This document shows positions 1 to 64,000 of a stretch of DNA of 64,000 bases, in pieces (the first letter of the stretch is position 1; each line of letters opens with the position of its first letter). The translations under genes were made by a program, and so were the position numbers. This DNA is from Planctomycetota bacterium (GTDB lineage Bacteria; Planctomycetota; UBA8742; UBA2392). Under the pieces are notes generated by a model that worked only from the letters and a program-made list of their open reading frames with translations, ran no database searches and was not told the origin of the DNA. The stretch lies in the NCBI GenBank assembly GCA_022071975.1, contig JAJVIO010000034.1, positions 5,853 through 69,852 on the forward strand, in the 5' to 3' direction.

Positions 1-942
1 GCTACGGGTCGGCGTGGTAGTGGGATTCCAGGCCGTCGCCGAACCACGCTGCCAGGTGCTGCCAAGCACCCAGCCGGTAGCGGTCGAGAAGTCATCACTG
101 AAGGGCAATGCCACCGGAGTCGGCACAACAGCCAGGTTGAAGACTTTCTGCGCGTTGCTTGCCGCCGCGTCGGTCGCACTGACAGTGAACTGGTAGTTGT
201 TCACGACCGTGGGTGTGCCGGACAGAATCAAGTCATTGCCGTTCTGCGAAGCGGTAATGCCGCTCGGCAGGCCGGAAATGCTGGTGTTCCATGTGTAGGG
301 CGTTGTCCCATTCGCGGCCACGATCGTGGTGCTGTAGAACTGGTTCACAATCGCAGAGGGCAGCGGGTCATTGGTCGTGATTGCGAAACCCAGGTTCACC
401 AGGTAGTCCTCGGCTTCGCCATAGGAATAGCTCGCAGTCGAGTTATGTGGTCCTGCGGTTGACCAGACGCAGCGAACCCGCATGCGACGAATGCCGCCCA
501 CTCCCGTCGGAGGCGTAAAGTTAAGAGTACCCAGCGTTCCAGCCGCAATGGACGTGGTTGTATAGGCCACGGTCTCACCGGAGTCCGCAAAGTCGCCGTC
601 ATTGTTGTAGTCAATGAATATGGTGAACTGCTGCGAATACGCGGTTCCAGGACGTACGTCTATCTGGTGCTGCACGCCGGGAATCAGGTTAGCCGGTGTG
701 ATCGAGCCGTAAAAAGTGTTGTACGGCGATGCAGAGGCACCAGTGCCGATGTTGCTCAACAGCGTGGTTCCCCCTCGTCGGATGATCACATCGTCAATCT
801 GGTCGCCAAGCCCAGTCCCTGTCGTGTACGCAGCATTCGTATAGCCGCTGTAGGGAGGCTGCGCTTCCAGCCCATTGGCGAACACCACCAATGCGATAGC
901 TACGAGGGCCCCCACGAGCCCTTTACCCAGTGATAAAGACAT
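1..942 (-). CDS. GEVED-domain secreted/surface protein with Ig-like repeats (3' end runs off the window)
   Basis: Absent from the ORF track because it is open at the window edge. My minus-strand translation from ATG 942-940 (GGAGGA 5 nt upstream) gives signal peptide MSLSLGKGLVGALVAIALVVFANGLEAQPP, then ...SYSYGEAEDYLVNLG (GEVED-type motif), then ITASQNGNDLILSGTPT Ig-like repeats. The frame stays open to nt 1. Confidence 0.7.
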   Translation of the reverse strand, partial: MSLSLGKGLVGALVAIALVVFANGLEAQPPYSGYTNAAYTTGTGLGDQIDDVIIRRGGTTLLSNIGTGASASPYNTFYGSITPANLIPGVQHQIDVRPGTAYSQQFTIFIDYNNDGDFADSGETVAYTTTSIAAGTLGTLNFTPPTGVGGIRRMRVRCVWSTAGPHNSTASYSYGEAEDYLVNLGFAITTNDPLPSAIVNQFYSTTIVAANGTTPYTWNTSISGLPSGITASQNGNDLILSGTPTVVNNYQFTVSATDAAASNAQKVFNLAVVPTPVALPFSDDFSTATGWVLGSTWQRGSATAWNPTTTPTRS

Positions 943-1020
943 TCGGATCCTCCGCACCTCGATTGTATTGCTCGCCGGGCATCCCACATGCACGGCTACA
1001 GGGACCAGCCCCCAAACCGG

Positions 1021-1830
1021 TCACCCTGTTACTTCAACGGGCTGCCGCAATGACTCCGGCAGCTCCTCAACACGCCTGGCACGGTGCCACAGCCCCTCGA
1101 ACAACATCCGCATGTTCTCCGCGAGGCCCTTGTTCGGCACCACCAGCCCCATTGACGTGTTGTCTTCCTCGGCCAACTCAATCATAGCAGTTCGGCCGTC
1201 AACCACCATGAAACGCAGCGGAACGCGTTCGACAAAACGCACACGCCCGCCCAGTTCTTCCGCATTTTGAAGCACATCCGGGCCGTGAACCGGGTCTTCC
1301 AGCACCGCCAGGTCGATCAGGTAGCGCAGATTCACGCCGCGCTCAATCATGCGCAGGTCGGCCGCTGTGTCCGGCGGGATCATGAGGGGCGCGCGCACGG
1401 CGACCACCAGTTCGTTCTCGGCGCTTTCGAACGCGTCGTTCACGACGCTCACCACATGGCTCGAGCGCACCAGGCGAATGCCCAGGCTGCCCGGGTCGTC
1501 GCTGGGCGCGTCCGGCGCCTTGACCCCAAGCTCCTTCATGTCGGCCTGGGACTGCGTCAGTGATTCCTCGACGCTGCGGCGGTAGTTTTCGAAGGCCTGC
1601 TCCGGCGCGATACCGCGGTACAGCTTGACGTCGCCGAGCACCAGCTCAGCGAAGCCGCGCTCGACCAGGCTGCTCAGCGCGCCATAAACTTTGCTTTGGG
1701 GAACGCCCGACTTGCGCACGACGCGCGAAGCCGGCGCGCGGGTTTCACCCAGCAGGGCGAGGTAAACCTGCGCCTCATAGCCACTGAGGCCCATCTTCTT
1801 TAACTTCTGAATCCACTCATCGCGGTTCAC
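1021..1830 (-). CDS. TrmB-family transcriptional regulator
   Basis: The N-terminal wHTH MGLSGYEAQVYLALLGETRAPASRVVRKSGVPQSKVYGALSSLVERGF is typical of TrmB. 269 aa. Confidence 0.85.
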   Translation of the reverse strand: MNRDEWIQKLKKMGLSGYEAQVYLALLGETRAPASRVVRKSGVPQSKVYGALSSLVERGFAELVLGDVKLYRGIAPEQAFENYRRSVEESLTQSQADMKELGVKAPDAPSDDPGSLGIRLVRSSHVVSVVNDAFESAENELVVAVRAPLMIPPDTAADLRMIERGVNLRYLIDLAVLEDPVHGPDVLQNAEELGGRVRFVERVPLRFMVVDGRTAMIELAEEDNTSMGLVVPNKGLAENMRMLFEGLWHRARRVEELPESLRQPVEVTG

Positions 1831-2206
1831 TCAGATCTCCGACGGAATTGACTCGAAACCCGGAACATGGCTAGTCCCAAGGCGCCCGGTCTTCTCACGT
1901 CAAAAATCACTCGTTGAGCGGCGCGCGCGGACCTTCCTGGCGGGCAAAGCACATGCCCGTGTCGCGCGTCTTGGTGGAACGTGGCTGGTTTAGCAATTGG
2001 CGCATAACTAATTCGTGCTCTTTAATGCTTCATCCGATGAAGTGCAACCATTTTCGCGTATTTCTGGGCCTTTTGCCAGCATTCTCTTTTCGTGACCACG
2101 GGCATTCACCAACCGACTGCATAACTCCATTTTAGTGCAGTACTTGCGCCATGAGGCTGATACCAAAATTCTTCCCACGTACACTCCACAACGCGCACAA
2201 ATTGCA

Positions 2207-2232
2207 AGCGCCACGGCCGAAACCGTGGCGCT
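2207..2232. terminator. 10-bp-stem hairpin AGCGCCACGG/CCGTGGCGCT (same stem recurs at 10830-10854)
   Basis: Read directly: agcgccacgg ccgaaa ccgtggcgct. It lies downstream of the small minus-strand ORF 2275-2427 and is followed on minus by tgcaatttg. Confidence 0.5.
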
Positions 2233-2274
2233 CCCGCATCGGGTCATGCGGGTGAGGATGCTGTCATGTGCTTG

Positions 2275-2427
2275 CTAAGCCATGGCGTGGGCGCGTTTGC
2301 CGGCGGGCTCCTGCTGGGGCTCGCGGGCAGGGGCTCCCTTCAACTCACGTTGCTGCAGGATCGGCAGAATCAGCAGAGCGCCAGCCCAAACTGTGCACAT
2401 GATGATGCCAAGCGCGGCATAGAACAT
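2275..2427 (-). CDS. small hydrophobic protein (50 aa), hypothetical
   Basis: My translation is MFYAALGIIMCTVWAGALLILPILQQRELKGAPAREPQQEPAGKRAHAMA. There is a GAGAGGTG SD-like sequence upstream and two hairpins downstream. It is below the ORF-track cutoff. Confidence 0.3.
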   Translation of the reverse strand: MFYAALGIIMCTVWAGALLILPILQQRELKGAPAREPQQEPAGKRAHAMA

Positions 2428-2591
2428 GGTTCACCTCTCGTTGGTCGATACCTGAAGGGATAATAGGACCTCAAGCTCCTGTGGTACAGTAGTTTTTCCG
2501 AAAAACCCGGCCGCCAAGGGCTTTTCGGACCCGCTAAATCCAACTTGCGCGCGCGAAATCCCGGCGTAACGTCAACCCAAAGGGGCGCGCC

Positions 2592-3071
2592 TTGTTCTCG
2601 CAGACTTCCGAATACGCCAGCCGCACCATGATCGAGATCGCCACCCGCCCGGGCGGCGGGCCGGTCATGTCGGCCGAGCTGGCCGAGTTGCTGGGCATTC
2701 CGCCCTCCTACCTGGCCAAGCTGCTGCAGTCGCTGGTGCGCACGCGCCTGCTGACCTCCGTGCGCGGCAAGCAGGGTGGCTTTTCACTGGCGCGATCGGC
2801 CGCGAGCATCAAGCTGCGCGACATCATCGCGCCCTTTGAAGACCTGCAGAAATACGAGGAGTGCATCCTGGGCCAACCGGTCTGCAATGAGGCCGGCGCC
2901 TGCCCCCTGCATCACTTCTGGTCGGACGTGCGTACCCGGTTCGTGGAAGAACTGAAGACCAAGAGCCTGCAGGACCTGACCGACTTCCAGCTGAGCAAGC
3001 TGAACACCATGAACGCCGGCCTGTTCAAGAAGATAGGCCGAGTCCCCGGCAAAAAGTCCCTCAACAAGTAG
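2592..3071 (+). CDS. Rrf2-family transcriptional regulator (three-Cys cluster ligand pattern)
   Basis: wHTH segment SAELAELLGIPPSYLAKLLQSLVRTRLLTSVRGKQGGFSLAR, then C-x6-C-x5-C (CILGQPVCNEAGAC). TTG start. The TAG stop lies inside a REP GTAGGG. Confidence 0.9.
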   Translation: MFSQTSEYASRTMIEIATRPGGGPVMSAELAELLGIPPSYLAKLLQSLVRTRLLTSVRGKQGGFSLARSAASIKLRDIIAPFEDLQKYEECILGQPVCNEAGACPLHHFWSDVRTRFVEELKTKSLQDLTDFQLSKLNTMNAGLFKKIGRVPGKKSLNK

Positions 3072-3307
3072 GGACGCGCCGTGGGGCAGACATCCTGTCT
3101 GCCCTGTAGGGACACGCGGCAGTGTGTCCCCCGCCGTGGGGCAGGCTGCCAGCCTGCCTGTAGTTCGTGATGTGGACCATTGGCGGCAACACGTAGGGAC
3201 ACGCGGCAGCGTGTCCCAGGCCGTGGGGCAGGCTGCCAGCCTGCCTGTAGTTCGTGATGTGGACCGGTGGCGGCAACACGTAGGGACACGCTGCCGCGTG
3301 TCCCTAC
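3068..3307. repeat. REP array: GTAG + GGGACAC..GTGTCCC hairpins in an 87-bp tandem unit (starts 3106, 3193, 3280), last copy inverted
   Basis: gtagggacacgcggcag(t/c)gtgtccc occurs at 3106 and 3193. Each is followed by a second hairpin ggcaggctgccagcctgcc. The copy at 3280-3307 has the reverse-complemented loop (gctgccgc). A degenerate copy sits at 3068-3105. Confidence 0.85.
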
Positions 3308-3376
3308 TTTCGCGGCCGTCCGCGCGGGCGAAAGGGGTCTGGCTCCGCTTGCGGTGCCTGACCCCTTTCGCCCGGC

Positions 3377-4189
3377 TCACCCCTCGGCTTTCTTAGTCCG
3401 GCCTCGCGGACGAATCGTTGATTCCAGCCCCAGCTTGCGCGCGGCGTTCTTGCGCCAGGGATCGTCACTAAACGGCGAGCCCCGGTTCACGCACTCGCGC
3501 AGCTTCGCTAGCTGCTCAGCCTCTTCTTCACGGTTCACAAAACGCAACCAAGGCTGCGGCCGCGGCGTAGGCCCCTCCACCAGCCAGTGGGCGAGCGGAA
3601 AAGGGTCAGGCTCCCCGGGGTCTGGCTCCTTTTCCGGCCGGCGCAGTTTGCCGGACGGAAAAGGTGCCTGACCCCCTCCCGAGCCCGAATACAGCCAGTC
3701 CTGGGCCTTGGCGACCATGCCCGCGCGCACGGGGTTGCGCTCGACGTAGCGCAGCACTGACAAAAGGTGCCCGCCGGGCTCGATGGGGAAGCTGCGGTAG
3801 CGCCCCTGCCAGACATGCACCGAGCCCTTGTAGTGCTTGTGATAGCGCCGCACATGGCAGGTGGCAGCCCACTGCATGAAGGCCTGCAGGTCGCCGTCGC
3901 GCCGGGGCCACAGCTCCAAATGGAAGTGGTTGGTCATCAAAACCCAACCCCGCAGGTGGATATCGAACCGCTTGCAGGCCTGCCCTGAGTTTGTCGAAGA
4001 GCCAGGGAAAGGATGCGCTCAAAGGCCGCGAAGCCTGCCAGCCGGCCTGTCCACTGAAGCTTTTGCGAAGGTGGAAGCCGAGGCGAAGGCTGGGTCTTCG
4101 GGCTTGTGGAATACGTTAGCCCGGCCGTTACCCCGGTTGATAACATGGTAACAGATGCCACCGCGGGCGGAGCGAAGAGGTCGAGCCAT
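3377..4189 (-). pseudogene. REP-associated tyrosine transposase (RAYT, Y1/IS200-like), disrupted
   Basis: From ATG 4189: MARPLRSARGGICYHVINRGNGRANVFHKPED. Downstream: LMTNHFHLELWP...WQGRYRSFPIE...RYVERNPVRAGMV...LGLESTIRPRGR. There is an in-frame TGA at 4021-4019, and a homolog-like AAFERIL segment sits in another frame, so the gene has at least two frame disruptions. Confidence 0.8.
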
Positions 4190-4241
4190 GCCAGGAAGCT
4201 ACAAACCAGCATCAAAAGGAGCAAGAAAAAGGAGCCTGACC

Positions 4242-4285
4242 CCTTTTAAGTTCTGCCTTTTAAGTTCATGACCCCTTTTAAGTTC
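4242..4285. repeat. three direct copies of CCTTTTAAGTTC
   Basis: Copies at 4242, 4256 and 4274. Copies 1 and 3 are preceded by tgacccc. The repeats lie just upstream of the RAYT pseudogene start. Confidence 0.7.
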
Positions 4286-4496
4286 AAACTTCCACTCAAC
4301 GATTTCCACTTCTGGAGGCAGAGACACGTCGTCGCAGGAGGCGACGACTGTTGCCCACAATACGGGAGGAAGGCCTACTTCAACCCTAGGGCAGGCGAGT
4401 CCGATGAGACCGGGAATACGCCCTTTGGTGCTGGTTATACCCATCCGATTTGGGAACCTTGGAACCCGATGAGCGAGTAGCGAGGAGAACGCGGCC

Positions 4497-5021
4497 TTGA
4501 TAACGAAATGGGTTCAGCGGCAGATTGCTGTGTGCTTGGCGGTAGGCTGTGCGGTGTTTCTTGCCACGTGCACGTCCACCCCCGCGTCATTGAAGGACTC
4601 CGACACAATGGCTAGTTCGAATACCCCAGAATCGCCCGATGTAGAGATACCGGCTCCTTCGACCATTCGGGATGCATGTCGCATTCTGTGGCTTGCGCTT
4701 GATGAGCACCAGGAGCTACCTGATTTCGTACTTTCATCTGCTAAGGAACACATTGACCGACTGACCGCTTCCGAGGTTAGGTGCCTTGTTGAATGCTTGC
4801 AAAGAGAACTATATCTAATTCTTCCTAACGTACGCGGCCGTTCGAAAGTCGAAGGTATAGGGACAGTTCACGTAACTACCTCTCGAAGCACGAGATCGCC
4901 AGGTCCCAACTTCATCGCAGCATGGTACACGGATGGATCAGTCGTCAAACTTGTTGAACTTGATATTGAACGAAAGGCATGGCCCGAAGACCTCCCACCG
5001 CTTTTGCGATACCATGAGTGA
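4497..5021 (+). CDS. hypothetical lipoprotein (start uncertain)
   Basis: Hydrophobic N-terminus with the lipobox-like FLATC. The region is visibly lower in GC. No recognisable domain. Confidence 0.45.
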   Translation: MITKWVQRQIAVCLAVGCAVFLATCTSTPASLKDSDTMASSNTPESPDVEIPAPSTIRDACRILWLALDEHQELPDFVLSSAKEHIDRLTASEVRCLVECLQRELYLILPNVRGRSKVEGIGTVHVTTSRSTRSPGPNFIAAWYTDGSVVKLVELDIERKAWPEDLPPLLRYHE

Positions 5022-5280
5022 CCCTTTATTCGGGAGCTATTGTCAAATGTTGTGTTCTGGGGTGAGTCAGGCGACTGTCTTTACCGAAAATGCCGTCTGG
5101 CACACCTTGGAGAAGAACGGCGATCGGGGTCAGGCTGCTTTGTTGAGCCATCCAAAAGCTGAGGGGCGGGGTGTCGAGCCCCGAAATCGGGTTAGCGCGG
5201 CCGTAAACGCTAAAGGGGTCAGGCTCCGTTTCTTTCCGCCCTCCTGGCTGGATTGGGGTGGCGGTGCTGGTTTCTTGCTT

Positions 5281-5652
5281 CTAGATGACAATTAGAAACA
5301 CGAGCAATACGCAGACGCAGGCTGTGGTTCCTATGCCTGGTAGTAAGAAATAGAATACCCAGTCGTCCCACCAGTGGCCGTGGTGGAAGTGGGCTCCGGC
5401 CTTCACTTGCCTCAATAACTTCAGGTGTTCGCCGTGGGCTTTGGCCAGCTCATCGAACTGCTCGCGCTCGACGTGCAGCAGCACTACCTGGGTGGGTTGG
5501 GTGCCGGCTTGCAAGTACCTTAGCTCGGGCACCTCGGCGCGCCGCAGCAGCTCCAACTCACGGGTGGTGGGCTTGTGATAGGTGCCCTTCTGCTGGGCGG
5601 CCAACGGCGCGGCCGCAAACAGCAGCACGATCAGCAGGATCAGGTTTCGCAT
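5281..5652 (-). CDS. hypothetical protein with signal peptide and C-terminal TM anchor
   Basis: Preferred start is MRNLILLIVLLFAAAPLAAQ (ATG 5652, GGAGG SD). The C-terminus is WVFYFLLPGIGTTACVCVLLVFLIVI. Confidence 0.55.
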   Translation of the reverse strand: MRNLILLIVLLFAAAPLAAQQKGTYHKPTTRELELLRRAEVPELRYLQAGTQPTQVVLLHVEREQFDELAKAHGEHLKLLRQVKAGAHFHHGHWWDDWVFYFLLPGIGTTACVCVLLVFLIVI

Positions 5653-5693
5653 GGCAACCTCCGGTTGCGGGCTTGGGGAGCTGCTTTGCTGCT

Positions 5694-5735
5694 TTTCCCT
5701 ATGCCCTATGCCCAATGCCCTAAGCCCTGCCCCAG
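5694..5735. repeat. heptamer array (core GCCC): tttccct atgccct atgccca atgccct aagccct gccccag
   Basis: Read directly. It is intergenic, between the stop of 5763-6311 and the start of 5281-5652. Confidence 0.8.
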
Positions 5736-5762
5736 TTTACCCCTTCGGACCGCCCCGCGCGC

Positions 5763-6311
5763 CTATTCTTTGGGTGTTGCGAGCAGCGTAAAGCGGCCGG
5801 TCTGCTTCCAGGAATGCTCGAACTGGCCGGCCGCGCTCACCAGCGCGCCGCGCAGGGGGTCCTGCAGCAGCACCCAGTCGTTCACCGGGTCGTAGCCCGT
5901 CACCAGCACGAAGTGGTTGTTTCCCCCACCCAGCCCCAGCGCCACCACCAGCGGTCGGCCGCGATCCAGGTGGTAATACAGGCCGCGGATGGTGTGGGTG
6001 AGCGCGCCCTCGAACAGGGCAACCTCGAGGCCTTCGGCTTTCAGGTAACCCTCCAGGTCGGCGCCGGTCAGCCCCTGCTGGCTGTCGGCTTTTTCGCGCA
6101 GGGGCGCGGCCTTGGCGGCGTCGGCCGGGTGGCCGTAATAGGCAAGCAGCATGGACAGGGCCGAAACGCCGCAGTCGTAGCGGTCGTTTTGAAGCACGAT
6201 GGGCACATGCAACACCACGGCCTCGGGCGAGAGTTTGGCTTCGCGCAGGGGCGTGCCGGTCTGGAAGGCCGCACAGCCGGAAAGCAGCAGAAGCAGACAA
6301 AGAGCGCGCAT
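5763..6311 (-). CDS. peptidase C39-like (papain-fold cysteine peptidase) lipoprotein
   Basis: Start MRALCLLLLLSGC (lipobox). DCGVSALSMLLAYYG is the Cys motif and NHFVLVTGYD the His motif. Confidence 0.8.
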   Translation of the reverse strand: MRALCLLLLLSGCAAFQTGTPLREAKLSPEAVVLHVPIVLQNDRYDCGVSALSMLLAYYGHPADAAKAAPLREKADSQQGLTGADLEGYLKAEGLEVALFEGALTHTIRGLYYHLDRGRPLVVALGLGGGNNHFVLVTGYDPVNDWVLLQDPLRGALVSAAGQFEHSWKQTGRFTLLATPKE

Positions 6312-6360
6312 GGCCAAATTGGCGCAGGCGCGGGCGGTGGTGTCAATGGCTGGGGTTGAT

Positions 6361-6446
6361 GGGCCACGAAAACACAAAAGGTACTGCCACGAAAAAGGCT
6401 TTGCTTCGTGCCGCAGTTGTTTGGTGTTTTTGTGTTTTCGTGGCCC
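6361..6446. repeat. 19-bp perfect inverted repeat (gggccacgaaaacacaaaa / ttttgtgttttcgtggccc) with 48-nt spacer
   Basis: Arms at 6361-6379 and 6428-6446. The spacer holds an inner cacgaa/ttcgtg pair. Confidence 0.8.
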
Positions 6447-6560
6447 GTTGAAAGGCGGTTTTGTCAGGATTTACAGGATGTTAGTGGACGCGGGTTTCAT
6501 GTGGCCAGGGCCATCTGGAACCCGTGTCCTCTTGAATCCTGTCCATCCTGACCAAATGCA

Positions 6561-6633
6561 GTGGGGACACGCGGCAGCGTGTCCCTACACCAATACGGAG
6601 ATGCGGCTAGGACACGCGGCGGCGTGTCCCTAC
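6561..6633. repeat. REP pair (GT(G/A)GGGACAC...GTGTCCCTAC x2)
   Basis: gtggggacacgcggcagcgtgtccctac at 6561-6588 and taggacacgcggcggcgtgtccctac at 6608-6633. The phoH stop (complement of cta 6630-6632) lies in the second copy. Confidence 0.8.
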
Positions 6634-7667
6634 TGCTTGGCCTGGCGTTGCTTGTCTGTGGTTTCGTAGGCGTCGATGATGCGCTGCACCATGTCGTCGC
6701 GCACGATGTCCGCGTTGCCGAGGCGGCAGATGCGCACGCCTTCAACGCCGTCCAGGCGGCCGATCACGTCCACCAGGCCCGATTTCTGGCCCTCGGGCAG
6801 GTCGGTCTGGCTGATGTCGCCGGTGACCACCGCTTTGCTGCGGCGGCCCAGGCGCGTCAGGAACATCAGCATCTGCTTGGGCGTGGTGTTCTGCGCTTCG
6901 TCGAGCAAGATAAACGCGCGGTCCAGCGTACGGCCGCGCATGTAGGCCAGCGGGGCGACCTCGATGACGTCGCGTTCGATGTAACGCTGGATCTGCTGCA
7001 TGGGCAGCATAGCGCCGAGCGCGTCGAAAATCGGGCGCAGGTACGGGTTCACCTTGGCCTGGTAGTCGCCGGGCAGGAAGCCGAGCTTTTCGCCGGCCTC
7101 AACAGCCGGGCGCACCAGCACCAGCTTGCTGACGTTGCCGTGGATCAGCGCCGCCACGGCCATGCTGGTGGCCAGGAAAGTCTTGCCGGTGCCGGCGGGG
7201 CCGACGCCGAATGTTACGTTGCAGGTCTTGATCGCATCGAGGTAAGCGGCCTGGCCGGGCGTCATTGGCTTGGCGCCCTGCAGGCCGAGCGGCTTGATCT
7301 CGGCGTCGGAGTCGGCCTCCGGCGCGTCGAGGCGCAGCAGCGCGCTTTCGACGTCGTTGGTGCGCAACTGCCCGTACTTGCGGACCTTTTCGATCAGCGT
7401 CAGCAGGGCGACGTAGGCATCGAGCACGCTCTGCTCGTCGCCGGCGATGCGCAGGTTGTTGTCGCGCGCGAAGATTTTGACGTCGAAGTGGCCGCGGATC
7501 ATCTTGAGGTGACGATCGCGCTCACCGAAGAGAGCGTAAGCCTCTTCTTTATCGCGCAGTCGTATGGACTTTTCCATGAAGCCGTTCGGGGAGTGGTGGT
7601 TGGAGCCGCGACGCTCGAGTGTTTTTCCCATGAGCTTTATTCTAGCCCGTGTGGCTGTTTCCGCCAC
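6630..7667 (-). CDS. phoH: PhoH-family ATPase (YbeZ-like)
   Basis: Walker A GPAGTGKTFLA, ...ILLDEAQN, and the C-terminal GDISQTDLP motif. Confidence 0.95.
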   Translation of the reverse strand: MAETATRARIKLMGKTLERRGSNHHSPNGFMEKSIRLRDKEEAYALFGERDRHLKMIRGHFDVKIFARDNNLRIAGDEQSVLDAYVALLTLIEKVRKYGQLRTNDVESALLRLDAPEADSDAEIKPLGLQGAKPMTPGQAAYLDAIKTCNVTFGVGPAGTGKTFLATSMAVAALIHGNVSKLVLVRPAVEAGEKLGFLPGDYQAKVNPYLRPIFDALGAMLPMQQIQRYIERDVIEVAPLAYMRGRTLDRAFILLDEAQNTTPKQMLMFLTRLGRRSKAVVTGDISQTDLPEGQKSGLVDVIGRLDGVEGVRICRLGNADIVRDDMVQRIIDAYETTDKQRQAKQ

Positions 7668-7727
7668 ACTACATTTCGCGTGTTAGCGCCCTGTGGAGAA
7701 GTTAGGCGGCCCGCGTACGGGACCGCG

Positions 7728-8645
7728 CTAACTCGGCCACAGGGCCAACACCAGAATCAGCAGCGGGCCGGTCAGCATGAAGTTATCCATGATGTCCATG
7801 ACCCCGCCAAAAGATGGAACGAGATGGCCGCTGTCTTTGATTCCCGCGGCCCGCTTGAATCCGCTTTCGACCAGGTCGCCCGCCTGGGCCGCAATCCCCA
7901 CGAACGCCCCGAGGATGCCGCCGTACCACCACTCAACGAACACCCGTTTCAAAGCGCCGCCGGTAACCCAGTCGCCCCAGTAGAACGCGAGCGCGCCGCC
8001 CGCCGCGCTGAACAGCAGGCCGAACAGCGCGCCCTCGATGGTCTTGCCCTTGCTGAGGTACGGGATCAGCTTGTGACGGCCGAGCATGCTGCCCATCAGG
8101 TAGGCGCCCACGTCGCCGAGGCGGCTGGCGGCGAGCAGGAAGTAGACCAGCCATTCGCCCGTGGTGGGCACCCGGCGGATCCAGAGAATCACGGCAATGG
8201 GCAGGATCAGGTACAGGAACAGGCCGAGGTTGTTGTTGATGCGCGGGCTGAGGTTGCTGACGTCGGAGCGCGTGAGGCCGACCAGCGAGTAGATCACGGC
8301 CGCGGCCAGCGGCAGCACCAGTGTGAGCTGCCGGAAACTGACCGGCACCCAGAACAGGTGGTTGGGCGCGTCATCGCCCCACAGGGGCGCGAAGGCGCCA
8401 ATGCGCGGAGGCTCGGCCACCAGCTGCACGTAGCACATCACCACGGCGACAGTGATGTAAAGCAGGCCGGTGTCCAGCGGCAGGCCGCGGGCGCGGAACA
8501 TGCGGCCCATCTCGTAGACACCGCCCCAGGACATCAGCAGGCAAAGGGCAAAGAAGCCCCAGGTAACGTTTGCGTAGTGGTCCAAGGCCAGCAGACCCAC
8601 CAGCGCAAAAAACATCGAGAAACCGAACAGGAAACGTTTGCCCAT
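7728..8645 (-). CDS. cdsA: phosphatidate cytidylyltransferase family protein (CdsA-like, divergent signature)
   Basis: Polytopic membrane protein. The C-terminal signature-like stretch is SGFKRAAGIKDSGHLVPSFGGVMDIMDNF. Confidence 0.75.
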   Translation of the reverse strand: MGKRFLFGFSMFFALVGLLALDHYANVTWGFFALCLLMSWGGVYEMGRMFRARGLPLDTGLLYITVAVVMCYVQLVAEPPRIGAFAPLWGDDAPNHLFWVPVSFRQLTLVLPLAAAVIYSLVGLTRSDVSNLSPRINNNLGLFLYLILPIAVILWIRRVPTTGEWLVYFLLAASRLGDVGAYLMGSMLGRHKLIPYLSKGKTIEGALFGLLFSAAGGALAFYWGDWVTGGALKRVFVEWWYGGILGAFVGIAAQAGDLVESGFKRAAGIKDSGHLVPSFGGVMDIMDNFMLTGPLLILVLALWPS

Positions 8646-8753
8646 TGAACGCCAAACACTAGCTACCCGTCGCGGCTCGACAAGGTACGACGAGAAAAGT
8701 TGCCACCTCGGCGCTCATCGATGATGTTACGCTCTCTCGAGGCAGGTAATCGA

Positions 8754-9137
8754 ATGGTCGAGTTCGACGAACGACAACTGCTGCACGCGCATCTGTTCTT
8801 CACTGCATTTGTGCTGGTGGCTACCAGTGTTTGGGTGGTCTCAATCCCCGACGGTGCCGGAAACTTTTATCCGATCCCCACCAGCGAAACAAAAATGTGG
8901 TTCGTACGGCGTGCGCTCGAAACGCGTTGGTTTGGGTTGGTCGTCCTGACGGCATTCGTCGCTGCGCTCGTTGGTGCGTTTCGCAAGAGGTATGCACCGA
9001 TTGTGCTTCACCGGATCTGTTGGATCGCACTGGCAGTCCAATGTGTCTGGTTTGGACTCTGCATGTTCATCCTCTGGGAGCCCATGATGGTTGTGTTTGA
9101 GCCGCTTCTAAATCCGAGTAGAACAATTCTGGATTGA
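8754..9137 (+). CDS. hypothetical membrane protein
   Basis: About four hydrophobic segments. Lower-GC patch. Start chosen at MVEFDERQ. Confidence 0.45.
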   Translation: MVEFDERQLLHAHLFFTAFVLVATSVWVVSIPDGAGNFYPIPTSETKMWFVRRALETRWFGLVVLTAFVAALVGAFRKRYAPIVLHRICWIALAVQCVWFGLCMFILWEPMMVVFEPLLNPSRTILD

Positions 9138-9148
9138 ATCGCGGAAAG

Positions 9149-10330
9149 TCACACCGCAAACAGCTGCAATCCCTTCAGGTACTCGCCTTCGGGGTATTGC
9201 AAGCCGATGGTGTGGTCGGGCGACTGGCTTAGCTGGCGCAGGATTCTGGCGTCGCGACCGGCGTCGGCGGCCGCGGCGGCCACTACCTGCGTAAACGACT
9301 CGCGCGTGACGTGGCCGCTGCACGAGAACGTGAACAGCATGCCGCCCGGGCGCAACAGCTGGAAGCCCAGCAGGTTGACGTCTTTGTACGCGCCAAGGGC
9401 CTTGTCCACCGAGGCCGCGCTGGGCGCGAATTTGGGCGGGTCGAGGATCACGCAGTCGAACTGCCGGCCGGCATCGCGCAGCTTGCGCAACTCTTCAAAG
9501 GCGTTGCCTTGGATGTACTCGATACCGCTGAGCCCGTTAAGCTCGGCGTTGCGGAGCGCCAGCGCCAGCGCGTCGGCTGACTGGTCGAGCTGGGTGACGC
9601 TGCCCGCGCCGGCCCTGGCGGCGTGCAGGCCGAAGCCCCCCGTGTAACAGAAGACGTTCAGCACACTGTCGCCGGGGCGCACGGTTTCGCGCACCAACCG
9701 GCGGTTGACGGCCTGGTCGAGGTAGGCGCCGGTCTTGTGGCCGCCGTGCAGGTCCGCCAGCAGGCGCAGGCCGGAATCGTCGAACTCGACCAGCTCGTGC
9801 GGCGCTTCGCCGCGCAGTGTGCCGGTGGTGAGCTCGAGGCCTTCCTTGCGGCGCACTTCGACGTCGCTGCGCTCATGGAAGCCCTGGGCGGGTAGCAGTT
9901 TCATGGCGGCGTTGACGATGGCCTCTTTCCAGTGTTCGGCGCCGGCGCCCAGGAACTGGCCGACGTGCCAGCCGGCGTAGTGGTCGATCACCAGGCCGGG
10001 CAGGCCGTCGTTTTCGGCGTTGCAGAGGCGGAAAGCGGTGTCGGGTTTGAGCAGGCCGAGGCGGCGGCGCAGCTCGAGGGCCGCGTGCAGGCGGCGCTCG
10101 AAGAAGGCTTCGTCGATGGCTTCATCGGGGTCGAAAGTCCAGGCGCGCACGCGGATCTGGGAGTGCGGCGACCACGCGCCGCGCGCCAGCCAGTCGCCGC
10201 GGAATGAGACCAGTTCCACGGCTTCGCCGGGCGAGGGTTCGCCGGTGACGGCCGCAATGGAGCCGGCAAACACCCATGGGTGGCGCAGCAGTAGTGAGCG
10301 TTCCCGCCCGCGTTTGAGCACGACGTCCAT
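9149..10330 (-). CDS. rlmI: class I SAM-dependent 23S rRNA (cytosine-C5) methyltransferase RlmI-like
   Basis: PUA-like N-terminus LLRHPWVFAGSI. SAM fold VLNVFCYTGGFGLHAA ... ILDPPKFA. Confidence 0.9.
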   Translation of the reverse strand: MDVVLKRGRERSLLLRHPWVFAGSIAAVTGEPSPGEAVELVSFRGDWLARGAWSPHSQIRVRAWTFDPDEAIDEAFFERRLHAALELRRRLGLLKPDTAFRLCNAENDGLPGLVIDHYAGWHVGQFLGAGAEHWKEAIVNAAMKLLPAQGFHERSDVEVRRKEGLELTTGTLRGEAPHELVEFDDSGLRLLADLHGGHKTGAYLDQAVNRRLVRETVRPGDSVLNVFCYTGGFGLHAARAGAGSVTQLDQSADALALALRNAELNGLSGIEYIQGNAFEELRKLRDAGRQFDCVILDPPKFAPSAASVDKALGAYKDVNLLGFQLLRPGGMLFTFSCSGHVTRESFTQVVAAAAADAGRDARILRQLSQSPDHTIGLQYPEGEYLKGLQLFAV

Positions 10331-10421
10331 TGGGATGGCTTAGCAGGGAAACGGTCGAACGGAAGGCATCGCTCACGCTCGCAGCCGGTGGGAGCTATGA
10401 TCCGTGCCCGAGGTGGAGTCG

Positions 10422-10820
10422 ATGTCGAGAATTCTGCTGCTGTTCCTGGTCTGCTTGCCTTTGCTGTGCGCCGGCTGCCCAGACGACCGGTCGCGGCCTG
10501 CGGACTCGGTGCTGGATGCGGAGATCGACGCCGTGCGAGATGAAGAAATTGAGCGCGGCCGAAAGGCATTGGCACATGTCGTGGATCGAAACAAGGACGA
10601 TTACTTCGACCCCGAGCAGGCCAAGCGCGAAATGATAGAGCACTGGGAGAACACAGACGTGAAGGCCTGGTCAGAGTTGATTGAGTCAATCCGGCCGCAG
10701 CTTCGTGACGCAGCGGCACAGGCCTGGCACCTGGCGGAGTTCGACCGGCGCAAGCACATCAAGAAACGAATCATGCAGGAACCGGGCGGCAACCTGTGGG
10801 CCGACAAGCCAACCGAGTGA
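10422..10820 (+). CDS. hypothetical lipoprotein
   Basis: MSRILLLFLVCLPLLCAGC lipobox. GAGGTGGAG SD. Confidence 0.6.
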   Translation: MSRILLLFLVCLPLLCAGCPDDRSRPADSVLDAEIDAVRDEEIERGRKALAHVVDRNKDDYFDPEQAKREMIEHWENTDVKAWSELIESIRPQLRDAAAQAWHLAEFDRRKHIKKRIMQEPGGNLWADKPTE

Positions 10821-10829
10821 CCAAACGAA

Positions 10830-10854
10830 AGCGCCACGGCTTAGCCGTGGCGCT
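10830..10854 (-). terminator. hairpin agcgccacggc-tta-gccgtggcgct, T-rich tract on the minus strand
   Basis: Lies between convergent genes. On the minus strand it is followed by tttcgtttgg. The stem is the same as at 2207-2232. Confidence 0.6.
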
Positions 10855-10868
10855 ACGGGTCGTGGGCT

Positions 10869-12563
10869 TCACTTGCGTTTGAAGGGCTTTTTCTCGTACT
10901 GCTCGCCTCGGGCATCGGCGCGTTCGGCCTTGCGGTCTTCGCGGCGTTCCCACTGGCCCTTGGTCAGCTCTTCCGTCTCTTCATCGCGGCGCGGCGGCGC
11001 GGCGTTTTCGTTTACGGGGCCGTTGTTCGGCGTACCGTTGTTGGGGCCGTTGTTGTCGCGGGCATCCGGTGCGGGTCGGGGCGGCTGTTCGGGCTCCGGC
11101 TCGACGTTGCGCACGATGTCGCGCACGCGCTGGAAGGTCTGCTGTACTTTCCAGTAGGCGCCGGCCGTGCCTTCCACGCCGGCGTCGCCGACAACTCCCG
11201 CCTTGCGGGGTTCGCGGCCGTCAGAGCCGGTGGGCAGGCAGATCAACTGGCCCGCGGCTGTGGTAAGGAAAAGCTGGTCGTCATCGGCGGCAGGCTCCGC
11301 CATAAAGCGCATGCCCTTGAAGTTGTAAGCCCAGATCAGCGCGCCGGTCTGCTCCTCAAGGGCGCAGACCAGGCCGTTGCTGCCGGCCAGCAGCACCAGG
11401 CCGCGCCACGCTACGGGGCGGGTGAACTCAACGCCGGCATCGGCAAGTTTCAACGACCAACGCGCCTTGCCCAGCAGCGGATCGACGCACGCCACGCAAC
11501 CGGCGTAGGCAAAGAAGATGTTGGTCTGCGACACACCGGGGCGCAGACCCTGGAAATCCAGCGTGCTGCGCGGGCCGGCCAGCGCGGCGGCTTTACCACT
11601 CGGCTTCACGCTGGGCTTCTCGACAAGGGCGATGCGGCGGTCCTTGGCGGCGACCAGGGTGGGCGCGTCGGGCTCGGCATCCGTGACGGTCTCGCGCTCG
11701 CTGCGGCGACGCTCTTTCGCGCTGCTTTCCTTGATGCCATCGGCGCCCTTGCCGTCCCAGGTCGTGGCAACCAGCAGGCCCCAGGGCGTGGCCACAGGGG
11801 CCGAGACCGCGCCGACGCTGGCGCTCCACTGTTTCTTGCCCTTCTTGCTTTCCAGGCGGGTGAGGTTGCCGTCGGCGCTGGTGATGAACACGTTGTCGTC
11901 CATGATCACCGGCGCGGTCAGCACGCCCTGGGCGCCGACGTCGGTGCTCCACTTCGCTGTGCCCTGCTCGGCGTCGTGCAGCGTGACTTCCCAGGTCGAT
12001 TTACTGCGGTACGAAGTCGCAACCAGCTGGTCCTTCACGTCGGGAGCGCAGTCCACCGTGGACGCCAGCCACTTGCTGTAGGTGTTAGCGCCGTCACTGA
12101 CCCGCACGCGTTCAAGGGTGCAGCTGTAGGTGGTGTAATAGGCGTGCCCCAGCGAGATCACGATGTTCGAAATGCCGGAGTCCTTGCTGCTGGTCGTCCA
12201 CTTGCGCTTGCCGGTGGCGACGTCGTAGCCATAGACGCTGGAGGCACGGCCGGAGCCAACCACCACCATGCCGTTGCTGGCGGCGGGTGTGCGCGGGTTG
12301 TCCTGGGCGACGCGCGTGACCCAGGCTTCGTCGGTGGTGTGCCCGACCATGAAATGGACGCCGTCGCCGGCCACTGCCCCATCGGCGGCGAGGTTTACGG
12401 GGATGGCCAGCGCATTGAGGTCGAGCACGCGGTCAACTTCAGGCGCGGGTTTTTCCGTCTTCGCCTCTGGCGGGTCGTCGGCGTGGATGGCGAGCGTTGA
12501 GCGGGCGGCCAGCACGCAAGCAGCGGCGGCCGCCTGGAAGGCCGTGCGATGGAGAACTTTCAT
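10869..12563 (-). CDS. PQQ-like (BamB-like) beta-propeller repeat protein, secreted, with charged C-terminal tail
   Basis: Signal peptide. Repeated motifs of the form G..YGYDVATGKRKW / GNLTRLESKKGKKQW / CALEEQTGALIW. Confidence 0.75.
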   Translation of the reverse strand: MKVLHRTAFQAAAAACVLAARSTLAIHADDPPEAKTEKPAPEVDRVLDLNALAIPVNLAADGAVAGDGVHFMVGHTTDEAWVTRVAQDNPRTPAASNGMVVVGSGRASSVYGYDVATGKRKWTTSSKDSGISNIVISLGHAYYTTYSCTLERVRVSDGANTYSKWLASTVDCAPDVKDQLVATSYRSKSTWEVTLHDAEQGTAKWSTDVGAQGVLTAPVIMDDNVFITSADGNLTRLESKKGKKQWSASVGAVSAPVATPWGLLVATTWDGKGADGIKESSAKERRRSERETVTDAEPDAPTLVAAKDRRIALVEKPSVKPSGKAAALAGPRSTLDFQGLRPGVSQTNIFFAYAGCVACVDPLLGKARWSLKLADAGVEFTRPVAWRGLVLLAGSNGLVCALEEQTGALIWAYNFKGMRFMAEPAADDDQLFLTTAAGQLICLPTGSDGREPRKAGVVGDAGVEGTAGAYWKVQQTFQRVRDIVRNVEPEPEQPPRPAPDARDNNGPNNGTPNNGPVNENAAPPRRDEETEELTKGQWERREDRKAERADARGEQYEKKPFKRK

Positions 12564-12700
12564 GAAAGTGTCCCGGAAGGGGAGGACGGGGTCTACGCAG
12601 ACTGAACGTACACCGTCGGCCGGAAAACGCCAAACCCGGCGAGCGCGGGGCTTAGCGAATCTTTGCGGAAGTGAACCGGCTTCGCGGATCGGCGAGTGGG

Positions 12701-12976
12701 CTATTCTTCAGAAAGGTAGAACTTGTTCTGGAACAGCTCACGCATTGCCTTGACCGCGTCGGCGGCATCGGTGCCGTCGGCCTCGACGGTCAGGCGCGTG
12801 CCCTTTTCGGCGGCGAGCATGATGACGTCGATGATGCTTTTGGCGTTGCAGCGCTGCTCGCCCTTTACCAGGTAGATTTCCGAGCCGAAGCGAGACGCGG
12901 TCTCGATCACCTTCATGGCCGGTCGCTGGTGAAGGCCGTACTTGTTCAGCAGTTCGACTTCCGCGGTAACAGGCAT
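12701..12976 (-). CDS. ptsH: HPr phosphocarrier protein
   Basis: MPVTAEVELLNKYGLHQRPAMKV contains His15. NAKSIIDVIML contains Ser46. 91 aa counted from ATG 12976. Confidence 0.9.
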   Translation of the reverse strand: MPVTAEVELLNKYGLHQRPAMKVIETASRFGSEIYLVKGEQRCNAKSIIDVIMLAAEKGTRLTVEADGTDAADAVKAMRELFQNKFYLSEE

Positions 12977-13102
12977 GCGCGCTCCGGGGAACGAGTCTAC
13001 ATAGACCGGCAACGCCAGAGAATCAAGGGCTGTGGAATACCCGCCCACTGGCCGGGGGTTTGATTGCGGCTATTGTTGTTGGTCCGGGCGATTACTGAAG
13101 AG

Positions 13103-14152
13103 ATGACGATGACCGTACCTGTTTACCTGGTGGCCGGCTTTCTGGGTTCCGGCAAGACCACGCTGATGAAGCAGCTGCTCGAGCACCTGAACGCCCGCGG
13201 CGAAAAGCCGCTGGTTTTGATGAACGAGTTCGGTGAAACCAACATCGACAACGAGCTGCTGGAGGGCAGCAGTGCACAGATGCGCGAGCTGATCGACGGC
13301 TGCATCTGCTGCACGTCAAAGACCGAGCTGACCAAGACCCTCTACGACATCGTCACCAACGACCAGCCTTCTTCCATCCTGATGGAAGCCACCGGCCTGG
13401 CCGACCCGGTCGAAGTGCTGGACATCTGCACTCTGCCCAACCTGCTGGAGCGCCTGAGCCTGCGCACCATCGTCAGCGTGGTGGACGCCAACCGCTGGGG
13501 CAAGGTGCCCCAGGCCGAGGCCCTGATGAAGCGCCAGGCCAAGTACGCCGACATCCTGCTGCTCAACAAGACCGACGTGGTGGACCCGGCTACGGTCGAT
13601 GAAGTCGAGAAGCACCTGCGCGCACTCAACGAACGCGCGGCCTTGCATCGCACCGTGCGCGCCGCCATCGACCCCGAGCACGTGCTGGGCGCCGAGGGCA
13701 CCGAAGTCGTCAACGACGGCAAGGACCACAGCCACTGCGACCACGAACACGACCACTGCGAGCACACCCACGATCACCACGTGCACCACAAGCACGATCA
13801 CGCTCACGACCACTACCTCAGCTTCACCGTGCGGCCGAAGGGCAAGGCCAACAAAGCCAAGTTCAACGACTTCCTGAATGAGGGCGTGCCCGGGCTGCTG
13901 CGCCTCAAGGGCTTCCTGCAGGTGGAGGGGGTTGAGCCCCAGGCCATCCTGCAGTGGACGGCCGGCCACTGGGAGTTGATCCCGCGGCCGCAGGTGCTGA
14001 AGCCGAAGCCGGACGTGCTTGTGTTTATCGGCGAGAACCTGGACCGCCACGCGCTGATCCACAAGCTGGAAGCCACAGGCCTCGAGTTCGACGCCAGCGA
14101 GCACGAAGGCCATCACCACGAGCACGGGCACGCGCACCACCATCACCACTAG
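13103..14152 (+). CDS. COG0523/CobW-family GTPase metallochaperone with His-rich insert and tail
   Basis: GFLGSGKTTL P-loop, CICC metal motif, HSHCDHEHDHCEHTHDHHVHHKHDHAHDH insert, and C-terminal HHHEHGHAHHHHH. Confidence 0.9.
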   Translation: MTMTVPVYLVAGFLGSGKTTLMKQLLEHLNARGEKPLVLMNEFGETNIDNELLEGSSAQMRELIDGCICCTSKTELTKTLYDIVTNDQPSSILMEATGLADPVEVLDICTLPNLLERLSLRTIVSVVDANRWGKVPQAEALMKRQAKYADILLLNKTDVVDPATVDEVEKHLRALNERAALHRTVRAAIDPEHVLGAEGTEVVNDGKDHSHCDHEHDHCEHTHDHHVHHKHDHAHDHYLSFTVRPKGKANKAKFNDFLNEGVPGLLRLKGFLQVEGVEPQAILQWTAGHWELIPRPQVLKPKPDVLVFIGENLDRHALIHKLEATGLEFDASEHEGHHHEHGHAHHHHH

Positions 14153-14161
14153 GAGCGGCTG

Positions 14162-14521
14162 ATGTTGAAGCTGGTGACGGCCGTGGTTTGCGAATCGGCA
14201 TCCGAAGCGGCGCCTTACACGTTGATCAGGGTGCGCAAGCGTTGGCGTATGCCTCCGACCGAGATCTGCGTCTACCTGGAGGTGCTGAACGCGACAGGCG
14301 AGCCATACGATGTGTCGGCGCAAATCCGCCGCAAGTCCACCGTCGTTGCGGCGTTTGAGACAGAACTCGTGTTGATGTCCAAGCGGGATTTGGACGAAGT
14401 CATCCTGACGCTGCCGCTGGAAGGCCTAGAACCAAGGACCTACGGCATCAACTTGTTGCTGAACGGCACAGTGGCGGATACTTTATGGGTGGACTTCGGA
14501 CATCCGGAGGCTGCGATATGA
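14162..14521 (+). CDS. hypothetical protein (119 aa)
   Basis: AGGAG SD 6 nt upstream. Starts 9 nt after the COG0523 stop. No recognisable domain. Confidence 0.5.
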   Translation: MLKLVTAVVCESASEAAPYTLIRVRKRWRMPPTEICVYLEVLNATGEPYDVSAQIRRKSTVVAAFETELVLMSKRDLDEVILTLPLEGLEPRTYGINLLLNGTVADTLWVDFGHPEAAI

Positions 14522-14676
14522 GCAGACAAGTGCCGGTGAAAAAAGCTTCTGTTCGCTACACCGTCTGGCCTGAGAATGGCCCGCCAAAGTCATTCGGCCC
14601 AACTGAGATGCAGTCGACCTATTACCCGCATCCCAAAGAAGACGATCGTGCAGAGGGCAGGAAAAAGCCCGCCTGA
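14518..14676 (+). CDS. hypothetical small protein (52 aa)
   Basis: ATGA start/stop overlap with the upstream ORF. GGAGG SD. Sequence MSRQVPVKKASVRYTVWPENGPPKSF... Confidence 0.4.
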   Translation: MSRQVPVKKASVRYTVWPENGPPKSFGPTEMQSTYYPHPKEDDRAEGRKKPA

Positions 14677-14750
14677 GCATGCTGACCCACACGCGGCGGG
14701 TTGCCCGCCGCGTTCTTCTTTAACAGGCCTTGGGGGCTATATTCGGCGCC

Positions 14751-15827
14751 ATGAGCATTGAATGGCTGGAAGCGGAATCCGCGATTGACGAACGCGTGGC
14801 CCTGCAGGCCCAGCGCGAAAAGCTGGAGGCCGCCTACGACGCGAACCCCGGCGACGCCGAGGCCGCGCTGCGGCTGGTCAACGTGCTGGACCAGCTCGGC
14901 GTGCCCGCGCAGGAAATGGCCGCGCGCATCGAGCGCGCCTTTGAGGCCAACCCCAACGACCCGGCGCTGATGGCGTGGCTCGGCCAGCTGGCCTACCGCA
15001 TGGGCCAGCTCAAGCTCGCCATGCTGACCCTGAAACACGCGATCAGCCTGGACCCCGATGACACCCTGGCCAACTTCACACTCGGCCAGTGCATGCTGTA
15101 TGCGGGCACGTTCGAGGACGCCCTGCGCTACGCCAAGCGCGCCTGGGATACCGGCCAGGCCGCTTACTACCGCAAGGAAATCAGCCGCCTGTACTGCATC
15201 GCGCTGGTGCGCCTGCGCCGCTTCGACGAGGCCTACGAGTTCCAGAAAGAACAGCTGGCTGAACGGCCGGACGACAGCCAGACCGTGATCGACACCGCAG
15301 ACCTGCTGGGTGAAATGGGCCGCGACGACGAAGCCCGCAAGCTGCTGCTGAATGCGCACAACAAGAAACCGGCCGACACCGACCTGCTGTTCCGCCTGGC
15401 GGTCGCGCACTTCGAAAGCAACGACTTCGCCGGCGCGATCGAGTGGGCCGACAAGGTGCTGGCCGCCGACGCCCAGCACCTGGAGGGCTGGAACCTGCGC
15501 GCCCAGGCCAAGTTCAAGCTGGGGCTGTTCGAAAGTGCCTTGGCGGACCACGGCATGATCCTGGAGCTCAGCAAGAGCATGCCGCTGGACCGCAGCTTCG
15601 TGGCAAGCTGCTACGAGGGCATGGGGCGCAAGGCCGACGCCATCGCCGCGCTGAAACAAGGGCTGATCGAGGCCAAGGACTGGCCCGACCGTAAGCGCGC
15701 CTACCAGCAGCATCTGGAACGGCTGCAGATCGTCACGCCCGACCAGCAGAAGAAGAAACACAACCTTGGGCCGAACGACCCCTGCTGGTGCGGCAGCGGC
15801 AAGAAGCTGAAGAAGTGCCATGGGTAG
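14751..15827 (+). CDS. TPR-repeat protein with C-terminal SEC-C metal-binding motif
   Basis: Multiple TPR-like helices. C-terminus PNDPCWCGSGKKLKKCHG. Confidence 0.85.
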   Translation: MSIEWLEAESAIDERVALQAQREKLEAAYDANPGDAEAALRLVNVLDQLGVPAQEMAARIERAFEANPNDPALMAWLGQLAYRMGQLKLAMLTLKHAISLDPDDTLANFTLGQCMLYAGTFEDALRYAKRAWDTGQAAYYRKEISRLYCIALVRLRRFDEAYEFQKEQLAERPDDSQTVIDTADLLGEMGRDDEARKLLLNAHNKKPADTDLLFRLAVAHFESNDFAGAIEWADKVLAADAQHLEGWNLRAQAKFKLGLFESALADHGMILELSKSMPLDRSFVASCYEGMGRKADAIAALKQGLIEAKDWPDRKRAYQQHLERLQIVTPDQQKKKHNLGPNDPCWCGSGKKLKKCHG

Positions 15828-15925
15828 CTGTTGGCTGTTGGCTAACAGCTAACGGCTAACAGCCAATAGCTAACGGCCAGCGGCTGATAGCTAACAGCCA
15901 ACGGCTAACGGCCGATAGCGCCACG
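15828..15925. repeat. heptamer array, 13-14 units of C-N5-G (ctgttgg ctgttgg ctaacag ctaacgg ctaacag ccaatag ...)
   Basis: Read directly. Starts at the first base after the TAG stop. Confidence 0.85.
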
Positions 15926-16078
15926 CTGCAACCTGCCTCCGTTTCCACTCTGCGACGTTCCCGGGCGGCGTATGCCATGCCGGGGACCGATTGAGCCGTC
16001 GGGCCGGCGGCGTGGGCTGCGTGCAGTCACCACGTTCCGTGTACGGGATCTGAACCGGCGGGGAGATTGGTTTCGCAC

Positions 16079-16153
16079 CTGGTTATAGCTCAGAGGTAGA
16101 GCACCGGATTTGAGATCCGGCAGTCGCGGGTTCGACTCCCGCTAACTAGCCCA
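16079..16153 (+). tRNA. class-I tRNA with anticodon 5'-UGA-3' (Ser by anticodon, atypical architecture), CCA encoded
   Basis: Manual cloverleaf, in order. Acceptor ctggtta/taactag (one G-U pair). ta. D arm gctc-agaggta-gagc. a. Anticodon arm ccgga-tttgaga-tccgg. Variable loop cagtc (5 nt). T arm gcggg-ttcgact-cccgc. Discriminator c. Then cca. Confidence 0.8.
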
Positions 16154-16593
16154 GTGTCCCTGAACAGGACACACCAGCCTTTAACGCTGGCTTTTGGATC
16201 GGTCCCAGAAGGCCGAAACTCCTGTGCCGGAAGGGGGTGGTGAAGCGCAAGGCCCGTCCTTGACCCGTCAAGGGCAACACGGGAAGAGACTCTGCAGCAC
16301 GCAGATCCAGTCCGGGCAGAACCGGGTGAACGCGGCGCGCCAAAGCACAGGAGGAGTGCGGCGGCGCGAAGCCGAAGCCCCCAGTATCCCTCGACTCAAG
16401 CAGTGCTCCGTTTCAGACGTGCGGCCGAACGCCAAACCACCCCTGGAAAGCCCCAGCCCCGCCCGGAAGGGCGGGAGATCGACCCACCGGCAATCAGACA
16501 ATTCTCTGGTCTCCCCCGGCCTGCCGGCCGGGGCTGAAACCGGGCCCCGTTCTCTTGACGCGTCAATATTCGCCCGTTCGAAAGGGGGCAAGC

Positions 16594-17913
16594 ATGTTCA
16601 TCTTCCGCAAGTTCAAGGTTGCTCCGCATGAGCGCGCTCTCGCATTCCATGAGGGCGAGTTCCGCACGCTGCTGATGCCGGGCAAGTACAAGCTGCTTGA
16701 CCCGCTGCGCAAGCTGAAGTTCGAGAAGGTCAACCTGCGCGAGGTCTACTTCAAGCACGAGAACCTCGACGTGCTCGCCCGCGAGTTCCTGCTGCGCAAG
16801 AACCTCGACGGCGAGGTCAAGGTACTCGAGCTCGCCGACCACGAGCGCGCCTTCGTGTTCGTCGACGGCCGTTTCGACCGCATCCTCAAGCCGGGCCTGC
16901 ACGTACTGTGGGTCGCCCTGCGCAAGGTGCGCGTCGACGTCGTCGACACGCGCGAGCCGGTCTACGCCTCGGCCGACCTGCCGCGCATCGTGCGCGGCAG
17001 CACGCTGGAGAACGAGGCCAACGTGATCGACCTCAAGGACCACGAGCGCGCCCTGCTGTGGGTGGACAACCGCTTCCGCATGGCGCTGCGCCCGGGCCTC
17101 TACCTGCTGTGGAAGGGACTGCACGACGTTCGCGTCGAGGTAGTGGACGCCTCGGGCGTGCTGTTCAACCACCGCGAGCAGGCGGCCGTGCTGGGCAACG
17201 GCAACACGCAGTACGTGCTGAATCCGTTCACGGTCGAGGCCGGCCAGGTCGGCCTGTGGTTCCTGGACGGCTCGTTCATGGGCCTGCTGAAGCCGGGCAC
17301 CCACGCGTTCTGGACGGGCGTGGGCAAGCTGAAGCTGCTGCTGGTTGAGCTGCGCGAGCGCACGCTGGACATCTCGGGCCAGGAGATCATGACCAACGAC
17401 AAGGTCACGCTGCGGCTCAATGCCGTGCTGACCTACCGCGTCACGGACGCGCTCAAGTCGGTCACGGTCACCGAGGACGCGGCGCAGGCCCTGTATCGCG
17501 AGTCGCAGCTGGCACTGCGCGCGGTGGTCGGCGCCCGCGAGCTGGACGCCCTGCTGACCGACAAGGACGCCGTGGCCGCCGAGCTTGAGGCCATCGTGAA
17601 GGCCAAGGCACCGGAATTCGGCCTCGAGGTGCGTTCGCTCGGCATCCGCGACATCATCCTGCCGGGCGAGATGAAGGAGCTGATGAACAAGGTGACGGAG
17701 GCCAAGAAGGCCGCCGAGGCCGCGCTCATCAACCGCCGCGAAGAGACGGCCGCCGCGCGCATGCAGGCCAACACGGCGAAGATCCTCGAGGGCAACCCGG
17801 TACTCATGAAGCTGCGTGAGCTGGAGGTGCTTGAGAAGGTGGCCGAGAAGTCGAACCTGACGGTCGTGCTGGGAGACGGCGGCCTGAAGGATCGCGTCAC
17901 CAAGCTGCTGTAG
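16594..17913 (+). CDS. SPFH/Band-7 (slipin-like) protein with four N-terminal internal repeats
   Basis: C-terminal half LRLNAVLTYRVTD...RDIILPGEMKELMNKV...EAKKAAEA. The N-terminal half has 4 copies of a ~60-aa unit (HERA..F.DG.F...LKPG.H.LW). GGGGG SD. Confidence 0.9.
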   Translation: MFIFRKFKVAPHERALAFHEGEFRTLLMPGKYKLLDPLRKLKFEKVNLREVYFKHENLDVLAREFLLRKNLDGEVKVLELADHERAFVFVDGRFDRILKPGLHVLWVALRKVRVDVVDTREPVYASADLPRIVRGSTLENEANVIDLKDHERALLWVDNRFRMALRPGLYLLWKGLHDVRVEVVDASGVLFNHREQAAVLGNGNTQYVLNPFTVEAGQVGLWFLDGSFMGLLKPGTHAFWTGVGKLKLLLVELRERTLDISGQEIMTNDKVTLRLNAVLTYRVTDALKSVTVTEDAAQALYRESQLALRAVVGARELDALLTDKDAVAAELEAIVKAKAPEFGLEVRSLGIRDIILPGEMKELMNKVTEAKKAAEAALINRREETAAARMQANTAKILEGNPVLMKLRELEVLEKVAEKSNLTVVLGDGGLKDRVTKLL

Positions 17914-18091
17914 CACCTTCCGGACGGGATGCCTCGGCATCCCGTCCGCCGCTCCGCTCACGCCCGCCTGTGGGCGGGCTACTCCGCTTTTCGGGCAGCG
18001 CACTGCGCTGCCCGAAGGTGGCCGAGAAGTCGAACCTGACGGTCGTGCTGGGAGACGGCGGCCTGAAGGATCGCGTCACCAAGCTGCTGTA
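17835..18091. repeat. 78-bp direct duplication (17835-17912 = 18014-18091) flanking a 101-bp three-hairpin insert
   Basis: The copies are identical by eye apart from the base immediately 3' of each copy (G at 17913 vs A at 18092), which makes the stop codon TAG vs TAA. Insert hairpins are at 17922-17947, 17962-17979 and 17990-18016. Confidence 0.9.
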
Positions 18092-18127
18092 ACGAACGCC
18101 CCCGTGAAAGCGGGGGCGTTTCGTTTG
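18092..18127 (+). terminator. rho-independent terminator
   Basis: acgcccccg-tgaaag-cgggggcgt stem extended by aacga/tcgtt, followed by tttcgtttg. Confidence 0.8.
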
Positions 18128-18255
18128 CCCGGACGATCGGCATGGTGGTGCGGACGTGCTGTCATTCACAGTCCTCTCATCGCGGGATACCTATGGGCAG
18201 GTCGCAAGGGCTGCCCGCGGGGCACCCGGCGCCACCAACGAGAGGAGACTGGAAC

Positions 18256-19077
18256 ATGAGCCAAACCGAGACACTGGACGCCATCGAGACGCTGCGTACC
18301 CGCCAGCAGGCCACTTGGGCTTCCGGCGATTACGCCCGTATCGGCGTCACATTGCAGATCGTCGGCGAAACCCTGTGCGAAGCCATGGATCTGCGCGCCG
18401 GCAGCCGCGTGCTGGACGTTGCCGGCGGCAACGGCAACGCCACACTGGCCGCGGCGCGCCGCTTTTGCGACGTGGTATCGAGCGACTACGTACCCGCCCT
18501 GCTGGCCGGTGGTGAAGCCCGCGCCCGCGCCGAGGGGCAGGATGTCCGCTTCGTGGAAGCCGTCGCCGAGTCGCTGCCGTTCGAGAATGACTCCTTCGAC
18601 GCCGTGATGTCCACCTTCGGCGTGATGTTCGCGGCCGACCACCAGCGCGCCGCCGCCGAGATGCTGCGCGTCTGCAAGCCGGGCGGCGTGATCGGCATGG
18701 CGAACTGGACGCCCGCCGGCTTCATCGGCCAGCTGTTCAAAGTTGTGGGGCGTCACGTGCCGCCCCCGCCGCAGGCCGTGTCTCCCCTGCGCTGGGGCAC
18801 TGAAGAGGGCCTGCGCGAGTACTTCAAGCCGCAGGACGCGCTGCTGGACGTCACGCCGCGCATTTACACCTTCCGCTACTTGTCGGCGCAGCACTTCATT
18901 GACGTGTTCCGCACGTGGTACGGGCCGGTGTTGAAGGCGTTTGCAGCCCTTGGCCCGGACAAGGGGCCGGCGCTTGAAGCCGAGCTGCACGCGCTGCTGA
19001 CGGAGTGGAACCGCTCCGGCGACGACAGTCTGGTGGTCCCCGCCGAGTACGTGGAAGTGCTGGTCACGAAGGAGTAG
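18256..19077 (+). CDS. class I SAM-dependent methyltransferase
   Basis: VLDVAGGNGNATL (motif I) and VCKPGGVIGMANW. AGGAGA SD before ATG 18256. Confidence 0.9.
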   Translation: MSQTETLDAIETLRTRQQATWASGDYARIGVTLQIVGETLCEAMDLRAGSRVLDVAGGNGNATLAAARRFCDVVSSDYVPALLAGGEARARAEGQDVRFVEAVAESLPFENDSFDAVMSTFGVMFAADHQRAAAEMLRVCKPGGVIGMANWTPAGFIGQLFKVVGRHVPPPPQAVSPLRWGTEEGLREYFKPQDALLDVTPRIYTFRYLSAQHFIDVFRTWYGPVLKAFAALGPDKGPALEAELHALLTEWNRSGDDSLVVPAEYVEVLVTKE

Positions 19078-19099
19078 CCGCCAGCCACCGACAAATGAA

Positions 19100-19127
19100 C
19101 AAGGGAGAGCTCACGGGCTCTCCCTTG
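19100..19127. terminator. bidirectional hairpin between convergent genes
   Basis: caagggagagc-tcacgg-gctctcccttg, an 11-bp perfect stem. Confidence 0.6.
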
Positions 19128-19147
19128 GCATTTGACACGAGACGTCA

Positions 19148-20428
19148 CTAGTTGCCGCGCTGCTGCTCGGCTTCACCAACGCGCCTGAGCGCAAGCATCA
19201 TGGCGGCCGTGCGCTTGCTGCACTTTTCCTGGCGCGCGAGCGTGTGCACGTCCATGAAGGCTTTGCGCATCTTGCGGTCGAGCTCCTGGTTCACGCGGTC
19301 CTCGTCCCAGTAGAACTGGGTCAGGTTCTGCGACCACTCGAAATAGCTGACGGTCACGCCGCCGGCGTTCGCGAGAATATCCGGGATCACCGTGATGCCG
19401 CGCTCATGCAGCTCTTCGTCGGCCTCGGGCATGGTCGGATGGTTGGCGCCCTCCACGATCAGCGGCGCCTTGATGTGCGTGCAGTTGTCGGGCGTGATCA
19501 CGTCGCCGATCGCGGCCGGGATCAGGCAGTCCACGGGCAGGGCCAGCAGGTCCTGGTTGTTCATCACCTCAGCGCCGGGGAAGCCGGACACCGTGCGCTT
19601 TTCCTTGAACCAGTCGAACAGGGCCGGCACGTCGAGGCCCTTCTCGTTGTAAACGCCGCCCTTCACGTCGGTGATCGCCACGACCTTGCCGCCGCGCTCA
19701 TGCCAGAAGTGAGCGCAATAGCTGCCCACGTTGCCGAAGCCCTGGATCGCCGCCGTCTTGCCTTCAAGCTTGTCGCCGCGCGACTTGTAGAAAGCATCCG
19801 CGACGGTGATCACGCCATAGGCTGTGGCCGTGATGCGGCCCTGGCTGCCGCCCAGCGCGACGGGCTTGCCGGTCACCACGCCCGGACTGTAGCCGCGGCG
19901 TGAGCTGTACTCGTCCATCAGCCAGGCCATCACCTGGCCGTCGGTGCCCATGTCGGGGGCGGGGATGTCGCGGTGCGGCCCGAGCACGATGGCGATACGC
20001 GCGGTAAACTTGCGCGTCATACGCTCGAGCTCGGTCATGCTCATGTTCATGGGGTCGCAGGCCACGCCGCCCTTGGCGCCCCCGAAGGGTACGTCGATCA
20101 GCGCGGTCTTCCAGGTCATCAGGCTGGCCAGCGCGCGTACTTCGTCTTTATCGACCTCGGGGTGGTAGCGGATACCGCCCTTCCAGGGGCCGCGCGCGCC
20201 GTTGTGCTGCACGCGGAAGCCGGCGTAAACGTGGATCTTGCCGCTGTCCATGCGGACGGGCACGGCCACTTCGATTTCCCGGAACGGCGTCTTCAGGATC
20301 TGCCGCAGCTCATCAGCCATGCTCAGCCGGTCAGCGGCCTTGTCGAACAGCTCGTTAACTGCCTCGTAGGCGTTGTATCGATGCGTGGACGACTTGTAGC
20401 GTCCCGTGGTGCGCGTGGTCATGTACAC
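19148..20428 (-). CDS. gdhA: Glu/Leu/Phe/Val dehydrogenase family, glutamate dehydrogenase
   Basis: GPWKGGIRYHP, VPFGGAKGG and GFGNVG Rossmann motifs. Confidence 0.95.
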   Translation of the reverse strand: MYMTTRTTGRYKSSTHRYNAYEAVNELFDKAADRLSMADELRQILKTPFREIEVAVPVRMDSGKIHVYAGFRVQHNGARGPWKGGIRYHPEVDKDEVRALASLMTWKTALIDVPFGGAKGGVACDPMNMSMTELERMTRKFTARIAIVLGPHRDIPAPDMGTDGQVMAWLMDEYSSRRGYSPGVVTGKPVALGGSQGRITATAYGVITVADAFYKSRGDKLEGKTAAIQGFGNVGSYCAHFWHERGGKVVAITDVKGGVYNEKGLDVPALFDWFKEKRTVSGFPGAEVMNNQDLLALPVDCLIPAAIGDVITPDNCTHIKAPLIVEGANHPTMPEADEELHERGITVIPDILANAGGVTVSYFEWSQNLTQFYWDEDRVNQELDRKMRKAFMDVHTLARQEKCSKRTAAMMLALRRVGEAEQQRGN

Positions 20429-20566
20429 TTCCCGGCGTGCTCGCCCAACCTCTGATGCGTTCGCAACCCGTCAGGTGAAGCCACACCCGAACCGGGATGC
20501 CTTCAAGTCGGCGGACTATGCCTTTTCCGGGTGATGCGCGCAAATGGGGGGATGGCGAGACTTCAG

Positions 20567-20998
20567 TTACGCTTTAGCCGGTGTGCCGGCCGTCTTGTCT
20601 TTCAGGCCGAAGTCGGCCAGCGTGTAGCGCTCCAGCACCTTGCCGATCTGGTCTTCTACCTCACCGAACACTTCGCGCATCAGGCAGTCGCCGTAGAGCG
20701 TGCAGTCGGATTCCGTGGCGAAGCACTCGAAAACCCGGGTGGGGCCGTCAATCTCGGTCAGGATTTCCTGCAGCGTCACTTCTTCGGGCTCAACGGCCAG
20801 CACGAAGCCGCCGCTGGGCCCTTTCAGGCTGCGCACCACGCCCTTGCGGGCAAGCTGCTGCAAAATCTTGGACAGGAACGCCTTGGGGATCATCAGCTTT
20901 TCAGCGATTTCGCTTAATGTAACCGGGCCGCGCGCGCGGCGGTCGGCCAGGTACATCAGGGCACGCAGGCCGTAATCACTTTTTCTGCTGAAGATCAA
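20567..20998 (-). CDS. Rrf2-family transcriptional regulator (Cys-containing)
   Basis: [18 protein letters not shown]... and [17 protein letters not shown]. Cys ligand pattern [14 protein letters not shown]. Confidence 0.9.
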
Positions 20999-21121
20999 TT
21001 GCGATCCTTATTGCCCCGAAAACTGGACAAAGCTTGTCCTGTTCAGTACATCCGCCCTCAGGCCGGGTGTCAAGCACGGGCACGCTTTCTGCCGGGGTGT
21101 AAACTGCGGCCGGAGACCAAC

Positions 21122-21595
21122 ATGAAAACCCACACCGAGTACCTGTACTTTCACACGAAGCACAAGCGCGAATACATCCGCATCACCGACAAGGTCGAGC
21201 AGGCGGTGCGCGAATCGGGCGTGCGCGAGGGCATGGCGCTGGTCAGCGCCATGCACATCACCGCGGGAGTCTGGGTGAACGACGCCGAGGATGGGCTGCT
21301 GGACGACATCGACCACTGGCTGGAAAGCCTGACGCCCTACGGCGCTTACCCGGAGATCAAGTGGCCCAAGCCGGGCGAAGAAGGCCCCGTGCAGGCCGTG
21401 CGCCACGAGTACAAACACCACCGCACCGGCGAGGACAACGGCGACAGCCACCTGAAGAGCATCCTGGTACACCACCAGGTGATGGTGCCCATCACCGACG
21501 GCCGCCTCGACTTAGGCACCTGGCAGCAGATCTACTACGCCGAGTTCGACGGCCAGAGGCGCAAACGCGTGATCATCAAGGTGATGGGAGAGTAG
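21122..21595 (+). CDS. YjbQ/UPF0047 family (secondary thiamine-phosphate synthase-like) protein
   Basis: [36 protein letters not shown]... and [13 protein letters not shown]. Confidence 0.9.
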
Positions 21596-21597
21596 CA

Positions 21598-21828
21598 ATG
21601 CGCTGGGAAGCGGACTCATTCCTGAAGTGGACCGAGTATCCCTGGTGGCTGCGCTGGCTGATCTGCTTGATCCCCATCGGCATTGCTATCGTGCTGCTCG
21701 CCAACGGCCGCTTCATGTACTGGCTTTGGGGTATCGGCGGTGTGCTTTGCCTGATCAACCTGTACCTGACCTGGAATGAGATCCTTGACCGCTTCATGCC
21801 CCGCAAAGGACATGACGACGAGCGCTAA
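21598..21828 (+). CDS. small membrane protein (76 aa)
   Basis: ATG is 2 nt after the yjbQ-like stop. Two TM helices (WWLRWLICLIPIGIAIVLLA, WLWGIGGVLCLINLYL). Confidence 0.55.
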   Translation: MRWEADSFLKWTEYPWWLRWLICLIPIGIAIVLLANGRFMYWLWGIGGVLCLINLYLTWNEILDRFMPRKGHDDER

Positions 21829-22505
21829 GCGAGCAACTTCGGCAACTCGCGGATGTCGTTGATGCGGGCGTTGGCCTCGGCCAGTTCTTCCGTCGGTCCG
21901 TAGCCGTAGGTGCAGCCCACAAACCAAAGCCCGCAGGCCATGGCGGCTTCACCGTCGTGGATGCGGTCCCCCACCATCACGCCGGTTTTTGCCCCCACCG
22001 TGTCCAGGCCGCGCTGCAGCTCGCCGGCCTTGGTGAACTCGCGGCCACGACCGGCCGCGGCGCGGAAGTGCAGCAGTTCATCCAGCGCGAAGGTTTCGAC
22101 AACGGCGTCCATGTAGTCCTGGCTGCAGTTGCTGACCAGCAGCAGCTTGTGGCCGCTCGCGCGCAACTCGGCCAGCACCTCGCGCGCGCCCTCGAACAGC
22201 CTGCCGCTGCCGTCCTTCAGGAAAGCCTTTTCCACGGCGCTGGCGGCGCGGTGCAGGTCCATGGCCTTGTGCTTGAGCGGTTGCGGCAGCAGCTCGGCAT
22301 AGAAGATGTAGGGCGGTTTGCCGATCTGGCGGCGGATGGCGGCTTCGTCCGGCGGCGCATCCAGCCCCGGCAGGTCGCCGGCCGCCATCAGTGTTTCGAA
22401 CGCCAGGTGAATCGCGCGCGCGCCGAAGTCGCCGCTGTTCAACAGCGTGCCGTCCATGTCGAACGCCACGCAGTCCAGGTGTGTGCCGGTCCAGGGATAA
22501 GCCAT
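21825..22505 (-). CDS. HAD-superfamily hydrolase (phosphoglycolate phosphatase-like)
   Basis: Preferred start MAYPWTG. CVAFDMDGTLLNS is the DxD motif. ...LVSNCS... and VGDRIHDGEAA. Confidence 0.85.
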   Translation of the reverse strand: MAYPWTGTHLDCVAFDMDGTLLNSGDFGARAIHLAFETLMAAGDLPGLDAPPDEAAIRRQIGKPPYIFYAELLPQPLKHKAMDLHRAASAVEKAFLKDGSGRLFEGAREVLAELRASGHKLLLVSNCSQDYMDAVVETFALDELLHFRAAAGRGREFTKAGELQRGLDTVGAKTGVMVGDRIHDGEAAMACGLWFVGCTYGYGPTEELAEANARINDIRELPKLLA

Positions 22506-22576
22506 GCCGGGATAGTAGTAGGGGTGGCCCCACGTGGCCACCCGGCTCACTCGGGCCGCCGCACGGGGGGCGGCCC

Positions 22577-23767
22577 CTAGACCAGCTCGATCAGCGTGAT
22601 CTCGGGCGGGCAGTTGATGCGCACGGGCATCCACTGGCCTGTGCCGCTGTTGACGTACAGCTTTCGGCCATTGTGCTCATACTCGCCCGCGTGGTACAGC
22701 TCGACTGGCAACACGGGCGACAGCTCGTACTGGCCGATGCGCCCCATGCTTACCTGCCCGCCGTGGGTGTGGCCGGAAAGTTGCAGGTCGATCGGACGTT
22801 CACGCCCTTCATGGAAGCTGCTGGGGTTATGCGCCAGCACGATGCGCGGCGCGCCGTCGTCGGCGACGTCTTTGAGAGCTTCGTCGAAACTGGCCTTGGG
22901 CTGGCGACGGCCGGGGTAATCCACGCCCAGCATCCACAGGTGGTCGCCGCCCACCCGGATCCGTTGGCTGGCGTCACGCAGCATCACGCAACCGGTCTGC
23001 TCAATACCCGCGATCAGCTGCTCTAGTTGCGGGCCCGCCGCGTAGTACTCGTGGTTGCCGAGGCACATGAACACGCCGTGGCGGTGCTTGACACCGCGCA
23101 ACATCATCTGCGCGTCCTCGAGCTGCTCCATGGCGTGGTCGAGCAGGTCGCCGGTGCACACCACGATGTCCGGGTCCTGGGCGTTGACCATCTGCACGAT
23201 CTCGCGCAAGCGTTCGGTCTTCACGAAGCGGCCGATGTGCACGTCGCTGAACTGGGCGATGCGCAGGCCGTGCAGGTTTGTCAGCTCGCGCGGCACGGGC
23301 AGGGTCACGGTGCGTATCACCGGGTCGCGCATGGCGCCGATCGCGCCTATGCCCGAGCCTGCGATAATCGCGGCCGGCGGCACCAGGGCCGCGCGCTTCA
23401 GCCATTCACGTCTTGACAGGTCAACGCTCTCGGGGCGCAACCGCGCGCGCAGCTTCAGCGCCGCAAAGGCCGGGAAGCTGAACGCGATCAGCCACGCGCC
23501 GTAGCACAGCACCGCGAACTGAATCGCCATGCTAGGCACAGACAGCCACAACGGCGCGTCGGAGCGAAAGACCCGCAGGGCATCCGCCTTGAACGGCATC
23601 AGCATGGTGGGCAGCAACGGCAGCCAGAAGAGCACGGCCAGCAGGATGCGCGCGCGCCGCCTGCGGGCGGGGAAGGCCGTGGAAACCCGCACCCACAGCG
23701 CCCAGAACACCAGCGCGTTGACAGCAACCATCAGCAGGGCAAGCCGCATGAAGGCAGTATATTCCAC
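22577..23767 (-). CDS. membrane-anchored metallophosphoesterase (N-terminal multi-TM + calcineurin-like domain), paralog 1
   Basis: FSDVHIG, TGDLLDH, GNHEY and SGHTHGGQ motifs. C-terminus INCPPEITLIELV. Confidence 0.9.
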   Translation of the reverse strand: MEYTAFMRLALLMVAVNALVFWALWVRVSTAFPARRRRARILLAVLFWLPLLPTMLMPFKADALRVFRSDAPLWLSVPSMAIQFAVLCYGAWLIAFSFPAFAALKLRARLRPESVDLSRREWLKRAALVPPAAIIAGSGIGAIGAMRDPVIRTVTLPVPRELTNLHGLRIAQFSDVHIGRFVKTERLREIVQMVNAQDPDIVVCTGDLLDHAMEQLEDAQMMLRGVKHRHGVFMCLGNHEYYAAGPQLEQLIAGIEQTGCVMLRDASQRIRVGGDHLWMLGVDYPGRRQPKASFDEALKDVADDGAPRIVLAHNPSSFHEGRERPIDLQLSGHTHGGQVSMGRIGQYELSPVLPVELYHAGEYEHNGRKLYVNSGTGQWMPVRINCPPEITLIELV

Positions 23768-23802
23768 GCGGCGCGACCGCGCGGACGGAAACTCGGGAAT
23801 CC

Positions 23803-25107
23803 TTACACCAGCTCGATCAGCGTGATCTCGGGTGGGCAGTTGACGCGTACGGGCATCCAGCCGCCGGCGCCCTGGTTCACGTACAGCTGGCGGCCCTGGT
23901 ACTCATAGTGCCCGTTGTGGTAGAGCTCGAAGGGCAGCACCGGGCTGAAGTTCCAGTCGCCGATGCGCCCCAGCACCAGCTGCCCGCCGTGGGTGTGGCC
24001 TGAAAGCATCAGGTCCAGCTGCATCTCGCGCCCCTCGATGAAGCTGCCCGGGTGGTGCGCCAGCACGATGCGCGGCGCGCCGTCGTCGGCCATCTGACCC
24101 AGTGTGTACTCGAGGCTCTCGCGCCGCGTGCGTTGCTTCAGCTCTTCCATGAACGGGCCCATGGCGTAGTCGATGCCGCCCAGCCACAGGTGGTCGCCGC
24201 CGACCTGCAGTTTGCGGGCCTCGTCGATCAGCAGGCCGGGGCAGGCCTCGCGCAGGCCGTCGATGATCGGCTTGATGTCGCCGTCGCGGGCGGGGATGTA
24301 CTCGTGGTTGCCCATGCACATGAACACCTCGCGCCTGGGCTTCAGCCCGCGCAGGAAGCGCTGGGCCTCCGGCAACTGGTCGATGTGATTGTCGAGCAGG
24401 TCGCCGGTCATCAGGTGATAATCCGCGCCCGTGGCGTTCATGGCATCGCGGATTTCGTCCAGCCGCCCTGCGTCCATGTAGCTGCCGATGTGCACGTCGC
24501 TGACCTGGGCGAACGTCAGCCCGTGCAGGCCGGTCATCTCGCGCGGGACGCGCAGTCTCAAGCGAGTAACCACAGGCGCCTGGCGCGCGGCGATGGCGCC
24601 CCCCACCGCCGTGGCGACAATTGCCGCCGGCAACGCCAGCCCCGCCTTGGCCAGTGCCTTGCGCCGTTCCTCGTTCACGATCTCGCGCTCGGCGGGCGTG
24701 CCGTCGGGCTTGCGGGCCAGGCGGCGCAGGCGCTTGTAGGCATCGATGAAGGCACCCGGCGTGCCCTTGATCAGCAGCACGCCGCCGTAGACCCAGGTGG
24801 CGAGCTGGAAGGTCATGGCCGTGATCTGCGCCCACTCGGGCACCTGCTGGCGGAACGACATCATGCCGGAAACGCCGCCGAACAGCATGAACAGGCCGGG
24901 GTGCAGCAGGATCAGCATGGCCACGCCGACCACGATGCTCACCAGGTTGCCGCGTTTCGGAAAGGCGTGCAGCAGGCGCCGGCGCAGGGTGATGAACGTG
25001 AGCACGTTCAACACCGTGACCAGGAAACCGATCAACATGAACACGTACTGGACCATCGCGCCAGTGTAACCGACCGATAGCGCTCCGTATTCCGGGTATC
25101 GGTCCAA
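23803..25107 (-). CDS. membrane-anchored metallophosphoesterase, paralog 2
   Basis: VSDVHIG, TGDLLDN, GNHEY and SGHTHGGQ motifs. C-terminus VNCPPEITLIELV. Confidence 0.9.
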   Translation of the reverse strand: MDRYPEYGALSVGYTGAMVQYVFMLIGFLVTVLNVLTFITLRRRLLHAFPKRGNLVSIVVGVAMLILLHPGLFMLFGGVSGMMSFRQQVPEWAQITAMTFQLATWVYGGVLLIKGTPGAFIDAYKRLRRLARKPDGTPAEREIVNEERRKALAKAGLALPAAIVATAVGGAIAARQAPVVTRLRLRVPREMTGLHGLTFAQVSDVHIGSYMDAGRLDEIRDAMNATGADYHLMTGDLLDNHIDQLPEAQRFLRGLKPRREVFMCMGNHEYIPARDGDIKPIIDGLREACPGLLIDEARKLQVGGDHLWLGGIDYAMGPFMEELKQRTRRESLEYTLGQMADDGAPRIVLAHHPGSFIEGREMQLDLMLSGHTHGGQLVLGRIGDWNFSPVLPFELYHNGHYEYQGRQLYVNQGAGGWMPVRVNCPPEITLIELV

Positions 25108-25164
25108 GCGGTTTGGCCGAGCGCTGCCTGAAAAAATCTGATTTCATCTGATTGGCCCCGCTCC

Positions 25165-28100
25165 GTGGCGACGGGTACCTGTATGGAAGAAACGGGAAAT
25201 CCATCCGCTGACCGGCACGGCGCTCTGCGCTGGTGTGCCCAGCAGTGCACACAGCGGGGCTGGCGCCTCGCCTGCTCGCTGCTGCGCAACAGCGCCGACG
25301 CCGAAGACGCCGTGCAGCAGGCTTTCCTGGTTGCGTTGCGCAAGCCGGATGACATCCCGCGAGATGACCCGTGGCCCTGGTTCGCCACGGTCATCGCCCT
25401 GGAGGCGCGCAACGTCAGGCGCAGGTACCAGCGTCCGCAGGCGTCCATTGACGCGGGGGAAGAGCCCATGCAGTTGCCCGACCACCGGCACACACCGGCC
25501 GAAGACAGCCTGGAAAGCCGCGAACTCGCGCAGCAGCTCGCGGTGGCGCTGGACGAGCTGCCGGGCGACGAGCGCGAAGCCCTGGTGCTGACGGAGCTCG
25601 GCGGCATGAGCTATGCCGAATCGGCCAGGGCGCTGGGCGTCCCGCTGAGCACCTTCAACCACCGGGTTTCACGCGGCCTCCAGAAGCTGCGCAAGAAACT
25701 CGGCGTGGGCGACGCCGCTGTGCTGGGCTGCCTCCCGTTCCTTCCTGTGAATGAGCCGCCGGCGACTCTCGAGCTGTTTCTTGAGTCGAAACTGGCGGCG
25801 GCCAGCGGGTCGGCAGTGCCCGCAACCGTAATCATCGCAGGAATCGCCATGAAGAAGACTGTTCTGCTTGTCAGCATTCTGGTTCTTGTACTGCTGGTGG
25901 GCTTCGGAGCCATGGTTGTAGCGCTGGACCCGGATGCCGATCCCTCCTCCGCCGAACGCTCAGCTTCGAAGCCGACGGCGCTGGAGCCAGCGCTCCCAGT
26001 CGAAACCGGGCCGCAGGTCGCGCCGTTTCCTGGGACCGAAGCACCAGCCGGAACCACCTCGGGCCCTTCCGCGAACACCGCCGAGGACGCCGCGAAGCCC
26101 ACGGAGGGCGGTCCCGCGCCGCGGGCCACGGACGAGGCCATCGATGAAGAGGAAGAACTCGAAGACTCCTGGCCGGTCAGCCGTCCCGAACGTGAGCCGA
26201 CCCTGGAGCTGGCGAAGGCGAAAGTGCGTGACGCGCGCATCATTCACTCGATCGGAGAAAGCGAGCCCTGGACCGTACACGAGGAGCCTCACACGCTGCT
26301 GGTTTCGCCCGACGACAGCTTCGTGATCGCGGCCGCCAGGCAGTCCCTGCTTCGTTTTGACGCCCGCAGCGGCGAGACGCTCTGGGCGCTGTCCGTCGAG
26401 CCGGATCCGGTGGACGCCGTGACACTGAGCCCCGACGGCGCGCGCCTGGCCGTCGCAACCCAGGAACGCGTTGTCATGCTGGATACGTCAGACGGCCGTC
26501 GCATTGAGGGCGAAGACCTGATGTCTCCCGCGGACGCCCTGGCCTGGTCGCCCGACGGCGAGCGCCTGGCGGTTGCACATCGGCGCGGCGTAGAGGTTTT
26601 CGAGCTGAAGAGCGCGCGGTCATTGTTCCGATACCGGTTCACGAACACGCCCTGGTTTGTGCGCGGCCCGATCAGGCAGCTGCGATTCAGCGACGACGGC
26701 ACGCGCCTTTTGTGCGCCCGCATCGACGGGCCTTCCGAAGAAAACGCACTGCAGGTTCTGGATGCGGTAACCGGCGAGCTGCTACGTAATGTCCGGATTG
26801 CCGAGTTGGGACTTGCCGCGGCCGGCAACATGGTGCTGGCAAGCGATGGACAGCACGCCGTTCTCGAGGCCATAGACGACGCCGAGTTCGTGATGAGCTT
26901 CGATGAGTTTACGGAAATCCACCCCATCAGCGGAAGTGAAGCGGAACTCGACGAAGTCTACCGCAAGCGCCGCAAAGAGTACGCGGAGTACCTGGCGACT
27001 AAGGGCCTCACAGAAGAGCCCGTGAACCACCAGGCTGCTCGCTTCGCGGCGGTCATCAACGTCGCGGACGGCAAGCTTGAGAAGCGAGTGGATATGCGGG
27101 GCAACCGCGGCCACAGCGTGCGTTTCGCCCTCAGTGGCGACGGAGGCACGCTCGCTGCGTGGAGCGTGGACGTCGCGCGCTTGTATGACTGCGGCGTATG
27201 GTTAGAGCGCGCCACGGCCGCCATCTCCACCAGCAGCACGGCTCTGGCGTTCAACAGCCGCGGCGACGTGCTGTTCTGCAGCGACGGCCTGCGGTTACGC
27301 CGCATCGGCGTCAACGACGGGCGAGAGATCGAGCCGGAAGCGCACCTGGGTCTGAAGCCCGACGGCAAGTACCTGTGCCTGTCAGCGGACGGCAAGGTCG
27401 CCCTGTTCACTGAGGACCAAGGGCTGGTCGCCTTTGACTTTTCATCGCGCCAGGTGCTGTGGCGCAAGAAGGACCTGCAGCCTGCCAGCAGCGCGAACTC
27501 GTTCACCAGCGATGGTTCGTGTGTTTTTGCCATGCAGCGCCCCGCGAACCAGCCTGTGCTGCTGGACACCTTCACTGGCGAGGTTACGCGCGAACTGGCC
27601 TGGCCGGCAGGAGTAAAGCCCTCTCAGGGCATCGTGGTGTCGGGCGACGGTTCTACGGCGGCAACCGTGTGCGAGCCAACGGACGGAGACTGGTGGACGC
27701 ACTCGGTGCTATGGCGTCAGTCGCAGGACTATCAACCTGCTGTCTATCAGGTCGATGGCACGACTCGCTTCGGCATGATGGGCCTGCTGGAGCTGAACCA
27801 CGACGCTACCCGCGGCGCCACCCCGGCCTGGGAAGGCTTCATCGTGTGGGACTTCACGGCGGAGACCTACCGCGTTGTGAAGACCCGGCAGGGTTTCATG
27901 AACAACACCACGCTGCGCATGACCCCGGACGGCTCGCAGCTGCTGGCGGTGGCGATGACGCAGAAGCCGCAGTTCTGGCGCATCGACCTGGCCACGGACG
28001 CCGTCACCAACGTCAAGATCAACCACGGCAAGGACGGCGAGTACGGCGAGTTCCGCGACTTCCTGCTCGCGCCTGACGGCAAGTCGTTGCTGATGGCCCC

Positions 28101-28269
28101 GGTCGGGAAGAACCTCTCCATCCTGCGTGTAGAGCTCGAGTCGGGCAAAGTGCTCGACCAGTTCCCCGGCCACCGCGACACCATCGAGCGCCTGGCCCGC
28201 AGCGCCGACGGCAGCGTGATGGCCAGCGTCAGCGAAGACGGCGTGCTCTACTTCTGGCGCATGGAGTAA
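25165..28269 (+). CDS. ECF sigma-70 family factor fused to a TM helix and a large WD40/beta-propeller domain (single ORF)
   Basis: Region 2: DAEDAVQQAFLVAL. Region 4: LPGDEREALVLTELGGMSYAESARALGVPLSTFNHRVSRGLQKLR. TM helix: VLLVSILVLVLLVGFGAMVVAL. A Pro/Ala/Glu linker follows. Then repeated SPDG..LAVA blocks, ending PGHRDTIERLARSADGSVMASVSEDGVLYFW. The alternative start ATG 25183 is possible. Confidence 0.85.
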   Translation: MATGTCMEETGNPSADRHGALRWCAQQCTQRGWRLACSLLRNSADAEDAVQQAFLVALRKPDDIPRDDPWPWFATVIALEARNVRRRYQRPQASIDAGEEPMQLPDHRHTPAEDSLESRELAQQLAVALDELPGDEREALVLTELGGMSYAESARALGVPLSTFNHRVSRGLQKLRKKLGVGDAAVLGCLPFLPVNEPPATLELFLESKLAAASGSAVPATVIIAGIAMKKTVLLVSILVLVLLVGFGAMVVALDPDADPSSAERSASKPTALEPALPVETGPQVAPFPGTEAPAGTTSGPSANTAEDAAKPTEGGPAPRATDEAIDEEEELEDSWPVSRPEREPTLELAKAKVRDARIIHSIGESEPWTVHEEPHTLLVSPDDSFVIAAARQSLLRFDARSGETLWALSVEPDPVDAVTLSPDGARLAVATQERVVMLDTSDGRRIEGEDLMSPADALAWSPDGERLAVAHRRGVEVFELKSARSLFRYRFTNTPWFVRGPIRQLRFSDDGTRLLCARIDGPSEENALQVLDAVTGELLRNVRIAELGLAAAGNMVLASDGQHAVLEAIDDAEFVMSFDEFTEIHPISGSEAELDEVYRKRRKEYAEYLATKGLTEEPVNHQAARFAAVINVADGKLEKRVDMRGNRGHSVRFALSGDGGTLAAWSVDVARLYDCGVWLERATAAISTSSTALAFNSRGDVLFCSDGLRLRRIGVNDGREIEPEAHLGLKPDGKYLCLSADGKVALFTEDQGLVAFDFSSRQVLWRKKDLQPASSANSFTSDGSCVFAMQRPANQPVLLDTFTGEVTRELAWPAGVKPSQGIVVSGDGSTAATVCEPTDGDWWTHSVLWRQSQDYQPAVYQVDGTTRFGMMGLLELNHDATRGATPAWEGFIVWDFTAETYRVVKTRQGFMNNTTLRMTPDGSQLLAVAMTQKPQFWRIDLATDAVTNVKINHGKDGEYGEFRDFLLAPDGKSLLMAPVGKNLSILRVELESGKVLDQFPGHRDTIERLARSADGSVMASVSEDGVLYFWRME

Positions 28270-28304
28270 GTTGACCGTTCATCGGCCGGGGTGAAGATGG
28301 GCTC

Positions 28305-29159
28305 ATGCGTATCTTCATCTCGGCCGACATGGACGGCATCACCGGCATCACCCACCCGGACCAGATGTTCGAGGGCAGGCCGGGGTACGCCGCCGGCTGC
28401 GAGGCCATGACCGCCGACGTGAACGCCGCCATCGAGGGAGCACTACGGGCCGCGCCCGGGGCCGAGTTCGTGGTGGCCGACGGGCACTCCCAGGGGCGCA
28501 ACCTGCTGATCGAGAAGCTGCATGAAACGGCCGCGCTGGTGTGCGGGCCCATGCACGAAACCTCGCGCCCGCTCAGCCAGGCCCAGGGCATCGAGGGTTG
28601 CCAACTCGCCTTTTTTGTCGGCTACCACGCCAAGGCCGGCACCGAGGGCGGCCTGCTGGCCCACACCTGGGCCGGGCCGGTGATCGCCGACGTGCGCCTG
28701 AACGGGCTCAGCGTCGGCGAGGTCGGCATCAACGCGGCCGTGGCCGGGCACTGGGACATCCCGCTCGGCATGATCAGCGGCGCCCACGATTTGCGCCCTG
28801 AGCTGGACGCGCTGAACTGCGGCACACTGCTGGCCCAGACCAAGCAAAGTTACGGCCGCACAGCCGCCCTGTGCCTGAGCGCAAAGAAGTCACGAGCGGT
28901 GATAGCGGAAGCCGCGGAAGCGGCCGTGAGAGCACTGCAGCAGGGCAGGCTGGAGCCATTCAAGCCAGCGCTGCCGGTCACCATGGAGGTGGACACCCAC
29001 CGCCGCGAGCAAGCTCAGAAGGCCGCCCAGGTGCCAGGCGTGAAGCAGACAGAAGAGCGCACAGTAAGTGTAACGGCCGAATCCACTTTGCAGGCCGCAC
29101 TCACTATGTGGAAAGCCATGTGCCACGCCCAGGACGAAGCGCCCAACTGGCTGAAGTAG
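28305..29159 (+). CDS. M55-family peptidase (DppA D-aminopeptidase-like)
   Basis: MRIFISADMDGITGIT..., ADGHSQGRNLL and GYHAKAGT. Confidence 0.8.
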   Translation: MRIFISADMDGITGITHPDQMFEGRPGYAAGCEAMTADVNAAIEGALRAAPGAEFVVADGHSQGRNLLIEKLHETAALVCGPMHETSRPLSQAQGIEGCQLAFFVGYHAKAGTEGGLLAHTWAGPVIADVRLNGLSVGEVGINAAVAGHWDIPLGMISGAHDLRPELDALNCGTLLAQTKQSYGRTAALCLSAKKSRAVIAEAAEAAVRALQQGRLEPFKPALPVTMEVDTHRREQAQKAAQVPGVKQTEERTVSVTAESTLQAALTMWKAMCHAQDEAPNWLK

Positions 29160-29162
29160 CGG

Positions 29163-30458
29163 CTACGGCTCGGGGACCAGCTCTACGAGTGTGATCTCGG
29201 GCGGGCAGTTCACCCTTACGGGCAGCCAGCCCCCGGCGCCGGCGTTTACGTACAGGCGGCGCGGCCGTGACCAGAGCTGTGTGCTCTCGGCATGTTCGTA
29301 GTAGCCGTTGTGGTAGAAATCTATCGGCAGGATCGGCGTCAGCGCCGCGTCGCCGATGCGCCCGAGGTTGATCTGCCCGCCGTGGGTGTGGCCGCTGAGC
29401 ATCAGGTCCAGCGGCATTTCGCGCCCCTCGTAAAACGTGCGCGGGTGGTGGCTCAGCACGATGCGCGGCGCGCCGTCGTCGGCCATCTGGCCCGTGGTGT
29501 GCAGCAGGCTGTCGCGCGTGCTGCGCCCGGAAATCGAGCCGCCGCGCTGCGGGTAGTCGGTCGCCCCGAGCCACAGCATGTCGCCGCCGAACTCCAGCGC
29601 GCGGGCCTCGTCCACCAGCATCACGCCGCCCCCCTGCGCGAACTCGTCCAGCATGCGCTTCATGTTGTTCGGCCGCGCGGTGTAGTACTCGTGGTTGCCC
29701 ATGCACATGTAGATCTCGCCGCGCCTGGGTCTGAGCCGCGACAGGAACCAGCGGGCAAGTTCCACCTGGTCCATGTGGTTGTCGGTGAGGTCGCCTGTTA
29801 CGACGTGGATGTCGGCGTTTGCGGCGTTCATGGCGTCCACCACACCGTGCACGCGCTCGCGGTCCATGTAACTGCCGATGTGCACGTCGCTGACCTGCGC
29901 CAGCGTGACGCCGTGCAGGCCCGTGAATTCGCGCCGCACGGGCAGGCGCAGCCGGGTGATCACGGGCGCACCCATGTAGCTGGCCACACCGGCGCCCGAG
30001 AACACCAGCGCCGCGGCCGGCACAGCCAGCGAGGCGCGGGCCAGCAGCCTGCGGCGTTCTTGGTTAACCGGAGCGGGATCCTGCCTGCGCACGCGGCGAA
30101 CCAGTGCGGCGACCCAGGCTGGCGCGCGCGTGGCGAGCAGCACCACGCCGTAGGTCCAGGCCGCGAACTGGGCGGCCATGCTCAGCACCTGGGCCCATTC
30201 GGGCAGGCCGTCGCGCACCGCGCGCAGGCCGGACCAGCCGCCAAGCGCCATGGCCAGCGAGGGGTGCAGCAACACCAGCATCAGCACGCCCGCCAAGATG
30301 CCAAGCAGGCGGCCGCGTTTCGGGAAAGCCAGCTTCAACCGGCGGCGCAAAGCCAGCCAGATCAGCAGGTTCAGAAGCGCCGTGATCATTCCGCCGAACT
30401 GGAACATGGTATTGCCTATAACGGCCGACGGCCCCGGGCATTCCCGGAATTCGGGCAC
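29163..30458 (-). CDS. membrane-anchored metallophosphoesterase, paralog 3
   Basis: VSDVHIG, TGDLTDN, GNHEY and SGHTHGGQ motifs. C-terminus VNCPPEITLVELV. Confidence 0.9.
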   Translation of the reverse strand: MPEFRECPGPSAVIGNTMFQFGGMITALLNLLIWLALRRRLKLAFPKRGRLLGILAGVLMLVLLHPSLAMALGGWSGLRAVRDGLPEWAQVLSMAAQFAAWTYGVVLLATRAPAWVAALVRRVRRQDPAPVNQERRRLLARASLAVPAAALVFSGAGVASYMGAPVITRLRLPVRREFTGLHGVTLAQVSDVHIGSYMDRERVHGVVDAMNAANADIHVVTGDLTDNHMDQVELARWFLSRLRPRRGEIYMCMGNHEYYTARPNNMKRMLDEFAQGGGVMLVDEARALEFGGDMLWLGATDYPQRGGSISGRSTRDSLLHTTGQMADDGAPRIVLSHHPRTFYEGREMPLDLMLSGHTHGGQINLGRIGDAALTPILPIDFYHNGYYEHAESTQLWSRPRRLYVNAGAGGWLPVRVNCPPEITLVELVPEP

Positions 30459-30554
30459 GACACCAAGGCTACACGTCGGCCTTTCCCGATGTTCTAATGC
30501 GGACGAAATCGCGCCGGGCTGGCGTTTGGATTACGGGCAAGGAAAGAGACTGAC

Positions 30555-31637
30555 ATGGCCGGCACTGTGATGCCCTCGCCCATCAGGGTCGAGGAAGACG
30601 AGGCGGAAAACATCGAGCGCATCCGGCAGATCAAGGCCGAGCGCGGCGATTCATTGATCATCCTGGCCCACCACTACCAGCGCCTGGGCGTGCACGCCTG
30701 CGGCGACGTCACCGGCGACTCTTACGCCCTGTGCAAGGCGGCCGCGAATACCGACAAGGCCCGCGACATCGTGTTCTGCGGCGTGCGCTTCATGGTCACC
30801 AGCGCCGCGGTGCTGTGCCGCGACGACCAGATTGTCTACCACCCGGATCGCAACGCCGGCTGCCCCATGGCAGACATGGCCAATCTGCCCCAGGTTCTCA
30901 CCAGCTGGAAGGAACTGGGCGAAGTGGTTGATACCAAGGCCGTGGTGCCGGTCGTGTACATGAACAGCGACCTCGACCTGAAGGCCTTCTGCGGCGAACG
31001 CGGGGGGATCGTCTGCACCAGCAGCAACGCGGGCAAGGTGTTCGACTGGTGCTTCGAGCGTGGCGAGAAAATCTTCTTCTTCCCCGACGAGCATCTCGGC
31101 CGCAACACCGCCAACAAGTACGGCATCAAGCGCGAGCAGATCGTGCTGTGGGACCCCAAGCTGCCCTTCGGCGGCCTGAGCCACGAGCAGATCCGCAACG
31201 CGAAAGTGATCCTGTGGAAGGGCTACTGCCACGTGCACACGCGCTTCAGCGTCGAGATGATCGAGAAAGCGCGCGCGGAGCACGAGGGCATCAAGGTGAT
31301 CGTGCACCCGGAGTGCACAGAGGAAACCGTGGCGGCCGCGGACTACAGCGGCAGCACGGGCTTCATCCAGGACTACGTCATCAACAGGATGAAGCCGGGC
31401 GACAAGGTGGCGATCGGCACGGAAGTGAACATGATCCACCGGCTTGCGGTGCAGCACCCGGACAAGCTGGTCATTCCGCTGGTGCGTAGCCTGTGCCCCA
31501 ACATGTTCAAGATCAGCACCGGCGACCTGCGCGACTGCCTGGAAAACCTGGACACCTGGGAGCCGGTAAAGGCAGAGCCGAATGAGAAGCGCTTCGCCCG
31601 CGTCGCGCTGGACAACATGCTGTCCTGCGCCGGGTAA
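30555..31637 (+). CDS. nadA: quinolinate synthase
   Basis: ILAHHYQR, CTSSNA and VHPEC motifs, plus overall length. Confidence 0.95.
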   Translation: MAGTVMPSPIRVEEDEAENIERIRQIKAERGDSLIILAHHYQRLGVHACGDVTGDSYALCKAAANTDKARDIVFCGVRFMVTSAAVLCRDDQIVYHPDRNAGCPMADMANLPQVLTSWKELGEVVDTKAVVPVVYMNSDLDLKAFCGERGGIVCTSSNAGKVFDWCFERGEKIFFFPDEHLGRNTANKYGIKREQIVLWDPKLPFGGLSHEQIRNAKVILWKGYCHVHTRFSVEMIEKARAEHEGIKVIVHPECTEETVAAADYSGSTGFIQDYVINRMKPGDKVAIGTEVNMIHRLAVQHPDKLVIPLVRSLCPNMFKISTGDLRDCLENLDTWEPVKAEPNEKRFARVALDNMLSCAG

Positions 31638-31756
31638 GTTGAATCTCCGCTTGCCGGGTTTTTCGGCGCGCGGAATAATGCTAGACAGCCGGTTGTTACT
31701 CACGCAGATACGCGCAAGGTGCGCAGGACCAACGCCCCACCAGGCGTTTACGGAGA

Positions 31757-32086
31757 TTGAACATGGCAGGACCGAATACAAAGGAAGTCACCGGCGCCAA
31801 CCTGGAGGACTTCACCAAGGGCGTCTCGATGGTTGACTTCACCGCTACCTGGTGCGGCCCCTGCCAGGTGCTGGGCCCCATCGTGGACAAGCTCGCTACC
31901 GAGTTCGCGGGCAAGGTCAGCGTCGGCAAGTGCGACATCGACAAGAACCCTGACGTGGCCGGCGCCTTCGGCATCATGGGCGTGCCCACGCTGGTGTTCT
32001 TCAAGGGCGGACAGATGGTAGACCAGCACGTCGGCCTGCTGCCCGAGACCGCCCTGCGCGAAAAACTCAAGAAGCTCGCGGGCTGA
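31757..32086 (+). CDS. trxA: thioredoxin
   Basis: DFTATWCGPCQVLGP active site. 109 aa. Confidence 0.95.
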   Translation: MNMAGPNTKEVTGANLEDFTKGVSMVDFTATWCGPCQVLGPIVDKLATEFAGKVSVGKCDIDKNPDVAGAFGIMGVPTLVFFKGGQMVDQHVGLLPETALREKLKKLAG

Positions 32087-32104
32087 ATCAAATTGATTCA
32101 ACCG

Positions 32105-32136
32105 GACCCGGGCCTCGCGCCCGGGTCTTTGTATTT
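32105..32136 (+). terminator. rho-independent terminator after trxA
   Basis: gacccgggc-ctcgc-gcccgggtc followed by tttgtattt. Confidence 0.75.
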
Positions 32137-32332
32137 GCCTGCCCAAGCCTTCTCGCCAATCGACGAACATACCTGCGAAAAAAGCCTTGGCTTCTGTCGT
32201 CTGGCGAAGCCGAATACGCTAAGCTGTTCCGCAAACGGCGACGCCGACTAGACTGGTCTCCCTGCACATCGGGCACCTGCGGAGTGTAGGCGCCCGACGG
32301 AACAGCCTGCGGCGGCTGTATCGCGTCAGGAG

Positions 32333-33991
32333 TTGGTCATGACCCGAACCGCAATCGTAGCCGCGTCCTTATTGCTCATTCTCGCCACCATCTCACGGGC
32401 CAACGCACAGTCGGACGCCGAAGCCGCAATTGTAAAAGCGGCGCGTCACTACATCGAAACAGGAGACGGAGACGTTCTTCGATTGAAGACACAGTTTCGA
32501 AGGCTCCCCGTGGAACTCGCCGAAGACGTGCTGGCCGAGGAACTCAAATCACGCGACGCCGCAGTTCTTGAGAGGGCCCTGCTGCTGGCCTTGTCCAGTG
32601 ATTGCTCCAGGATCGTAAAACAGTGCGAGAAGCTGACCAAATCAAAGGAGGAAGTGGTCAGTCGCTATGCCGTACTGGTGGTGCTGTCCCGAGGCGATAT
32701 CAAGCAACGCAAGAAGGCTTTGGCGCAGTTCATGGACGCTCCGAATGCGTCAGGCGACTCCACGACCCTTACAATCATGAACCAATCCGTCTTCAGCGCG
32801 AAATTCGCTTCCGAACTGGAAGCTGCGCTGAAGAAATCCAAGTCTCCTGACAGCACCAACGCCAAAGTGGTAGAGCGCTGGCTGGCAGAACTGCTGGGGC
32901 GCCCCGACCTTGAGAAGAGCGCTCTTCTGAAGGACTACGACGACCTGCTGAAACAGCAAGAGACGCGAGTCAAACGCACCGAGGAACTGGCTCAAGGCAT
33001 GGACTACGAACTCGTCGGCTCGCTTTCGAACGACGAGTTCGACAAGGCCACGTTAGCCAGCGCACACCTCACCGCCGATGGGACAAAGTTCCTCGTGATG
33101 ATAACGCCGGACGAAAATGACGACGCACCAGCTGTCCACTGCTTTGAATTCGGCACCGGTAAACGCGTGTTCACGTCGCCTAGAATTCAGTCGCAGTATC
33201 CGCAACTCCTCGGGTTACGTGAATCCGTCAACGAGTTTGTTGTAAAGGCAGGCGCGGAGCTCCAGCGCTACAGCTTGGCCGACGGCACGCTGAAGGCCGC
33301 CGTGAGGATGGAAGACACTGGCTCGGTCTGCAGCATTTGCAACGAGGGAAACGAGCTGGCCCTGTCCAGCGAGGACCGGGTATGGGTAGCCGATATCGAA
33401 ACCGGGAAGACAACTCGCGAACTATTCAAAGGTGCGGGAAAGCCGTTCAACGAATTCTGCGCGACCTCAGAGGATGGGAAGCTGCTCGCCGTTTCGTTTT
33501 GGACCGGCAATGGCGACGAGCACGTCACGCGCATTTTTGACGTACCCGTCGGAAAGGAGCTGGCAAAACTGGAGAATGCGGGCCAATGCCTCGGTATTGG
33601 TCCAGACAACAAGTTGATTGTCCGTTTGGACCGACCTTTCAAGCATCAACGCATTATGGACTTCAAGACAGGCAAGGTACTCGCATGCATGGAACGCGGC
33701 GATACGGACATGCGGGTGCCGAACCACCCTATGCGAAGCTGGTGCCTCGAAACCGAGGATGACGCAGTTTGCCACGTGGTCTCGACGGAGACCGGCCGTA
33801 TCTGCGCCTCGGTTCGGGTGCCTTGCGATAACCGCGTGCGGCTTGACCCCGTCACCGCGCAGATCAGCACCGACGGCAGCCAGATTGTCGCGATCTCCGG
33901 CAGCTACTTCGCATATGGCTCTTTCGGAAATGAGTCAGCCGACAACGATAGACACGCACGCATTTACTTCTGGCGACGCAAGGCCCGCTAA
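32333..33991 (+). CDS. hypothetical secreted protein (helical N-half, propeller-like C-half)
   Basis: Signal peptide AASLLLILATISRANAQS. C-terminal blocks resemble WD-like repeats (EDGKLLAVSFWTG, TDGSQIVAISG...IYFWRRK). Lower GC than its flanks. Confidence 0.6.
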   Translation: MVMTRTAIVAASLLLILATISRANAQSDAEAAIVKAARHYIETGDGDVLRLKTQFRRLPVELAEDVLAEELKSRDAAVLERALLLALSSDCSRIVKQCEKLTKSKEEVVSRYAVLVVLSRGDIKQRKKALAQFMDAPNASGDSTTLTIMNQSVFSAKFASELEAALKKSKSPDSTNAKVVERWLAELLGRPDLEKSALLKDYDDLLKQQETRVKRTEELAQGMDYELVGSLSNDEFDKATLASAHLTADGTKFLVMITPDENDDAPAVHCFEFGTGKRVFTSPRIQSQYPQLLGLRESVNEFVVKAGAELQRYSLADGTLKAAVRMEDTGSVCSICNEGNELALSSEDRVWVADIETGKTTRELFKGAGKPFNEFCATSEDGKLLAVSFWTGNGDEHVTRIFDVPVGKELAKLENAGQCLGIGPDNKLIVRLDRPFKHQRIMDFKTGKVLACMERGDTDMRVPNHPMRSWCLETEDDAVCHVVSTETGRICASVRVPCDNRVRLDPVTAQISTDGSQIVAISGSYFAYGSFGNESADNDRHARIYFWRRKAR

Positions 33992-34055
33992 TCCGTTTTG
34001 TGATTTCGAATCGCCGACTCAGGGCCTTGATCTGGTTTTATTGGGGCAGCCGCCG

Positions 34056-34448
34056 CTACTCCCAGTTCTCGCGCAGGATGGCGAGCAGGCAGTCGTTCTC
34101 GTCCCAGAAGTACCACACGGTGGCCTCTGCGGCTTCACGGCCGGCGCGGGCTTCGTCGCTGCGCTCCATCACGGTGGTGTAGCGCACTTCACCGCGGCCT
34201 TTCAGCTCGTCGCTCCAGTTGCGCCAGTCGGGCGTGAAGTCTCCGCCCTGGGCCAGCTTCTCTTCCGCGAACTGGCCGAAGTTGGAGTACTTCACCACAT
34301 CCCCCGTGCCGAACACCATGGCGCGATCCGCCACGATGTCGGCCGCTTTCACGTCAGTCAGTACATCTTTGCGCGGATCGCCCAGAGAGTACTGGGGCCC
34401 GGCCGTGCAGCCAGCCAGCAGCAACGTGAACAGTAAAAGTCTACGCAT
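34056..34448 (-). CDS. hypothetical lipoprotein
   Basis: MRRLLLFTLLLAGC lipobox. Starts 9 nt downstream of the OMP gene. Confidence 0.6.
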   Translation of the reverse strand: MRRLLLFTLLLAGCTAGPQYSLGDPRKDVLTDVKAADIVADRAMVFGTGDVVKYSNFGQFAEEKLAQGGDFTPDWRNWSDELKGRGEVRYTTVMERSDEARAGREAAEATVWYFWDENDCLLAILRENWE

Positions 34449-34457
34449 GGCGCTCCC

Positions 34458-36083
34458 CTAGAATTCGATGTTGATGCCGAGGTTTACCGCGCCGCCGAAG
34501 CGCTGCGGCACGATGCGCGGGTCTTCCGTAGTACCAAACTCCTGCTGTTCAAGACCCAGCTGGCCGGCGAAGTCCAGGTGGAAGAACCACAGCCGCAGCC
34601 CGAAGCCGGCCGTCAATGTGAACGCCTGCTCGGCGTCTGCGAGGTTCTTGAACGCGCCCAGCCGGATTCCCAGCCCGAACGGCCCGAACTGCGGCTCAAA
34701 CGTAAGCGCCGCGCGCACGAATTGGCTGTGATAGCGGGGCAGGATGTCGCTGCTGATGCGATTAAGCTCGCCCTCAGCGGCCAGGGTCAGCGGCAGGCCG
34801 GCATCGGCGAACCAGGTGTAGCTGGCTCCCGCCACGAACTGCGGGTCGAAGCGGATCAGTGTGGGCTCGGGGTGTGTAGCGGGCTCCCACCGGAACTCGG
34901 GGCCGTTGAGGTTACGGCCGGTAAGGCTGATCGTCAGCGTATCCAGGAACGGGATCTGCGGCGTGAAGGTGACGCCCAGATCGAAACCGACATTGAATCG
35001 CGACCGCCCCTTCAGCTTGGCGGCATCCTGGGTCTGGCGTCCCAGATTGGTGAGCATGTCGTTGACGCCGTCCTTGTCCATGTCCTCAATCGGCAGCAGG
35101 TGGCTGAAGGTGTAGGCTTGTATGAAGGCGACCGTGCCGCCGATCGACAGCCAGTCGCCGAGCACCGGCAGGGGCAGCGGCATCCCGTAGCTGATGCCGA
35201 ACTCGTAGAACGCCAGGCCGCGGATCACGAAACCCGAGCCGTTGCCCGCCAACGGGTCCGCACCGCTCTCAAGGCTCTCGCCTGTGCCGTTGCGCGTGTT
35301 CACCAGGAAGTCGAACAGGATGCTTGCGCCGACGCCGCCGAAGTTGATGCCCGAGTCCTCGGCCGTCTTGGCCAGAATGTCCGCCTCAGCCGCGGGATAG
35401 CCCGCTGCCTGCAGGTCGGCGCTGAATTGCTGGCCGCCGGGCGTGGTGGGCGCTGCGGTGGGAGTGCCGGAAACAGTTGCTGCGGTGACGATGAACGAGT
35501 CCCAGGTGGCGCCCGATTCATCCACAAAGCGGAAGTTGCGCAGACTCTCGAGGTCAACGATCGTGGCCGCGCCGGCGATGGCGAATGCGCCCAGAGTGAA
35601 AGTCAGGCCGTCGCCACCCATAAGAACGTTTCCGAATCGCATGGCGATGCCCGACGAGGCTGTGCTATAGACACCATCGCCGCTCAGGCTGTCCAGGATG
35701 TCAAGCTTGCTGAAAATGCCGAACACGTCCTGGAAGTCGCCCAGGCTTGCGGTGCTTGGCGTATCGAAGGCACCGGCCTGGAACAGGTCAAACACGTCGT
35801 TGGCTGCCTGCACCACGTCAAACATCTGTTGAAAATCGTCGCCGTGCACCGAGGCCGCGAAGCTGCTGGGCAGGTGGAACTCCATGGTCAGCAGGTCCGT
35901 CTCGCCCCGCTCCCAGGGACGCGAGGCCGCGAATGCCGGGTTGTAGCGAGCAGCACCCGCGCCGCGCGCGGTGATGCCGGCGCTGCCGGCACCGACGGCC
36001 GGCGCATGGAAGTCAACCCACTCCTCGGCGCCCAATCCGGTACAGACAACCAGGGCGAGGGTGAACATCAGAAGTCTGGGCAT
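34458..36083 (-). CDS. outer-membrane beta-barrel protein (TraF_2/FadL-like guess)
   Basis: Signal peptide. N-terminal GAGAARYNPAF motif. Alternating amphipathic strands. C-terminus ...NLGINIEF with terminal Phe. Confidence 0.65.
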   Translation of the reverse strand: MPRLLMFTLALVVCTGLGAEEWVDFHAPAVGAGSAGITARGAGAARYNPAFAASRPWERGETDLLTMEFHLPSSFAASVHGDDFQQMFDVVQAANDVFDLFQAGAFDTPSTASLGDFQDVFGIFSKLDILDSLSGDGVYSTASSGIAMRFGNVLMGGDGLTFTLGAFAIAGAATIVDLESLRNFRFVDESGATWDSFIVTAATVSGTPTAAPTTPGGQQFSADLQAAGYPAAEADILAKTAEDSGINFGGVGASILFDFLVNTRNGTGESLESGADPLAGNGSGFVIRGLAFYEFGISYGMPLPLPVLGDWLSIGGTVAFIQAYTFSHLLPIEDMDKDGVNDMLTNLGRQTQDAAKLKGRSRFNVGFDLGVTFTPQIPFLDTLTISLTGRNLNGPEFRWEPATHPEPTLIRFDPQFVAGASYTWFADAGLPLTLAAEGELNRISSDILPRYHSQFVRAALTFEPQFGPFGLGIRLGAFKNLADAEQAFTLTAGFGLRLWFFHLDFAGQLGLEQQEFGTTEDPRIVPQRFGGAVNLGINIEF

Positions 36084-36091
36084 GGTTGCTC

Positions 36092-36502
36092 CTACAGCTC
36101 TTCGCCGTACAGCGGGGCGAGCACGCGCTCGTCGTCCACCAGCAGCGAAACGTTACCCCCCACAAGCAGCGAGATGGCATCTGAGGGCCGTGCGTCCACG
36201 CGAACCTCACCGTCGGCGGTCTCGATCACCAGATTTGCGTAGTACGTGTGGTCTTTCAGGTCGGTGATCTCAACGGCCTTGATGGCGCCTCCCATGCCGG
36301 CGATCACGTTGTCCAGCAGGTCGTGCGTCAGGGGTCGGGGGTGATAGCGCTTCATGGCGCGGCGGTAGATCGCCACGGCCTCGGGCTCGCCGATTTCGAT
36401 GGTGAAGTGCCGGTCGCCGCCGACTTCGCGCAGAATCAGCCGCTGCGTGGGATGCGTGTCCGACAGGATGATGCGAGCCAGCGAAAACGGAACCATCGCC
36501 AT
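36092..36502 (-). CDS. bifunctional nuclease family protein (BFN/DUF151)
   Basis: ILREVGGDRHFTIEIGEPEAVAI...RPLTHDLL...YYANLVIE...VDARPSDAISL. Confidence 0.9.
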   Translation of the reverse strand: MAMVPFSLARIILSDTHPTQRLILREVGGDRHFTIEIGEPEAVAIYRRAMKRYHPRPLTHDLLDNVIAGMGGAIKAVEITDLKDHTYYANLVIETADGEVRVDARPSDAISLLVGGNVSLLVDDERVLAPLYGEEL

Positions 36503-36583
36503 GAAACGCCAACCTCAGGCTGTGAGCAACACCGACAGTGTAACGGTGATCGGGGAGTTCACAACGGACCGGGACTCCGTTCG

Positions 36584-36907
36584 CTAGGCGTACCGTTCCA
36601 CTTTGACGCCTGCGATCTGCAGGCGCACTACTTCGCCGCCTTCGCAGGCCAGCTCGTATCCGCCCGACCAGCTCCCCGCGGCCACACGTCGCACAGTGCC
36701 GCGGCCTCCACTGATCTCGCCCTCGTACTCAAGGTAGACGCGACGGTGGTCGGCAAGCTGCACGCAGGCGCAGGCCTCCCCCACCGCCAGGGGCCAGCGC
36801 GCCAGCTGGAAGGTGCGCAGCAACTCCTGCCCCGCCACCTCCAGCATCAGGTCAAAGTGCACACCGCCATTGACGCTGTGCTCAAGGATCACGAACCTCT
36901 GTGCCAT
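36584..36907 (-). CDS. LigD 3'-phosphoesterase-like (LigD_N) small protein
   Basis: MAQRFVILEHSVNGGVHFDLMLE... resembles the RFVIQEH..HYDLRLE core. 107 aa. Confidence 0.7.
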   Translation of the reverse strand: MAQRFVILEHSVNGGVHFDLMLEVAGQELLRTFQLARWPLAVGEACACVQLADHRRVYLEYEGEISGGRGTVRRVAAGSWSGGYELACEGGEVVRLQIAGVKVERYA

Positions 36908-37796
36908 GCGCAGGATTGTGCTTGATCTTGAGTACCACGGCAAAGGCTTCGTTGGCTGGCAACGCCAGGGGCCTGATCGCTCTGTGCAGGGAACCGTCGA
37001 GGCCGCCGTTGCCGACCTGGTCAGCCACCTGGTCAGCGTGCAGTCTTCCGGCCGCACCGACCGCGGCGTGCACGCGCTGGCGATGCCGGCGCACGTCGAC
37101 GTGGAAACGCGGCTGGCCGCGCGCGAGATCATGCCCGCGCTGAACCACCGGCTGCCCCATGACGTGGCCGTGCGGCGCGTGCGCGAGGTTGATCCGCGTT
37201 TCCACTGCCGTTTCGACGCGATCTCGAAACTTTACCGCTACACCCTGCTGCGCAGCCGCGTGCGCAGCCCCCTGCTGGGCGACCGCGCCCACCAGGTGCC
37301 CCGCGCGCTTGACCTGGCGGCGATGCGCGAGGCCGCCGCCATGCTGGTTGGCAGCCACGACTTCGCCAGTTTCCAGACCAATCCGGATGTCGATCGCCCG
37401 GACGAAGACGACCTGCCCGAAACCACAGCCGATACCATCGGACCGGCGGCTGTAGCGTCCGGCCACTTCGAGCCGCCCCCCTGGCGTAAACCTCGCCCGA
37501 AGGGGACGGTTCGGAACATCTCGCGCGTTGAGTTGATGGAACAGGATGAACTACTGCTGCTTGAGGTTGAGGGCAACGGATTCCTGCGCGGAATGGTTCG
37601 CGCGCTGGCCGGCACGCTGGTTGAAGTCGGACTGGGCAAGCAGAAACCGGATTGGGTGCAAGGTTTGATTGATGTCAAAGATCGCCGCGAGGCCGGGGCC
37701 AACCTGCCTCCTCACGCTTTGACCCTGGTTCATGTAGACTATCCCACCGAGCCGTTCGAGGGGCGGGACTCAACGGATAGCCTGGCACTGGTCTGA
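36906..37796 (+). CDS. truA: tRNA pseudouridine(38-40) synthase TruA (with ~35-aa insert)
   Basis: MRRIVLDLEYHGKGFVGWQRQ, GRTDRGVHA (catalytic Asp) and FLRGMVR. Confidence 0.9.
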   Translation: MRRIVLDLEYHGKGFVGWQRQGPDRSVQGTVEAAVADLVSHLVSVQSSGRTDRGVHALAMPAHVDVETRLAAREIMPALNHRLPHDVAVRRVREVDPRFHCRFDAISKLYRYTLLRSRVRSPLLGDRAHQVPRALDLAAMREAAAMLVGSHDFASFQTNPDVDRPDEDDLPETTADTIGPAAVASGHFEPPPWRKPRPKGTVRNISRVELMEQDELLLLEVEGNGFLRGMVRALAGTLVEVGLGKQKPDWVQGLIDVKDRREAGANLPPHALTLVHVDYPTEPFEGRDSTDSLALV

Positions 37797-37867
37797 ATTC
37801 GTTCGCCTTGACACCCCCCCGGGGGCCGGTAGGCTCGCGGGGCTGTAAACGTAAGCATTGACGCATC

Positions 37868-38650
37868 TTGAGGTTGGGCGTGAAGGCCATCGTCTCCGAC
37901 ATCCATGCCAACGTCGCCGCCTGGGAGGCCGTGAAAAAGGACATCAAGTCCCACAACATCACGGACATCATCAGCCTGGGCGACCTCGTGGGTTACGGCC
38001 CGGAGCCTTTGGACATCATCGACCAGGCCATGGAATTCCGCATCAACCTGATGGGCAACCACGACGAGGCCGTGGTGTTTGAGCCCGTGGGCTTCAACTA
38101 CCGGGCTCTGACGGCCATCCGCTGGACCAAGAAGTCTCTGCAGGGCGGCATCTTCGGCTTCAAGAACAAGAAGCGCATGAGCTTCCTGAAGGGCCTGAAA
38201 CTGACCCACCGTGAAGACGGCGCACTGCTGGTGCACGGCAGCCCGCGCGAGCCGACCACTGAGTACATTCTGAAGCACGACGCCCAGGGCGCCAGCCAGG
38301 GCGTACCCGAAGCCGTGCGCAAGATGAACGACATTTTCAGCCAATTCGAGGGGCTGTGCGTGGTCGGGCACACACACATTCCTTGCGTGATCGACGAGTC
38401 CTTCAACTACCACACCGAAAAGTCCCTGGAGTACGAGTTCAAGCCCGAGAAGGGCAAGAAGTATGTGCTCAATGTAGGAAGCGTCGGGCAGCCGCGTGAC
38501 CGCGACACCCGTGCCTGCTACGTGATCTGGGACGACAAGAAGTTCATCTGGCGACGGGTCGAGTATGATGTCGCCTCGACGGCAAAGAAAATCCGCGCGC
38601 TGAAAGAGCTGGATGACTATAACGCCGACCGCCTGGAACAGGGAATGTAG
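37868..38650 (+). CDS. cytoplasmic metallophosphoesterase family protein
   Basis: VSDIHAN, LGDLVGYG, GNHD and GHTH motifs. TTG or nearby GTG start. Confidence 0.85.
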   Translation: MRLGVKAIVSDIHANVAAWEAVKKDIKSHNITDIISLGDLVGYGPEPLDIIDQAMEFRINLMGNHDEAVVFEPVGFNYRALTAIRWTKKSLQGGIFGFKNKKRMSFLKGLKLTHREDGALLVHGSPREPTTEYILKHDAQGASQGVPEAVRKMNDIFSQFEGLCVVGHTHIPCVIDESFNYHTEKSLEYEFKPEKGKKYVLNVGSVGQPRDRDTRACYVIWDDKKFIWRRVEYDVASTAKKIRALKELDDYNADRLEQGM

Positions 38651-38721
38651 CCGGGACGGGCACTGCCTCCGTTCCGCGAAGTTGCTAGAGTGCCGCCACT
38701 TTCAGATCAAGGAGACATACG

Positions 38722-39111
38722 GTGCGTATCACCATCACCGCCAAGCACGTGCAGGTCACCGACAAGATGAAGGACTACGCGCGCGAGAAGCTTGAGAAAC
38801 TCGAGCGCTACTTTGACCGCATCGCGAACATCCAGGTCATCCTCGACAAGGACGGCCTCGATAATGTCTGCGAGCTCAACATCTCCACCGACACCCACAA
38901 CCACCTGACGGCCATGGTGCACAACCAGGAAGACATGCACGCGGCCGTGGACATGTGCGTTGACAAGGCCCTCCGCCAGCTAAAGAAGATCAAAGAGAAG
39001 CTGAAGGGCCACAAGGGCAACGACAAGCGCAAGAAGCTGGGCCGCGACGTCAAGCGCCTCACCACCCGCATGCCGCGCGAGACGACTTACGAGGAAGCCA
39101 AGAACGAGTAG
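38722..39111 (+). CDS. hpf: ribosome hibernation promoting factor (HPF/RaiA family)
   Basis: ITITAKHVQVTDKMKDYAREKLEKLERYF. AAGGAGA SD. GTG start. Confidence 0.9.
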   Translation: MRITITAKHVQVTDKMKDYAREKLEKLERYFDRIANIQVILDKDGLDNVCELNISTDTHNHLTAMVHNQEDMHAAVDMCVDKALRQLKKIKEKLKGHKGNDKRKKLGRDVKRLTTRMPRETTYEEAKNE

Positions 39112-39199
39112 GCCCTCGGCAGGTGTCGGTTTTCAGGGGCAGGTGTCAGGTTCTGAAGCCGACACACGCGTGCAGCAGAGGCCGGTCGGCGCGGGATGC

Positions 39200-39241
39200 C
39201 CTGTAAACTGAAACCTGTAACCTGTAACCTGAAACCTGTAG
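39200..39241. repeat. heptamer array (core CCTG): cctgtaa actgaaa cctgtaa cctgtaa cctgaaa cctgtag
   Basis: Read directly. Ends 6 nt before the yvcK ATG. Confidence 0.85.
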
Positions 39242-39247
39242 TCCAGC

Positions 39248-40246
39248 ATGGCGCTGTTTCCGCGACTCTTCCGGCGTTCGCCCACTGTTGTTGCCATCGG
39301 CGGCGGCACCGGGGCCAGCGGCCTGCTGCGCGGGCTCAAGGAACACACCGATAAACTCACGGCTGTGGTCACCGTCGCCGACGACGGCGGCAGCAGCGGC
39401 CGTTTCCGCAAGGAGTTCGGCATGCTGCCCCCGGGCGACATCCGCAACTGCCTGGCGGCGCTGTCGGACGCGGGGCCTGTGCTTGAGAAGCTGTTCCAGC
39501 ACCGTTTTGAAGAAGGCGACCTGAAGGGTCACCCCTTCGGCAACATCTTTCTCGCGGCCATGACCCAGGTAACCGGCGACTTCGAGCAGGCCGTGCGCGA
39601 GGCCAACCGCGTGCTGAACGTGCGCGGGCGCGTGCTGCCGGCCACGGCCACCAAGATCAGCCTGATCGCCGAGCACGAGGACGGCAGCAAGACCACCGGC
39701 GAGTCCCTGGTGGGCAAGGTGAACAAGCCGGTCAAGCGCCTGAGCATCAAGCCCGAGGACGCGCCGGCCGGCACCGACGTGGTGGACGCCATCATGCAGG
39801 CTGACCTGGTGCTGCTGGGCCCGGGCAGCGTTTACACCAGCGTGCTGCCCAACCTGCTGATCCGCGGCATTCAGGAAGCGCTGCTGAAAACACCCGCCGT
39901 GGTGGGCTACGTCTGCAACATCATGACCCAGCCCGGCGAAACCCAGGACTTCAAGGCCAGCCGCCACGTGGAGGTGCTGATCGAGCACACCAGCCCGTCG
40001 CTGATCGACTTCGTGGTGGTAAACACCGGCAAAATACCGGAGGCGCTGGCGCAGGCCTACGCCGCCGAGCACGCGGTGCCCGTCGCCGCCGACCTGGAGC
40101 GCCTGACCACACTGCCCGGCGGTCCGCGCATCATCACGGCCGACCTGGTCAAGGCCGACCACGTAGTGCGCCACAACCCGGCGAAGCTTGCCGAGTTGTG
40201 CTTGAGCGTGTATCGCGAAATCAACAAAGAGCGCGCGCGCGCATAG
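39248..40246 (+). CDS. yvcK: YvcK/CofD-like gluconeogenesis factor family protein
   Basis: VVAIGGGTGASGLLRGLK, VTVADDGGSSG, PPGDIRNC and GPGSVYTSVLPNLL. Confidence 0.9.
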   Translation: MALFPRLFRRSPTVVAIGGGTGASGLLRGLKEHTDKLTAVVTVADDGGSSGRFRKEFGMLPPGDIRNCLAALSDAGPVLEKLFQHRFEEGDLKGHPFGNIFLAAMTQVTGDFEQAVREANRVLNVRGRVLPATATKISLIAEHEDGSKTTGESLVGKVNKPVKRLSIKPEDAPAGTDVVDAIMQADLVLLGPGSVYTSVLPNLLIRGIQEALLKTPAVVGYVCNIMTQPGETQDFKASRHVEVLIEHTSPSLIDFVVVNTGKIPEALAQAYAAEHAVPVAADLERLTTLPGGPRIITADLVKADHVVRHNPAKLAELCLSVYREINKERARA

Positions 40247-40253
40247 CTAAGGC

Positions 40254-43200
40254 CTACTGCAGCGCCTTGTACAGCAGCCGCAGCGGATGCACCACCTGCA
40301 CGCCGTCATTTACCTGCCCTGAGCCTGTCGAAGGGCCATCTTCGCTGGTCTTTACTCCCTGCCGGATCTGCGTCTGGCAGATGCCGCAGCTTGAGGTCAC
40401 GACGTCCGGCTTCGCCAGGTTGATCTTCGTGAACAGCGGCTGGCCGATCTTGATGCTCATGTCGAAGTTGTCGGTCTTCAAGCCGAAGGTGCCCGACAGG
40501 CCGCAACAACCCGCGTTCAAATCCACGGTCGTGCCCTCATCCAGCAGGTCGATCAGCGCCTTGGCCGCGTCGCCGATCTTCAGCACCTTGCTGTGGCACG
40601 GCAGGTGCCAGGCCACCCGCTTGCCCAGCGGCTTGAGCTGCTTGCGCATCTCGGGCTGCTTGAACACCTCCAGCAGCATGGCGTGGGCATCCAGGCAGGC
40701 ATCCGCGACCTCATGGGTGTAGCCGGTGTCGTGGATGCGCGTCCATTCGCGCGCGGCCGCGAGCATGCAGCTCGGCGCGCTGAACACGATTTTCGCGCCG
40801 CGCCGCACGGGTTTGAGCAGCTTGTCGACGTTCTCCTGGATGTCGGCCCTGGCGCCGCGGTTGTCGCCCTGGGTGATCTTGCTGATGCCGCAGCAGTTCA
40901 GCGCGGGCGTGTGCACCGTGATGCCGAGCGCGGTCAGGATTTCCACCAGCGTGGCCTTCTCGCCGTCGGGGTCGTAGTACTCGGCGTAGCAGCCTGGAAA
41001 CACCACGACTTCGGTGGGCAGCTTGGCGCGCACCTCGGCCGGCACTTCCAGCGGCTTGAGGCGCTTCACCCCGTGGGGCTTGTGGTACTCGGGCAGCTTG
41101 CGGCGCTCATCAAGGCCCGTCACGCTCTGGGCCATGCCGCGCAGGAAGCGGTTGCGCAGGATTGTGTTGGCCATGCCCGCCACCTTCTGGCCGGCCTTGC
41201 CCATCTTGTCGGGTTTGCTGAGCAGATCGGCCACCATGCCGCCCTTGCCCTTGCGGTCGATGAACTGCTCGCGGAACACCATGCTGATGCCGGGGATGTC
41301 GACCTGGGTGGGGCACTCCACCAGGCACTGCTCGCAGGCGATGCACAGGTCGATGTTGGCCTTGAACTCGGCGTCCAGCAGCAGGTTGACGTCCAGGCGC
41401 CCGGCCACCACGCCGCGCAGCAGGTTGGCCTTGGCGCGCGCGCTGTATTTTTCTTCCTTGCCGACGCGCATAAGCGGGCAGTAGTTGCGGCACTTGCCGC
41501 AGCCGTGGCACTTCTCGATTTCCTCAAGCACCGAGGGCCGGTCCAGCACCGTGCCGGTGGGCTGACGCGCGTAGTCTTCGCCCACACGCAGGAACGATGT
41601 GATGCTTCGGAGCGCAGGCGTCCCGCCCCCGGCATGCTCTGGCACCGGCCGGAGGCCCGTGCCAGTAGCAGGCGGGACGCCTGCGCTCCCAACCTTGTTC
41701 AGCGGATTCAGCAGGAAGCGCGGATCAAACAGCGCCTTCACCTGCTCGAACAGCGGGTACACCTCGCCGTACATGCGCTTCAGGTACGGCGTGCGCATCA
41801 GGCCGTCGCCGTGCTCGCCGCTGATGGTGCCCTTCAGGCCTTTCACCAGCTCGAACACCTCGTCGGCCGCTTTCCGCATGCGTTCGCGGTCGGCGGGGTC
41901 TTTGCAGTTGGCGAAAGGGTTGACGTGCAGGTTGCCCTCGCCGCCGTGTCCGAACAGGTGGGCCGTGAAGCCGTTGGCTTCACAAATGCGTTTGAAGCCT
42001 TCGATGAACTGCGGCAGCTTCCAGGGCGGCACGGCGCAGTCCTCGATCCAGCGGGTGGGCTTGTGGTCGCCCTTCACGCGGCTCAGGATCGGGCTGGCCA
42101 CCTTGCGCACCGTCCATGCTTTCTCCAGTTCGGCGGCGTCGTAGGCGGCTTTGCCGTCGAAGGCCGGGCCCTGTTTCACGCACAGATCCAGCGCGGCGTC
42201 CACGGATTTCGCCGTGTCGCGCTCGTCGTCGGCCCAGTATTCCACAATCAGCATGGACTGCAGACGCTCTGGAATGCCCTCGGCCAGGCGCGGGTCGCTG
42301 CGCGCCGCCACGTCGATGAAGCTGCGGTCCAGCACCTCCAGCTTGGTCGGCCGTGTGTTCAGCAGTTTCACCACGCCCTCGGCCATGGCCTGGTTGCTGT
42401 CGAAGTACAGCGTCAGGCCGGCCTGTTTGCGCGGGAGTTTCAGCACGCGCAGCTTTGCTTCAAGCAGGATGCCGAGCGTTCCCTCGCTGCCGCTGAACAG
42501 CCGGGGCAGATCGAGAATGCCGCCTTCGGCGTCGAACTCCGTGCGCGGGTAGTAGGCCTGGATGTCGACGCCCGAGTTGTCGGAATGCAGCAGCTCGAAC
42601 AGGTTGTAGCCGCTGCTGCTGCGGGTGGCTTCCGGCCGTTGCTCTTTCAACAGCTTCGCGTTGTCGCGCGCCAGCTTGAACAGCGCCTCGGCAATCCGCT
42701 GTTCCGCGGCTGTGGCGTCGGCGGGAAACTCGACTGCGCCGTTCGCGACCTTCAGCGGCCGTAACTTGGCGCGTTCGCCGTCGGGCAGCAGCACGTCCAG
42801 CTCAAGCAGGTAGTCCTTGGCGGTGCCCCAGCGGATCGACTTGGCGCCGCCGCTGTTGTTGCTGACCATGGCGCCGACGGTGCACCAGGGGCTGCTGCTG
42901 GGGTCGGGCGGCCAGAACATCCCGAAGCTGCCCAGCTCGGCGTCGAAGTCGTCTTTCACTACGCCCGGCTGCACACGCGCCCAGCCGTGGCTGGGCTGCA
43001 CTTCGATGATGCGATTCATGTGCACCGAGAAATCCAGGATGATGCCCTGGCCCAGGGATTGGCCCGCAACGCCCGAGCCCGCGCCGCGGCATGTGATCGG
43101 CACACCGTGCTCGCGCGCGAACTGCATGGCCTTGGCCACGTCGTCGGCGTCCATGGGCTCGACCACGCAGCTGGGCCACAGTTCAACGATGCTGGCGCTG

Positions 43201-43346
43201 CTGGCGTACAGGGCGCGGCTGATGTCGTCCCAGCGTACCGCGCCGCGGACGTTGCGGCGCAGGCGCGAGTAATCAACCGGGTACAGCGGCTTTGAATACG
43301 CTCGGGCGTCGGCCTGTGCGGTGCTCATGGCACGGCACTCTAGCAT
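40254..43346 (-). CDS. FAD-binding oxidase (GlcD-like) fused to 4Fe-4S and CCG (GlcF/HdrD-like) domains, YdiJ-like
   Basis: N-terminal FAD_binding_4 (RGAGSGVAGQS). Ferredoxin motifs CHGCGKCRNYCP and CIACEQCLVECP. The C-terminal half is Cys-rich (PCH, CCG). Confidence 0.9.
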   Translation of the reverse strand: MLECRAMSTAQADARAYSKPLYPVDYSRLRRNVRGAVRWDDISRALYASSASIVELWPSCVVEPMDADDVAKAMQFAREHGVPITCRGAGSGVAGQSLGQGIILDFSVHMNRIIEVQPSHGWARVQPGVVKDDFDAELGSFGMFWPPDPSSSPWCTVGAMVSNNSGGAKSIRWGTAKDYLLELDVLLPDGERAKLRPLKVANGAVEFPADATAAEQRIAEALFKLARDNAKLLKEQRPEATRSSSGYNLFELLHSDNSGVDIQAYYPRTEFDAEGGILDLPRLFSGSEGTLGILLEAKLRVLKLPRKQAGLTLYFDSNQAMAEGVVKLLNTRPTKLEVLDRSFIDVAARSDPRLAEGIPERLQSMLIVEYWADDERDTAKSVDAALDLCVKQGPAFDGKAAYDAAELEKAWTVRKVASPILSRVKGDHKPTRWIEDCAVPPWKLPQFIEGFKRICEANGFTAHLFGHGGEGNLHVNPFANCKDPADRERMRKAADEVFELVKGLKGTISGEHGDGLMRTPYLKRMYGEVYPLFEQVKALFDPRFLLNPLNKVGSAGVPPATGTGLRPVPEHAGGGTPALRSITSFLRVGEDYARQPTGTVLDRPSVLEEIEKCHGCGKCRNYCPLMRVGKEEKYSARAKANLLRGVVAGRLDVNLLLDAEFKANIDLCIACEQCLVECPTQVDIPGISMVFREQFIDRKGKGGMVADLLSKPDKMGKAGQKVAGMANTILRNRFLRGMAQSVTGLDERRKLPEYHKPHGVKRLKPLEVPAEVRAKLPTEVVVFPGCYAEYYDPDGEKATLVEILTALGITVHTPALNCCGISKITQGDNRGARADIQENVDKLLKPVRRGAKIVFSAPSCMLAAAREWTRIHDTGYTHEVADACLDAHAMLLEVFKQPEMRKQLKPLGKRVAWHLPCHSKVLKIGDAAKALIDLLDEGTTVDLNAGCCGLSGTFGLKTDNFDMSIKIGQPLFTKINLAKPDVVTSSCGICQTQIRQGVKTSEDGPSTGSGQVNDGVQVVHPLRLLYKALQ
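41609..41689. repeat. 81-bp nested perfect palindrome embedded in frame in the oxidase ORF
   Basis: Outer arms ggagcgcaggcgtcccgcc (41609-41627) and ggcgggacgcctgcgctcc (41671-41689). Inner arms ctggcac (41639-45) and gtgccag (41659-65). It encodes GSAGVPPATGTGLRPVPEHAGGGTPAL. Confidence 0.9.
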
Positions 43347-43425
43347 GGCGTTATGGGAACGGCAGGCACTCGCAATTCACTTGCCATAGAACTATCTTAC
43401 GACAACCGAACCAGGAGCCTGCACC

Positions 43426-43860
43426 ATGACGGAAGCCTACCTGCAGCAGAGCCGCGCAGTGGCCCGGCTGATCCTGACCTCGCAGCAGTTGTACAAGGCC
43501 GTGACCGCGCTGGTGCGCCGCTTTGACCTTACGGAAAGCCAGTACAACGCCCTGCGTGTGCTGCGCGGCGCGGAGAAACGCGGCGAAGAACTTACCCAGG
43601 CCGAGCTGGCGGAAAGGCTGATCGCCAGCCGCGCCAACACCACCTGGATCCTCGACAAGCTGGAGGAACGCAAACTGATCCGTCGCCGAGGCCACGAGGA
43701 CCGGCGCAAGAACCTGGTCGAGATCACCAGCGCCGGTCAGCGCATGCTGGCGCGCATCGACCCCGAGTTCGAAAGCCTGCTGGGCGGCGTGTTGAAAGAC
43801 ATCAGCCAGGCCGAGCTTGACTCATTGATAGAAATCGTCGCCAAGTTCCGGTTCGATTAG
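43426..43860 (+). CDS. MarR-family transcriptional regulator
   Basis: LTESQYNALRVLRGAEKRGEELTQAELAERLIASRANTTWILDKLEERKLIRR. Confidence 0.9.
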   Translation: MTEAYLQQSRAVARLILTSQQLYKAVTALVRRFDLTESQYNALRVLRGAEKRGEELTQAELAERLIASRANTTWILDKLEERKLIRRRGHEDRRKNLVEITSAGQRMLARIDPEFESLLGGVLKDISQAELDSLIEIVAKFRFD

Positions 43861-44001
43861 TCCGATACAACGGGACCGACCCCGCGCCGCAAGGCTAGCG
43901 CGTACTAACCGCGGATCGCGCAGCGACTGCCTTGGGACTGGACGGGCAGGTGTCGTTGGTATACTCGTTGGCATGGCCAACAGGCCGCTGCGGACGTTCG
44001 C

Positions 44002-45621
44002 ATGGCACTGAGCGAGCTGGACGAACAGAAATACGCGCTCATCGAGCAGCGCCTCGGCGAAGCCGAGAGCGCCCGCACCCAGATAGACTGGTCCCTCTGG
44101 ACACCCCGCGTGATCGGCGCGCTGGTGTTCTCGCTGCTGCTGCTCGGCGTCGTCCTGGCGCCCTACGAAAACCTGGAACCGCAGCGCATCGTTGGGCTTT
44201 CCCTGCTGGTGTTCAGCTTCGTCGCGCTTTACGGCGTTTACCTTGCGCGCTTCCGGCCCGAGCTGTTCAAGGAGCGACGCAAACAGATGTTCTTCGGCTC
44301 CAGCGTGCTGCTTTCCTGCGCGCTGATGCAGTCCGTCACCCTGGTCGGCGCTGAGCAGGCCCCGGCCGCCCTGCAGTCCGCGCTCAGCCCGGCCGTGATC
44401 TTCGGCCTGCTGCTGCTGTGCGGCATCAGCTACGCCGTGGTGTTCGACCAGCGTTTCGCTCTTGACGGGCTGATGCTGGCGGCGCTGTCCATGGGGCTGG
44501 TGCTGTTTTCCGCCGACGAGTTCATGCCCGTACGCCTGACCGTGGCTACGGCGGGCGCGCTCACGGCTGTGCTGTTCACGCGCAACCTGCGCTCGCGCTA
44601 CAAGCTTGCGATGGTGGGTGTGGTGGGCGGCGCTGCCGCGGCCTCGATCATCGTGGCGTTGACGCTGCTGGGCGCGCAAGACGCCTGGCCGGCCAACGAG
44701 CTGAATGAGCCGCTGCGCCTGGTGCTGTGGGTCGCAGGCGCGCTGGTGATCGGCGCCGCGGTCGGCGTGTTCAGTACCTTCCTGCTGCCCGTGTTTGAAC
44801 GCGCCTTCCAGATCACCACCGACCTGCGGCTGATCGAGCTGCTGGAAGGCGAGCACCCGCTGATCACTCTGATGCAGCAGCGCGCCCCCGGCACCTGGCA
44901 GCACACCCAGAACGTCGCCAACTTCACCAAGCGCGCCTGCGAGGCCATCGGCGCCAACGCCCTGCTGGGCGAAGTCGGCGTCAAGTTCCATGACCTCGGC
45001 AAGATGGTGCGGCCGGAGTTTTTCACCGAAAACGAGCCGGAGAGCAAGCTTCTTCACGACCGGCTGAGCCCGATGATGAGCGCGCTGATCATACTCAGCC
45101 ACGTAAGCGACGGCGTGCTGATGGCGCGCAAGGCCAAGCTGCCTTCGGTGCTTGAGGACTTCATCACCGGCCACCACGGCACCAGCATCATCAAGTACTT
45201 CTATTTCAAGGCCAAGGAACAGGCCAAGGACGGCGAGCGGATTGAGATGGACCAGTTCCGCTACCCGGGGCCGAAGCCCCAGAGCAAGGAATCCGCCATC
45301 GCGGCGATCGCCGACCAGGTGGAGGCCACGGCGCGCTCGCGCTTCGCGGGCGGCGTCAGCCACCCGGACGACATCCGCAACATGGTGCACCAGGCGATCA
45401 TCGACAAGCTGCTGGACGGCCAGTTCGACGAATGCGCGATCACCATCAGCGAGTGGAAGGTGGTGGAAGACAGCCTGGTGAAGAGCCTGGCCAGCATGTA
45501 CCACCACCGGGTCAAGTACCCCGACGACCCGGACAAGGACAAGCGCAAGGCCGCCATCGAGGCCCGCGAAAAGTACCGCAACGAACTCGCCAAGCGCCGC
45601 GAACGCATCCTCACCCAGTAG
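44002..45621 (+). CDS. 7TM-HD (HDIG) membrane phosphohydrolase, PgpH/YqfF-like
   Basis: Seven TM helices, then QHTQNVANF...KFHDLGK...GHHGTS. Confidence 0.85.
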   Translation: MALSELDEQKYALIEQRLGEAESARTQIDWSLWTPRVIGALVFSLLLLGVVLAPYENLEPQRIVGLSLLVFSFVALYGVYLARFRPELFKERRKQMFFGSSVLLSCALMQSVTLVGAEQAPAALQSALSPAVIFGLLLLCGISYAVVFDQRFALDGLMLAALSMGLVLFSADEFMPVRLTVATAGALTAVLFTRNLRSRYKLAMVGVVGGAAAASIIVALTLLGAQDAWPANELNEPLRLVLWVAGALVIGAAVGVFSTFLLPVFERAFQITTDLRLIELLEGEHPLITLMQQRAPGTWQHTQNVANFTKRACEAIGANALLGEVGVKFHDLGKMVRPEFFTENEPESKLLHDRLSPMMSALIILSHVSDGVLMARKAKLPSVLEDFITGHHGTSIIKYFYFKAKEQAKDGERIEMDQFRYPGPKPQSKESAIAAIADQVEATARSRFAGGVSHPDDIRNMVHQAIIDKLLDGQFDECAITISEWKVVEDSLVKSLASMYHHRVKYPDDPDKDKRKAAIEAREKYRNELAKRRERILTQ

Positions 45622-45650
45622 GGGCGGCCCCGTGTGGCCGCCCGGGTTTC
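45622..45650 (+). terminator. GC hairpin after the HD gene
   Basis: gggcggcc-ccgtgt-ggccgccc followed by gggtttcc. The T-tract is weak. Confidence 0.5.
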
Positions 45651-45824
45651 CGCTCTCTGCGCCCTCTGCGCGAGGCTGCAGTTGCCTTTGTGGCTGCGCA
45701 GAAGCGCAAGGCTTCTCTTGGCTGCTTGGCGACGTGGGGCAAGGCCGGCTGATATCATGAACGCCTGTCGTCCCCGGGAACGGGGACAGTCCCCTGCGGG
45801 GACAGTCCCCATGAGGAACCTGCC

Positions 45825-46421
45825 ATGAAACTTCGCATGCTGTCGGCCGTGATCGCCCTTGGCCTGTTGTCGTTCGTCGCCGTGCTGGCCCAGGATGCGC
45901 CCACAGAGCCCGCGCCGGAGCCCGAAAAGAAGGTGGTGCTGGTGGAAAGCGCCGAGAACCTGCTGAGCCAGGAAATCTGGGGCAAGTGGGACACGAACAA
46001 GAACTTCACGAAGTTCGTGCAGGACGGCTCGCCCAAGGAGGACTTCGGCAAGGTCGAGTTCACGCGCGACGAGGCCGCCACCACGCGCATGGTGGCTGCA
46101 TTGGAAAAGCTGGTCACCAAGCTGGCCGAGCGCGGCACGCCCAACGACCTTGAGTTCAAGCGCGGCGTCAAAGCCGTCTACGCAACCGGCAAGATGCACC
46201 TCGAGCGCGGCAAGGACAGTTTCGACGCCGATTTTGCACTGATCACCATGTTCGGCGAACAGTTGCTGATCCTGCGCTCAGGCAAGGAAGACAAGCCGAG
46301 CTGGGAAACCAACCGGGTCAGCTTCGTGCGCCACGCCGAAGGCGACCACGACCTGCTGTTCATCGGCACGGACACCAAGGAAGGCAAGTTCACCGCATTG
46401 AACCGCGACGGCGTAAAGTAG
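45825..46421 (+). CDS. hypothetical secreted protein
   Basis: Signal peptide MKLRMLSAVIALGLLSFVAVLAQDAP. The TAG stop lies inside a REP GTAGGG. Confidence 0.6.
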   Translation: MKLRMLSAVIALGLLSFVAVLAQDAPTEPAPEPEKKVVLVESAENLLSQEIWGKWDTNKNFTKFVQDGSPKEDFGKVEFTRDEAATTRMVAALEKLVTKLAERGTPNDLEFKRGVKAVYATGKMHLERGKDSFDADFALITMFGEQLLILRSGKEDKPSWETNRVSFVRHAEGDHDLLFIGTDTKEGKFTALNRDGVK

Positions 46422-46481
46422 GGCCACGCTGCCGCGTGTCCCTACGGCGGCGTCTCCAGTCGAACGCTGCCGCGTGTCCCC
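46418..46481. repeat. REP copy (inverted orientation) plus half copy
   Basis: gtagggccacgctgccgcgtgtccctac at 46418-46445. cgaacgctgccgcgtgtcccc at 46461-46481. Confidence 0.75.
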
Positions 46482-46488
46482 CTGGGTG

Positions 46489-47088
46489 TTACACGTCGAA
46501 CGCGGTCGAGTACACCTGGTCGAACACCTGCAGGTAGGCGTCCACGTCCACCTTGGGATCCAAGTAGGCCTGCTGCACCAGCCCCTGCACGATCGCCACC
46601 AGGAAGCGCGCCGCGGCCTCGGGCTGAAGTTTGGAGTTCAGCCGCCCGCTGGCCTGGCGCTCGGAGATCAGCTCCGTGAGCTGGTTCACCAGCACCCGGT
46701 AGCTCTTGCGCAGGATCTCGCGCACGTCCTTGTTGTGGCGCGACTCCGACATCAGGTCGTAGTCGAGACTGTAGGCCTGCAGGTTCTTGCGCTCGCGCAG
46801 CTCTTCAAGAAAGTGCCGCACGATGCTGTGCACCGGGCGGTCCGGGTTCTTCAGCGCCGCCTTGGTGATCTCTTCCGCGTTGCGCTTGCGCGAACGCGTG
46901 GCAATCGCGCACACCAGCTCGTCCTTGCTGGGATAATAGCTGTAGCACGCCCCCGCGCTCAGCTCGGCCGCGCCGCAGATGTCGTTCATGCTGGCGCGGC
47001 CGTAGCCTTTCTTCAGGAACACTTCGACGGCCGCGTCAACGATCTGCTGACGCCGTTGCTCCTGGTGCTCGGGGCTGACTTTGGGCAT
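46489..47088 (-). CDS. TetR/AcrR-family transcriptional regulator
   Basis: RRQQIVDAAVEVFLKKGYGRASMNDICGAAELSAGACYSYYPSKDELV. Confidence 0.9.
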   Translation of the reverse strand: MPKVSPEHQEQRRQQIVDAAVEVFLKKGYGRASMNDICGAAELSAGACYSYYPSKDELVCAIATRSRKRNAEEITKAALKNPDRPVHSIVRHFLEELRERKNLQAYSLDYDLMSESRHNKDVREILRKSYRVLVNQLTELISERQASGRLNSKLQPEAAARFLVAIVQGLVQQAYLDPKVDVDAYLQVFDQVYSTAFDV

Positions 47089-47332
47089 GTCCTGCCTCCT
47101 GGCGCGCGGCGTTGCCGCGGGCTTCGGGTTTCTGCGTGGCCTCGCCCACCGCGGCGATTACGGCCGTGGCGGCAAATGCCATCACCAGGATGAACGAGGC
47201 GACGCGCAACGCGTCTCCCAGCAGGACGCCCCGTATCGCGCCGCGCTTGAATTCGCGGGCGGATACGGGTTTGTCATGTGCCGGCGCCTCGAGGTGCCTG
47301 GCGGAATGGTGATATTCAACGAAGTTTAACAT
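47036..47332 (-). CDS. hypothetical single-TM protein upstream of tetR (overlaps it by 53 nt)
   Basis: MLNFVEYHH... with TM helix VASFILVMAFAATAVIAAV. The call is weak. Confidence 0.35.
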   Translation of the reverse strand: MLNFVEYHHSARHLEAPAHDKPVSAREFKRGAIRGVLLGDALRVASFILVMAFAATAVIAAVGEATQKPEARGNAARQEAGHAQSQPRAPGATASADR

Positions 47333-47352
47333 GTCTCGGTCTCTCATCCATA

Positions 47353-47398
47353 AAAAACGAACGCTCACTCGTTTTTATAAACGAACGGTTATTCGTTT
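47353..47398. promoter_or_regulatory. two tandem AAACGA-N-TCGTTT palindromes, candidate TetR operators
   Basis: aaaaacga-acgctcac-tcgttttt at 47353-47376 and aaacgaa-cggtta-ttcgttt at 47379-47398. They lie 20-65 nt upstream of the minus-strand operon start. Confidence 0.5.
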
Positions 47399-47457
47399 TT
47401 GTTTCAGGATGCTTCAGACCGGAAAGATTTTTTTTCTGACAGAACGGACGGGAGTGG

Positions 47458-47574
47458 CATGCGCATCTTGCGCATGGGTAGCGGCGGCCTCTGGCCGCCG
47501 ATGGCGCGTGCTGGAAGCACGCGGAACTCATTCGCTGGAAGCGAATGCCACTACTCACGGCCTGGAAGGCCGTG
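47458..47574. repeat. array of five hairpins, three with unrelated 7-bp stems but identical TGGAA loops
   Basis: catgcgca-tct-tgcgcatg. cggcggcc-tct-ggccgccg. cgcgtgc-tggaa-gcacgcg (47505-23). cattcgc-tggaa-gcgaatg (47529-47). cacggcc-tggaa-ggccgtg (47556-74). Confidence 0.8.
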
Positions 47575-48450
47575 CTACGCCGCTTTAATTACCGGGATGC
47601 CGGCGGCGTCCTTTACCTCGGCGAGTTTCATCACTTCGGCCAGGTACTCGTCGTGCAGGTAGGTGTGCGTGAGGCGTTTCTTGCCGAACCAGCGCCAGAA
47701 CGCCAGCTTGCGCAGGCTCTTGCGCGCCACCGCCCCCACGATCAGCCGGAAGCTTTCGAAACGGCCGTAGTCGGCCAGGGGCTTGGCGGTCATGCCCATG
47801 CGCTGCAGGCGCAGGTCGGTGGTCTGGATGATCCTGGCCAGGTACTCGGGAATCTGGCGCATCACGGGGTGGTCCTGGTCCACGCGTTTGGCGATCCACT
47901 TCTCGAAACGCTTCACCACCCACAGGCTCAGCAGGTGCAGGCCCAGCAGCCGCCTGCGCAGCCTCGGGTTGCGCGCCAGCGCCTTCATGGTCTGCTGCTC
48001 GCCGAAATCGACGTGGCTTTCCTCCTGGCGCGCGGCCGCGTCCATGCGCTTGGCCAGCTTCTCGTCGTCGATGCAGTTGATGATGGCGTAGAAGATCATC
48101 AGCACGAAACCCTCGCCCTGGGCCATTTCCAGGGCGCAGTGTTCATGCCAGTCGTCGCTTTCGCTGCTGAGGAACTTCACCACCGGGTGGACCTTCACGG
48201 GGCGCGCGCCGAGCCACTTGAAGAACTCCATGAACACGTCCACGTGCTGCAACTCCTCGATGCACTGGCGAGCCAGGAACTTGGCGGATTCGACGTCCGG
48301 CGCGTGCAGTATCCAGTGGCCGACCTGGATGCCGGTGACCTCGCCATAGAGGAACTGGCTGGCGATCCAGGCCAGCAGGTCGCGGTCCTTGACGCGGTCA
48401 AACTTCGCGCCCTTGAAGTCGAAAGCCATTTCTTCACGGCTCAGCAGCAT
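47575..48450 (-). CDS. ferritin-like di-iron carboxylate superfamily protein
   Basis: Two E...ExxH motifs (YGEVTG...CIEELQH and ...ARQEESH). All-helical. Confidence 0.7.
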   Translation of the reverse strand: MLLSREEMAFDFKGAKFDRVKDRDLLAWIASQFLYGEVTGIQVGHWILHAPDVESAKFLARQCIEELQHVDVFMEFFKWLGARPVKVHPVVKFLSSESDDWHEHCALEMAQGEGFVLMIFYAIINCIDDEKLAKRMDAAARQEESHVDFGEQQTMKALARNPRLRRRLLGLHLLSLWVVKRFEKWIAKRVDQDHPVMRQIPEYLARIIQTTDLRLQRMGMTAKPLADYGRFESFRLIVGAVARKSLRKLAFWRWFGKKRLTHTYLHDEYLAEVMKLAEVKDAAGIPVIKAA

Positions 48451-48498
48451 GTGACATCTCCTGCATTCACTGTACCCAGCCTGCCGGAACGCGAAAGC

Positions 48499-49467
48499 CT
48501 ATTCCCGGGCCCATGACAGCATCAGCCAGGCGCCGCCGTTGGGGTAGATTTCGAACTCCTTGAAGCCGGAGGGGAACAGCACTGTGTCGCCGGCCTTCAG
48601 TCTTGCGGGCTGCAGGTTGTCGCGCTCGCGCCCGGCCAGCTCGCAGGCGCCCTGCAGGCAGGTGAACAGGCTGAAGCCGGGCCAGTCTTTCTCGAGCAGC
48701 CGCCCCTTCTTGACGCGTAAAGAGCGCACGCCGAAGGGCCCGTCCGGCTGCAACAGCAGGTCGTCGCCCGCGGTCTCCAGTATCGGCGGCGGCTGCAGGT
48801 CAAAGCGCGCGGCCGCAAGCCCCGCCTGCACGTGCTTTTCGCGCGGCTTGTCGCGTGGGAAGTCCCACAGCCGGAACGTTGTCGCGCAGTTCTGCTGCAC
48901 TTCCAGCAGCGCCAGTCCGCCCCCCACCGCGTGCACCATGCCTGCTTCATTATAGATGTAGTCGCCGGCTTTCACCGGCCGCGCGTTCAGCAGCGCGGGT
49001 GGGTCGCCGCCCTGCAGGGCCTGCTGAAACTGCTGCGGCGTGACGCCCGACTTCAGGCCCTGGTAGATCACGGCATCCGGCGCCGCGTCCAGCACGATCC
49101 AGCACTCGGACTTGCCGCGCCTCACCAGGCGCTCGTTCTCGCGCTCGTCGCTTGGGTGGTCCTGGATGCTGAGAGGCTGCGCGGTGTCGAGCAGCTTTAC
49201 GGCCAGGGGGAAATCCGGCAGCTCGTTGCCATCCGCCAGCTCACCCAGAAGCTCGGCGCGGTGGCTGCCCATCACTTCGTGGAGGGTCTTGCCGCGCCAC
49301 ACACCGTTGGCCACCACGCTGCACTGGCCGGGCAGGTCCGCCAGCTCGATCGATTCGCCGGTGCCGGGCGGCAGCTCGTCCGCCAGCTCGGGGTACAGGC
49401 GGGCAAGGCGTGTGTCGGCCCAGGGCTTGCGCACGGCGATGCGGTAGAAGCGCAGGGGGTAGCTCAT
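48499..49467 (-). CDS. manA: type I phosphomannose isomerase (cupin)
   Basis: LSIQDHPSD and EAGMVHAVGGG motifs. 322 aa. Confidence 0.8.
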   Translation of the reverse strand: MSYPLRFYRIAVRKPWADTRLARLYPELADELPPGTGESIELADLPGQCSVVANGVWRGKTLHEVMGSHRAELLGELADGNELPDFPLAVKLLDTAQPLSIQDHPSDERENERLVRRGKSECWIVLDAAPDAVIYQGLKSGVTPQQFQQALQGGDPPALLNARPVKAGDYIYNEAGMVHAVGGGLALLEVQQNCATTFRLWDFPRDKPREKHVQAGLAAARFDLQPPPILETAGDDLLLQPDGPFGVRSLRVKKGRLLEKDWPGFSLFTCLQGACELAGRERDNLQPARLKAGDTVLFPSGFKEFEIYPNGGAWLMLSWARE

Positions 49468-49525
49468 GTCCTCAAGTTAGCGTTCCCCGTATGGCAAGGC
49501 AAAGCGCACTCGCTAAGGTGTAGGC

Positions 49526-50152
49526 GTGACGACGCCCGAACCCAAACCGGTGTCCGAAGTCCCGCTGGTCTCAAGCCAGCCGGCGCCGCGCAGCGGCAAC
49601 AACCTGCTGCTGCTGTTCATGCTGGGCTGCCTGGTGGCGGTGGCTGGCGGCGCAACCTGGATCTGGCTCGACTCCAACCGGCCCAAGCATGACCCCCACG
49701 TCACCCAATGGCCGCGCGAAGGCCACCCCGGCGAGTTCGACTTCGGCGAGGCGCGCGGAGATTACAAGGCCGCGCAGGCCCGCATGCAGAAGCTGGCAGA
49801 CGCGCTGCTCGCCTACCGTGAGGGTCCCATGGGAGGCGGTGTGCGCTGGCCCTCGAGCTTTGAGGAACTGCAGATGGCGGGTTTAGTGGAGCAGGACTTC
49901 GACTTTACAGGCCTGCTTTCCGGCAAGCCGATCGCCTTCCAGCCGGAAATGCCGATCGGCCACGACCCGGAGCGCTGGGTACTGTGCCACGACATCGAGA
50001 TCGGCTGGCGCCGCCAGCAGGGCACAGGCTACGCCATGAAAGGCCCGCGCGCGGCCGTGGTGATGCTGGCGGACGGCACGGTCAAGCTGCTGGAAGGCGA
50101 CGAGCTGGAGCTCTATGGCGGGCTGAATCAGCAGGTGGGCGCGGGGCGATAG
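49526..50152 (+). CDS. hypothetical protein with N-terminal TM anchor
   Basis: [27 protein letters not shown] start. Confidence 0.55.
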
Positions 50153-50154
50153 GC

Positions 50155-50355
50155 ATGAAGATCACCGTGAACGGCACCGAGCGCGAAGTGGCGGAAGGCA
50201 CCACGATCGCTCAGTTGATCGAGCAGTTGAAGCTGCGCACGGACCGCATCGCCACGGAGCGCAACCTTGATGTGGTGCCCAAGGCCAAGTACGCGGAAAC
50301 GCGCCTGGCGGATGGGGACAAGCTGGAGATCGTTACCTTTGTAGGCGGCGGATAG
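50155..50355 (+). CDS. thiS: sulfur carrier protein ThiS
   Basis: [12 protein letters not shown]...[13 protein letters not shown] with the C-terminal GG. 66 aa. Confidence 0.9.
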
Positions 50356-50360
50356 GCGGA

Positions 50361-50465
50361 CAACAGCAAATGAACAATAACCAATTACCAATTTTCAATG
50401 AGCTGCCCCGGTCGCGGGCGCCAATTGGAAATTGGTTATTGGTTATTGGTAATTCGCTGTTCGAA
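50361..50465. repeat. heptamer arrays in dyad symmetry (CAATNNN x4-6 ... ATTGGNN x4) around a GC core
   Basis: Left arm: caacagc aaatgaa caataac caattac caatttt caatgag. Core: ctgccccggtcgcgggcgcc. Right arm: attggaa attggtt attggtt attggta attcgct gttcgaa. Confidence 0.85.
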
Positions 50466-50482
50466 CTGGATTGGAATCGCGA

Positions 50483-51316
50483 ATGACCGTGACGGCATCC
50501 GAACTCGATACTCCGCTGATCGTCGGCGACTACACGTTCTCCTCGCGCCTGCTGGTCGGCACCGGCAAGTACGCCTCCTTCCAGCTCATGCGCGACTGCC
50601 TGGCCGCCAGCGGCACCGAGTGCGTCACCGTGGCCGTGCGTCGCGTGAAGCTGGACGGCCCCAAAGAAGAGAACCTGCTCAGCTACATCGACGAATCGAA
50701 GTACAAAATCCTGCCCAACACGGCCGGCTGCTTCACGGCCGAGGATGCGATCCGCACCGCGCACCTTTCGCGCGAGGCGCTGAACACCCCGCTTGTGAAG
50801 CTGGAGGTGCTGGCGGACCCCAAGACCCTGCTGCCCGAGCCGGTCGGCACGCTGGAGGCCTGCGCGCGTCTGGTGAAAGAAGGCTTTACCGTGCTGGTCT
50901 ACACCAGCGACGACCCGGTGATGGCGCGTAGACTGGCGGACCTGGGCGTGGCCAGCGTGATGCCCGCGGGCTCGCCCATCGGCAGCGGGCAGGGCGTGTT
51001 GAACCCGAACAACATCCGCATCATCCTCGAGACCGTGCGCGAGCAGTACAAGCTGCCGATCATCGTGGACGCGGGCGTGGGCACGGCCAGCGACGTCACC
51101 ATCGCCATGGAACTGGGCGCCGACGGCGTGCTGCTGAACACCGGCATCGCCCATGCGCAGGACCCGCTGCGCATGGCGGTCGCCATGAAAGCCGGCATTG
51201 AGGCCGGGCGCCTGGCCTACCTGGCCGGCCGCATCCCGCGCAAGCTGTACGCCAACGCAAGCAGCCCCATGGAAGGCCGCATTGCCAGCGTCAAGGAAGG
51301 GATTCCCGGCGAGTAG
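50483..51316 (+). CDS. thiG: thiazole synthase ThiG
   Basis: [27 protein letters not shown] and VDAG.G. An alternative TTG start at 50471 is possible. Confidence 0.95.
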
Positions 51317-51324
51317 CGGGTAAG

Positions 51325-51735
51325 TTACTTCCAGGGGTCATAGGTCCCGAAGTTCCACAGGTGGCCTTCCGGGTCGAGGCAGGAGTAGCCGCGGCCGCCG
51401 TAATCTTCGTCCGTCAGCGGGTAGACCACCCGGGCGCCGGCTTTCATGGCCCGGTCGTGGTGGGCGTCGGCGTCTTTCACAATGATGTAGACGCTCTGCG
51501 TGCCTACTCCGCCCGCCTTTTCCGGGGTGGACTGCAGCTTGCCGAAGGCGTCGTCGCGAACGGTGCCCAGCATGATCATGGAGTTGCCGAAGCGCAGTTG
51601 GGCGTGTGCGATGGTGTCGTCGTCACCGGGCACGACCAGCTGCTTTTCAAATCCAAATGCCCGGCACAGCCACTCGATCGCCTGATTGGCGTCCCTGTAG
51701 CGCAGTGTGGGGATAATCACGGCTCCGTTGCTCAT
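51325..51735 (-). CDS. VOC/glyoxalase-family protein (PhnB-like)
   Basis: PTLRYRDANQAIEWLCRAFGF...DPEGHLWNFGTYDPW. Confidence 0.9.
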   Translation of the reverse strand: MSNGAVIIPTLRYRDANQAIEWLCRAFGFEKQLVVPGDDDTIAHAQLRFGNSMIMLGTVRDDAFGKLQSTPEKAGGVGTQSVYIIVKDADAHHDRAMKAGARVVYPLTDEDYGGRGYSCLDPEGHLWNFGTYDPWK

Positions 51736-51855
51736 GGATTCTCCTCAGGCATTTTGTTTATGGCAGGCCTTTTACACCCCAGACGACAGGAAAGCTCGGG
51801 GCTTGCTACAATAGCCGCGGGTGTCTTCTCCGCCCCTACATCAGGAGAGACGGCC

Positions 51856-52260
51856 ATGACTGAGCGTAAACCGTGGGGCATGCCGCAGGAAGACTGGGTG
51901 GACAAGCTGATCCGCGATGCCCAGGAACGCGGCGAATTCGACAACCTGCCCAAGGGTAAAGAGATCAAGGGGCTCGACCGCCCCTGGTCCCTCGACGACT
52001 GGGCGCGCGAGAAGATCAAGAGCGAAGGCGTCAGCATCCTGCCGCCCGGACTGCAACTACGCCGCGACGTGGAACGCGAGCTGGAAGAGATCATGCAGCT
52101 CGCGCTGGAAGAAGGCGTGCGCCGCGCGGTCGCGACGCTGAACGAACACATCCGGGACACCAACCGGCGCATCATGGAAGGACCGCAATCGATGGTGCGG
52201 CCCTTGAACGTGGATGAAGTCGTGTGCCGGTGGAAAGCGCGCAAGGCGCAATCAGGCTGA
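51856..52260 (+). CDS. DnaJ-like DUF1992 domain protein
   Basis: WVDKLIRDAQERGEFDNLPGKGK-like motif (observed as GEFDNLPKGKEIK). AGGAGAGA SD. Confidence 0.8.
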   Translation: MTERKPWGMPQEDWVDKLIRDAQERGEFDNLPKGKEIKGLDRPWSLDDWAREKIKSEGVSILPPGLQLRRDVERELEEIMQLALEEGVRRAVATLNEHIRDTNRRIMEGPQSMVRPLNVDEVVCRWKARKAQSG

Positions 52261-52560
52261 CGGCGCGGATGCGCTTCGACGCTGATCACGCACGGCCGCG
52301 AGCTCGTGCTTGACCCGGCGCTCCATCAGTTCAAGCACCACGATCACCGCCAGGAAGTTCAGCGCTACATAAGCCGACGCCTGCGCGCTCCAGAGCAATG
52401 CGCCTACGGCAGGTATGGCGAAAATGGCCACCGCGCCCATCAGGTTGATAACCAGTTTGAAACCACGCAGGCTTTCCAGCAGCCGCTGCTCCTGTGCGCT
52501 CGACTTGGCCTGAACCAGCAGGCGCTGCGCATTTCGGCCGCTTTCAACGTAAGCGATCAT
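52252..52560 (-). CDS. hypothetical membrane protein
   Basis: Two TM helices. Overlaps the upstream ORF by 17 nt. Confidence 0.5.
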   Translation of the reverse strand: MIAYVESGRNAQRLLVQAKSSAQEQRLLESLRGFKLVINLMGAVAIFAIPAVGALLWSAQASAYVALNFLAVIVVLELMERRVKHELAAVRDQRRSASAPSA

Positions 52561-52990
52561 TCTCGGCCTCCTTCAGTTGCAACGCCGCCATGGAGCGCTG
52601 GTATTCCGCACGGCGGATCAGCCGGCGGCCAGTTTCGCCCAAGCGACGCTGGTTGAGCAGCCAGCCCCAGGCGAAGTTCAGCGCGCCAAGTGCCAGCATG
52701 AAGCCCAGCATTGCCCAGTTCCCCAGCGATACACCTTCCGGCCCTGCGCGAAACGCGCCAAGCACAACCCGGCCCAGCGCGGCGGTTCCCAGTACCAGCA
52801 GGACAAGCACCCCGGATGCCAGCCACACGCCGCGACGCCCGCGAACGATTACCACCTTACCTTGTTGCTCCAGGGCGTCCGCATCGCGCAGGCTGCTGAC
52901 CAACGTGGATTGCCTGATGTGCTGACGCTGCTGCAGGGCGGCATGGGCGCCGCTTTCGGTATAAGGATCGCCAGTGCGCTCCTGCGCCAT
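52544..52990 (-). CDS. hypothetical membrane protein
   Basis: Two TM helices (WLASGVLVLLVLGTAALG and WAMLGFMLALGALNFAWGWLL). Confidence 0.5.
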   Translation of the reverse strand: MAQERTGDPYTESGAHAALQQRQHIRQSTLVSSLRDADALEQQGKVVIVRGRRGVWLASGVLVLLVLGTAALGRVVLGAFRAGPEGVSLGNWAMLGFMLALGALNFAWGWLLNQRRLGETGRRLIRRAEYQRSMAALQLKEAENDRLR

Positions 52991-53029
52991 GGGCGTATTG
53001 TACGCGGGAAAGAACGCCGAATACCAAGG

Positions 53030-53509
53030 TTAATCGATGCGGGCGATCAGGCGACCCTGCGCGTCGCGATAGACCGGTTCACCCTTCTCATTCTTCGTCG
53101 GGTAAGCCAGCCGCACCGTCGTGCCGTACGTCCAGCGGTTCATGCGTTCGTCGAGGCGTCGCTGCTCGAACTCAAAGTCGTCCGACTCGCTCTCGCCCGC
53201 CAGGGCTACGGTTTCGCGCCGGTCCGCGGCCTCGATCACAAGCGTCACGGAATTCACCCAGCGCAGCACCGTGCCTTCCGTGGGCGCCGGCGCCTGCTCG
53301 GTGCTGTTCCAGTTGTTGGCGGCCGGCCGTTCGCGCTCGACCTGCGCTGATTCACCGGCGTTGCCCTGCTTCTGCTCGCCTTCGTTGGCACGGGGGTCTT
53401 CACCGCGCCTGATGGCCTCAAGCTCGGCGGGCGTGGGTTCATAGCCCAGCACGGCCATACAGCCGGCAGTGGTGAGCATCAGGCACAGGCAGGTCAGCAG
53501 TCGCAGCAT
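53030..53509 (-). CDS. hypothetical lipoprotein
   Basis: MLRLLTCLCLMLTTAGC lipobox. The C-terminal OB/SNase-like feel is uncertain. Confidence 0.55.
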   Translation of the reverse strand: MLRLLTCLCLMLTTAGCMAVLGYEPTPAELEAIRRGEDPRANEGEQKQGNAGESAQVERERPAANNWNSTEQAPAPTEGTVLRWVNSVTLVIEAADRRETVALAGESESDDFEFEQRRLDERMNRWTYGTTVRLAYPTKNEKGEPVYRDAQGRLIARID

Positions 53510-53597
53510 GACGGAATGGTAGCGGGGCTGCGCCATGCGGCAAGCACAGGAACGCAAAACGGCGCCTGCCGGCGCCGTTCTGGTGAATCGGGTCATG

Positions 53598-55073
53598 CTA
53601 GGCCGCGCGACGACGCAGCACCGCGGGCATCAGCGCTACCAGCGCAAACAGCATCCACCAGGCGCTGCCATGCCCGGCCGAGCAACCGGCGCCACCCCCT
53701 GCGCCTGTGCCGCTGCCTGTACCGACCGATCCTCCGCCGCTGCTGGCGTTCTGGCCGATGCCGGTGAGATTGACGCGGAACGGCTCACGCTCGGAGCCGT
53801 CGGAATGTGGAATCTCGAGCACCGCGCTGCGCACGCCGTCGGCCAGCGGGCTGAAGCGCACCGTTAAGCTGACCGTGCCGGCCGAGCTGACGGTGGTAGA
53901 GAAGCCGGTCAGGTCCAGGCTGAAGTCGGAGTGGCCGACCAGTGAGGGCGTGCCCAGTGCCAGGTCCGCGCCGGGCTGGTATCCGGTCCAAAGAAAGTCG
54001 CCCACATCGGCGTTGGCGATAGTGAGTGTGAATGAGGCCGTGTTACCGCCGTCCACGGTGCCGAAGTCACGAGGCCCGGCCGCGGCGGCGTTTTCAGCCA
54101 GGTGCGTGCCGATGTACTGCGGAACCATGCCCGTGTTGTCAAACCAAGGGCCTGTGCTGTCGCTGACGCGGATCTGGTCGGACTCAACAATACCCTCGCC
54201 TTTGAACTCGATGCGGAAGGGGCTGGCATGGAAACCGTCGTCCTGGGTGAACTCAAGTACCGCGGTGTGAACACCCGCCACGAACGGGTCAAAGCGCACA
54301 GTGAACAGCGTTCCGTAAGTCGGTGACAGGGTTCCGGTGAAACCCGTAAGGTCCAGCTCGAACTGGTTGTTGCCACTGATCCAGGCCGGGGTGCCGATGT
54401 GCAGGTCGCCGGCGCCGGCAGCACCCGCGTTGAAAATACCGATCGTGATCGAGTCAGTAGCGCCGGCTGACAGCTTGCGCTTGCCGAATTGCCGCCCGCC
54501 CACAGCCGGCAGATCATGGTAGACCTTGGTACTGTTCAACGGGAAGTTCTCCAGCACGTTGATAACCGGCACCGGCGAAGCGACGCCCAGACCCGTAAGG
54601 TTGATCACGAAGTCCGTGTATACGCCCGGGTTGACATAAGGGTTCTCCTCATAGCTGAAGGTGACTTGGCCAGTCTTCACTCCAGCCGACTGCGGCGAGC
54701 AGGAAATCCAGAACTCCGTGCTGGCGCCGACCTGAAGGCTGTTGCTGAAGGCGCCGGTTGCGACGGTGAATTCGCTGCCGCCCGTGGTGACGGTCGGCGT
54801 GGTCATGTTCAGCACCGCGCCGCCAAACATGCCATCCTCATTGGTAATGCGGATTTTGACCCACGGCGACAACTGCCCCACCAGCGCGGGCGGGCAGGCG
54901 CGACCGAATTCGGCGGCCATGTTGTTCACCACGGTGCAGAGTGCTACGCCGTTGGAGGTCTCCTGAACATGCATGTTCGGAGTTGCTGTTGCCGGAGCCG
55001 TAGGTTGCGGATTGGCCGCAAGAACCGGCAGCCAAAGCACGGCCGCCAAAAGTAACGCTGCCCAGTACCTCAT
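53598..55073 (-). CDS. secreted surface protein with choice-of-anchor-D-like repeats and a MYXO-CTERM-like C-terminal anchor
   Basis: Signal peptide. Repeated units F(G)..(L/V)..G...S.T(L/I)(T/G)I.N.G...L. Tail GAGGGAGCSAGHGSAWWMLFALVALMPAVLRRRAA. Confidence 0.7.
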   Translation of the reverse strand: MRYWAALLLAAVLWLPVLAANPQPTAPATATPNMHVQETSNGVALCTVVNNMAAEFGRACPPALVGQLSPWVKIRITNEDGMFGGAVLNMTTPTVTTGGSEFTVATGAFSNSLQVGASTEFWISCSPQSAGVKTGQVTFSYEENPYVNPGVYTDFVINLTGLGVASPVPVINVLENFPLNSTKVYHDLPAVGGRQFGKRKLSAGATDSITIGIFNAGAAGAGDLHIGTPAWISGNNQFELDLTGFTGTLSPTYGTLFTVRFDPFVAGVHTAVLEFTQDDGFHASPFRIEFKGEGIVESDQIRVSDSTGPWFDNTGMVPQYIGTHLAENAAAAGPRDFGTVDGGNTASFTLTIANADVGDFLWTGYQPGADLALGTPSLVGHSDFSLDLTGFSTTVSSAGTVSLTVRFSPLADGVRSAVLEIPHSDGSEREPFRVNLTGIGQNASSGGGSVGTGSGTGAGGGAGCSAGHGSAWWMLFALVALMPAVLRRRAA

Positions 55074-55194
55074 GGAATCTCCCCCTTAGTGTGTGCCTGC
55101 GCGGTCTCCTCAAACCGCTTGCCAAGGGATATGCAACCCGCGTGCCAGAGCGCGTACACGGCCTTTCCCGGCCGGCCGCTACCGGGCGGGAACT

Positions 55195-56643
55195 TCAGGC
55201 GTTACGGCCGAAACGCTGCAGGTACTCTTCCATCCTGCATTTGCGGCGTGTTGAGGCGCTGGTCATATAGCGCACCTTGCCGAATACCGGGCGCTCGGGC
55301 CCCCAGGCGCGGTCAAACAGGCCGAGACACCAGCCGATGCCGCTGTAACTGTTGGGGTCGCGACCATCGAGGGCGTACTTGTTGTTGAGTTGGGTCATGA
55401 TTGCCAGCGCCTGCCGCGGAGACTCGCTCCAGTGCAGGATCTGCTTCCCCCACAGCATGCGCAGGTAGTTGTGTATGCGGCCTTCGATCAACAGCTGGCG
55501 TTGGGCGGCATTCCAGACTTCGTCGTGGGTGTCGGCGTTCTCGAACTGCTCCAGCGTGTAGATGTACGGCCGCTTGTCACTGGCGTGGCGCTTGAGAGTG
55601 GTTTGCGCAAACGAGGGCAGACTGTCGAAGCGGTCGTAGTCCTCAGGGTGCTTGTGGCACCACTGGTAACCCAGCTCGCGCCAGGTGACGAACTGGTCCA
55701 GGAACGCCTCGGCGTTGTCGCTCATCCCCCACCAGCCGCGGCGGCCGTCGGTTTTTCCGGTCAGTTTTCCGGGTGTCCAGTTCTCGCGCCAGGCCACGTT
55801 CTGCAACACCTCCCATGCACTGAGGTGGCCGAAGTGCAGCCAGGGTGAGATGCCGCTGGTGACGTCGTGGTCGGGGTGATTGCGCTCTTCCTCATATACA
55901 CCGAACTGGCGGTCCACCCAGGCGCCCAGGTGAGTCACGGCCGCGTCCCAGCCGCCCGCGATGTTTGTCGCCGGCACGTCGTGGTCGATCGGCAGCTTCG
56001 AGAGTTCAGCAGCGAAACCGGGCGGCCAGCGTTTCAGTACATCTGAAGCTACGCGCACGGGCGGCAGCTTCACGCCCTGCAGCGGGTCTTCCAGCGGTTG
56101 CTGTCCCAGGTGCGCCGGAAGTTCCTTCTGCAGATGGCGCCGGAACGAGTGCGCTACCGTGAACTCACGCCCGGCGGCCCGCAGCGGATACAGGCCATTG
56201 CTGTCCACCTGCTCGAGCCGCACGTCAAGCTGTCCCGCAGCCGCCTCCACCATGTGGGGCAAGAAGAAACACGGAAACTCGTCGGTCACCACGGCCACCG
56301 CGCGCGCGGCCAGGCTCTGCAGCAGGCCCTTGTCCGCGCCATCCGCAAGCTCGACATACGGGAGGTACTCGACGTTGGTCTTGGCAAATGCGCGCGTGTT
56401 GGCTGCCATGCCGTCGATGATGAACTTGTGGATCCGCTCGCTGGCCCAGCGGTACCCGCAACGAAGGGGCTCGAACACCAGCAGACCCTTGCCGTGCTCG
56501 CGCGCGAGTTCAACTGCCCGCTGCAGGCCGAAGTTGTAGCGCGGTCGGCGGGCGGCAATCATCCAGTACAGCACATAGTCGCGCCCCGGGTGCAGGGGCG
56601 CGTCGTTACCGGTTTGGATGCGGAGTGCGGGCACGTTCTGCAT
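55195..56643 (-). CDS. phr: deoxyribodipyrimidine photolyase (class II-like)
   Basis: YVLYWMIAARR N-terminus. C-terminal FAD domain GRIHNYLRMLWGK...DGRDPNSYSGIGW. Confidence 0.85.
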   Translation of the reverse strand: MQNVPALRIQTGNDAPLHPGRDYVLYWMIAARRPRYNFGLQRAVELAREHGKGLLVFEPLRCGYRWASERIHKFIIDGMAANTRAFAKTNVEYLPYVELADGADKGLLQSLAARAVAVVTDEFPCFFLPHMVEAAAGQLDVRLEQVDSNGLYPLRAAGREFTVAHSFRRHLQKELPAHLGQQPLEDPLQGVKLPPVRVASDVLKRWPPGFAAELSKLPIDHDVPATNIAGGWDAAVTHLGAWVDRQFGVYEEERNHPDHDVTSGISPWLHFGHLSAWEVLQNVAWRENWTPGKLTGKTDGRRGWWGMSDNAEAFLDQFVTWRELGYQWCHKHPEDYDRFDSLPSFAQTTLKRHASDKRPYIYTLEQFENADTHDEVWNAAQRQLLIEGRIHNYLRMLWGKQILHWSESPRQALAIMTQLNNKYALDGRDPNSYSGIGWCLGLFDRAWGPERPVFGKVRYMTSASTRRKCRMEEYLQRFGRNA

Positions 56644-56744
56644 GCGGTTCCATTCTCGCGCGACCCTTGTAGCGTATGGCCGCGCTCACTAGCATGACGC
56701 GCCCCGAGCGTAGCGCAAACTTCAGACCCGCACAGGAGCAATCC

Positions 56745-57353
56745 ATGCAGCGTCCCCTGCTCGTGATCGACGTCCAACGCGGCAACATCAGCGAATACAA
56801 TCGCTTCATCCCGAACGGCATTGCCAGCATCATCAAGGCGGAGCTGTTCAACCCCATCATCTTCACGCGCTACATCAACACGCCCGACAGCCCGGCCCGC
56901 CTGTTTCTTGAATCTTCCGACATGAGTGACTTCGGCAGCGCCGGCATCGACGCCAAGATCGGTGAGGTCATGGGCGCCAAGGCCCCGGGGTTGGAGACCT
57001 ACGGCGTAACATCGCTACCTGAAGGCTATGGCGCCACCCGCTACCTGTTGACCAAAAACGTCTACTCAGCCGTAACGCCGGAGTTCGAGGAACTGCTGGG
57101 CGAGCTGGACCTGGAAAACACCGGCATGTACATCGTGGGCGCCGACACCGAGTCCTCGGTACTGAAGACGGCACTCGACCTGTTCGAACGCAGCATCGAA
57201 CCCATTGTGCTGGCCGAGTTCTGCGGCAGCCACCGCGGCCTTGGTAACCACCAGCGAGCACTTGAGCTGCTCAAGGAACTGATCGGTGCCGAGCGGGTGG
57301 TGAACGATTACATGCCGCTACGCCAGCGCTGGGAGCGCTCCAAAAACGCGTAA
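56745..57353 (+). CDS. isochorismatase/cysteine-hydrolase-fold protein (nucleophile position is Ser)
   Basis: LLVIDVQ Asp motif. VGADTESSVLKTALD sits where family members have T-D-x-C-V. Confidence 0.75.
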   Translation: MQRPLLVIDVQRGNISEYNRFIPNGIASIIKAELFNPIIFTRYINTPDSPARLFLESSDMSDFGSAGIDAKIGEVMGAKAPGLETYGVTSLPEGYGATRYLLTKNVYSAVTPEFEELLGELDLENTGMYIVGADTESSVLKTALDLFERSIEPIVLAEFCGSHRGLGNHQRALELLKELIGAERVVNDYMPLRQRWERSKNA

Positions 57354-57517
57354 ACCGTTATTTCCAAAATACTTGCGTCTATCTCCTGCCATGACAATGT
57401 CGTGGTGATGATTCTTCCCGAATTATTGTAGGTTTCCATGCCGTCGCTCCTACACTTATGGCGGTGCAATTCCGCGCACACTTTGTGTGCAGCAGGTTCT
57501 TTGGAGGAGGAACGCGG

Positions 57518-58507
57518 ATGAAACGAATGATTCTTAGCGCCGTTGCCTTCGCGGGCGTCTTCGCCCTCGCTGGCATCGCGGCGCAGCCTCTGTCGGCGGG
57601 CTGATGAGGTGGAGGAGGCGGAGGCGGTGCCTCTGCAGGTGGCGGCGGCGGCGGTGGCGGCAGCGGTGGCTCGTCTGGCGGCGCCAAGGCAGCACTGAAC
57701 AAGAACAAGTACAAGAAGAGCGGCTCAAGCTCGGGCAAAGCCTCGGGCGGGACCGCCGGCAAGAAGAAGCACGGCGGCGAGAGCGGCGACGCGATCATCC
57801 CGGAAGAAGAACTGATCTCCTGGTATCGCGCGGACACCGAGGTGTTCGAGGCGGCCGCCAAGGACAAGGCCCCGATCGTGCTGTACTTCGTCGAGGAAGA
57901 CCTCGACCCGATCGACGCCTCGCGTCAGCTGCATGACGCGGACCTGGCAAAGCTTTCGGACGACAACTTCATCTTCGTGATGATCGAGTACAACCCCGAT
58001 CGCACGCCCTCGTTCGACAACGGTTCGCCGGTTCCGACCAGCAAGCTGCTGAGCCCCAACCCGTCGCGTGACTACAACATCACCAAGTACCCCAGCTACC
58101 TGGTGTGCGACTGGTTCGGCAACGAATACACCCGCTACACCAAGACGCCGGGCGCCAAGGACCTCAAGAAGCAGCTTGAGGGCGTAAGCGACGCCGTGGA
58201 GAAGGCCAACGCCAAGCTGCAGGGCACCCTGGACGAGGCCAAGAAAGCGCTCGAGGCCAAGGACACCCGCAACTTCATGAAGGCCGCGATCAAGAACTTC
58301 AAGACCGGCACGGTGGGCCTTGCCAGCCAGGAAGAGACCATCGCGTTGTACCGCAAGGTGATCGACGAGGCTCGCGAGGAAGTGAACAGTATCCTCGAGA
58401 ACCGCCCGGAAGACGCCAAGGATCGCCTCAAGCAGATGGCGAAGGACTACGGAGAAACCGAACTCGCCACGGAAATCAAGGACGCCCAGAACATCATCAA
58501 GGGCTGA
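57518..58507 (+). pseudogene. secreted thioredoxin-fold-like protein gene interrupted by tandem in-frame TGA TGA (57602-57607)
   Basis: GGAGGAGG SD then ATG 57518 gives MKRMILSAVAFAGVFALAGIAAQPLSAG, followed by TGA TGA. The same frame continues open: GGGGGGASAGGG...KKHGGESGDAIIPEEELISWYRADTE, into track ORF 57842-58507 (KAPIVLYFVEED...YPSYLVCDWFG). Confidence 0.55.
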
Positions 58508-58530
58508 TCTTTGCTGGATTTGCGCCATTC

Positions 58531-58555
58531 CCGGGGACGGCTGAGCCGTCCCCGG
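58531..58555 (+). terminator. hairpin terminator
   Basis: ccggggacggc-tga-gccgtccccgg followed by ctgttt. Confidence 0.6.
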
Positions 58556-58663
58556 CTGTTTAACCCCATGCCAGTATTTTGGCGGCGATGACGCTTGATT
58601 CGCGGGATAGACTCTGCCTGTGACGCATGAAACCGCGCACCGCCGCGGAAGGGAGAGGATGAA

Positions 58664-59440
58664 ATGCGCAAACTGAGCCTGGCGATACTGATGGTCGCGC
58701 CCCTGCTGGCCCTGACCGCCTGCCACCCGCACCACGACGATTATGACGACGATGATGATGTCGTGGTTACTCCCTACGTGCCTGGTGGCGGCGTGGACTG
58801 GGGGCTGTTCAATCACTTCGAGCACGACTTCGCCAGCCGCGACATCTCGGACAGCGTTGACCAGGACGGCTTCGAGTTCGACCTGGCCGAAGACAGCGTG
58901 GTGGTCATCACCATCACCGGCTTCGGCGGCTTCGACGGCTACCTCGACCTTTACTACGACGATTTCAACTTCATCACCGGCGACGATGACGGCGGCCCGG
59001 GCGGCGACGCCGTTCTGGTCGGGTCGCTCTCCGCGGGCGGCTACTTCGTGGTGGTGGGCGGCTCCGGCGCCAGCACAGGCAGCTACGACATTGACATCAG
59101 CGTCGAGCCCATGGGCGGGGCGGACTTCGGCGTGCTTGTGCCCGGCGACAGCTTCATCGACAACGGCGGCGTGATGGACGACTCCTTCGATGTGGACAGC
59201 TACATCTTCACCGTCGAGAGCAACGTGGTGGCGGACTTCTACATGACAACCACCTCGGGGGCCCTGGACCCCAACTTCGAACTGCTGGATGAGTACGGCA
59301 CCGTGATCGTGTTTGATGACCCTGCGGGAAACGCCGACCCCTTCCTGATCAACCAGGCGCTGACCCCGGGGACCTACATCGTGCGGATCGGCACAGCCTC
59401 GGGCAGCGGCGCATACAGCCTGCAGATCGATATCAACTGA
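58664..59440 (+). CDS. lipoprotein with two pre-peptidase C-terminal (PPC)-like domains, Asp-rich
   Basis: LLALTAC lipobox. Two units ending AGGYFVVVGG..TGSYDIDIS and PGTYIVRIGTASGSGAYSLQIDI. Confidence 0.7.
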   Translation: MRKLSLAILMVAPLLALTACHPHHDDYDDDDDVVVTPYVPGGGVDWGLFNHFEHDFASRDISDSVDQDGFEFDLAEDSVVVITITGFGGFDGYLDLYYDDFNFITGDDDGGPGGDAVLVGSLSAGGYFVVVGGSGASTGSYDIDISVEPMGGADFGVLVPGDSFIDNGGVMDDSFDVDSYIFTVESNVVADFYMTTTSGALDPNFELLDEYGTVIVFDDPAGNADPFLINQALTPGTYIVRIGTASGSGAYSLQIDIN

Positions 59441-59468
59441 TGCGCCTGCACCCGGAAGTAATGCAAAA

Positions 59469-59500
59469 AATTGGCCCCTCCGGGGCCAATTTTGCGTTTC
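59469..59500 (+). terminator. rho-independent terminator
   Basis: aattggcccc-tcc-ggggccaatt followed by ttgcgtttc. Confidence 0.75.
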
Positions 59501-59554
59501 GCCCGTGGCGGTCGCGGCTAACATCTTGGCCCTCGTTGCAACCGGTGCAAAGAC

Positions 59555-60244
59555 ATGGAGCCCAGAGAAGCCTGTGCCAAGGCCTCACAACTGGCGCTTG
59601 CAGGAAACCTGCAGGGCGCCATCGACGTACTGGACCCGATTCTCGATGAGTTCCGCGAGTTCGGCCCCGCGTACGCGCTGCATGCCCGCGTGTTCCTGAT
59701 GGCCGGTGACGCCGCGCAGCCGCTGATCGACCTGGACGCGGCGGAGTGGGCCAACCGCGAGTACGGCACAAACCACGACCTGATCGAAGTAACGGAGCTG
59801 CGGGCCATCACCTACGCGATCCGCACCATTTATGGCGGCAAGCAGGAAGCGGCAAAGTGCCGCGAGCAGATCGAGGAACTCATGCGCCAGCGCATTTCGC
59901 CGCAGTCGTGGTGGTTCCTGCCCGCGGCCTGCTACGAACTCGGGTACCGCGAGCCTGATGCCGCGGCCTGGGTCGAAAAGCTGTCCAACTTTCCGCCGCT
60001 GAAGTCGGCGGCCAGCTTCTTCTTCAAGAAGAGCGGCGGCCTGACGCAGTTGCTGGCGATGCCCAAGAATCCCGAGGAAATGATCCCGGTACACTATGCC
60101 CGCCACTATCGGGCGCGGCGTGAGGGCGACCTGAAGGGGGCTGAAAAGTACCGCAAGCGCATGGCGGACCTGATCCAGCCCGGGGACCCCTGGGGCATCG
60201 TAGACCTGTATGCCTCGGGCGCTGTGCACGTGGCCGCGGTTTAG
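59555..60244 (+). CDS. hypothetical TPR-like helical protein
   Basis: ORF with GC3-rich codon usage and helical repeat character. No diagnostic motif. Confidence 0.5.
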   Translation: MEPREACAKASQLALAGNLQGAIDVLDPILDEFREFGPAYALHARVFLMAGDAAQPLIDLDAAEWANREYGTNHDLIEVTELRAITYAIRTIYGGKQEAAKCREQIEELMRQRISPQSWWFLPAACYELGYREPDAAAWVEKLSNFPPLKSAASFFFKKSGGLTQLLAMPKNPEEMIPVHYARHYRARREGDLKGAEKYRKRMADLIQPGDPWGIVDLYASGAVHVAAV

Positions 60245-60354
60245 CATTCCGCCCCTTGACGGATTGCGGCATAACGCTACTGTTTCGCGCCCCGTCGTGA
60301 CCTGCGCGCCATGGCCATGGCGACGGCCTGTGACGGGGTGAATGGAGAGAAGTC

Positions 60355-60609
60355 ATGTCCCGAGTCTGTGAGATCTGCAACAAGAGCGTCCGCGCGGGCG
60401 GCAGCATCTGCCGTCGCGGCCTGGCCAAGAAGAAGGGCGGCGTGGGCAGCCGCGTGATCGCGCGCAACAAGCGCGTGTTCCGCCCCAACCTCAAAAAAGT
60501 GCGCGCCTGGGTGAACGGCGGCGTGCAGCGCATGACCGTGTGCACCAGCTGCCTGCAGGCAGGCAAGGTCACCAAGCCGGTCGCGCGCGAGTACAGCAAG
60601 GCTGAATAG
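60355..60609 (+). CDS. rpmB: 50S ribosomal protein L28
   Basis: MSRVCEICNK...R.FRPNL. Confidence 0.9.
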   Translation: MSRVCEICNKSVRAGGSICRRGLAKKKGGVGSRVIARNKRVFRPNLKKVRAWVNGGVQRMTVCTSCLQAGKVTKPVAREYSKAE

Positions 60610-60629
60610 CTGACAGCAACAAACACACG

Positions 60630-60661
60630 GCCCGCCGCATAGACGGCGGGCTTTTGTGTTT
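60630..60661. terminator. rho-independent terminator after rpmB
   Basis: gcccgccg-cataga-cggcgggc followed by ttttgtgttt. Confidence 0.75.
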
Positions 60662-60677
60662 CCGGGTTGCTGACGGC

Positions 60678-61400
60678 TCAACTCGCGGAATAGCGCCGCT
60701 CGTCGATTACCTCGCGCGGATTGCTGCGCAGGTCAAGCTCATGCAGCACCTCGTCACGCAGCTCCTTTGAAGTCTTGTCCACCCATTCATTCCCGACCTT
60801 CTTGCGCACGGGCAGTCGCAGCACGAAGTCGCCCCTGATGCGGTTGTAGCGGCGCCGAATCTCCTGCAGGAAGTGCAGCTTCTCGGTGCTCTGGGGCGCG
60901 TCGCCGTCGGCGAACATGTACTTCTGGCCCTCCTGTTTCACCCAGCGCTGCCCCATGCCCAGGCTGCGCTTGCGGGTACGCGCCAGGCCGAAACGCGGCG
61001 CGATGTCCAGGATCACCAGCAGGTCGGGCTTGGGGTGCCAGCCCTCATGGCGCTTCAGGATCTCGGTCTCCGGCACGCCCATGGCGCCCTGGTACACCAG
61101 GGTGCTGTACATGCTGCGATCCTGGATCACGTCTTTGCCCTGCTTCAGCGCGGGCTTCACGATCGTGTCGATGTTCATGCGCCGGTCGGTCACGAACATG
61201 CCCAGCCACTCATGCGGCGTCGCCTTGAAACCGCGTGTTGACAGGCGCTCGAGGATCAGCTTGCCGCTGGGCAGGTCCGTGGGCTCGTGGGTCAACAGCA
61301 CGTCTCGGCCGCGCGCGACCAGCGCATCCGCCACCAGTTTCACCAGCGTGGATTTCCCGGTGCCGTCAATGCCTTCAATGATGATGAAACGACCGCTCAT
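60678..61400 (-). CDS. tmk: dTMP kinase (with C-terminal extension)
   Basis: FIIIEGIDGTGKST P-loop, ...DRSMYST..., 240 aa. Confidence 0.85.
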   Translation of the reverse strand: MSGRFIIIEGIDGTGKSTLVKLVADALVARGRDVLLTHEPTDLPSGKLILERLSTRGFKATPHEWLGMFVTDRRMNIDTIVKPALKQGKDVIQDRSMYSTLVYQGAMGVPETEILKRHEGWHPKPDLLVILDIAPRFGLARTRKRSLGMGQRWVKQEGQKYMFADGDAPQSTEKLHFLQEIRRRYNRIRGDFVLRLPVRKKVGNEWVDKTSKELRDEVLHELDLRSNPREVIDERRYSAS

Positions 61401-61486
61401 GAGAGGTCAGAGGTTAGAGGCCGGAAGTCAGGGACGCCATAGCCGAAAGCACCCTGACCTCTGATCCCTGATAGCTGACCTCTGAA
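61401..61486. repeat. entire 86-nt spacer = 12 heptamers in dyad symmetry (NAGAGGN ... ACCTCTG)
   Basis: gagaggt cagaggt tagaggc cggaagt cagggac gccatag ccgaaag caccctg acctctg atccctg atagctg acctctg. Confidence 0.85.
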
Positions 61487-63328
61487 TCACCAGCTTCCGC
61501 CGAAGCGCTTCTTGCGCTTGCGCGGCAGGCGCGATGGACCGCCGGGCTGCGCGCCCGGCTGTGCTCCGGGCTGCGGGGGAGGTCCTGCGGGCGCCGGCGG
61601 CTGCGTGCCGGGCATGCCGTAACCCTTGAGGCGCGGGGCGCGCTTCTGGTTCACCAGCACCTGGCTGTCGCGCTTGACCTTCAACCCGCCGGCCGGCGCC
61701 GGCCCGTCGAAGAAACCGGGCAGCTTGCCCGTCCGCATCAGGTGCTCGATGTCCGACACCAGCTGGCTGGCGCTCGCCGGCCGATCCTCGGGGCGCTTGG
61801 CCATCATCGAGTAGACAAGCGTGCTGGTGGATTCCTGCAGGTCCGGTCGGAAGTTCTTGGGGTGCGGCGGCGGTTCGTGGATGTGTCGGTACATCACGAC
61901 TTCCGGCGGGCCCTCGAAGGGCACGCGCGCCGTAAGGCAGAAGTACAGCGTGACGCCCAGGCTGTAGATGTCGCTGCGGGTGTCGATGTCCTGGCGGCCC
62001 ATGGCCTGCTCAGGTGAGATGTAGTTGGGCGTGCCCACCGCCATGCCCTTGGCCGAGCCCGAATCTTCGGCGGCGCGCATCTTGGCCAGCCCGAGGTCGA
62101 GCAGTTTCACCTGGCGGTCGCGGGTGATCATGATGTTGTCAGGCTTTACGTCGCGGTGAACCAGGCTGAGTTTTTCCGCGTGCTCGAGCGCTTTCGCGAC
62201 CTGCAGGATGGCGTCCAGCGCCTGGCGCTCGTCCATGGCGCCGCGCTCTTTCACCAGCTGCTGCAGGGTCTTGCCCTCGACGTACTCCATCGCGAAGTAG
62301 CACAGGCCGTCCACTTCGCCGGCGTCGATGCCGGTGATTACGTTGGGGTGGTTCAGGCGGGCGCTGGCGCGAGCTTCCTGCAGGAATCGCTGCTTGATGG
62401 TGACGTTGGCCGCCAGCTCCGGCTGCAGCACCTTGATCGCCACGAAGCGGTCCATGCGCACCTGCTTGGCCTTGTACACCGTGCCCATGGCGCCCTGGCC
62501 CAGCTTTTCCGCCAGCTGGTAGCCCGGGATCTTGTCCTGCAGCTGGTACATCTGCTGGTAGCTCTTGATCTTTTCGACGCCCGGTTTGTCCAGGTAGCCG
62601 CGCTGCACGAGGATCTGGCCCAGCAGCGGCACGCGCTGCCCCTTGGCCAGCAGGGCCCGCTGCACGTTCACGCACTCCTGGATCTGTGCCGCAGTCACGA
62701 GTTTCAGGTTCACGGCCGCCTGGCCGAAGCTGATGCGCGCCTGGCCGGCCACGGTCTCAGGGGGTTTCTCGACTTCCACCGGGTCCATGTCCTGGGTTTC
62801 GGCCAGGCTGGGGTCCTGCGCGGCGCGGTACTGGACTTCCTGGGGCGGGCGCGACACCGGGGCCTGCGGTACTTCCGTTTGTTCGCCAACCGGTTGCTGG
62901 CTGCTGGCCGCACTGCGTGGATGCTGCTGACTGGACGCGCTGCTGCGTTGTGCCGGCTGGCTTGACGCTGCACTGCGCTGCTGCTGCGCGAGCTGCTGTG
63001 CGCGACTGAGCGGCTGCGGGGGCGGAGTACCCGGCTGGCGCGGTGGCACCGGTGAAACGCGAGCCGGAGGCTGCGTCGGTTTCTGGTTGCTCGGCGGCGG
63101 GCCCAGGGAAACCGTGGGAATCGAGGGCTGCGGCGGCTCCTCACCCTTCTGTTTGTCGGTTCCGGGCATCCGTCTGCTGTCTTCCTTGGGTTCCACACGG
63201 CGCGTCACGTGGGAGTCCGGCCGTTTGACCGGGTAAACACGCGGCGGACCCGAGCCGCCGCCTCCCTCCGAAGACGTGGACCGATTGACGTGCCTTGGCC
63301 CGTTGCTAGCCATCTCTTGTCCAAACAC
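61487..63328 (-). CDS. Ser/Thr protein kinase with long Pro/Gln/Ser-rich N-terminus and Pro-rich basic tail
   Basis: GQGAMGTVYKA, VAIKVL, HRDVKPDNIM, DLGLA and GTPNYISPEQ motifs. Confidence 0.9.
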   Translation of the reverse strand: MFGQEMASNGPRHVNRSTSSEGGGGSGPPRVYPVKRPDSHVTRRVEPKEDSRRMPGTDKQKGEEPPQPSIPTVSLGPPPSNQKPTQPPARVSPVPPRQPGTPPPQPLSRAQQLAQQQRSAASSQPAQRSSASSQQHPRSAASSQQPVGEQTEVPQAPVSRPPQEVQYRAAQDPSLAETQDMDPVEVEKPPETVAGQARISFGQAAVNLKLVTAAQIQECVNVQRALLAKGQRVPLLGQILVQRGYLDKPGVEKIKSYQQMYQLQDKIPGYQLAEKLGQGAMGTVYKAKQVRMDRFVAIKVLQPELAANVTIKQRFLQEARASARLNHPNVITGIDAGEVDGLCYFAMEYVEGKTLQQLVKERGAMDERQALDAILQVAKALEHAEKLSLVHRDVKPDNIMITRDRQVKLLDLGLAKMRAAEDSGSAKGMAVGTPNYISPEQAMGRQDIDTRSDIYSLGVTLYFCLTARVPFEGPPEVVMYRHIHEPPPHPKNFRPDLQESTSTLVYSMMAKRPEDRPASASQLVSDIEHLMRTGKLPGFFDGPAPAGGLKVKRDSQVLVNQKRAPRLKGYGMPGTQPPAPAGPPPQPGAQPGAQPGGPSRLPRKRKKRFGGSW

Positions 63329-63412
63329 TTAAGGGCGCCCACCCAGAGATGCACCGCGAGAACGCGCGGCACCCTGCTTGATTATTGCTTCATTTGAGCC
63401 ACTTGGCGAGGG

Positions 63413-63988
63413 TCAGCCACCTTCTCGTTTCGGGGTGACTCCTATCGCAGCGCGGGGAATGAAAGTAGCCGCTCCTTCCATCCGCTCTTGAAAGTTCCAT
63501 TCGAGGGGCATCACTTCGGCACGTCGGCCCCGGTAGGCGTTGGCATCGAGCCACCACTCAAGCAGGTGCGCATCACTTGTGGAAAACCCGGTTTCGCCTC
63601 GATGCGCCCTGGTTGCAAAGTCCCGGAAGCTGAACTCCCCCACCATTCCGAACGCAAGCAGCACGGGCTCAGAGCGACCGGATCCTGCATCCACCAGCGG
63701 AAGATCTTCAGCCCAGGCGCGCCAGCCTGGACGGCCAGGCAGCTTGCGAGGCAGGCCACGATAGGCGGGGTCATCAAGGTCCACGACCAGCGTGTCCGCC
63801 CACGGCTGCTCCGCCAGCAGGAACACGCGGGCAGAGTGCGCGCCACCGTCGCCACCGCGAACCAGTACGCTGGCCTCAATCACCGGAAGCGGTCGTGGCT
63901 GCAGCAGCGCCAGGCCGCCGATCGCCGCGCAACCCAGCAGCACCCCCACTTGCGCGGGCCACGCCCGCCGCGACAGGCGTCCGGCCAC
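63413..63988 (-). CDS. hypothetical protein with N-terminal TM/signal anchor (start may lie beyond the window)
   Basis: ORF only. AQVGVLLGCAAIGGLALL hydrophobic segment. Confidence 0.45.
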   Translation of the reverse strand: MAGRLSRRAWPAQVGVLLGCAAIGGLALLQPRPLPVIEASVLVRGGDGGAHSARVFLLAEQPWADTLVVDLDDPAYRGLPRKLPGRPGWRAWAEDLPLVDAGSGRSEPVLLAFGMVGEFSFRDFATRAHRGETGFSTSDAHLLEWWLDANAYRGRRAEVMPLEWNFQERMEGAATFIPRAAIGVTPKREGG

Positions 63989-64000
63989 GACCGGAGCCAG

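Follow-up and report, generated by a model that had tools for sequence, protein, structure and literature searches.

Palindromic arrays of heptanucleotide repeats in intergenic spacers of a Planctomycetota bacterium

Heptanucleotide repeats and the period-7 signal

The excess of heptanucleotide repeats in bacterial intergenic regions has been known since 2007, and in cyanobacteria since 1990; to our knowledge no mechanism or function for it has yet been accepted. The cyanobacterial repeats known as STRR have the consensus heptamers CCCCAGT, TTGGTCA and CAACAGT. Such heptamers have been used for fingerprinting (PMC5088731). Mrazek (2007), as cited in PMC4679880 and PMC4692102, reported an over-representation of heptanucleotide units among intergenic long simple sequence repeats (LSSR, defined by run lengths above chance expectation), and the same two papers give polymerase slippage as the proposed cause of the heptanucleotide excess. 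Heptamer repeats of Xanthomonas vary in length and sequence between close species, with inverted arrangements noted (PMC4692102). The preliminary description of the arrays analyzed here held that no named element class has their properties; this was wrong, since LSSR, STRR, TAACTGA and GGGAATC heptamer repeats had already been described. No report from Planctomycetota was found in full-text searches of the literature on intergenic heptanucleotide repeats in bacteria or on heptameric repeats in Planctomycetes.

The window (the whole analyzed stretch of 64,000 nt, from a genome of 63% G+C) was scanned for period 7 by scoring matches at lag 7 over windows of 35 comparisons. The scan returned five regions (5679-5742, 15812-15930, 39186-39256, 50356-50473 and 61437-61478), which are exactly the five intergenic loci named in the preliminary description and are called A to E below. 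Their scores are 21-28/35, while the maximum in 100 Markov-1 shuffles averaged 20.9 and never exceeded 23/35, below the 27-28/35 reached by the observed sequence; lags of 4, 5, 8, 10, 11 and 13 gave no region anywhere in the window at the same thresholds. TRF and autocorrelation resolve 4-14 head-to-tail 7-nt units at all five loci. Arrays at A, B, C, D and E are present, identical or as variants, in independent assemblies, and thus are not assembly artefacts. The signal extends beyond this genome: 12 period-7 arrays occur in 133 kb of the clade (window plus fetched loci) with none at other periods. In Omnitrophota loci (150 kb) the count is 17 and in cyanobacterial loci (205 kb) it is 46, with 0-2 regions at other periods in each of the latter two. 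The fetched Microcoleus loci show the same signal, including inverted arrays that flank short segments.

All five arrays are intergenic, between genes supported by GC3, and lie between same-strand genes, extending from the stop codon nearly as far as the start codon that follows. Same-strand spacers are not significantly preferred (5/5 versus ~70% expected, P ~0.17), and one relative (L106) carries a period-7 array in a divergent spacer. The unit consensuses are CCCTATG, CTAACGG, CCTGTAA, CAATTAC and AGAGGTC; within each array a core of 2-5 nt is invariant and spaced by exactly 7 nt while other positions vary, and these cores (GCCC, RGCY, CTG, AATTG and AGAGG) are totally different between loci. 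Unit match within arrays is 69-88% (TRF), and the periodicity is significant although perfect runs extend over at most 2-3 units. When the window was searched with each two-unit core consensus (up to 3 mismatches), matches were essentially restricted to the locus of origin; the locus-specific cores given earlier (GCCC, CCTG, CAAT/ATTG and AGAGG/CCTCT) are correct for the window. Across the clade this specificity is not strict, as NNCAGGT recurs at an unrelated locus of L110 and GGATTCA in L090 and L106. Among 55 distinct unit consensuses, CAG/CTG occurs in 19 (10.0 expected) and ACT/AGT in 23 (13.8 expected), an enrichment that is borderline once corrected for 32 tests. The idea of a motif common to all cores was rejected, since these trinucleotides are found in only 19-23 of the 55 consensuses. 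TRF also hinted at a 21-nt super-period (two helical turns) at B and C, which was discarded as one substitution in L001 and L002 breaks it at C.

Architecture and folding of the loci

Locus B (15825..15925, + strand) is the type example. Its array (15828-15925) begins at the base after the TAG stop codon (15825-15827) and, in agreement with the 13-14 C-N5-G heptamers first described, parses into 14 (consensus CTAACGG); TRF reports period 7 with 10.4 copies, 69% matches and sub-periods of 14 and 21. The spacer is 251 nt long and the array nonetheless starts exactly at the stop codon; the locus lies 150 nt upstream of a tRNA-Ser gene (16079-16153). The fold-back proposed for this array is real: nucleotides 15825-15907 form an 83-nt hairpin of -57.1 kcal/mol (z = -6.2 versus shuffles) with two G-U pairs on the sense strand, and the palindrome takes in both the stop codon (TAG) that ends the TPR/SEC-C gene and the complementary CTA. 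GC is found at all 13 unit junctions, as against 22 deviations elsewhere in the array, and is kept in L090. A terminator scan of 15000-17000 found no intrinsic terminator at array B.

Fold-back had been noted for B only; at least four of the five loci are in fact inverted pairs of arrays, that is, two heptamer arms in opposite orientation. Locus D (50362..50461, + strand) is a 100-nt palindrome between thiS and thiG with arms of 49 nt, about four heptamers per arm (NNCCAAT / ATTGGNN), which are 80% complementary with 2 nt between them; the central loop contains GAGCTGC and the fold has z -5.6. Judged from the sequence, it appears to be placed as an insert between the stop codon and an ancestral short spacer beginning AACTGGA. 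Locus E (61402..61483, - strand), an AGAGGTC / GACCTCT palindrome (z -4.0), fills the 86-nt spacer from the stop of a Ser/Thr kinase gene to the start of tmk, both on the - strand. Locus C has a left arm (39112..39147, + strand) of degenerate CAGGTGT/CGGTTTT/CAGGGG units directly 3' of the hpf stop codon and a right arm (39197..39241, + strand) of six CCTGTAA/CCTGAAA units that ends 6 nt upstream of the yvcK (CofD) start codon; the arms are complementary, with 17 of 28 positions in Watson-Crick pairs, and the fold is weak (z -1.0). Locus A (5665..5738, - strand), flanked by genes for a C39 peptidase and a small secreted protein (both - strand), is (CCCTATG)n on the + strand, so that its sense strand reads (GGGCATA)n, of the G3N4 type; its partner is short and C-rich (CCCCAAGCCC, 5665-5683), and its fold is no better than shuffles (z +1.1).

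Both strands fold about equally well, the sense strand slightly better in four loci, by 1-7 kcal/mol; this gain is not decisive, and strand asymmetry was set aside as a sign of RNA function. The stems of B, D and E are not followed by a T-run. The arrays matched no Rfam family, either at the gathering threshold or at E<=1, the only matches being the tRNA-Ser and a spurious miRNA match on another palindrome. Seven Logan contigs stop ~36 nt into locus D, and array palindromes thus appear to break short-read assemblies.

Related sites are found elsewhere in the window. Directly after a stop codon, at 19079..19092 (+ strand), lies a nascent two-unit duplication, AGCCGCC AGCCACC, of which L090 lacks one 7-nt unit. 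At 16454..16536 (+ strand) lies a GC-rich hairpin whose arms measure 25 nt; L090 carries at this site a heptamer palindrome of unrelated sequence (GGATTCA / TGAATCC), with flanks that are ~96% identical. A palindromic in-frame insert of 30 aa (41606..41692, - strand) lies in the linker of a YdiJ-like FAD/Fe-S protein; at this site L001 has a heptamer palindrome (CCGTGTC three times / GGGACTC three times, 24 aa), L003 has 24 nt more, and L104 has a linker of only 9 aa. Array palindromes can enlarge operons or split them, and even proteins can acquire them as in-frame inserts. A genuine dispersed REP-like palindrome, GGGACACGCGGCAGCGTGTCCC, is present at 3109-3307 and 6558-6636.

Variation among strains and relatives

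The comparison of unit numbers proposed in the preliminary description shows that they vary between strains at A and B, with no variation seen at C and E. At locus A, nine sequences (the window and eight near-identical strains) differ over 136 nt only by two independent 7-nt indels: relative to the window, the array of the eight strains is one 7-nt unit shorter and the partner one 7-nt unit longer. Array B in L090 (91% identical) has 7 units instead of 13, a difference of exactly 42 nt (6 units), and still forms a hairpin (z -3.3). In comparisons of the window with close strains, indels of 4-50 nt in non-coding DNA measure 7, 7, 7, 8, 9, 14, 15 and 42 nt. Apart from gene indels, low identity to L090 is confined to array B, to the hairpin site (16436-16556) and to 21070-21116. 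Unit number did not change among three strains at C or among seven sequences at E (the window and six strains); the six further strains have 8 variable columns at E, where some substitutions break pairs of the hairpin and none is compensatory. Arrays that are degenerate, lie between housekeeping genes (thiS/thiG, tmk, hpf/yvcK) and are stable in unit number in 3-7 strains at C and E do not fit phase-variation (contingency) SSR, and this class was rejected.

Over greater distances the presence of arrays is lineage-specific. The thiS-thiG spacer is 127 nt in the window and L100, 105 nt in L099, 64 nt in L106, 42 nt in L109, 30 nt in L110, 14 nt in L108, 12 nt in L104 and 6 nt in L111, the ThiG proteins of relatives being 87-93% identical; comparison of the filled site of the window with the empty sites of L104, L108 and L111 reveals no flanking direct repeat and thus no target-site duplication. 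Spacers between hpf and yvcK are 136, 82, 82 and 20 nt; the array of locus C is absent from the orthologs L011 and L012, while the L010 ortholog shares the core, which there forms a perfect 16-bp hairpin, and has three direct units besides. No period-7 array was found in the loci of L104, L105, L107-L109 and L112, or in the ~20 kb scanned of each of GCA_020425605.1 and GCA_016712285.1, whereas arrays are present in the stretches scanned of JAANMY01, JAIOJA01 and JADZFR01. Exact-protein look-ups with ThiG and the TPR/SEC-C protein matched no record.

Units of both arms can change in concert. In L099 (94% identical) locus D keeps the loop GAGCTGC and has C replaced by A in all four units of both arms, which pair at 27 of 28 positions. 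Arm complementarity exceeds that of unit-permuted arms in L089 (28/28), L099 (27/28), L010 (14/14) and L022b (24/28), while the likeness of units within one arm is only 65-86%. L110, in contrast, has a purely direct array of 23 units with no partner arm, which starts exactly at the stop codon though the spacer is 470 nt long. The lineage thus offers a natural series at fixed sites, from empty spacers of 6-14 nt through nascent two-unit duplications and direct arrays of up to 23 units to mirrored palindromes, and changes in 7-nt steps between near-identical strains make the questions of why 7, and of how the palindromes arise, testable.

Origin of the arrays and comparison with known systems

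Period 7, strain polymorphism in 7-nt steps, lineage-specific presence, concerted unit change and mirrored arms are all observed, and the strain and species comparisons show a very rapid and local evolution of the arrays. A local generating process, which the preliminary description had named as one of two implications, is strongly indicated by the 7-nt-step indels, by changes at one and the same spacer that were independent or concerted, and by the absence from sister lineages. The five loci are thus probably heptanucleotide simple-sequence arrays of the LSSR/STRR kind, generated in place rather than inserted as copies of an element. In such a process a short motif beside a gene boundary would be duplicated in 7-nt steps, likely by replication slippage or microhomology-mediated duplication, which later would also cause gain and loss of units; an intrastrand template switch (fold-back copying) would then produce an inverted copy of the already diversified array, turning the spacer into a long palindrome with heptad-periodic arms. 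Hairpins arise and are maintained through template switching (Monttinen and Loytynoja 2022, PMC8794818), which also homogenises the arms of inverted repeats (PMC8604942). Slippage or duplication together with template switching would continually restore likeness among units and between arms, against the erosion caused by point mutation, and spacers originally of 6-20 nt would be inflated to 86-136 nt. We infer that the arrays are near-neutral and mostly non-functional. Transcription of the hairpins together with their same-strand neighbours is probable, and consequences for mRNA stability or for the translation of these genes, if any, would be a by-product and not the reason for the arrays. 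Selection for heptad arrays, the other implication drawn earlier, is not supported, given close relatives without arrays and strain-level substitutions that break hairpin pairs, and there is no sign of a strand-specific or conserved function (both strands fold, pairs of E are broken, and one palindrome is intragenic and in frame).

Some observations count against generation in place by slippage and template switching. Invariant cores, such as GC at the 13 junctions of B, are not what uniform neutral decay predicts, and arrays often begin exactly at a stop codon even in long spacers. Orthologous sites whose sequence has changed heavily still have the hairpin architecture (B in L090, C in L010, D in L099), an outcome that selection for structure would also produce. 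The constant unit number among three strains at C and seven at E shows that change is slow at some loci. The arrays might be selected RNA hairpins inside operons, acting in 3' exonuclease protection, in termination or attenuation, or in ribosome-dependent downstream translation, with heptad periodicity merely the way the stem grows; REP hairpins near stop codons are said to affect mRNA stability and translation in E. coli, reportedly the work of Liang, Rudd and Deutscher in 2015. Such selection is consistent with the placement of all five arrays between same-strand genes, from stop to near the next start, with the z scores of -4 to -6 at B, D and E, with the slightly better sense strand in four loci and the two sense-strand G-U pairs of B, and with the persistence of hairpins at orthologous sites in altered sequence. 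We nevertheless consider it unlikely: relatives at 87-93% protein identity manage without arrays, with spacers of 6-20 nt; the folds of A (z +1.1) and C (z -1.0) are not above shuffles or only weakly so; the stems lack T-runs and hence are not canonical terminators; the strain substitutions in E are non-compensatory; L110 has its 23 direct units with no partner arm; and the same-strand preference is not significant, the array of L106 lying in a divergent spacer. The L089 arms, moreover, are Watson-Crick paired at 28/28 positions with no G-U pair, and such perfect mirroring points to copying of DNA over selection at the level of RNA. An invariant short core at exact 7-nt spacing next to start and stop codons would also suit a platform on which an oligomeric protein binds RNA or DNA, reading one unit in every 7 nt, in transcriptional or post-transcriptional control, an idea already in the literature, where MacGregor proposed cold-shock, S1 or CsrA-type proteins for TAACTGA repeats (PMC4679880; bioRxiv 10.1101/2022.06.06.494920). 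This is very improbable here, since cores that differ totally between loci (from GCCC to AGAGG) leave no common recognition sequence, orthologous genes of sister lineages have no arrays, and the core at one site is altered among 94%-identical relatives.

Generic slippage does not explain the preference for 7, nor why sister lineages of similar G+C have no arrays. These facts might be met if the arrays were scars or products of a dedicated, lineage-restricted enzyme, for example a nuclease, transposase or recombinase making a 7-nt staggered cut whose fill-in duplicates 7 bp per round, or a specialised polymerase or primase whose copying advances 7 nt at a time and which makes inverted copies by snapping back. 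The marked dominance of 7 among all non-codon periods in several unrelated phyla, the strongly different array densities of sister lineages, new 7-nt duplications at sites with only 4-nt microhomology, different palindromes at the same site in different strains, and the CAG/CTG and ACT/AGT enrichment among the 55 consensuses all speak for such an enzyme; we hold it to be improbable, as no candidate enzyme can yet be named, element termini are absent, the trinucleotide enrichment is borderline after the 32-test correction, and unit-multiple indels in an existing array are expected from ordinary slippage. It is similarly doubtful, if perhaps a shade less so, that a specific lineage-restricted activity distinct from generic slippage generates, at gene boundaries, both the 7-nt tandem duplications and their inverted copies and is the same in this Planctomycetota clade, Omnitrophota, cyanobacteria with their non-photosynthetic relatives, and some Bacillota; were this true, heptad palindromes would be the outward mark of a DNA-transaction enzyme or repair pathway that is as yet undescribed. 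Palindromic architecture, intergenic placement, polymorphism by presence, absence or replacement at fixed sites, and the REP-like palindrome elsewhere in the window recall inserted miniature mobile elements of MITE, REP or REPIN type with terminal inverted repeats. This origin is hardly credible, because the five loci have no sequence in common, filled and empty thiS-thiG sites show no target-site duplication, growth at A and B is by internal 7-nt units and not by gain of whole elements, and no Rfam family matches. The arrays are therefore not copies of one mobile sequence, as was first stated, and the MITE/REP reading was rejected.

Read as arrays generated in place, the five loci can be set beside the described systems. 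REP/BIME/REPIN sequences (PMC3116915) are likewise imperfect palindromes, intergenic within operons and near stop codons, but they are dispersed families of conserved sequence mobilised by RAYT transposases, whereas the present arrays are unrelated to one another and grow by internal 7-nt units. Template-switch hairpins (PMC8794818; PMC8604942) share perfectly mirrored arms including unit variants, parallel arm change and homogenisation; they represent a mechanism rather than an element class, and heptad periodicity is absent from those reports. TAACTGA repeats of marine Beggiatoaceae, cyanobacteria and Bacteroidetes (MacGregor 2015, PMC4679880) also abut start codons, and ACT/AGT, TCA/TGA and CAG/CTG trinucleotides are enriched among the unit consensuses here; there, however, a single conserved heptamer occurs in 169 direct sets versus one inverted, while here the cores are diverse and the arrays mainly inverted. 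The sense strand (GGGCATA)n of locus A is of G3N4 type like the GGGAATC / GGGGAYT G-quadruplex-type repeats that Rehm et al. (2015, PMC4692102) described in Xanthomonas and Nostoc. In Xanthomonas one core dominates genome-wide, unlike the present arrays, where nearly every locus has its own.

The closest resemblance is to STRR and LSSR. According to the citation in PMC4692102, STRR of filamentous cyanobacteria (Calothrix/Nostoc) have several cores per genome, intergenic position and strain-variable copy number, as here; the cyanobacterial arrays are much longer and more uniform, and the genome here has 63% G+C. The STRR1-3 consensuses are not present as such in the window arrays, and the resemblance is partial, as in CCAACAG of array B. 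LSSR of prokaryotes (Mrazek, Guo and Shah 2007, as summarised in PMC4679880 and PMC4692102; Huang and Mrazek 2014, PMC4060949) are likewise tandem 7-nt units in intergenic regions with period 7 over-represented, phylogenetically patchy, with slippage proposed as their cause and with no known function. The present arrays differ from LSSR in being short (4-14 units) and degenerate (69-88% matches) instead of near-perfect, in consisting mostly of inverted pairs that form palindromes, and in their occurrence in Planctomycetota. They are thus not a new element class but a case, in a new phylum, of the long-known heptanucleotide excess of bacteria: the palindromic form and the phylum are new, while the kind of repeat is already known in cyanobacteria, Xanthomonas and Beggiatoaceae.

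Period-7 arrays and their folding

The period-7 observation of the preliminary description is confirmed. When matches at lag p were scored in sliding windows (maximum 35 comparisons per window), exactly the five loci it had named were returned, with scores of 21–28/35, and periods 4, 5, 8, 10, 11 and 13 gave zero regions in the window at the thresholds used for period 7; in 100 Markov-1 shuffles of the window the mean maximum was 20.9 and none exceeded 23. Period 7 is also reported by TRF at 5697-5728 (locus A, 5665-5738), at array B (15825-15925), at 39200-39240 (locus C, 39112-39241), at 50375-50393/50423-50454 (locus D, 50362-50461) and at 61402-61431 (locus E, 61402-61483). All five are flanked by genes with third-position G+C support, in agreement with the intergenic placement described, and since the same arrays or variants occur in independent assemblies they are not assembly artefacts. 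Array B does parse into 14 back-to-back heptamers, all C-N5-G, filling 15828-15925 from the first base after TAG 15825-15827, with GC at 13/13 unit junctions. In each array a core of 2–5 nt is invariant and the other unit positions vary. The proposal that cores are locus-specific holds inside the window, where two-unit consensus searches essentially match their own locus only, and fails across the clade (L numbers denote loci fetched from related or other genomes): the NNCAGGT core of locus C recurs in L110 as a 23-unit direct array without inverted partner, the longest seen in the clade, which begins immediately 3' of the TGA that ends a cation-transporting ATPase gene (L110 1696-1856), and GGATTCA is found in both L090 and L106.

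Fold-back had been noted for B only. B is indeed a real hairpin of 83 nt (15825-15907; -57.1 kcal/mol, z -6.2 relative to shuffled sequence) that contains both the stop codon and its complement, but inverted pairs are the prevailing form beyond B. D is a 100-nt palindrome whose arms (50362-50410 and 50413-50461, 80% complementary) carry about four NNCCAAT/ATTGGNN units each, and E is an inverted pair (61402-61433 and 61452-61483), with RNA folds of -53.2 kcal/mol (z -5.6) and -41.7 kcal/mol (z -4.0), respectively. In C a degenerate left arm lies immediately 3' of the hpf stop, a run of six CCTGTAA units stops 6 nt short of the yvcK start, and the fold is weak (z -1.0); A is an array plus a short C-rich partner, with (GGGCATA)n giving a G3N4 pattern on the sense strand, and folds no better than shuffles. 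Opposite strands of the loci fold nearly equally well, a T-run 3' of the stem is absent at all of them, and a terminator scan is empty at B. With genes of the same strand on either side, the arrays are probably transcribed and folded as RNA; they may then affect how stable the message is or how adjacent genes are translated, but such effects are unnecessary for explaining the arrays.

Rfam searches at the gathering threshold and at E<=1 report the tRNA-Ser at 16079-16153 and no match to the arrays. Between this tRNA and the next gene (ATG start near 16593) lie ~265 nt of non-coding sequence (16175-16440) that are ~96% identical to L090, versus 91% for the surrounding genome. This stretch has zero Rfam matches at E<=1 and may be an undescribed structured RNA or leader.

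Variation among strains and lineages

Near-identical strains were found in public assemblies through exact protein matches, and L090, a 91%-identical genome fragment, was taken from a metagenome scan. The YvcK/CofD protein encoded beside locus C shares 87%, 84% and 79% identity with three 'Planctomycetota bacterium' MAG proteins (next match, 55%), and ThiG matches are likewise Planctomycetota MAGs. Variation in unit number among relatives, a check proposed in the preliminary description, is present at A and B, and its 7-nt step is seen directly. At locus A nine sequences, compared over 136 nt, are identical apart from two independent 7-nt indels, an extra GGGCATA unit in the window and an extra GCCCCAG unit in the partner arm of the other strains. 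Array B of L090 lacks exactly 42 nt, or 6 units, relative to the window, is heavily substituted between nearly identical flanks, and remains hairpin-forming (z -3.3). Non-coding indels of 4–50 nt between the window and close strains measure 7, 7, 7, 8, 9, 14, 15 and 42 nt, and include a nascent two-unit array, AGCCGCC AGCCACC, immediately 3' of a stop codon (19079-19092). Unit number is unchanged at C among 3 strains and at E among 7, where the 8 variable columns are non-compensatory and some disrupt pairs. Beyond gene indels, the low-identity stretches between the window and L090 are array B, 21070-21116 and a hairpin site (16436-16556) occupied by a GGATTCA/TGAATCC heptamer palindrome in L090 and by an unrelated GC-rich hairpin in the window. 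Separately, window segments 8675-9140 (including a 145-aa ORF at 8700-9137), 10367-10870 and 21596-21830 are missing or replaced in L090 and are strain-specific gene content.

The thiS–thiG spacer resolves a series of states: 127 nt with an NNCCAAT-core heptad palindrome in the window and L100, 105 nt with a heptad palindrome of another core in L099, 64 nt with a small GGATTCAGG hairpin and five NNTGANN units in L106, and no array at 42 nt (L109), 30 nt (L110), 14 nt (L108), 12 nt (L104) or 6 nt (L111), ThiG of L104–L111 being 87–93% identical to that of the window. The hpf–yvcK spacer is 136 nt in the window (locus C). In L010 it measures 82 nt, and the AACCTGA core of the window there forms a perfect hairpin accompanied by three units in direct orientation; L011, also at 82 nt, lacks heptads, and L012 has a spacer of 20 nt. 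Period-7 regions number zero in L104, L105, L107, L108, L109 and L112. Compared spacer by spacer, the arrays are expansions of short spacers restricted to certain lineages, and their origin is local. In this clade thiS and thiG (50155-51316) are separate genes; ThiS–ThiG fusions of 312–371 aa (Pfam PF02597 + PF05690) occur in many more distant Planctomycetota matches (among P0057–P0119). Seven independent short-read Logan contigs (L095–L098, L101–L103) stop 35–36 nt past the thiS stop, in the left arm of D (~50391); the cause of these assembly breaks is either the palindrome itself or heterogeneity of the array in the population.

Change within arrays is concerted. In L099, whose thiS and thiG are 94–96% identical to those of the window, the D palindrome is unchanged in its loop motif (GAGCTGC) and over the initial 12 nt of its left arm, each of the four units in either arm has A where the window has C, and 27/28 arm positions pair. 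Mirroring was assessed by comparing arm-to-arm complementarity with that of identical arms with units permuted; it equals or exceeds the best permuted score in L089 (28/28), L099 (27/28), L010 (14/14) and L022b (24/28). Since units inside one arm are only 65–86% alike, the arms are inverted copies of already diversified arrays. In E, L026b and the second L090 palindrome complementarity is no higher than permuted, which suggests older, decayed arms.

The cross-phylum sample was unplanned: it consists of the neighbourhoods of yvcK homologs retrieved for many phyla. Period-7 arrays number 12 in 133 kb scanned for this clade (other periods 0), 17 in 150 kb for Omnitrophota (other periods 0–1 each), 46 in 205 kb for Cyanobacteria (Microcoleus and others; 0–2 each), 4 in 308 kb for Gastranaerophilales (other periods at background) and 0 in 71 kb for other Planctomycetia (other periods 0). 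Inverted pairs with their own core per locus also occur in Omnitrophota (L022, L026) and L089. The window and all loci together, spanning several phyla, yield 55 distinct unit consensuses. CAG/CTG is present in 19 of them, where 10.0 are expected, and ACT/AGT in 23, where 13.8 are expected, a modest enrichment that is borderline once corrected for multiple tests; with TCA/TGA and GAA/TTC, which are enriched as well, uncorrected P is 0.001–0.01. The enriched trinucleotides are letters of published TAACTGA and STRR (short tandemly repeated repetitive sequence) units, a hint that phyla may have a weak compositional preference in common.

Palindromes within a gene and elsewhere in the window

One palindrome sits inside a gene, at 40254-43346 on the minus strand, whose product is a YdiJ-like FAD/Fe-S protein. 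It is a hypervariable insert that stays in frame and occupies a linker (41606-41692, 30 aa); the site is 24 nt (8 codons) longer in L003 and is a CCGTGTC/GGGACTC heptamer palindrome encoding 24 aa in L001, and the linker is only 9 aa in L104. The insert resembles the in-frame palindromic element insertions carried by Rickettsia genes. GTAGGGACACGCGGCAGCGTGTCCC, a dispersed palindrome of REP-like character, has at least five copies (3106-3304 and 6558-6636). Three of them lie within an 87-nt tandem repeat (2.3 copies, 93% matches), and this repeat holds another palindrome, GGCAGGCTGCCAGCCTGCC, as well; in contrast to the heptamer arrays, GTAGGGACACGCGGCAGCGTGTCCC is a true repeated family. Two more near-perfect palindromes (3325-3374 and 3617-3675) share GGGGTCTGGC.../...GCCTGACCCC, and a sub-threshold Rfam match of 3325-3374 to mir-H7, a viral miRNA family, on both strands is spurious. 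At 6459-6556 two 48-nt arms, 77% complementary and 2 nt apart, make up a palindrome of 98 nt and carry ATCCTGNCC-like units of period ~9, not 7; heptad periodicity is not universal among the long palindromes of this genome.

Origin of the arrays and relation to known heptamer repeats

What is observed fits heptanucleotide simple-sequence arrays that arise in place. Units would be gained and lost by slippage or microhomology-mediated duplication, intrastrand template switching would turn arrays into palindromes and keep their arms symmetric, and point mutation would erode them, presumably under near-neutrality. Template switching is established in other systems as creating and maintaining hairpins (PMC8794818, PMC8604942), and slippage tied to a 7-nt polymerase footprint has been hypothesized for heptamer excess (Mrazek 2007, as cited in PMC4679880 and PMC4692102).

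Local generation leaves four features unaccounted for, namely that the step is specifically 7, that a short core is invariant within each array, that arrays often start exactly at a stop codon, long spacers included, and that array density is very different between sister lineages. These features keep a selected RNA hairpin and a dedicated enzyme alive as rivals, selection as an unlikely explanation and an enzyme as a more doubtful one still. A platform for one common binding protein is unlikely because cores differ between loci, and a MITE/REP reading is rejected for want of a shared sequence and of target-site duplication.

The phenomenon is real, and the interpretation first offered for it is partly supported. 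The comparative series is useful for an old question on heptamer repeats. The arrays were thought to fit no named element class, yet heptanucleotide long simple sequence repeats (LSSR) and STRR are already described (PMC4679880, PMC4692102), and the arrays belong to this class rather than to a new one: they share its 7-nt unit, tandem copies, intergenic position, excess over other periods and strain variation, while their units match at only 69–88%, with perfect runs of at most 2–3 units, and the cyanobacterial STRR consensus sequences are absent. Heptamer arrays abutting start codons (MacGregor, PMC4679880) and Xanthomonas GGGAATC repeats that occur in inverted pairs and vary extensively in length and sequence from one close species to another (Rehm et al., PMC4692102) are also on record. 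A full-text literature search found no report of heptamer repeats in Planctomycetes, and as far as it shows the phylum is new; new as well are the predominance of palindromes, the multiplicity of cores within one genome at high degeneracy, and a series in which the stages between an empty spacer and a mirrored palindrome are resolved, with polymorphism in 7-nt steps.

Follow-up and report, generated by a model that had tools for sequence, protein, structure and literature searches.

In-frame insertion of REP or RPE palindromes is already known as a kind of event, from the Rickettsia RPEs (Ogata et al. 2000, via PMC3733652) and from the intragenic REPs of Opitutus terrae, and it shows that permissive loops allow selfish palindromes to extend a protein without its being destroyed. 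GTAG-type REPs lie within genes in O. terrae and other bacteria, intragenic REP dimers encoding 20-30 aa have been described from O. terrae and R. conorii, the O. terrae GTAG-19 element encodes the peptide GTGVPPV, and in two species of Xanthomonas different REPs are found at about the same site in recB (Di Nocera, De Gregorio and Rocco 2013, PMC3733652). By the same account, RPE-4 and RPE-6 are CGTC-tagged and come without an associated transposase (PMC3733652). In REPIN-RAYT systems, two inverted REPs and a spacer form a long hairpin, and REPIN populations have been described as lineage-specific, vertically inherited and extragenic (Bertels and Rainey 2011, PMC3116915).

Here we add a case from a planctomycete, at a junction between fused domains, found in a 64-kb stretch of DNA (hereafter the window). 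The host gene (40254..43328, minus strand) encodes a GlcD-like FAD oxidase fused to a GlcF/GlpC-like Fe-S/CCG module. Its open reading frame of 1030 codons reaches upstream to 43346 (40254-43346, minus strand), in keeping with the 1030-aa gene of the original prediction, but the real start is probably M7, giving 1024 aa; NCBI MCG3183605.1, encoded by a Planctomycetes MAG, is identical to this 1024-aa product. Exact look-ups of the 1030-aa and 1024-aa proteins matched no contig. Pfam places FAD-oxidase_C at residues 305-548 of the host protein and ferredoxin-type domains from residue 609, while solved GlcD-like PDB chains stop at query residues 542-546. The palindromic insert (41609..41689, minus strand; 81 nt) reads GSAGVPPATGTGLRPVPEHAGGGTPAL, residues 553-579 of the 1030-codon frame, and the Pfam bounds bear out its predicted position in the linker between the FAD-oxidase C-terminal and ferredoxin-like domains. 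Residues 555-578 have pLDDT below 50 and are without secondary structure in an AlphaFold2 model of mean pLDDT 85.9, this insert-encoded segment being modelled as an unstructured loop. We think it likely that the 81 nt are an in-frame REP doublet (REPIN-like) at the module junction, delivered by a RAYT in trans and translated as a disordered linker. The first reading of this locus, as an in-frame palindromic insertion, is thereby supported.

The insert consists of two inverted REP-like units and an inner hairpin. As first reported for 41609-41689, the outer arms GGAGCGCAGGCGTCCCGCC (41609-41627) and GGCGGGACGCCTGCGCTCC (41671-41689) are 19 bp long and perfect complements, and complementarity reaches 22 nt at 95% (41606-41627 against 41671-41692). 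A strict motif scan places one complete unit, GGAGC-GCAGGCG-TCC-CGCCTGC, at 41668..41689 (minus strand), that is, on the sense strand of the gene and the 5' side of the insert; it comprises a head and a 7-bp stem closed by a 3-nt loop, and is matched by model R1 at 41665-41695 (minus strand; 40.5 bits, E = 3e-7). The inverted partner unit (41609..41627, plus strand), delimited by alignment with L134 and matched by model R1 at 41603-41631 (plus strand; 20.1 bits), is truncated and chimeric, reading GGAGC-GCAGGCG-TCC-CGCC and then CCC in place of TGC. The inner pair had been put at 7 bp; the hairpin is present but larger, CTGGCACCGGCC-GGA-GGCCCGTGCCAG (41639..41665), with 12-nt arms (41639-41650 and 41654-41665; 1 mismatch, 92% complementary) around a GGA loop, and its loop type, TCC/GGA, is that of the REP units. 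Sense-strand RNA of the insert folds at -78.1 kcal/mol, against -46 +/- 3.9 in dinucleotide shuffles (z = -8.3; 0 of 200 shuffles fold as well). The length is exactly 27 codons, read in frame as predicted and with the frame of the gene intact on both sides, and five of the six reading frames of the 81-mer are stop-free. Rfam gave nothing at gathering score for the insert region, only sub-threshold matches to microRNA-type hairpins, and across the whole window it gave a single gathering-score match, to a tRNA.

That the 27 residues are an insertion relative to the orthologues, as had been proposed, follows from an alignment of 40 homologues in which the linker from ...NPLNK(V/I) to RSITSF measures 4-8 residues in most homologues and in all outgroups. 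Long linkers are dispersed over at least three separate clades. An ancestral linker that is palindromic by accident, or an artefact of assembly, is hardly credible as an explanation: the sequence is shared with the close relative P0127/L134, as an ancestral linker might be, but it is missing from all more distant homologues, and the same protein or a 105-nt variant of the element was assembled independently in an NCBI MAG and in four Logan contigs, the latter from different runs. In the window gene the native linker of 4-8 residues is absent and the element stands in its place, so that the exact point of insertion and a lack of target duplication are not directly readable; at the borders of the insert (after ...AACAAGGT and before ATCACATC...), which are inexact with the native linker missing, no direct repeat and no target-site duplication is visible.

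The arm, whose repetition elsewhere had been left to be checked, is a repeated element. The 19-mer is matched in more than 120 genome stretches from at least eight phyla (genome_contigs search, a lower bound), though the window itself has one doublet and no second copy of the GGAGC-type unit. The family unit is REP-like and can be written (CTG)GGAGC-GCAGGCG-TCC-CGCCTGC. Among the matches listed, TGC follows the 19-mer, completing the small hairpin, in 99 of 133 copies, and 64 of the 133 have an inverted partner (at most 5 mismatches in 19) no more than 170 nt away, with spacers of 1-121 nt. The head and loop of the unit are conserved while the stem covaries: 96.8% of stem cells in partner arms are paired, 34 cells are changed on both sides, and none of 500 shuffles equals this. 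Several copies per genome are found in Opitutaceae SMAG_U2401 (at least 7 contigs), Dehalococcoidia OY282442.1 (at least 6 loci) and Blastocatellia STL-ACI6 (several loci). The unit is both intergenic and within many unrelated genes, and in-frame copies are carried by other bona fide genes, namely those for an IleRS, a histidine kinase (in HATPase_c), a class I tRNA synthetase, a PSCyt2/PSD1 protein, a TPR-repeat Ser/Thr kinase and a helicase. A few of the 19-mer matches, in high-GC Actinobacteria, are probably due to chance. Viral contigs searched with the 22-mer gave no match, and hence no sign of a phage vector, and a literature search with the exact repeat strings found no paper.

Genes for RAYTs adjoin this unit in several genomes. 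Pointers obtained by tblastn with E. coli RayT and IS608 TnpA queries were confirmed by Pfam and NCBIfam, the NCBIfam model NF047646 (REP-associated tyrosine transposase) being at or above cut-off in L057, L071, L046 and L018 (in L071, 85.1 bits with a cut-off of 80). In the first three of these the RAYT gene has a GGAGC-type unit no more than about 30 nt away, and in L071 inverted units stand on either side of it (2642-2663, plus strand, and 3298-3319, minus strand). The mutual identity across phyla of RAYTs adjoining GGAGC units is only 41-47%. Within the window the sole RAYT-like (Y1 HUH transposase) gene (3377..4189, minus strand) is frameshifted, being split over two frames (N-terminal ORF 4189-4019, C-terminal ORF 3955-3377); it belongs to another clade, with 24-35% identity to the RAYTs adjoining GGAGC units, and the REPs flanking it are of a different type.

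These observations bear on whether the palindrome might have arisen on the spot, by template switching or inverted duplication of the linker in replication and without a mobile element. Some details fit such an origin: in L001 and the window complementarity reaches by a few bases into the adjoining conserved codons, the R-S codons of the two differ (CGAAGC versus CGTTCG), and the linkers of some relatives are built of heptamer repeats, which are able to grow by slippage. However, the arm is the same over 19-22 nt as a unit that recurs in over 120 stretches of unrelated genomes and adjoins RAYT genes. Because it is a widespread repeat, we reject a local origin for the window element as very improbable; the heptamer-repeat palindromes of relatives could have formed in this way.

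Comparison of close relatives indicates that palindromes at the junction are replaced. The genes of the window, L001 and L122 are 92-93.5% identical at the DNA level and diverge completely only between ...AACAAGGT and ATCACATC..., where each has a different palindrome. The L122-type palindrome recurs in L136, which is 93-98% identical to the window. Across genes 92-98% identical to the window's, this one codon position holds three unrelated palindromes. The relative L134 has a 105-nt parent form of the window element, from which, on alignment, the 81-mer is a 24-nt deletion derivative; the truncated partner unit appears to result from deletion of these 24 nt between 11-nt direct repeats, GGCGGGACGCC. 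L133 looks like a collapsed remnant.

Recurrence at one position could also mean that a hairpin is kept here for the sake of the host gene, either slowing the ribosome between modules (for folding and cofactor loading) or acting as an RNase III or stability element, with selection on structure rather than sequence and REP sequences serving as mere raw material. At least 10 of 32 close orthologues have an insert of at least 8 aa exactly here, whereas any other position has 1-2; almost every insert analysed as DNA is a hairpin, of unrelated sequence, and the hairpin of L122 type shows no difference over 69 nt between two genes whose divergence is about 7%. Yet most orthologues lack a hairpin, including the sister lineages P0005-P0009, which have none at the junction; besides the apparent remnant in L133, the long linker of L138 is a poor hairpin (z = -0.3), the single exception among long linkers examined as DNA; and the same REP units occur between genes and in many unrelated ones. 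The combination of a permissive junction and REPs that prefer hairpins already present would account for the recurrence, so that a host function is not needed, and we regard one as improbable.

Under the preferred reading, that of a REP doublet delivered in trans, the architecture of the unit (unpaired head (CTG)GGAGC, 7-bp GC-rich stem and TCC loop) is that which RAYT-type HUH transposases recognise on single-stranded DNA. A RAYT would have delivered the element without target-site duplication, and we infer that one mobilised it in this genome. The insertion may have been tolerated because its length is a multiple of three, because five of the six frames are free of stops and because the junction is a surface site. 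It would then be transcribed and translated as a disordered linker rich in Gly, Pro, Ala and Thr, which we propose leaves the enzyme intact; translation of the 27 codons is suggested by the unbroken frame alone, and the insert is presumed neutral. The junction would act as a landing pad at which newer palindromes displace older ones in close relatives, and an element, once in place, would decay through slippage between internal direct repeats, the window copy representing a 24-nt deletion derivative. A bolder proposal, which we consider possible but doubtful, is that the GGAGC hairpin belongs to one exceptionally conserved REP-RAYT system of at least eight phyla, with the junction exchanging palindromes within <2-7% divergence. 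If true, a recognition sequence has stayed the same over 19-22 nt while the transposases diverged to 41-47% identity, and the junction is a natural reporter, in frame and selectable, of REPIN transposition, which has been hard to observe directly.

Among described elements, the intragenic GTAG-type REPs of O. terrae appear, by analogy, closer to the window element than do the RPEs. Both are short tagged stem-loops, often in inverted pairs, whose dimers lie in frame in ordinary genes, and the peptide encoded by GTAG-19 implies a stem with a GCG-TCC-CGC loop region, as in the unit here (SAGVPPA). They differ in stem sequence and in the head, which is (CTG)GGAGC here and GTAG or GTGG in O. terrae-type REPs, GGAG(C) being one base from canonical GTAG; the strings SAGVPPA, GTPAL, GCAGGCG and GGAGCGC are absent from the supplementary tables of PMC3733652. 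Nor does that paper describe an exchange of palindromes between near-identical genomes such as is seen here. With REPIN-RAYT systems the GGAGC family shares inverted doublets with a spacer, single-REP remnants and copies flanking a RAYT gene (single-copy in REPIN-RAYT); it departs from described REPINs in that its 19-22-mer occurs in at least eight phyla and the window copy is in frame.

The original prediction had likened the insert to Rickettsia RPEs, and in behaviour the likeness holds, both being palindromes that sit in frame in functional genes where the fold permits them and are tolerated in a loop, though the likeness is not established as homology. RPEs come from another host phylum and differ in base composition, and RPE-1 is longer, at about 100-150 bp. 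Bacterial MITEs (Correia/NEMIS, ERIC, Nezha) are also small non-coding inverted repeats that form hairpins and may be co-transcribed with genes; MITEs have IS-derived terminal inverted repeats and target-site duplications, whereas in the window element each arm is a tagged stem-loop, the inexact borders show no direct repeat and the associated enzyme is a Y1 HUH transposase. On inspection a CRISPR repeat was set aside, there being no regularly spaced arrays, as was an integron attC site, the borders having no R''/R' core sites.

What goes beyond the known picture is the turnover at one site and the conservation of the unit across phyla. The relatives provide an unusually clean comparative series, which takes in the empty site, genes 92-98% identical that bear three unrelated palindromes, a parent form together with the deletion derivative of it, and what looks like a collapsed remnant; it can be used for measuring rates of arrival, replacement and decay of such elements. 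A 19-22-nt unit adjoining RAYTs in several phyla also bears on the view that REPIN-RAYT inheritance is strictly vertical. For annotation, SAGVPPA and AGGTPALP peptides in proteins of PVC bacteria, Acidobacteriota and Chloroflexota should be recognised as REP-encoded.

The host protein has a further insert near its C-terminus, of 8 residues (PSTGSGQV, about residue 1005), which is not a hairpin. Other hairpins in the window are intergenic and REP-like but belong to other sequence families, and the original prediction of one hairpin type shared with the insert is only roughly correct. Tandem GTAG-tagged REP hairpins (3100..3310), of the forms GTAG-GGACACGC-GGCA-GCGTGTCC-C and GGCAGGCTGCCAGCCTGCC, lie directly downstream of the RAYT-like gene. 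An intergenic cluster at 47460..47585 comprises five short GC-rich hairpins whose loops are TCT or TGGAA; the GTAG tag is present on two of the five.

The 81-nt element at 41609-41689 lies on the antisense side of an open reading frame (40254-43346, minus strand) coding for a FAD/Fe-S oxidase. The nested palindrome claimed by the original prediction is confirmed by the sequence: its 19-bp arms are perfect, show 95% complementarity when lengthened to 22 nt, and surround an inner hairpin with a GGA loop and 12-nt arms carrying one mismatch. Folding of the sense-strand RNA yields -78.1 kcal/mol, compared with -46 +/- 3.9 kcal/mol for dinucleotide-preserving shuffles (z = -8.3), and just four or five comparably long hairpins occur in the entire window. 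As predicted, the element is in frame, its 27 codons (residues 553-579) reading GSAGVPPATGTGLRPVPEHAGGGTPAL, and the intact frame suggests that the insert is translated. The 81-mer is free of stop codons in five of its six frames, so read-through needs little beyond a length divisible by three.

The oxidase likely starts at M7, and a Planctomycetes MAG protein, NCBI MCG3183605.1, matches the 1024-aa product from this codon exactly. Pfam identifies FAD_binding_4 (residues 58-194), FAD-oxidase_C (305-548), 4Fe-4S domains (609-683) and two CCG domains, and the insert falls between the second and third of these, in agreement with the interdomain placement proposed for it. For solved GlcD-like proteins (glycolate oxidase, LctD, D-lactate dehydrogenase), the alignment with the query stops at residues 542-546, where those proteins themselves end; the insert thus sits precisely at the fusion junction. 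In an AlphaFold2 model (mean pLDDT 85.9, pTM 0.83), residues 555-578 lack secondary structure and score below 50 in pLDDT, while the flanking segments are far more confident. A separate 8-residue insert, PSTGSGQV, is present near the C-terminus (window 40290-40340, residues about 1005-1012) relative to the orthologous loci L122 and L001; loci L134 and L136 share it, its pLDDT is low and it forms no hairpin.

Homologues of the oxidase are 'FAD-binding protein' entries from Planctomycetota MAGs. In an alignment of 40, with linker length counted from ...NPLNK(V/I) to RSITSFLR, the majority and every outgroup have merely 4-8 linker residues, which upholds the reading of the 27 residues as an insertion; this alignment and independent assemblies rule out both an ancestral linker and an assembly artefact. 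On a rough neighbour-joining tree, long linkers fall in at least three separate clades with short-linker lineages in between, and the linker position is by far the most frequent site of inserts of at least 8 residues in the family. All long linkers examined as DNA, save that of L138, are hairpins (z from -3 to -12). The main rival explanation is that the host benefits from a hairpin at this domain junction, and the recurrence of hairpins at the linker lends it some support, but the majority of orthologues do without one.

Comparison of close relatives indicates that the palindromes themselves differ. The L001 and L122 orthologues share 92-93.5% DNA identity with the window gene, and the alignments fail solely from ...AACAAGGT to ATCACATC..., where each gene holds a different in-frame palindrome: the window type, GCGGGCTGCCAGCCCGC...GCGGGCTGGCAGCCCGC in L001, and a heptamer-repeat type, (CCCGAGT)n...(ACACGGG)n, in L122. 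Locus L136 belongs to the window's sub-clade (93-98% identity), yet carries the L122 type, identical across the entire hairpin, and in L140 (about 80% protein identity to the window) the left arm is homologous to that type. This distribution points to the L122 type as the older one, later replaced by those of L001 and the window. A 105-nt version with four complete modules occurs in L134 (96-98% identity to the window), and the window 81-mer differs from it by the absence of 24 nt bounded by an 11-nt direct repeat, GGCGGGACGCC. Such a loss bears the signature of slippage, and a slippage deletion would account for the one chimeric arm of the window element. L132 and L133 fall in one cluster of at least 90% protein identity, yet the palindromic linker of L132 spans 22 residues and that of L133 has 8 residues that look like a collapsed remnant. 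Elsewhere in the family, the gene at L137:10001-13105 (protein P0139) has a second in-frame palindrome, (GGGAATC)n...(CGATTCC)n, at about residue 356 in window numbering; it encodes RGESGIGNRESKIAKPIADCPFPIP in the FAD-oxidase_C region and folds at -49 kcal/mol, and protein P0004 has a related insert at this site.

The 19-mer forming one arm recurs in other genomes but has no second copy in the 64-kb window. In a scan of one genome per species, the 19-mer matched at least 120 genome stretches, by record title from Acidobacteriota, Verrucomicrobiota, Planctomycetota, Chloroflexota, Bacteroidota, Armatimonadota, Obscuribacterales, Pseudomonadota and others, with Horticoccus and Opitutaceae EW11 among the isolates. 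By our own estimate, chance would yield about 4 matches under uniform composition and at most a few tens allowing for GC-rich genomes; a few Actinobacterial matches are probably of this kind. The context of the matches is far from random: among the 133 copies listed, TGC follows the 19-mer in 99, completing a small hairpin (GCAGGCG-TCC-CGCCTGC), CTG precedes it in 43, and 64 have an inverted partner within 170 nt (spacers 1-121 nt). The partner arms, whose own pairing played no part in their selection, show compensatory stem pairs (GCAGGCG/CGCCTGC, GCGGGCG/CGCCCGC, GCCGGCG/CGCCGGC, GCGGACG/CGTCCGC and others), with 96.8% of stem cells paired and both sides changed in 34 cells. None of 500 shuffles equalled this covariation, and pairing dropped to 32-54% when the partner columns were slid out of register. 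Stem covariation together with a constant GGAGC head therefore defines a unit with a conserved head and a structurally constrained stem-loop, which is the architecture of a REP (a tagged short hairpin repeat). In five loci from Blastocatellia and other Acidobacteriota (L028, L050, L069, L098, L117) the unit forms part of a longer conserved repeat, ...ACGCGAAGCGCCTG-GGAGCGCAGGCGTCCCGCCTGC-TGCGAGCG(A/C)GTGCAACG(A/C)CGCTCGC..., suggestive of a larger composite element.

GGAGC units also occur in many unrelated genes and in intergenic regions, which argues against the rival of a host use for the junction hairpin. For 27 of the 133 listed copies the frame stays open for 100 codons or more in both directions, and a Pfam scan of ten of these found recognised domains flanking or spanning the unit in six: an isoleucyl-tRNA synthetase (L079), a hybrid histidine kinase with the unit at its HATPase_c domain (L102), a class I tRNA synthetase (L115), a PSCyt2/PSD1 protein (L081), a Ser/Thr kinase with TPR repeats (L028) and a DEAD-family helicase (L080). 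Depending on frame, the unit encodes SAGVPPA, AGGTPALP or QAGRLRS.

REP-associated tyrosine transposases (RAYTs) were sought by a pointer search followed by Pfam and NCBIfam scans (NF047646, cut-off 80). Scores above the cut-off were obtained in Pyrinomonadaceae (L057, 91.8), Bacteroidales (L018, 86.3) and two Rhodobiaceae (L071, 85.1; L046, 80.3), and one below it in Planctomycetota (L004, 72.2). The L071 gene (2666-3265, minus strand) has inverted units on both sides, at 2642-2663 (+) and 3298-3319 (-), and the L057 and L046 genes each have a unit no more than about 30 nt away. Three adjacencies to a single-copy gene of ~600 bp among roughly 120 sampled loci cannot be explained by chance. 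The unit-adjacent RAYTs share 41-47% identity across phyla (66% between the two Rhodobiaceae), and their clade comprises 5387 proteins at E <= 1e-20, to which several sources give the name RayT. A RAYT-like gene in the window (3377-4189, minus strand) is split across two frames and belongs to another clade. L004:1063-2223 (minus strand; Planctomycetota ACE_PLA33, JAHBYA010000004.1) is a single stop-free frame of 386 codons comprising, in order, the N-terminal part of FabZ, REP-encoded SSAGAPPASGRSAGAPPAPDAGAPPAS, the RAYT-like domain (NF047646, 72 bits), ASAGEAPALH and the C-terminal part of FabZ; on this evidence a whole REPtron appears to lie in frame within fabZ. L018:2289-3548 (+), from a Bacteroidales MAG, joins in one open frame a NUDIX domain, REP-encoded repeats (MPQAGSLRTKEN, twice) and the RAYT (86 bits).

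The best explanation for the window element is an in-frame REP doublet similar to a REPIN (an inverted REP doublet). A RAYT-type enzyme would deliver the doublet to the oxidase linker, where it would be tolerated as disordered linker, and the site may act as a landing pad where new palindromes displace older ones and later decay. For this element, template switching at the site is ruled out as the origin. Intragenic REPs, to which the window element adds a further example, are already known: they are commonest in Opitutus terrae and Rickettsia conorii, their dimers encode 20-30 residues, and the recB genes of two Xanthomonas species contain different REPs at nearly corresponding positions (PMC3733652, Di Nocera et al. 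2013). From the peptide GTGVPPV given there for O. terrae GTAG-19, a stem-loop can be deduced that shares its loop region with the GGAGC unit; GGAGC-unit strings are absent from the tables of that paper and were not found in the literature searched. Three unrelated palindromes at one codon position in genes 92-98% identical appear undescribed in that literature, as does one 19-22-nt unit conserved beside diverged RAYTs across phyla.

Other palindromes are present in the window. Directly downstream of the RAYT-like gene, 3100-3310 is a tandem array with units of about 90 bp, each comprising a GTAG-tagged hairpin (GTAG-GGACACGC-GGCA-GCGTGTCC-C) and a GGCAGGCTGCCAGCCTGCC hairpin similar to the L001 linker palindrome. 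Five short GC-rich REP-like hairpins with TCT or TGGAA loops, two of them GTAG-tagged, lie between ORFs at 47460-47585. An imperfect, AT-rich palindrome about 100 bp long lies at 50362-50461 (AACAGCAAATGAACAATAACCAATTACC...), and L122 has a copy of about 74% identity immediately following its FAD oxidase gene (8102-8200); this is a second, unrelated palindrome family, placed differently in close relatives. Finally, 6361-6446 is a hairpin with perfect 19-bp arms (GGGCCACGAAAACACAAAA ... TTTTGTGTTTTCGTGGCCC) and a higher AT content than the window's other hairpins; its 48-nt spacer contains a further hairpin.

Follow-up and report, generated by a model that had tools for sequence, protein, structure and literature searches.

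Heptanucleotide repeats are the most abundant long simple sequence repeats (SSRs) in most bacterial genomes, an abundance attributed to polymerase slippage (Mrazek 2007, as summarized in PMC4679880 and PMC4692102). Described examples include the STRR sequences of cyanobacteria, GGGAATC in Xanthomonas and GGGGAYT in Nostoc (PMC4692102), TAACTGA in Beggiatoaceae (PMC4679880) and GATAGRA in Chloroflexus (PMC6749651); inverted heptamer arrays, and variation of sequence and length at a conserved intergenic site, are documented in Xanthomonas and Nostoc (PMC4692102). Palindromes between the genes of an operon form a second point of reference, since an intercistronic hairpin can in principle change the relative expression of its neighbors, as the structure between malE and malF does (PMC5927463).

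We describe here an element lying between thiS and thiG in a 64-kb stretch of DNA from an uncultured planctomycete (the window), and compare it with the same junction in related genomes and with other heptamer arrays of the phylum. The closest relatives of the window are uncultured Planctomycetota from wastewater and similar sources.

Organization of the thiS-thiG junction

The two flanking genes are readily recognized on the plus strand. thiS (50155-50355) encodes 66 residues ending GG-stop, and is supported by a Pfam ThiS match (E = 6e-18), by the ORF list and by gene calls in contigs encoding an identical protein; thiG (50483-51316) encodes 277 residues with a Pfam ThiG match (E = 1e-105). 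Two alternative starts, 50471 and 50483, had been entertained for thiG; because relatives align from residue 1 at the ATG of 50483, this is taken as the start, and the TTG at 50471 is unlikely. The spacer occupies 50356-50482 (127 nt). An unannotated ORF of 208 codons lies upstream of thiS, with a gap of 2 nt, and the unit as a whole reads orf208-thiS-[127 nt]-thiG. A small ORF at 50398-50931 and antisense ORFs across the spacer overlap thiG and were rejected as artefacts of high-GC DNA (the window has 64% GC). The best match to the window's ThiG is 96% identical (JAOSKM010000001); an exact-protein look-up found no identical ThiG on record, and a metagenome scan with this protein returned two close relatives only, L091 (which matches L001) and L092.

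Bases 50361-50465 consist of two mirrored heptamer arrays surrounding a GC-rich core, an arrangement far beyond chance. The left arm (50361-50402, plus strand), delimited by inspection of the sequence, Tandem Repeats Finder (TRF) and inverted-repeat detection, comprises six heptamers, caacagc, aaatgaa, caataac, caattac, caatttt and caatgag, with the unit CAATWAC. The core, ctgccccggtcgcgggcgcc (50403-50422, plus strand), is not repetitive; sequence, fold and comparison of copies place it at the tip of the hairpin, where it forms a small GC stem of its own. The right arm (50424-50465, plus strand) mirrors the left with six further heptamers, attggaa, attggtt, attggtt, attggta, attcgct and gttcgaa, and is paired as far as 50461. 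Re-reading of the sequence reproduced exactly the heptamer register, GC-rich core and mirror arm given in a preliminary description of this DNA, and the reverse complementarity claimed there was borne out between 50362-50410 and 50413-50461, which are 49 nt each and 80% complementary. No inverted repeat in the window is longer. TRF independently reported period-7 arrays at 50375-50393 (2.7 copies) and 50423-50454 (4.6 copies). Self-identity at a lag of 7 reaches 0.77, against a background of 0.26, and is at least 0.74 at only four places in 64 kb; in the same window scan, all other lags not divisible by 3 stayed at or below 0.60, except lag 14 (0.74), itself a multiple of 7. With about 46% GC, against 64% for the genome, the arms are AT-rich. 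Eight of the window's 45 ATTGG/CCAAT pentamers fall within the 127-nt spacer, where ATTGG occurs five times at an exact spacing of 7 nt and once more in the thiG leader.

Folding of the spacer, as the preliminary description had proposed, gave an RNA minimum free energy (MFE) structure of -51.4 kcal/mol (z = -5.9), a value matched by none of 200 shuffled sequences, with a stem beginning 7 nt past the thiS stop. The minus-strand RNA folds nearly as well (-50.9 kcal/mol), and folding as DNA yielded -31.1 (z = -5.9).

Searches for a known identity were uniformly negative. The only match to Rfam 15 at gathering score in the whole window was a tRNA, with no TPP riboswitch; when the threshold was relaxed to E <=10 for 49300-50700, only generic hairpin models appeared, at E of about 0.5 and far under their gathering scores. 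A consensus scan of 49300-51500 found neither terminator-like nor sigma-70-like promoter sites, and the sequence after the stem, cgaactggattgg, contains no T-run. An integron attC site, which is likewise an imperfect palindrome after a stop codon, was rejected by eye, as GTTCGAA misfits the GTTRRRY core site and thiS and thiG are not cassettes. To our knowledge, attC sites do not carry heptamer arrays. Within the window and about 1.3 Mb of fetched related loci, further copies of the array, of the core and of the sister elements described below were limited to strain copies at the same locus and short chance matches, and the ATTGGTT array has no other match within the 64 kb; in this body of sequence, the element is not a copy of any dispersed element. 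Separately, the window holds a dispersed palindrome family with a GTAG head, GTAGGGACACGC...GCGTGTCCCTAC (3106-3307 and 6558-6636). REP-type elements thus exist in this genome, and the thiS-thiG element is unlike them.

The same junction in related genomes

Spacer lengths were compared in the 15 closest genomes, and in a wider set of 128 planctomycete loci in which the two genes are adjacent. The premise that thiS and thiG are normally tightly coupled holds: most near relatives have spacers of 11-29 nt, and the genes are fused at 28 of the 128 loci, while the 100 unfused loci have a median spacer of about 50 nt. Among the 15 closest genomes, spacers measure 11-15 nt in L004, L006, L007, L008 and L010, 24-29 nt in L003, L011 and L012, and 40-64 nt in L002, L005, L009 and L013; only L001, L014 and L015 have spacers of 77-109 nt. 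A hairpin is present at the junction in the window-type copies, L086, L001, L014 and L015, is decayed in L002, and is absent from L003, L004 and L006-L012. From this comparison, the element is an insertion relative to near relatives.

The point of insertion can be read with some precision. AACTGGA (50465) matches the whole short spacer of L007 and L010, which reads TAG-AACTGGAA-(6 nt)-ATG, and the corresponding junction in the window reads TAG-gcggac-[hairpin]-cg-AACTGGATTGGAATCGCGA-ATG. Taken together, these readings argue that the native thiG leader (50462-50482, plus strand) has been kept intact 3' of the insertion, and that about 106 nt were added directly after the stop codon; insertion would then have occurred directly behind thiS into an ancestrally short spacer of about 14 nt. 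The leader is unpaired in the MFE structure. It also contains a second occurrence, at 50470, of ATTGGAA, the top unit of the right arm (50424), lying over the Shine-Dalgarno-like GGAA and differing from the ancestral AACTGGA by one base. This recurrence suggests a local origin for the repeat unit. The preliminary description had noted no obvious Shine-Dalgarno sequence (SD) before thiG, which is half right: there is no strong SD, and a weak GGAA is found at -10 to -7. L007 and L010, which have no hairpin, carry this motif at an identical distance from the start, so that the want of a strong SD is usual in this clade rather than peculiar to the insert.

The sequence of the element varies even between strains. 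Contigs encoding a ThiS protein identical to that of the window fall into three groups: L087 has the same hairpin with 2 substitutions; the hairpin of L081 is 87% identical and altered in the loop as well as in each arm; and L086 (type B) has a 105-nt spacer whose arms are built from CAAAATT/AATTTTG. The L086 spacer shares with the window's only the 5' GCAA(A)TGAA and the GAGCTGC of the loop, which is the 5' edge of the core, although its thiS and thiG DNA sequences are 95.5% and 95% identical to those of the window. The L086 site is homologous to that of the window, with its arms rebuilt. A variant unit within it, GCAAAAT, occurs at mirrored positions in both arms. Type C, a 77-nt spacer with GGATTCA/TGAATCC arms, is found in L001, whose thiS DNA is 95% identical to the window's, as well as in L091 and in eight contigs from different samples (L191-L198), all identical; L002 carries a decayed GGATTCA hairpin of about -20 kcal/mol. 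In L199, the same ThiS protein as in L001 is encoded beside a window-type variant, which shows recombination among these lineages. In more distant relatives, the same site is occupied by near-perfect stems built from GATTGTG (L014) and CAATGGT (L015). Together, the copies show that the arms have been completely remodeled between lineages whose flanking genes remain 92-95% identical.

The window-type (type A) copies differ from one another by ordinary substitutions, uncompensated and stem-weakening, with folding energies of -51.4, -47.8 and -45.1 kcal/mol. No variation in the number of units was seen within a type: all full-length type A spacers are 127 nt, and all type C spacers 77 nt. Differences between strains consist only of substitutions, replacement of the whole type, or presence versus absence. 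In Phycisphaerae, arrays in the thiS-thiG spacer are direct and non-folding (CCGAACC in L034, CCCGAAA in L132 and nine copies of ATTGCTR in L060). Units of the ATTG type recur in thiS-thiG spacer arrays of L014, L019, L060 and L154.

Sister elements and heptamer arrays across Planctomycetota

The window contains five heptamer arrays, all intergenic and built from five unrelated units, the four others being GGCTAAC, CCTGTAA, GAGGTCA and CCCTATG. Between hpf and a cofD-like gene (39112-39247, plus strand), a CCTGWAA array (39200-39240) is paired with a degenerate CAGGTKT arm around a GC-rich core of about 45 nt (sense MFE -53.6). This element is absent from two contigs encoding an identical HPF protein, in which the spacer is 23 nt; at this empty site, CCAGGAA stands in place of the array unit CCTGWAA. 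Between a Ser/Thr-kinase gene and tmk (61401-61486, minus strand), a GAGGTCA/TGACCTC hairpin (sense MFE -41.7 kcal/mol) has a stem running from 3 nt past the kinase stop to 1 nt short of the tmk ATG; the element differs between strains at 5-7 of 86 positions, compared with 1-10 of 723 in the tmk coding sequence. A third element (15825-15915, plus strand), located upstream of a tRNA, starts on the stop codon of a gene with a SEC-C motif and contains about 12 self-complementary heptamers of GCTGTTG/GCTAACR (MFE -53.6 kcal/mol). The last array, 4.6 copies of CCCTATG (5697-5728), is direct only, with no inverted partner, and precedes the start codon of a minus-strand gene by about 45 nt. Unit number is again constant within loci, with all hpf elements at 136 nt and all tmk elements at 86 nt. 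In 10 of 11 elements, the sense strand gives a more stable fold than the antisense, although the cases are non-independent and the differences often small; since strand-biased mutation would give the same result, this preference is not decisive for selection at the RNA level.

To place these arrays in a wider setting, we surveyed tandem repeats in 1.19 Mb of sequence, mostly planctomycete DNA around thiG. Period 7 was the commonest, with 48 arrays, followed by periods 6 (28), 8 (21), 9 (17), 5 (4) and 10 (4). A reverse-complement partner was found within 150 nt for 19 of the 48 period-7 arrays, compared with none in reversed or complemented controls and none among the period-6 and period-9 arrays together. 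A crude ORF call placed 31 of the 48 in non-coding DNA, versus 0-4 for periods 6, 9 and 12. Heptamer arrays occupy 10 of 100 unfused thiS-thiG junctions and about 1.4-4% of other junctions, a comparison that ignores shared ancestry. The classes of junction were based on ORFs, and the caller, which is unreliable in high-GC DNA, recovered 29 of the approximately 100 thiS-thiG junctions; the rate for other junctions is therefore a rough background only. Furthermore, the thiS-thiG junctions are orthologous, so a few old and persistent arrays could produce the excess. In sum, the element is one of a class of often-mirrored heptamer arrays occupying non-coding junctions across Planctomycetota.

Probable origin and possible roles of the element

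These features are probably best accounted for by a locus-specific heptanucleotide-repeat palindrome, belonging to the long SSR (STRR-like) class and tolerated in an operon junction. A heptamer of the native thiG leader (AACTGGA/ATTGGAA) would have seeded the array, which would then have been expanded through slippage during replication; at hpf-cofD, too, the unit is similar to the sequence found at the empty site. Quasi-palindrome correction, or fold-back template switching during replication, is an established mutational mechanism. Copying of this kind, by fold-back or template switch, could have mirrored the array and kept its arms alike, and would explain the occurrence of GCAAAAT at mirrored positions in the two arms of L086. 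Drift, decay or episodic remodeling would have followed. Because lengths are constant within types, slippage cannot be frequent now, and remodeling must be episodic. The origin of the GC-rich core lies outside what this model accounts for. In the thiS-thiG mRNA, the element would be obliged to fold as a stem-loop of about 46 bp, looping out the insert; the path from stop to start would consequently comprise 6 + 21 nt, with the region of the weak GGAA single-stranded. On this predicted structure, a looped-out insert with a free leader is probably why the junction, elsewhere short or fused, can accommodate a palindrome. The hairpin may have an incidental effect on expression. By analogy with characterized intercistronic structures, protection of thiS against 3'-5' exonucleases, or looser translational coupling, would be a side effect rather than a conserved control of thiamine synthesis. 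Two observations sit less comfortably with this origin by slippage and copying: the mirrored units of L086 and the near-perfect stems of L014 and L015 could reflect selection for pairing instead of templated copying, and the sense preference of 10 in 11 elements would fit a constraint at the level of RNA. In addition, a purely neutral model explains the junction excess only through a few old arrays persisting at one orthologous site.

It had been proposed that a large structured insert at this position could set the stoichiometry of the two gene products. A large and strongly structured insert is indeed present; that it constitutes a dedicated device is not borne out by the comparison with relatives, among which unrelated or absent spacers are found, at the sequence level the outcome that the preliminary description had named as refuting it, and the decayed copy in L002, the uncompensated changes of type A and the sister elements at unrelated junctions argue in the same direction. 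As a rival reading, this proposal holds that an intercistronic hairpin is selected to set the ThiS:ThiG ratio, by blocking exonucleases and so stabilizing thiS, by uncoupling translation of thiG, or by both, and that only structure matters. Persistence of a hairpin at a single site through at least three unrelated units, with further ones in L014 and L015, favors this reading, and the over-representation of heptamer arrays at thiS-thiG (10 of 100 versus about 1.4-4%), the greater stability of the sense-strand fold in 10 of 11 elements, the unpaired thiG leader and GGAA motif, and the precedent of the protective malE-malF structure (PMC5927463) are all consistent with it. Yet the hairpin is absent from most near relatives, and the genes are fused at some loci; the copy in L002 has been allowed to decay; type A substitutions destabilize the stem and are uncompensated; and the spacer arrays of Phycisphaerae (L034, L132 and L060) are direct and would not fold. 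Moreover, elements of the same class occur at the hpf-cofD and kinase-tmk junctions, where they are present or absent among near-identical strains, and the junction excess itself was computed with no correction for shared ancestry. We regard selection for a thiS-thiG hairpin as unlikely, although it is the strongest of the rival readings.

A broader proposition, which we advance as frankly speculative and improbable, is that Planctomycetota maintain intercistronic hairpins whose structure is kept while their sequence is free. Arms would be written, and from time to time rewritten, as mirrored heptamer arrays through a process of slippage and fold-back typical of the lineage or, less likely, by a dedicated enzyme, and selection at preferred junctions, thiS-thiG among them, would tune the output of neighboring genes. 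If true, a maintained class of hairpins would account for the junction excess, for variant units occurring at mirrored positions and for the more stable folds of sense strands.

Two further functional readings carry much less weight. The first regards the spacer as an array of sites for an RNA- or DNA-binding protein, for example a translational regulator, which would recognize ATTGG/CCAAT at 7-nt spacing. The five regularly spaced copies of ATTGG, the additional copy in the leader and the ATTG-type units of L014, L019, L060 and L154 invite such an interpretation, which has already been put forward for the TAACTGA repeats that precede start codons in Beggiatoaceae (PMC4679880). It is very unlikely here, as CAAAATT or GGATTCA takes the place of this motif in strains whose ThiS is identical and whose flanks are nearly so, the other arrays of the window have unrelated units, and the motifs would be base-paired in the folded RNA. 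The second, to which we attach only slight probability, is a terminator or attenuator, with thiG transcribed by conditional read-through or from a promoter in the AT-rich arms. A hairpin of high stability just behind a stop codon, with arms of that composition, is compatible with this notion; against it are the missing T-run, the count of zero for both terminator-like and promoter-like sites in 49300-51500, the loss to thiG of its only evident promoter, and the kinase-tmk sister hairpin, which abuts the ATG of an essential gene. Finally, transposition of a mobile miniature element (REP/BIME-like or MITE-like) into the junction, for which the intergenic position of an imperfect palindrome, presence versus absence among strains at a sister locus and the dispersed palindrome family of the window might be cited, is highly implausible given that no second copy exists in the window and about 1.3 Mb of related loci, that every locus has its own unit resembling local native sequence, and that terminal inverted repeats distinct from the arms, a target-site duplication and a GTAG head are all lacking.

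Significance and relation to known systems

For the biology of thiamine, the element has little bearing: it is no conserved regulator, and sister lineages have a working thiS-thiG pair that lacks it. Its interest lies instead in providing a natural example of one orthologous site bearing three unrelated hairpin sequences between flanking genes that are 92-95% identical. The boundaries of insertion are directly readable at a sister site that has an empty form, and the unit is traceable to the native leader, which opens both the origin of heptamer arrays and the maintenance of arm complementarity to study. There are also practical consequences, as such palindromes break short-read assemblies (many contigs stop 34-36 nt past the thiS stop) and can be mistaken for regulatory RNA structures when high-GC genomes are searched. 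The parts most worth following are the unexplained excess at thiS-thiG and the polymorphism of three types.

Several known systems share some of these properties. A Rho-independent terminator is likewise a stable stem-loop after a stop codon, whereas here there is no U-tract, the AT-rich stem is far longer, and the structure lies inside an operon. REP/BIME sequences, and the malE-malF structure among them, resemble the element in being imperfect palindromes placed after a stop codon at a co-directional operon junction and expected to fold in the mRNA; REPs are 20-40 nt long with a GTAG head, and exist in hundreds of near-identical copies mobilized by RAYT transposases (PMC5927463), unlike the thiS-thiG element, which is about 100 nt, unique in sequence and built of heptamers, with no GTAG at the base of its stem. 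As in the malE-malF arrangement, a stable structure lies 3' of the upstream cistron; thiS and thiG are co-directional, with no promoter or terminator between them, and protection of the upstream message may apply here by analogy. Quasi-palindrome correction, a candidate process for these arrays, is a mechanism and not a family of elements, and would keep arms complementary and mirror variant units without selection.

The closest resemblance is to the heptamer long SSRs. Both consist of 7-nt units repeated in tandem 3-10 times at intergenic positions, often beside start or stop codons; in both, period 7 exceeds neighboring periods, some arrays form inverted pairs able to make stem-loops, and length and sequence differ between close relatives at one intergenic site. 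There are also differences. In known heptamer SSRs, one or a few units recur at many loci of a genome, whereas here each locus in the 64 kb has its own unit, and that unit is not constant from strain to strain; about 40% of arrays pair with a mirror-image array to give a single long hairpin with a GC-rich core at its center, unlike the known cases; and the variation in unit number typical of slippage is replaced by constant lengths within types (127, 77, 136 and 86 nt). In the literature searched, we found no report of such arrays in Planctomycetota, and it is this new phylum, together with a unit that differs from locus to locus, that extends what has been described elsewhere. The thiS-thiG element is thus best read as a hypervariable palindrome of heptanucleotide repeats, general in kind and already known, and not as a conserved regulator of the thiamine operon.

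Assembly and recombination at the thiS-thiG hairpin

The heptamer palindrome that occupies the thiS-thiG spacer (hairpin at 50361-50465) breaks de Bruijn-graph assemblies, and because of this, metagenome assemblies will under-represent such junctions. Many short-read (Logan) contigs, among strain contigs of the window locus (L082-L085, L088-L090 and L203-L204), stop 34-36 nt past the thiS stop codon, within the left arm of the hairpin (50361-50402).

When compared with window positions 49526-50482, the strain contig L081 is a recombination mosaic: the gene of 208 aa that lies 2 nt upstream of thiS is 99.7% identical, but thiS itself only 93% and the hairpin 87%. In addition, the ThiS protein allele of L001, a relative whose own hairpin is built on a different unit (GGATTCA), also adjoins a variant of the window-type (CAATWAC) hairpin, in L199.

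Other palindromic and repeated sequences in the window

Several further palindromic sequences were observed in the window. One of them, GTAGGGACACGCGGCAGCGTGTCCC(TAC), is REP-like, carries a GTAG head and is dispersed, being found at 3106-3307 and 6558-6636; it sits within an 87-nt tandem repeat (2.3 copies, 3106-3304), the unit of which also contains a second hairpin, GGGGCAGGCTGCCAGCCTGCC, and its second occurrence lies 3 kb off. A further palindrome family, based on GGGGTCTGGCTCC / GGTGCCTGACCCC, occupies 3325-3374, 3617-3675 and 4237-4286, and near it is an 18-nt tandem sequence, TGACCCCTTTTAAGTTCA, in three copies, a TGACCCC core being common to both.

At 47353-47400, in AT-rich intergenic DNA, the 24-nt unit AAACGAACGCTCACTCGTTTTTAT is present in 1.9 copies, each palindromic internally (AAACGA...TCGTTT). 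This repeat resembles an operator pair, and is located about 265 nt upstream of a candidate regulator gene (46489-47088, minus strand), whose product looks like a TetR-type protein on the basis of its N-terminal sequence.

The thiS-thiG junction in other lineages

Of the 128 planctomycete loci, drawn from L001-L080 and L091-L170, in which thiS and thiG adjoin, 28 have no intervening stop codon, which indicates that a sizeable minority of Planctomycetota have ThiS-ThiG fusion proteins.

Spacers of some other lineages carry very strong hairpins that are non-heptamer or only partly heptamer in construction, including a GC-rich, almost perfectly paired stem (about 40 bp, -80 kcal/mol) in locus L072 (1341-1458), two GC hairpins in tandem in loci L055 and L056 (5887-5998), and an octamer-based structure, GTGTGAGA, in locus L028 (5838-5962).

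Direct C/A-rich heptamer arrays, predicted to be unstructured, occur in the spacers of three Phycisphaeraceae loci, L034, L057 and L132 (units CCGAACC, CCCGATA and CCCGAAA x5, respectively), and in the first two the array reaches, or nearly reaches, the thiG start codon. In position these arrays are like the TAACTGA arrays of Beggiatoaceae, which lie upstream of start codons (PMC4679880).
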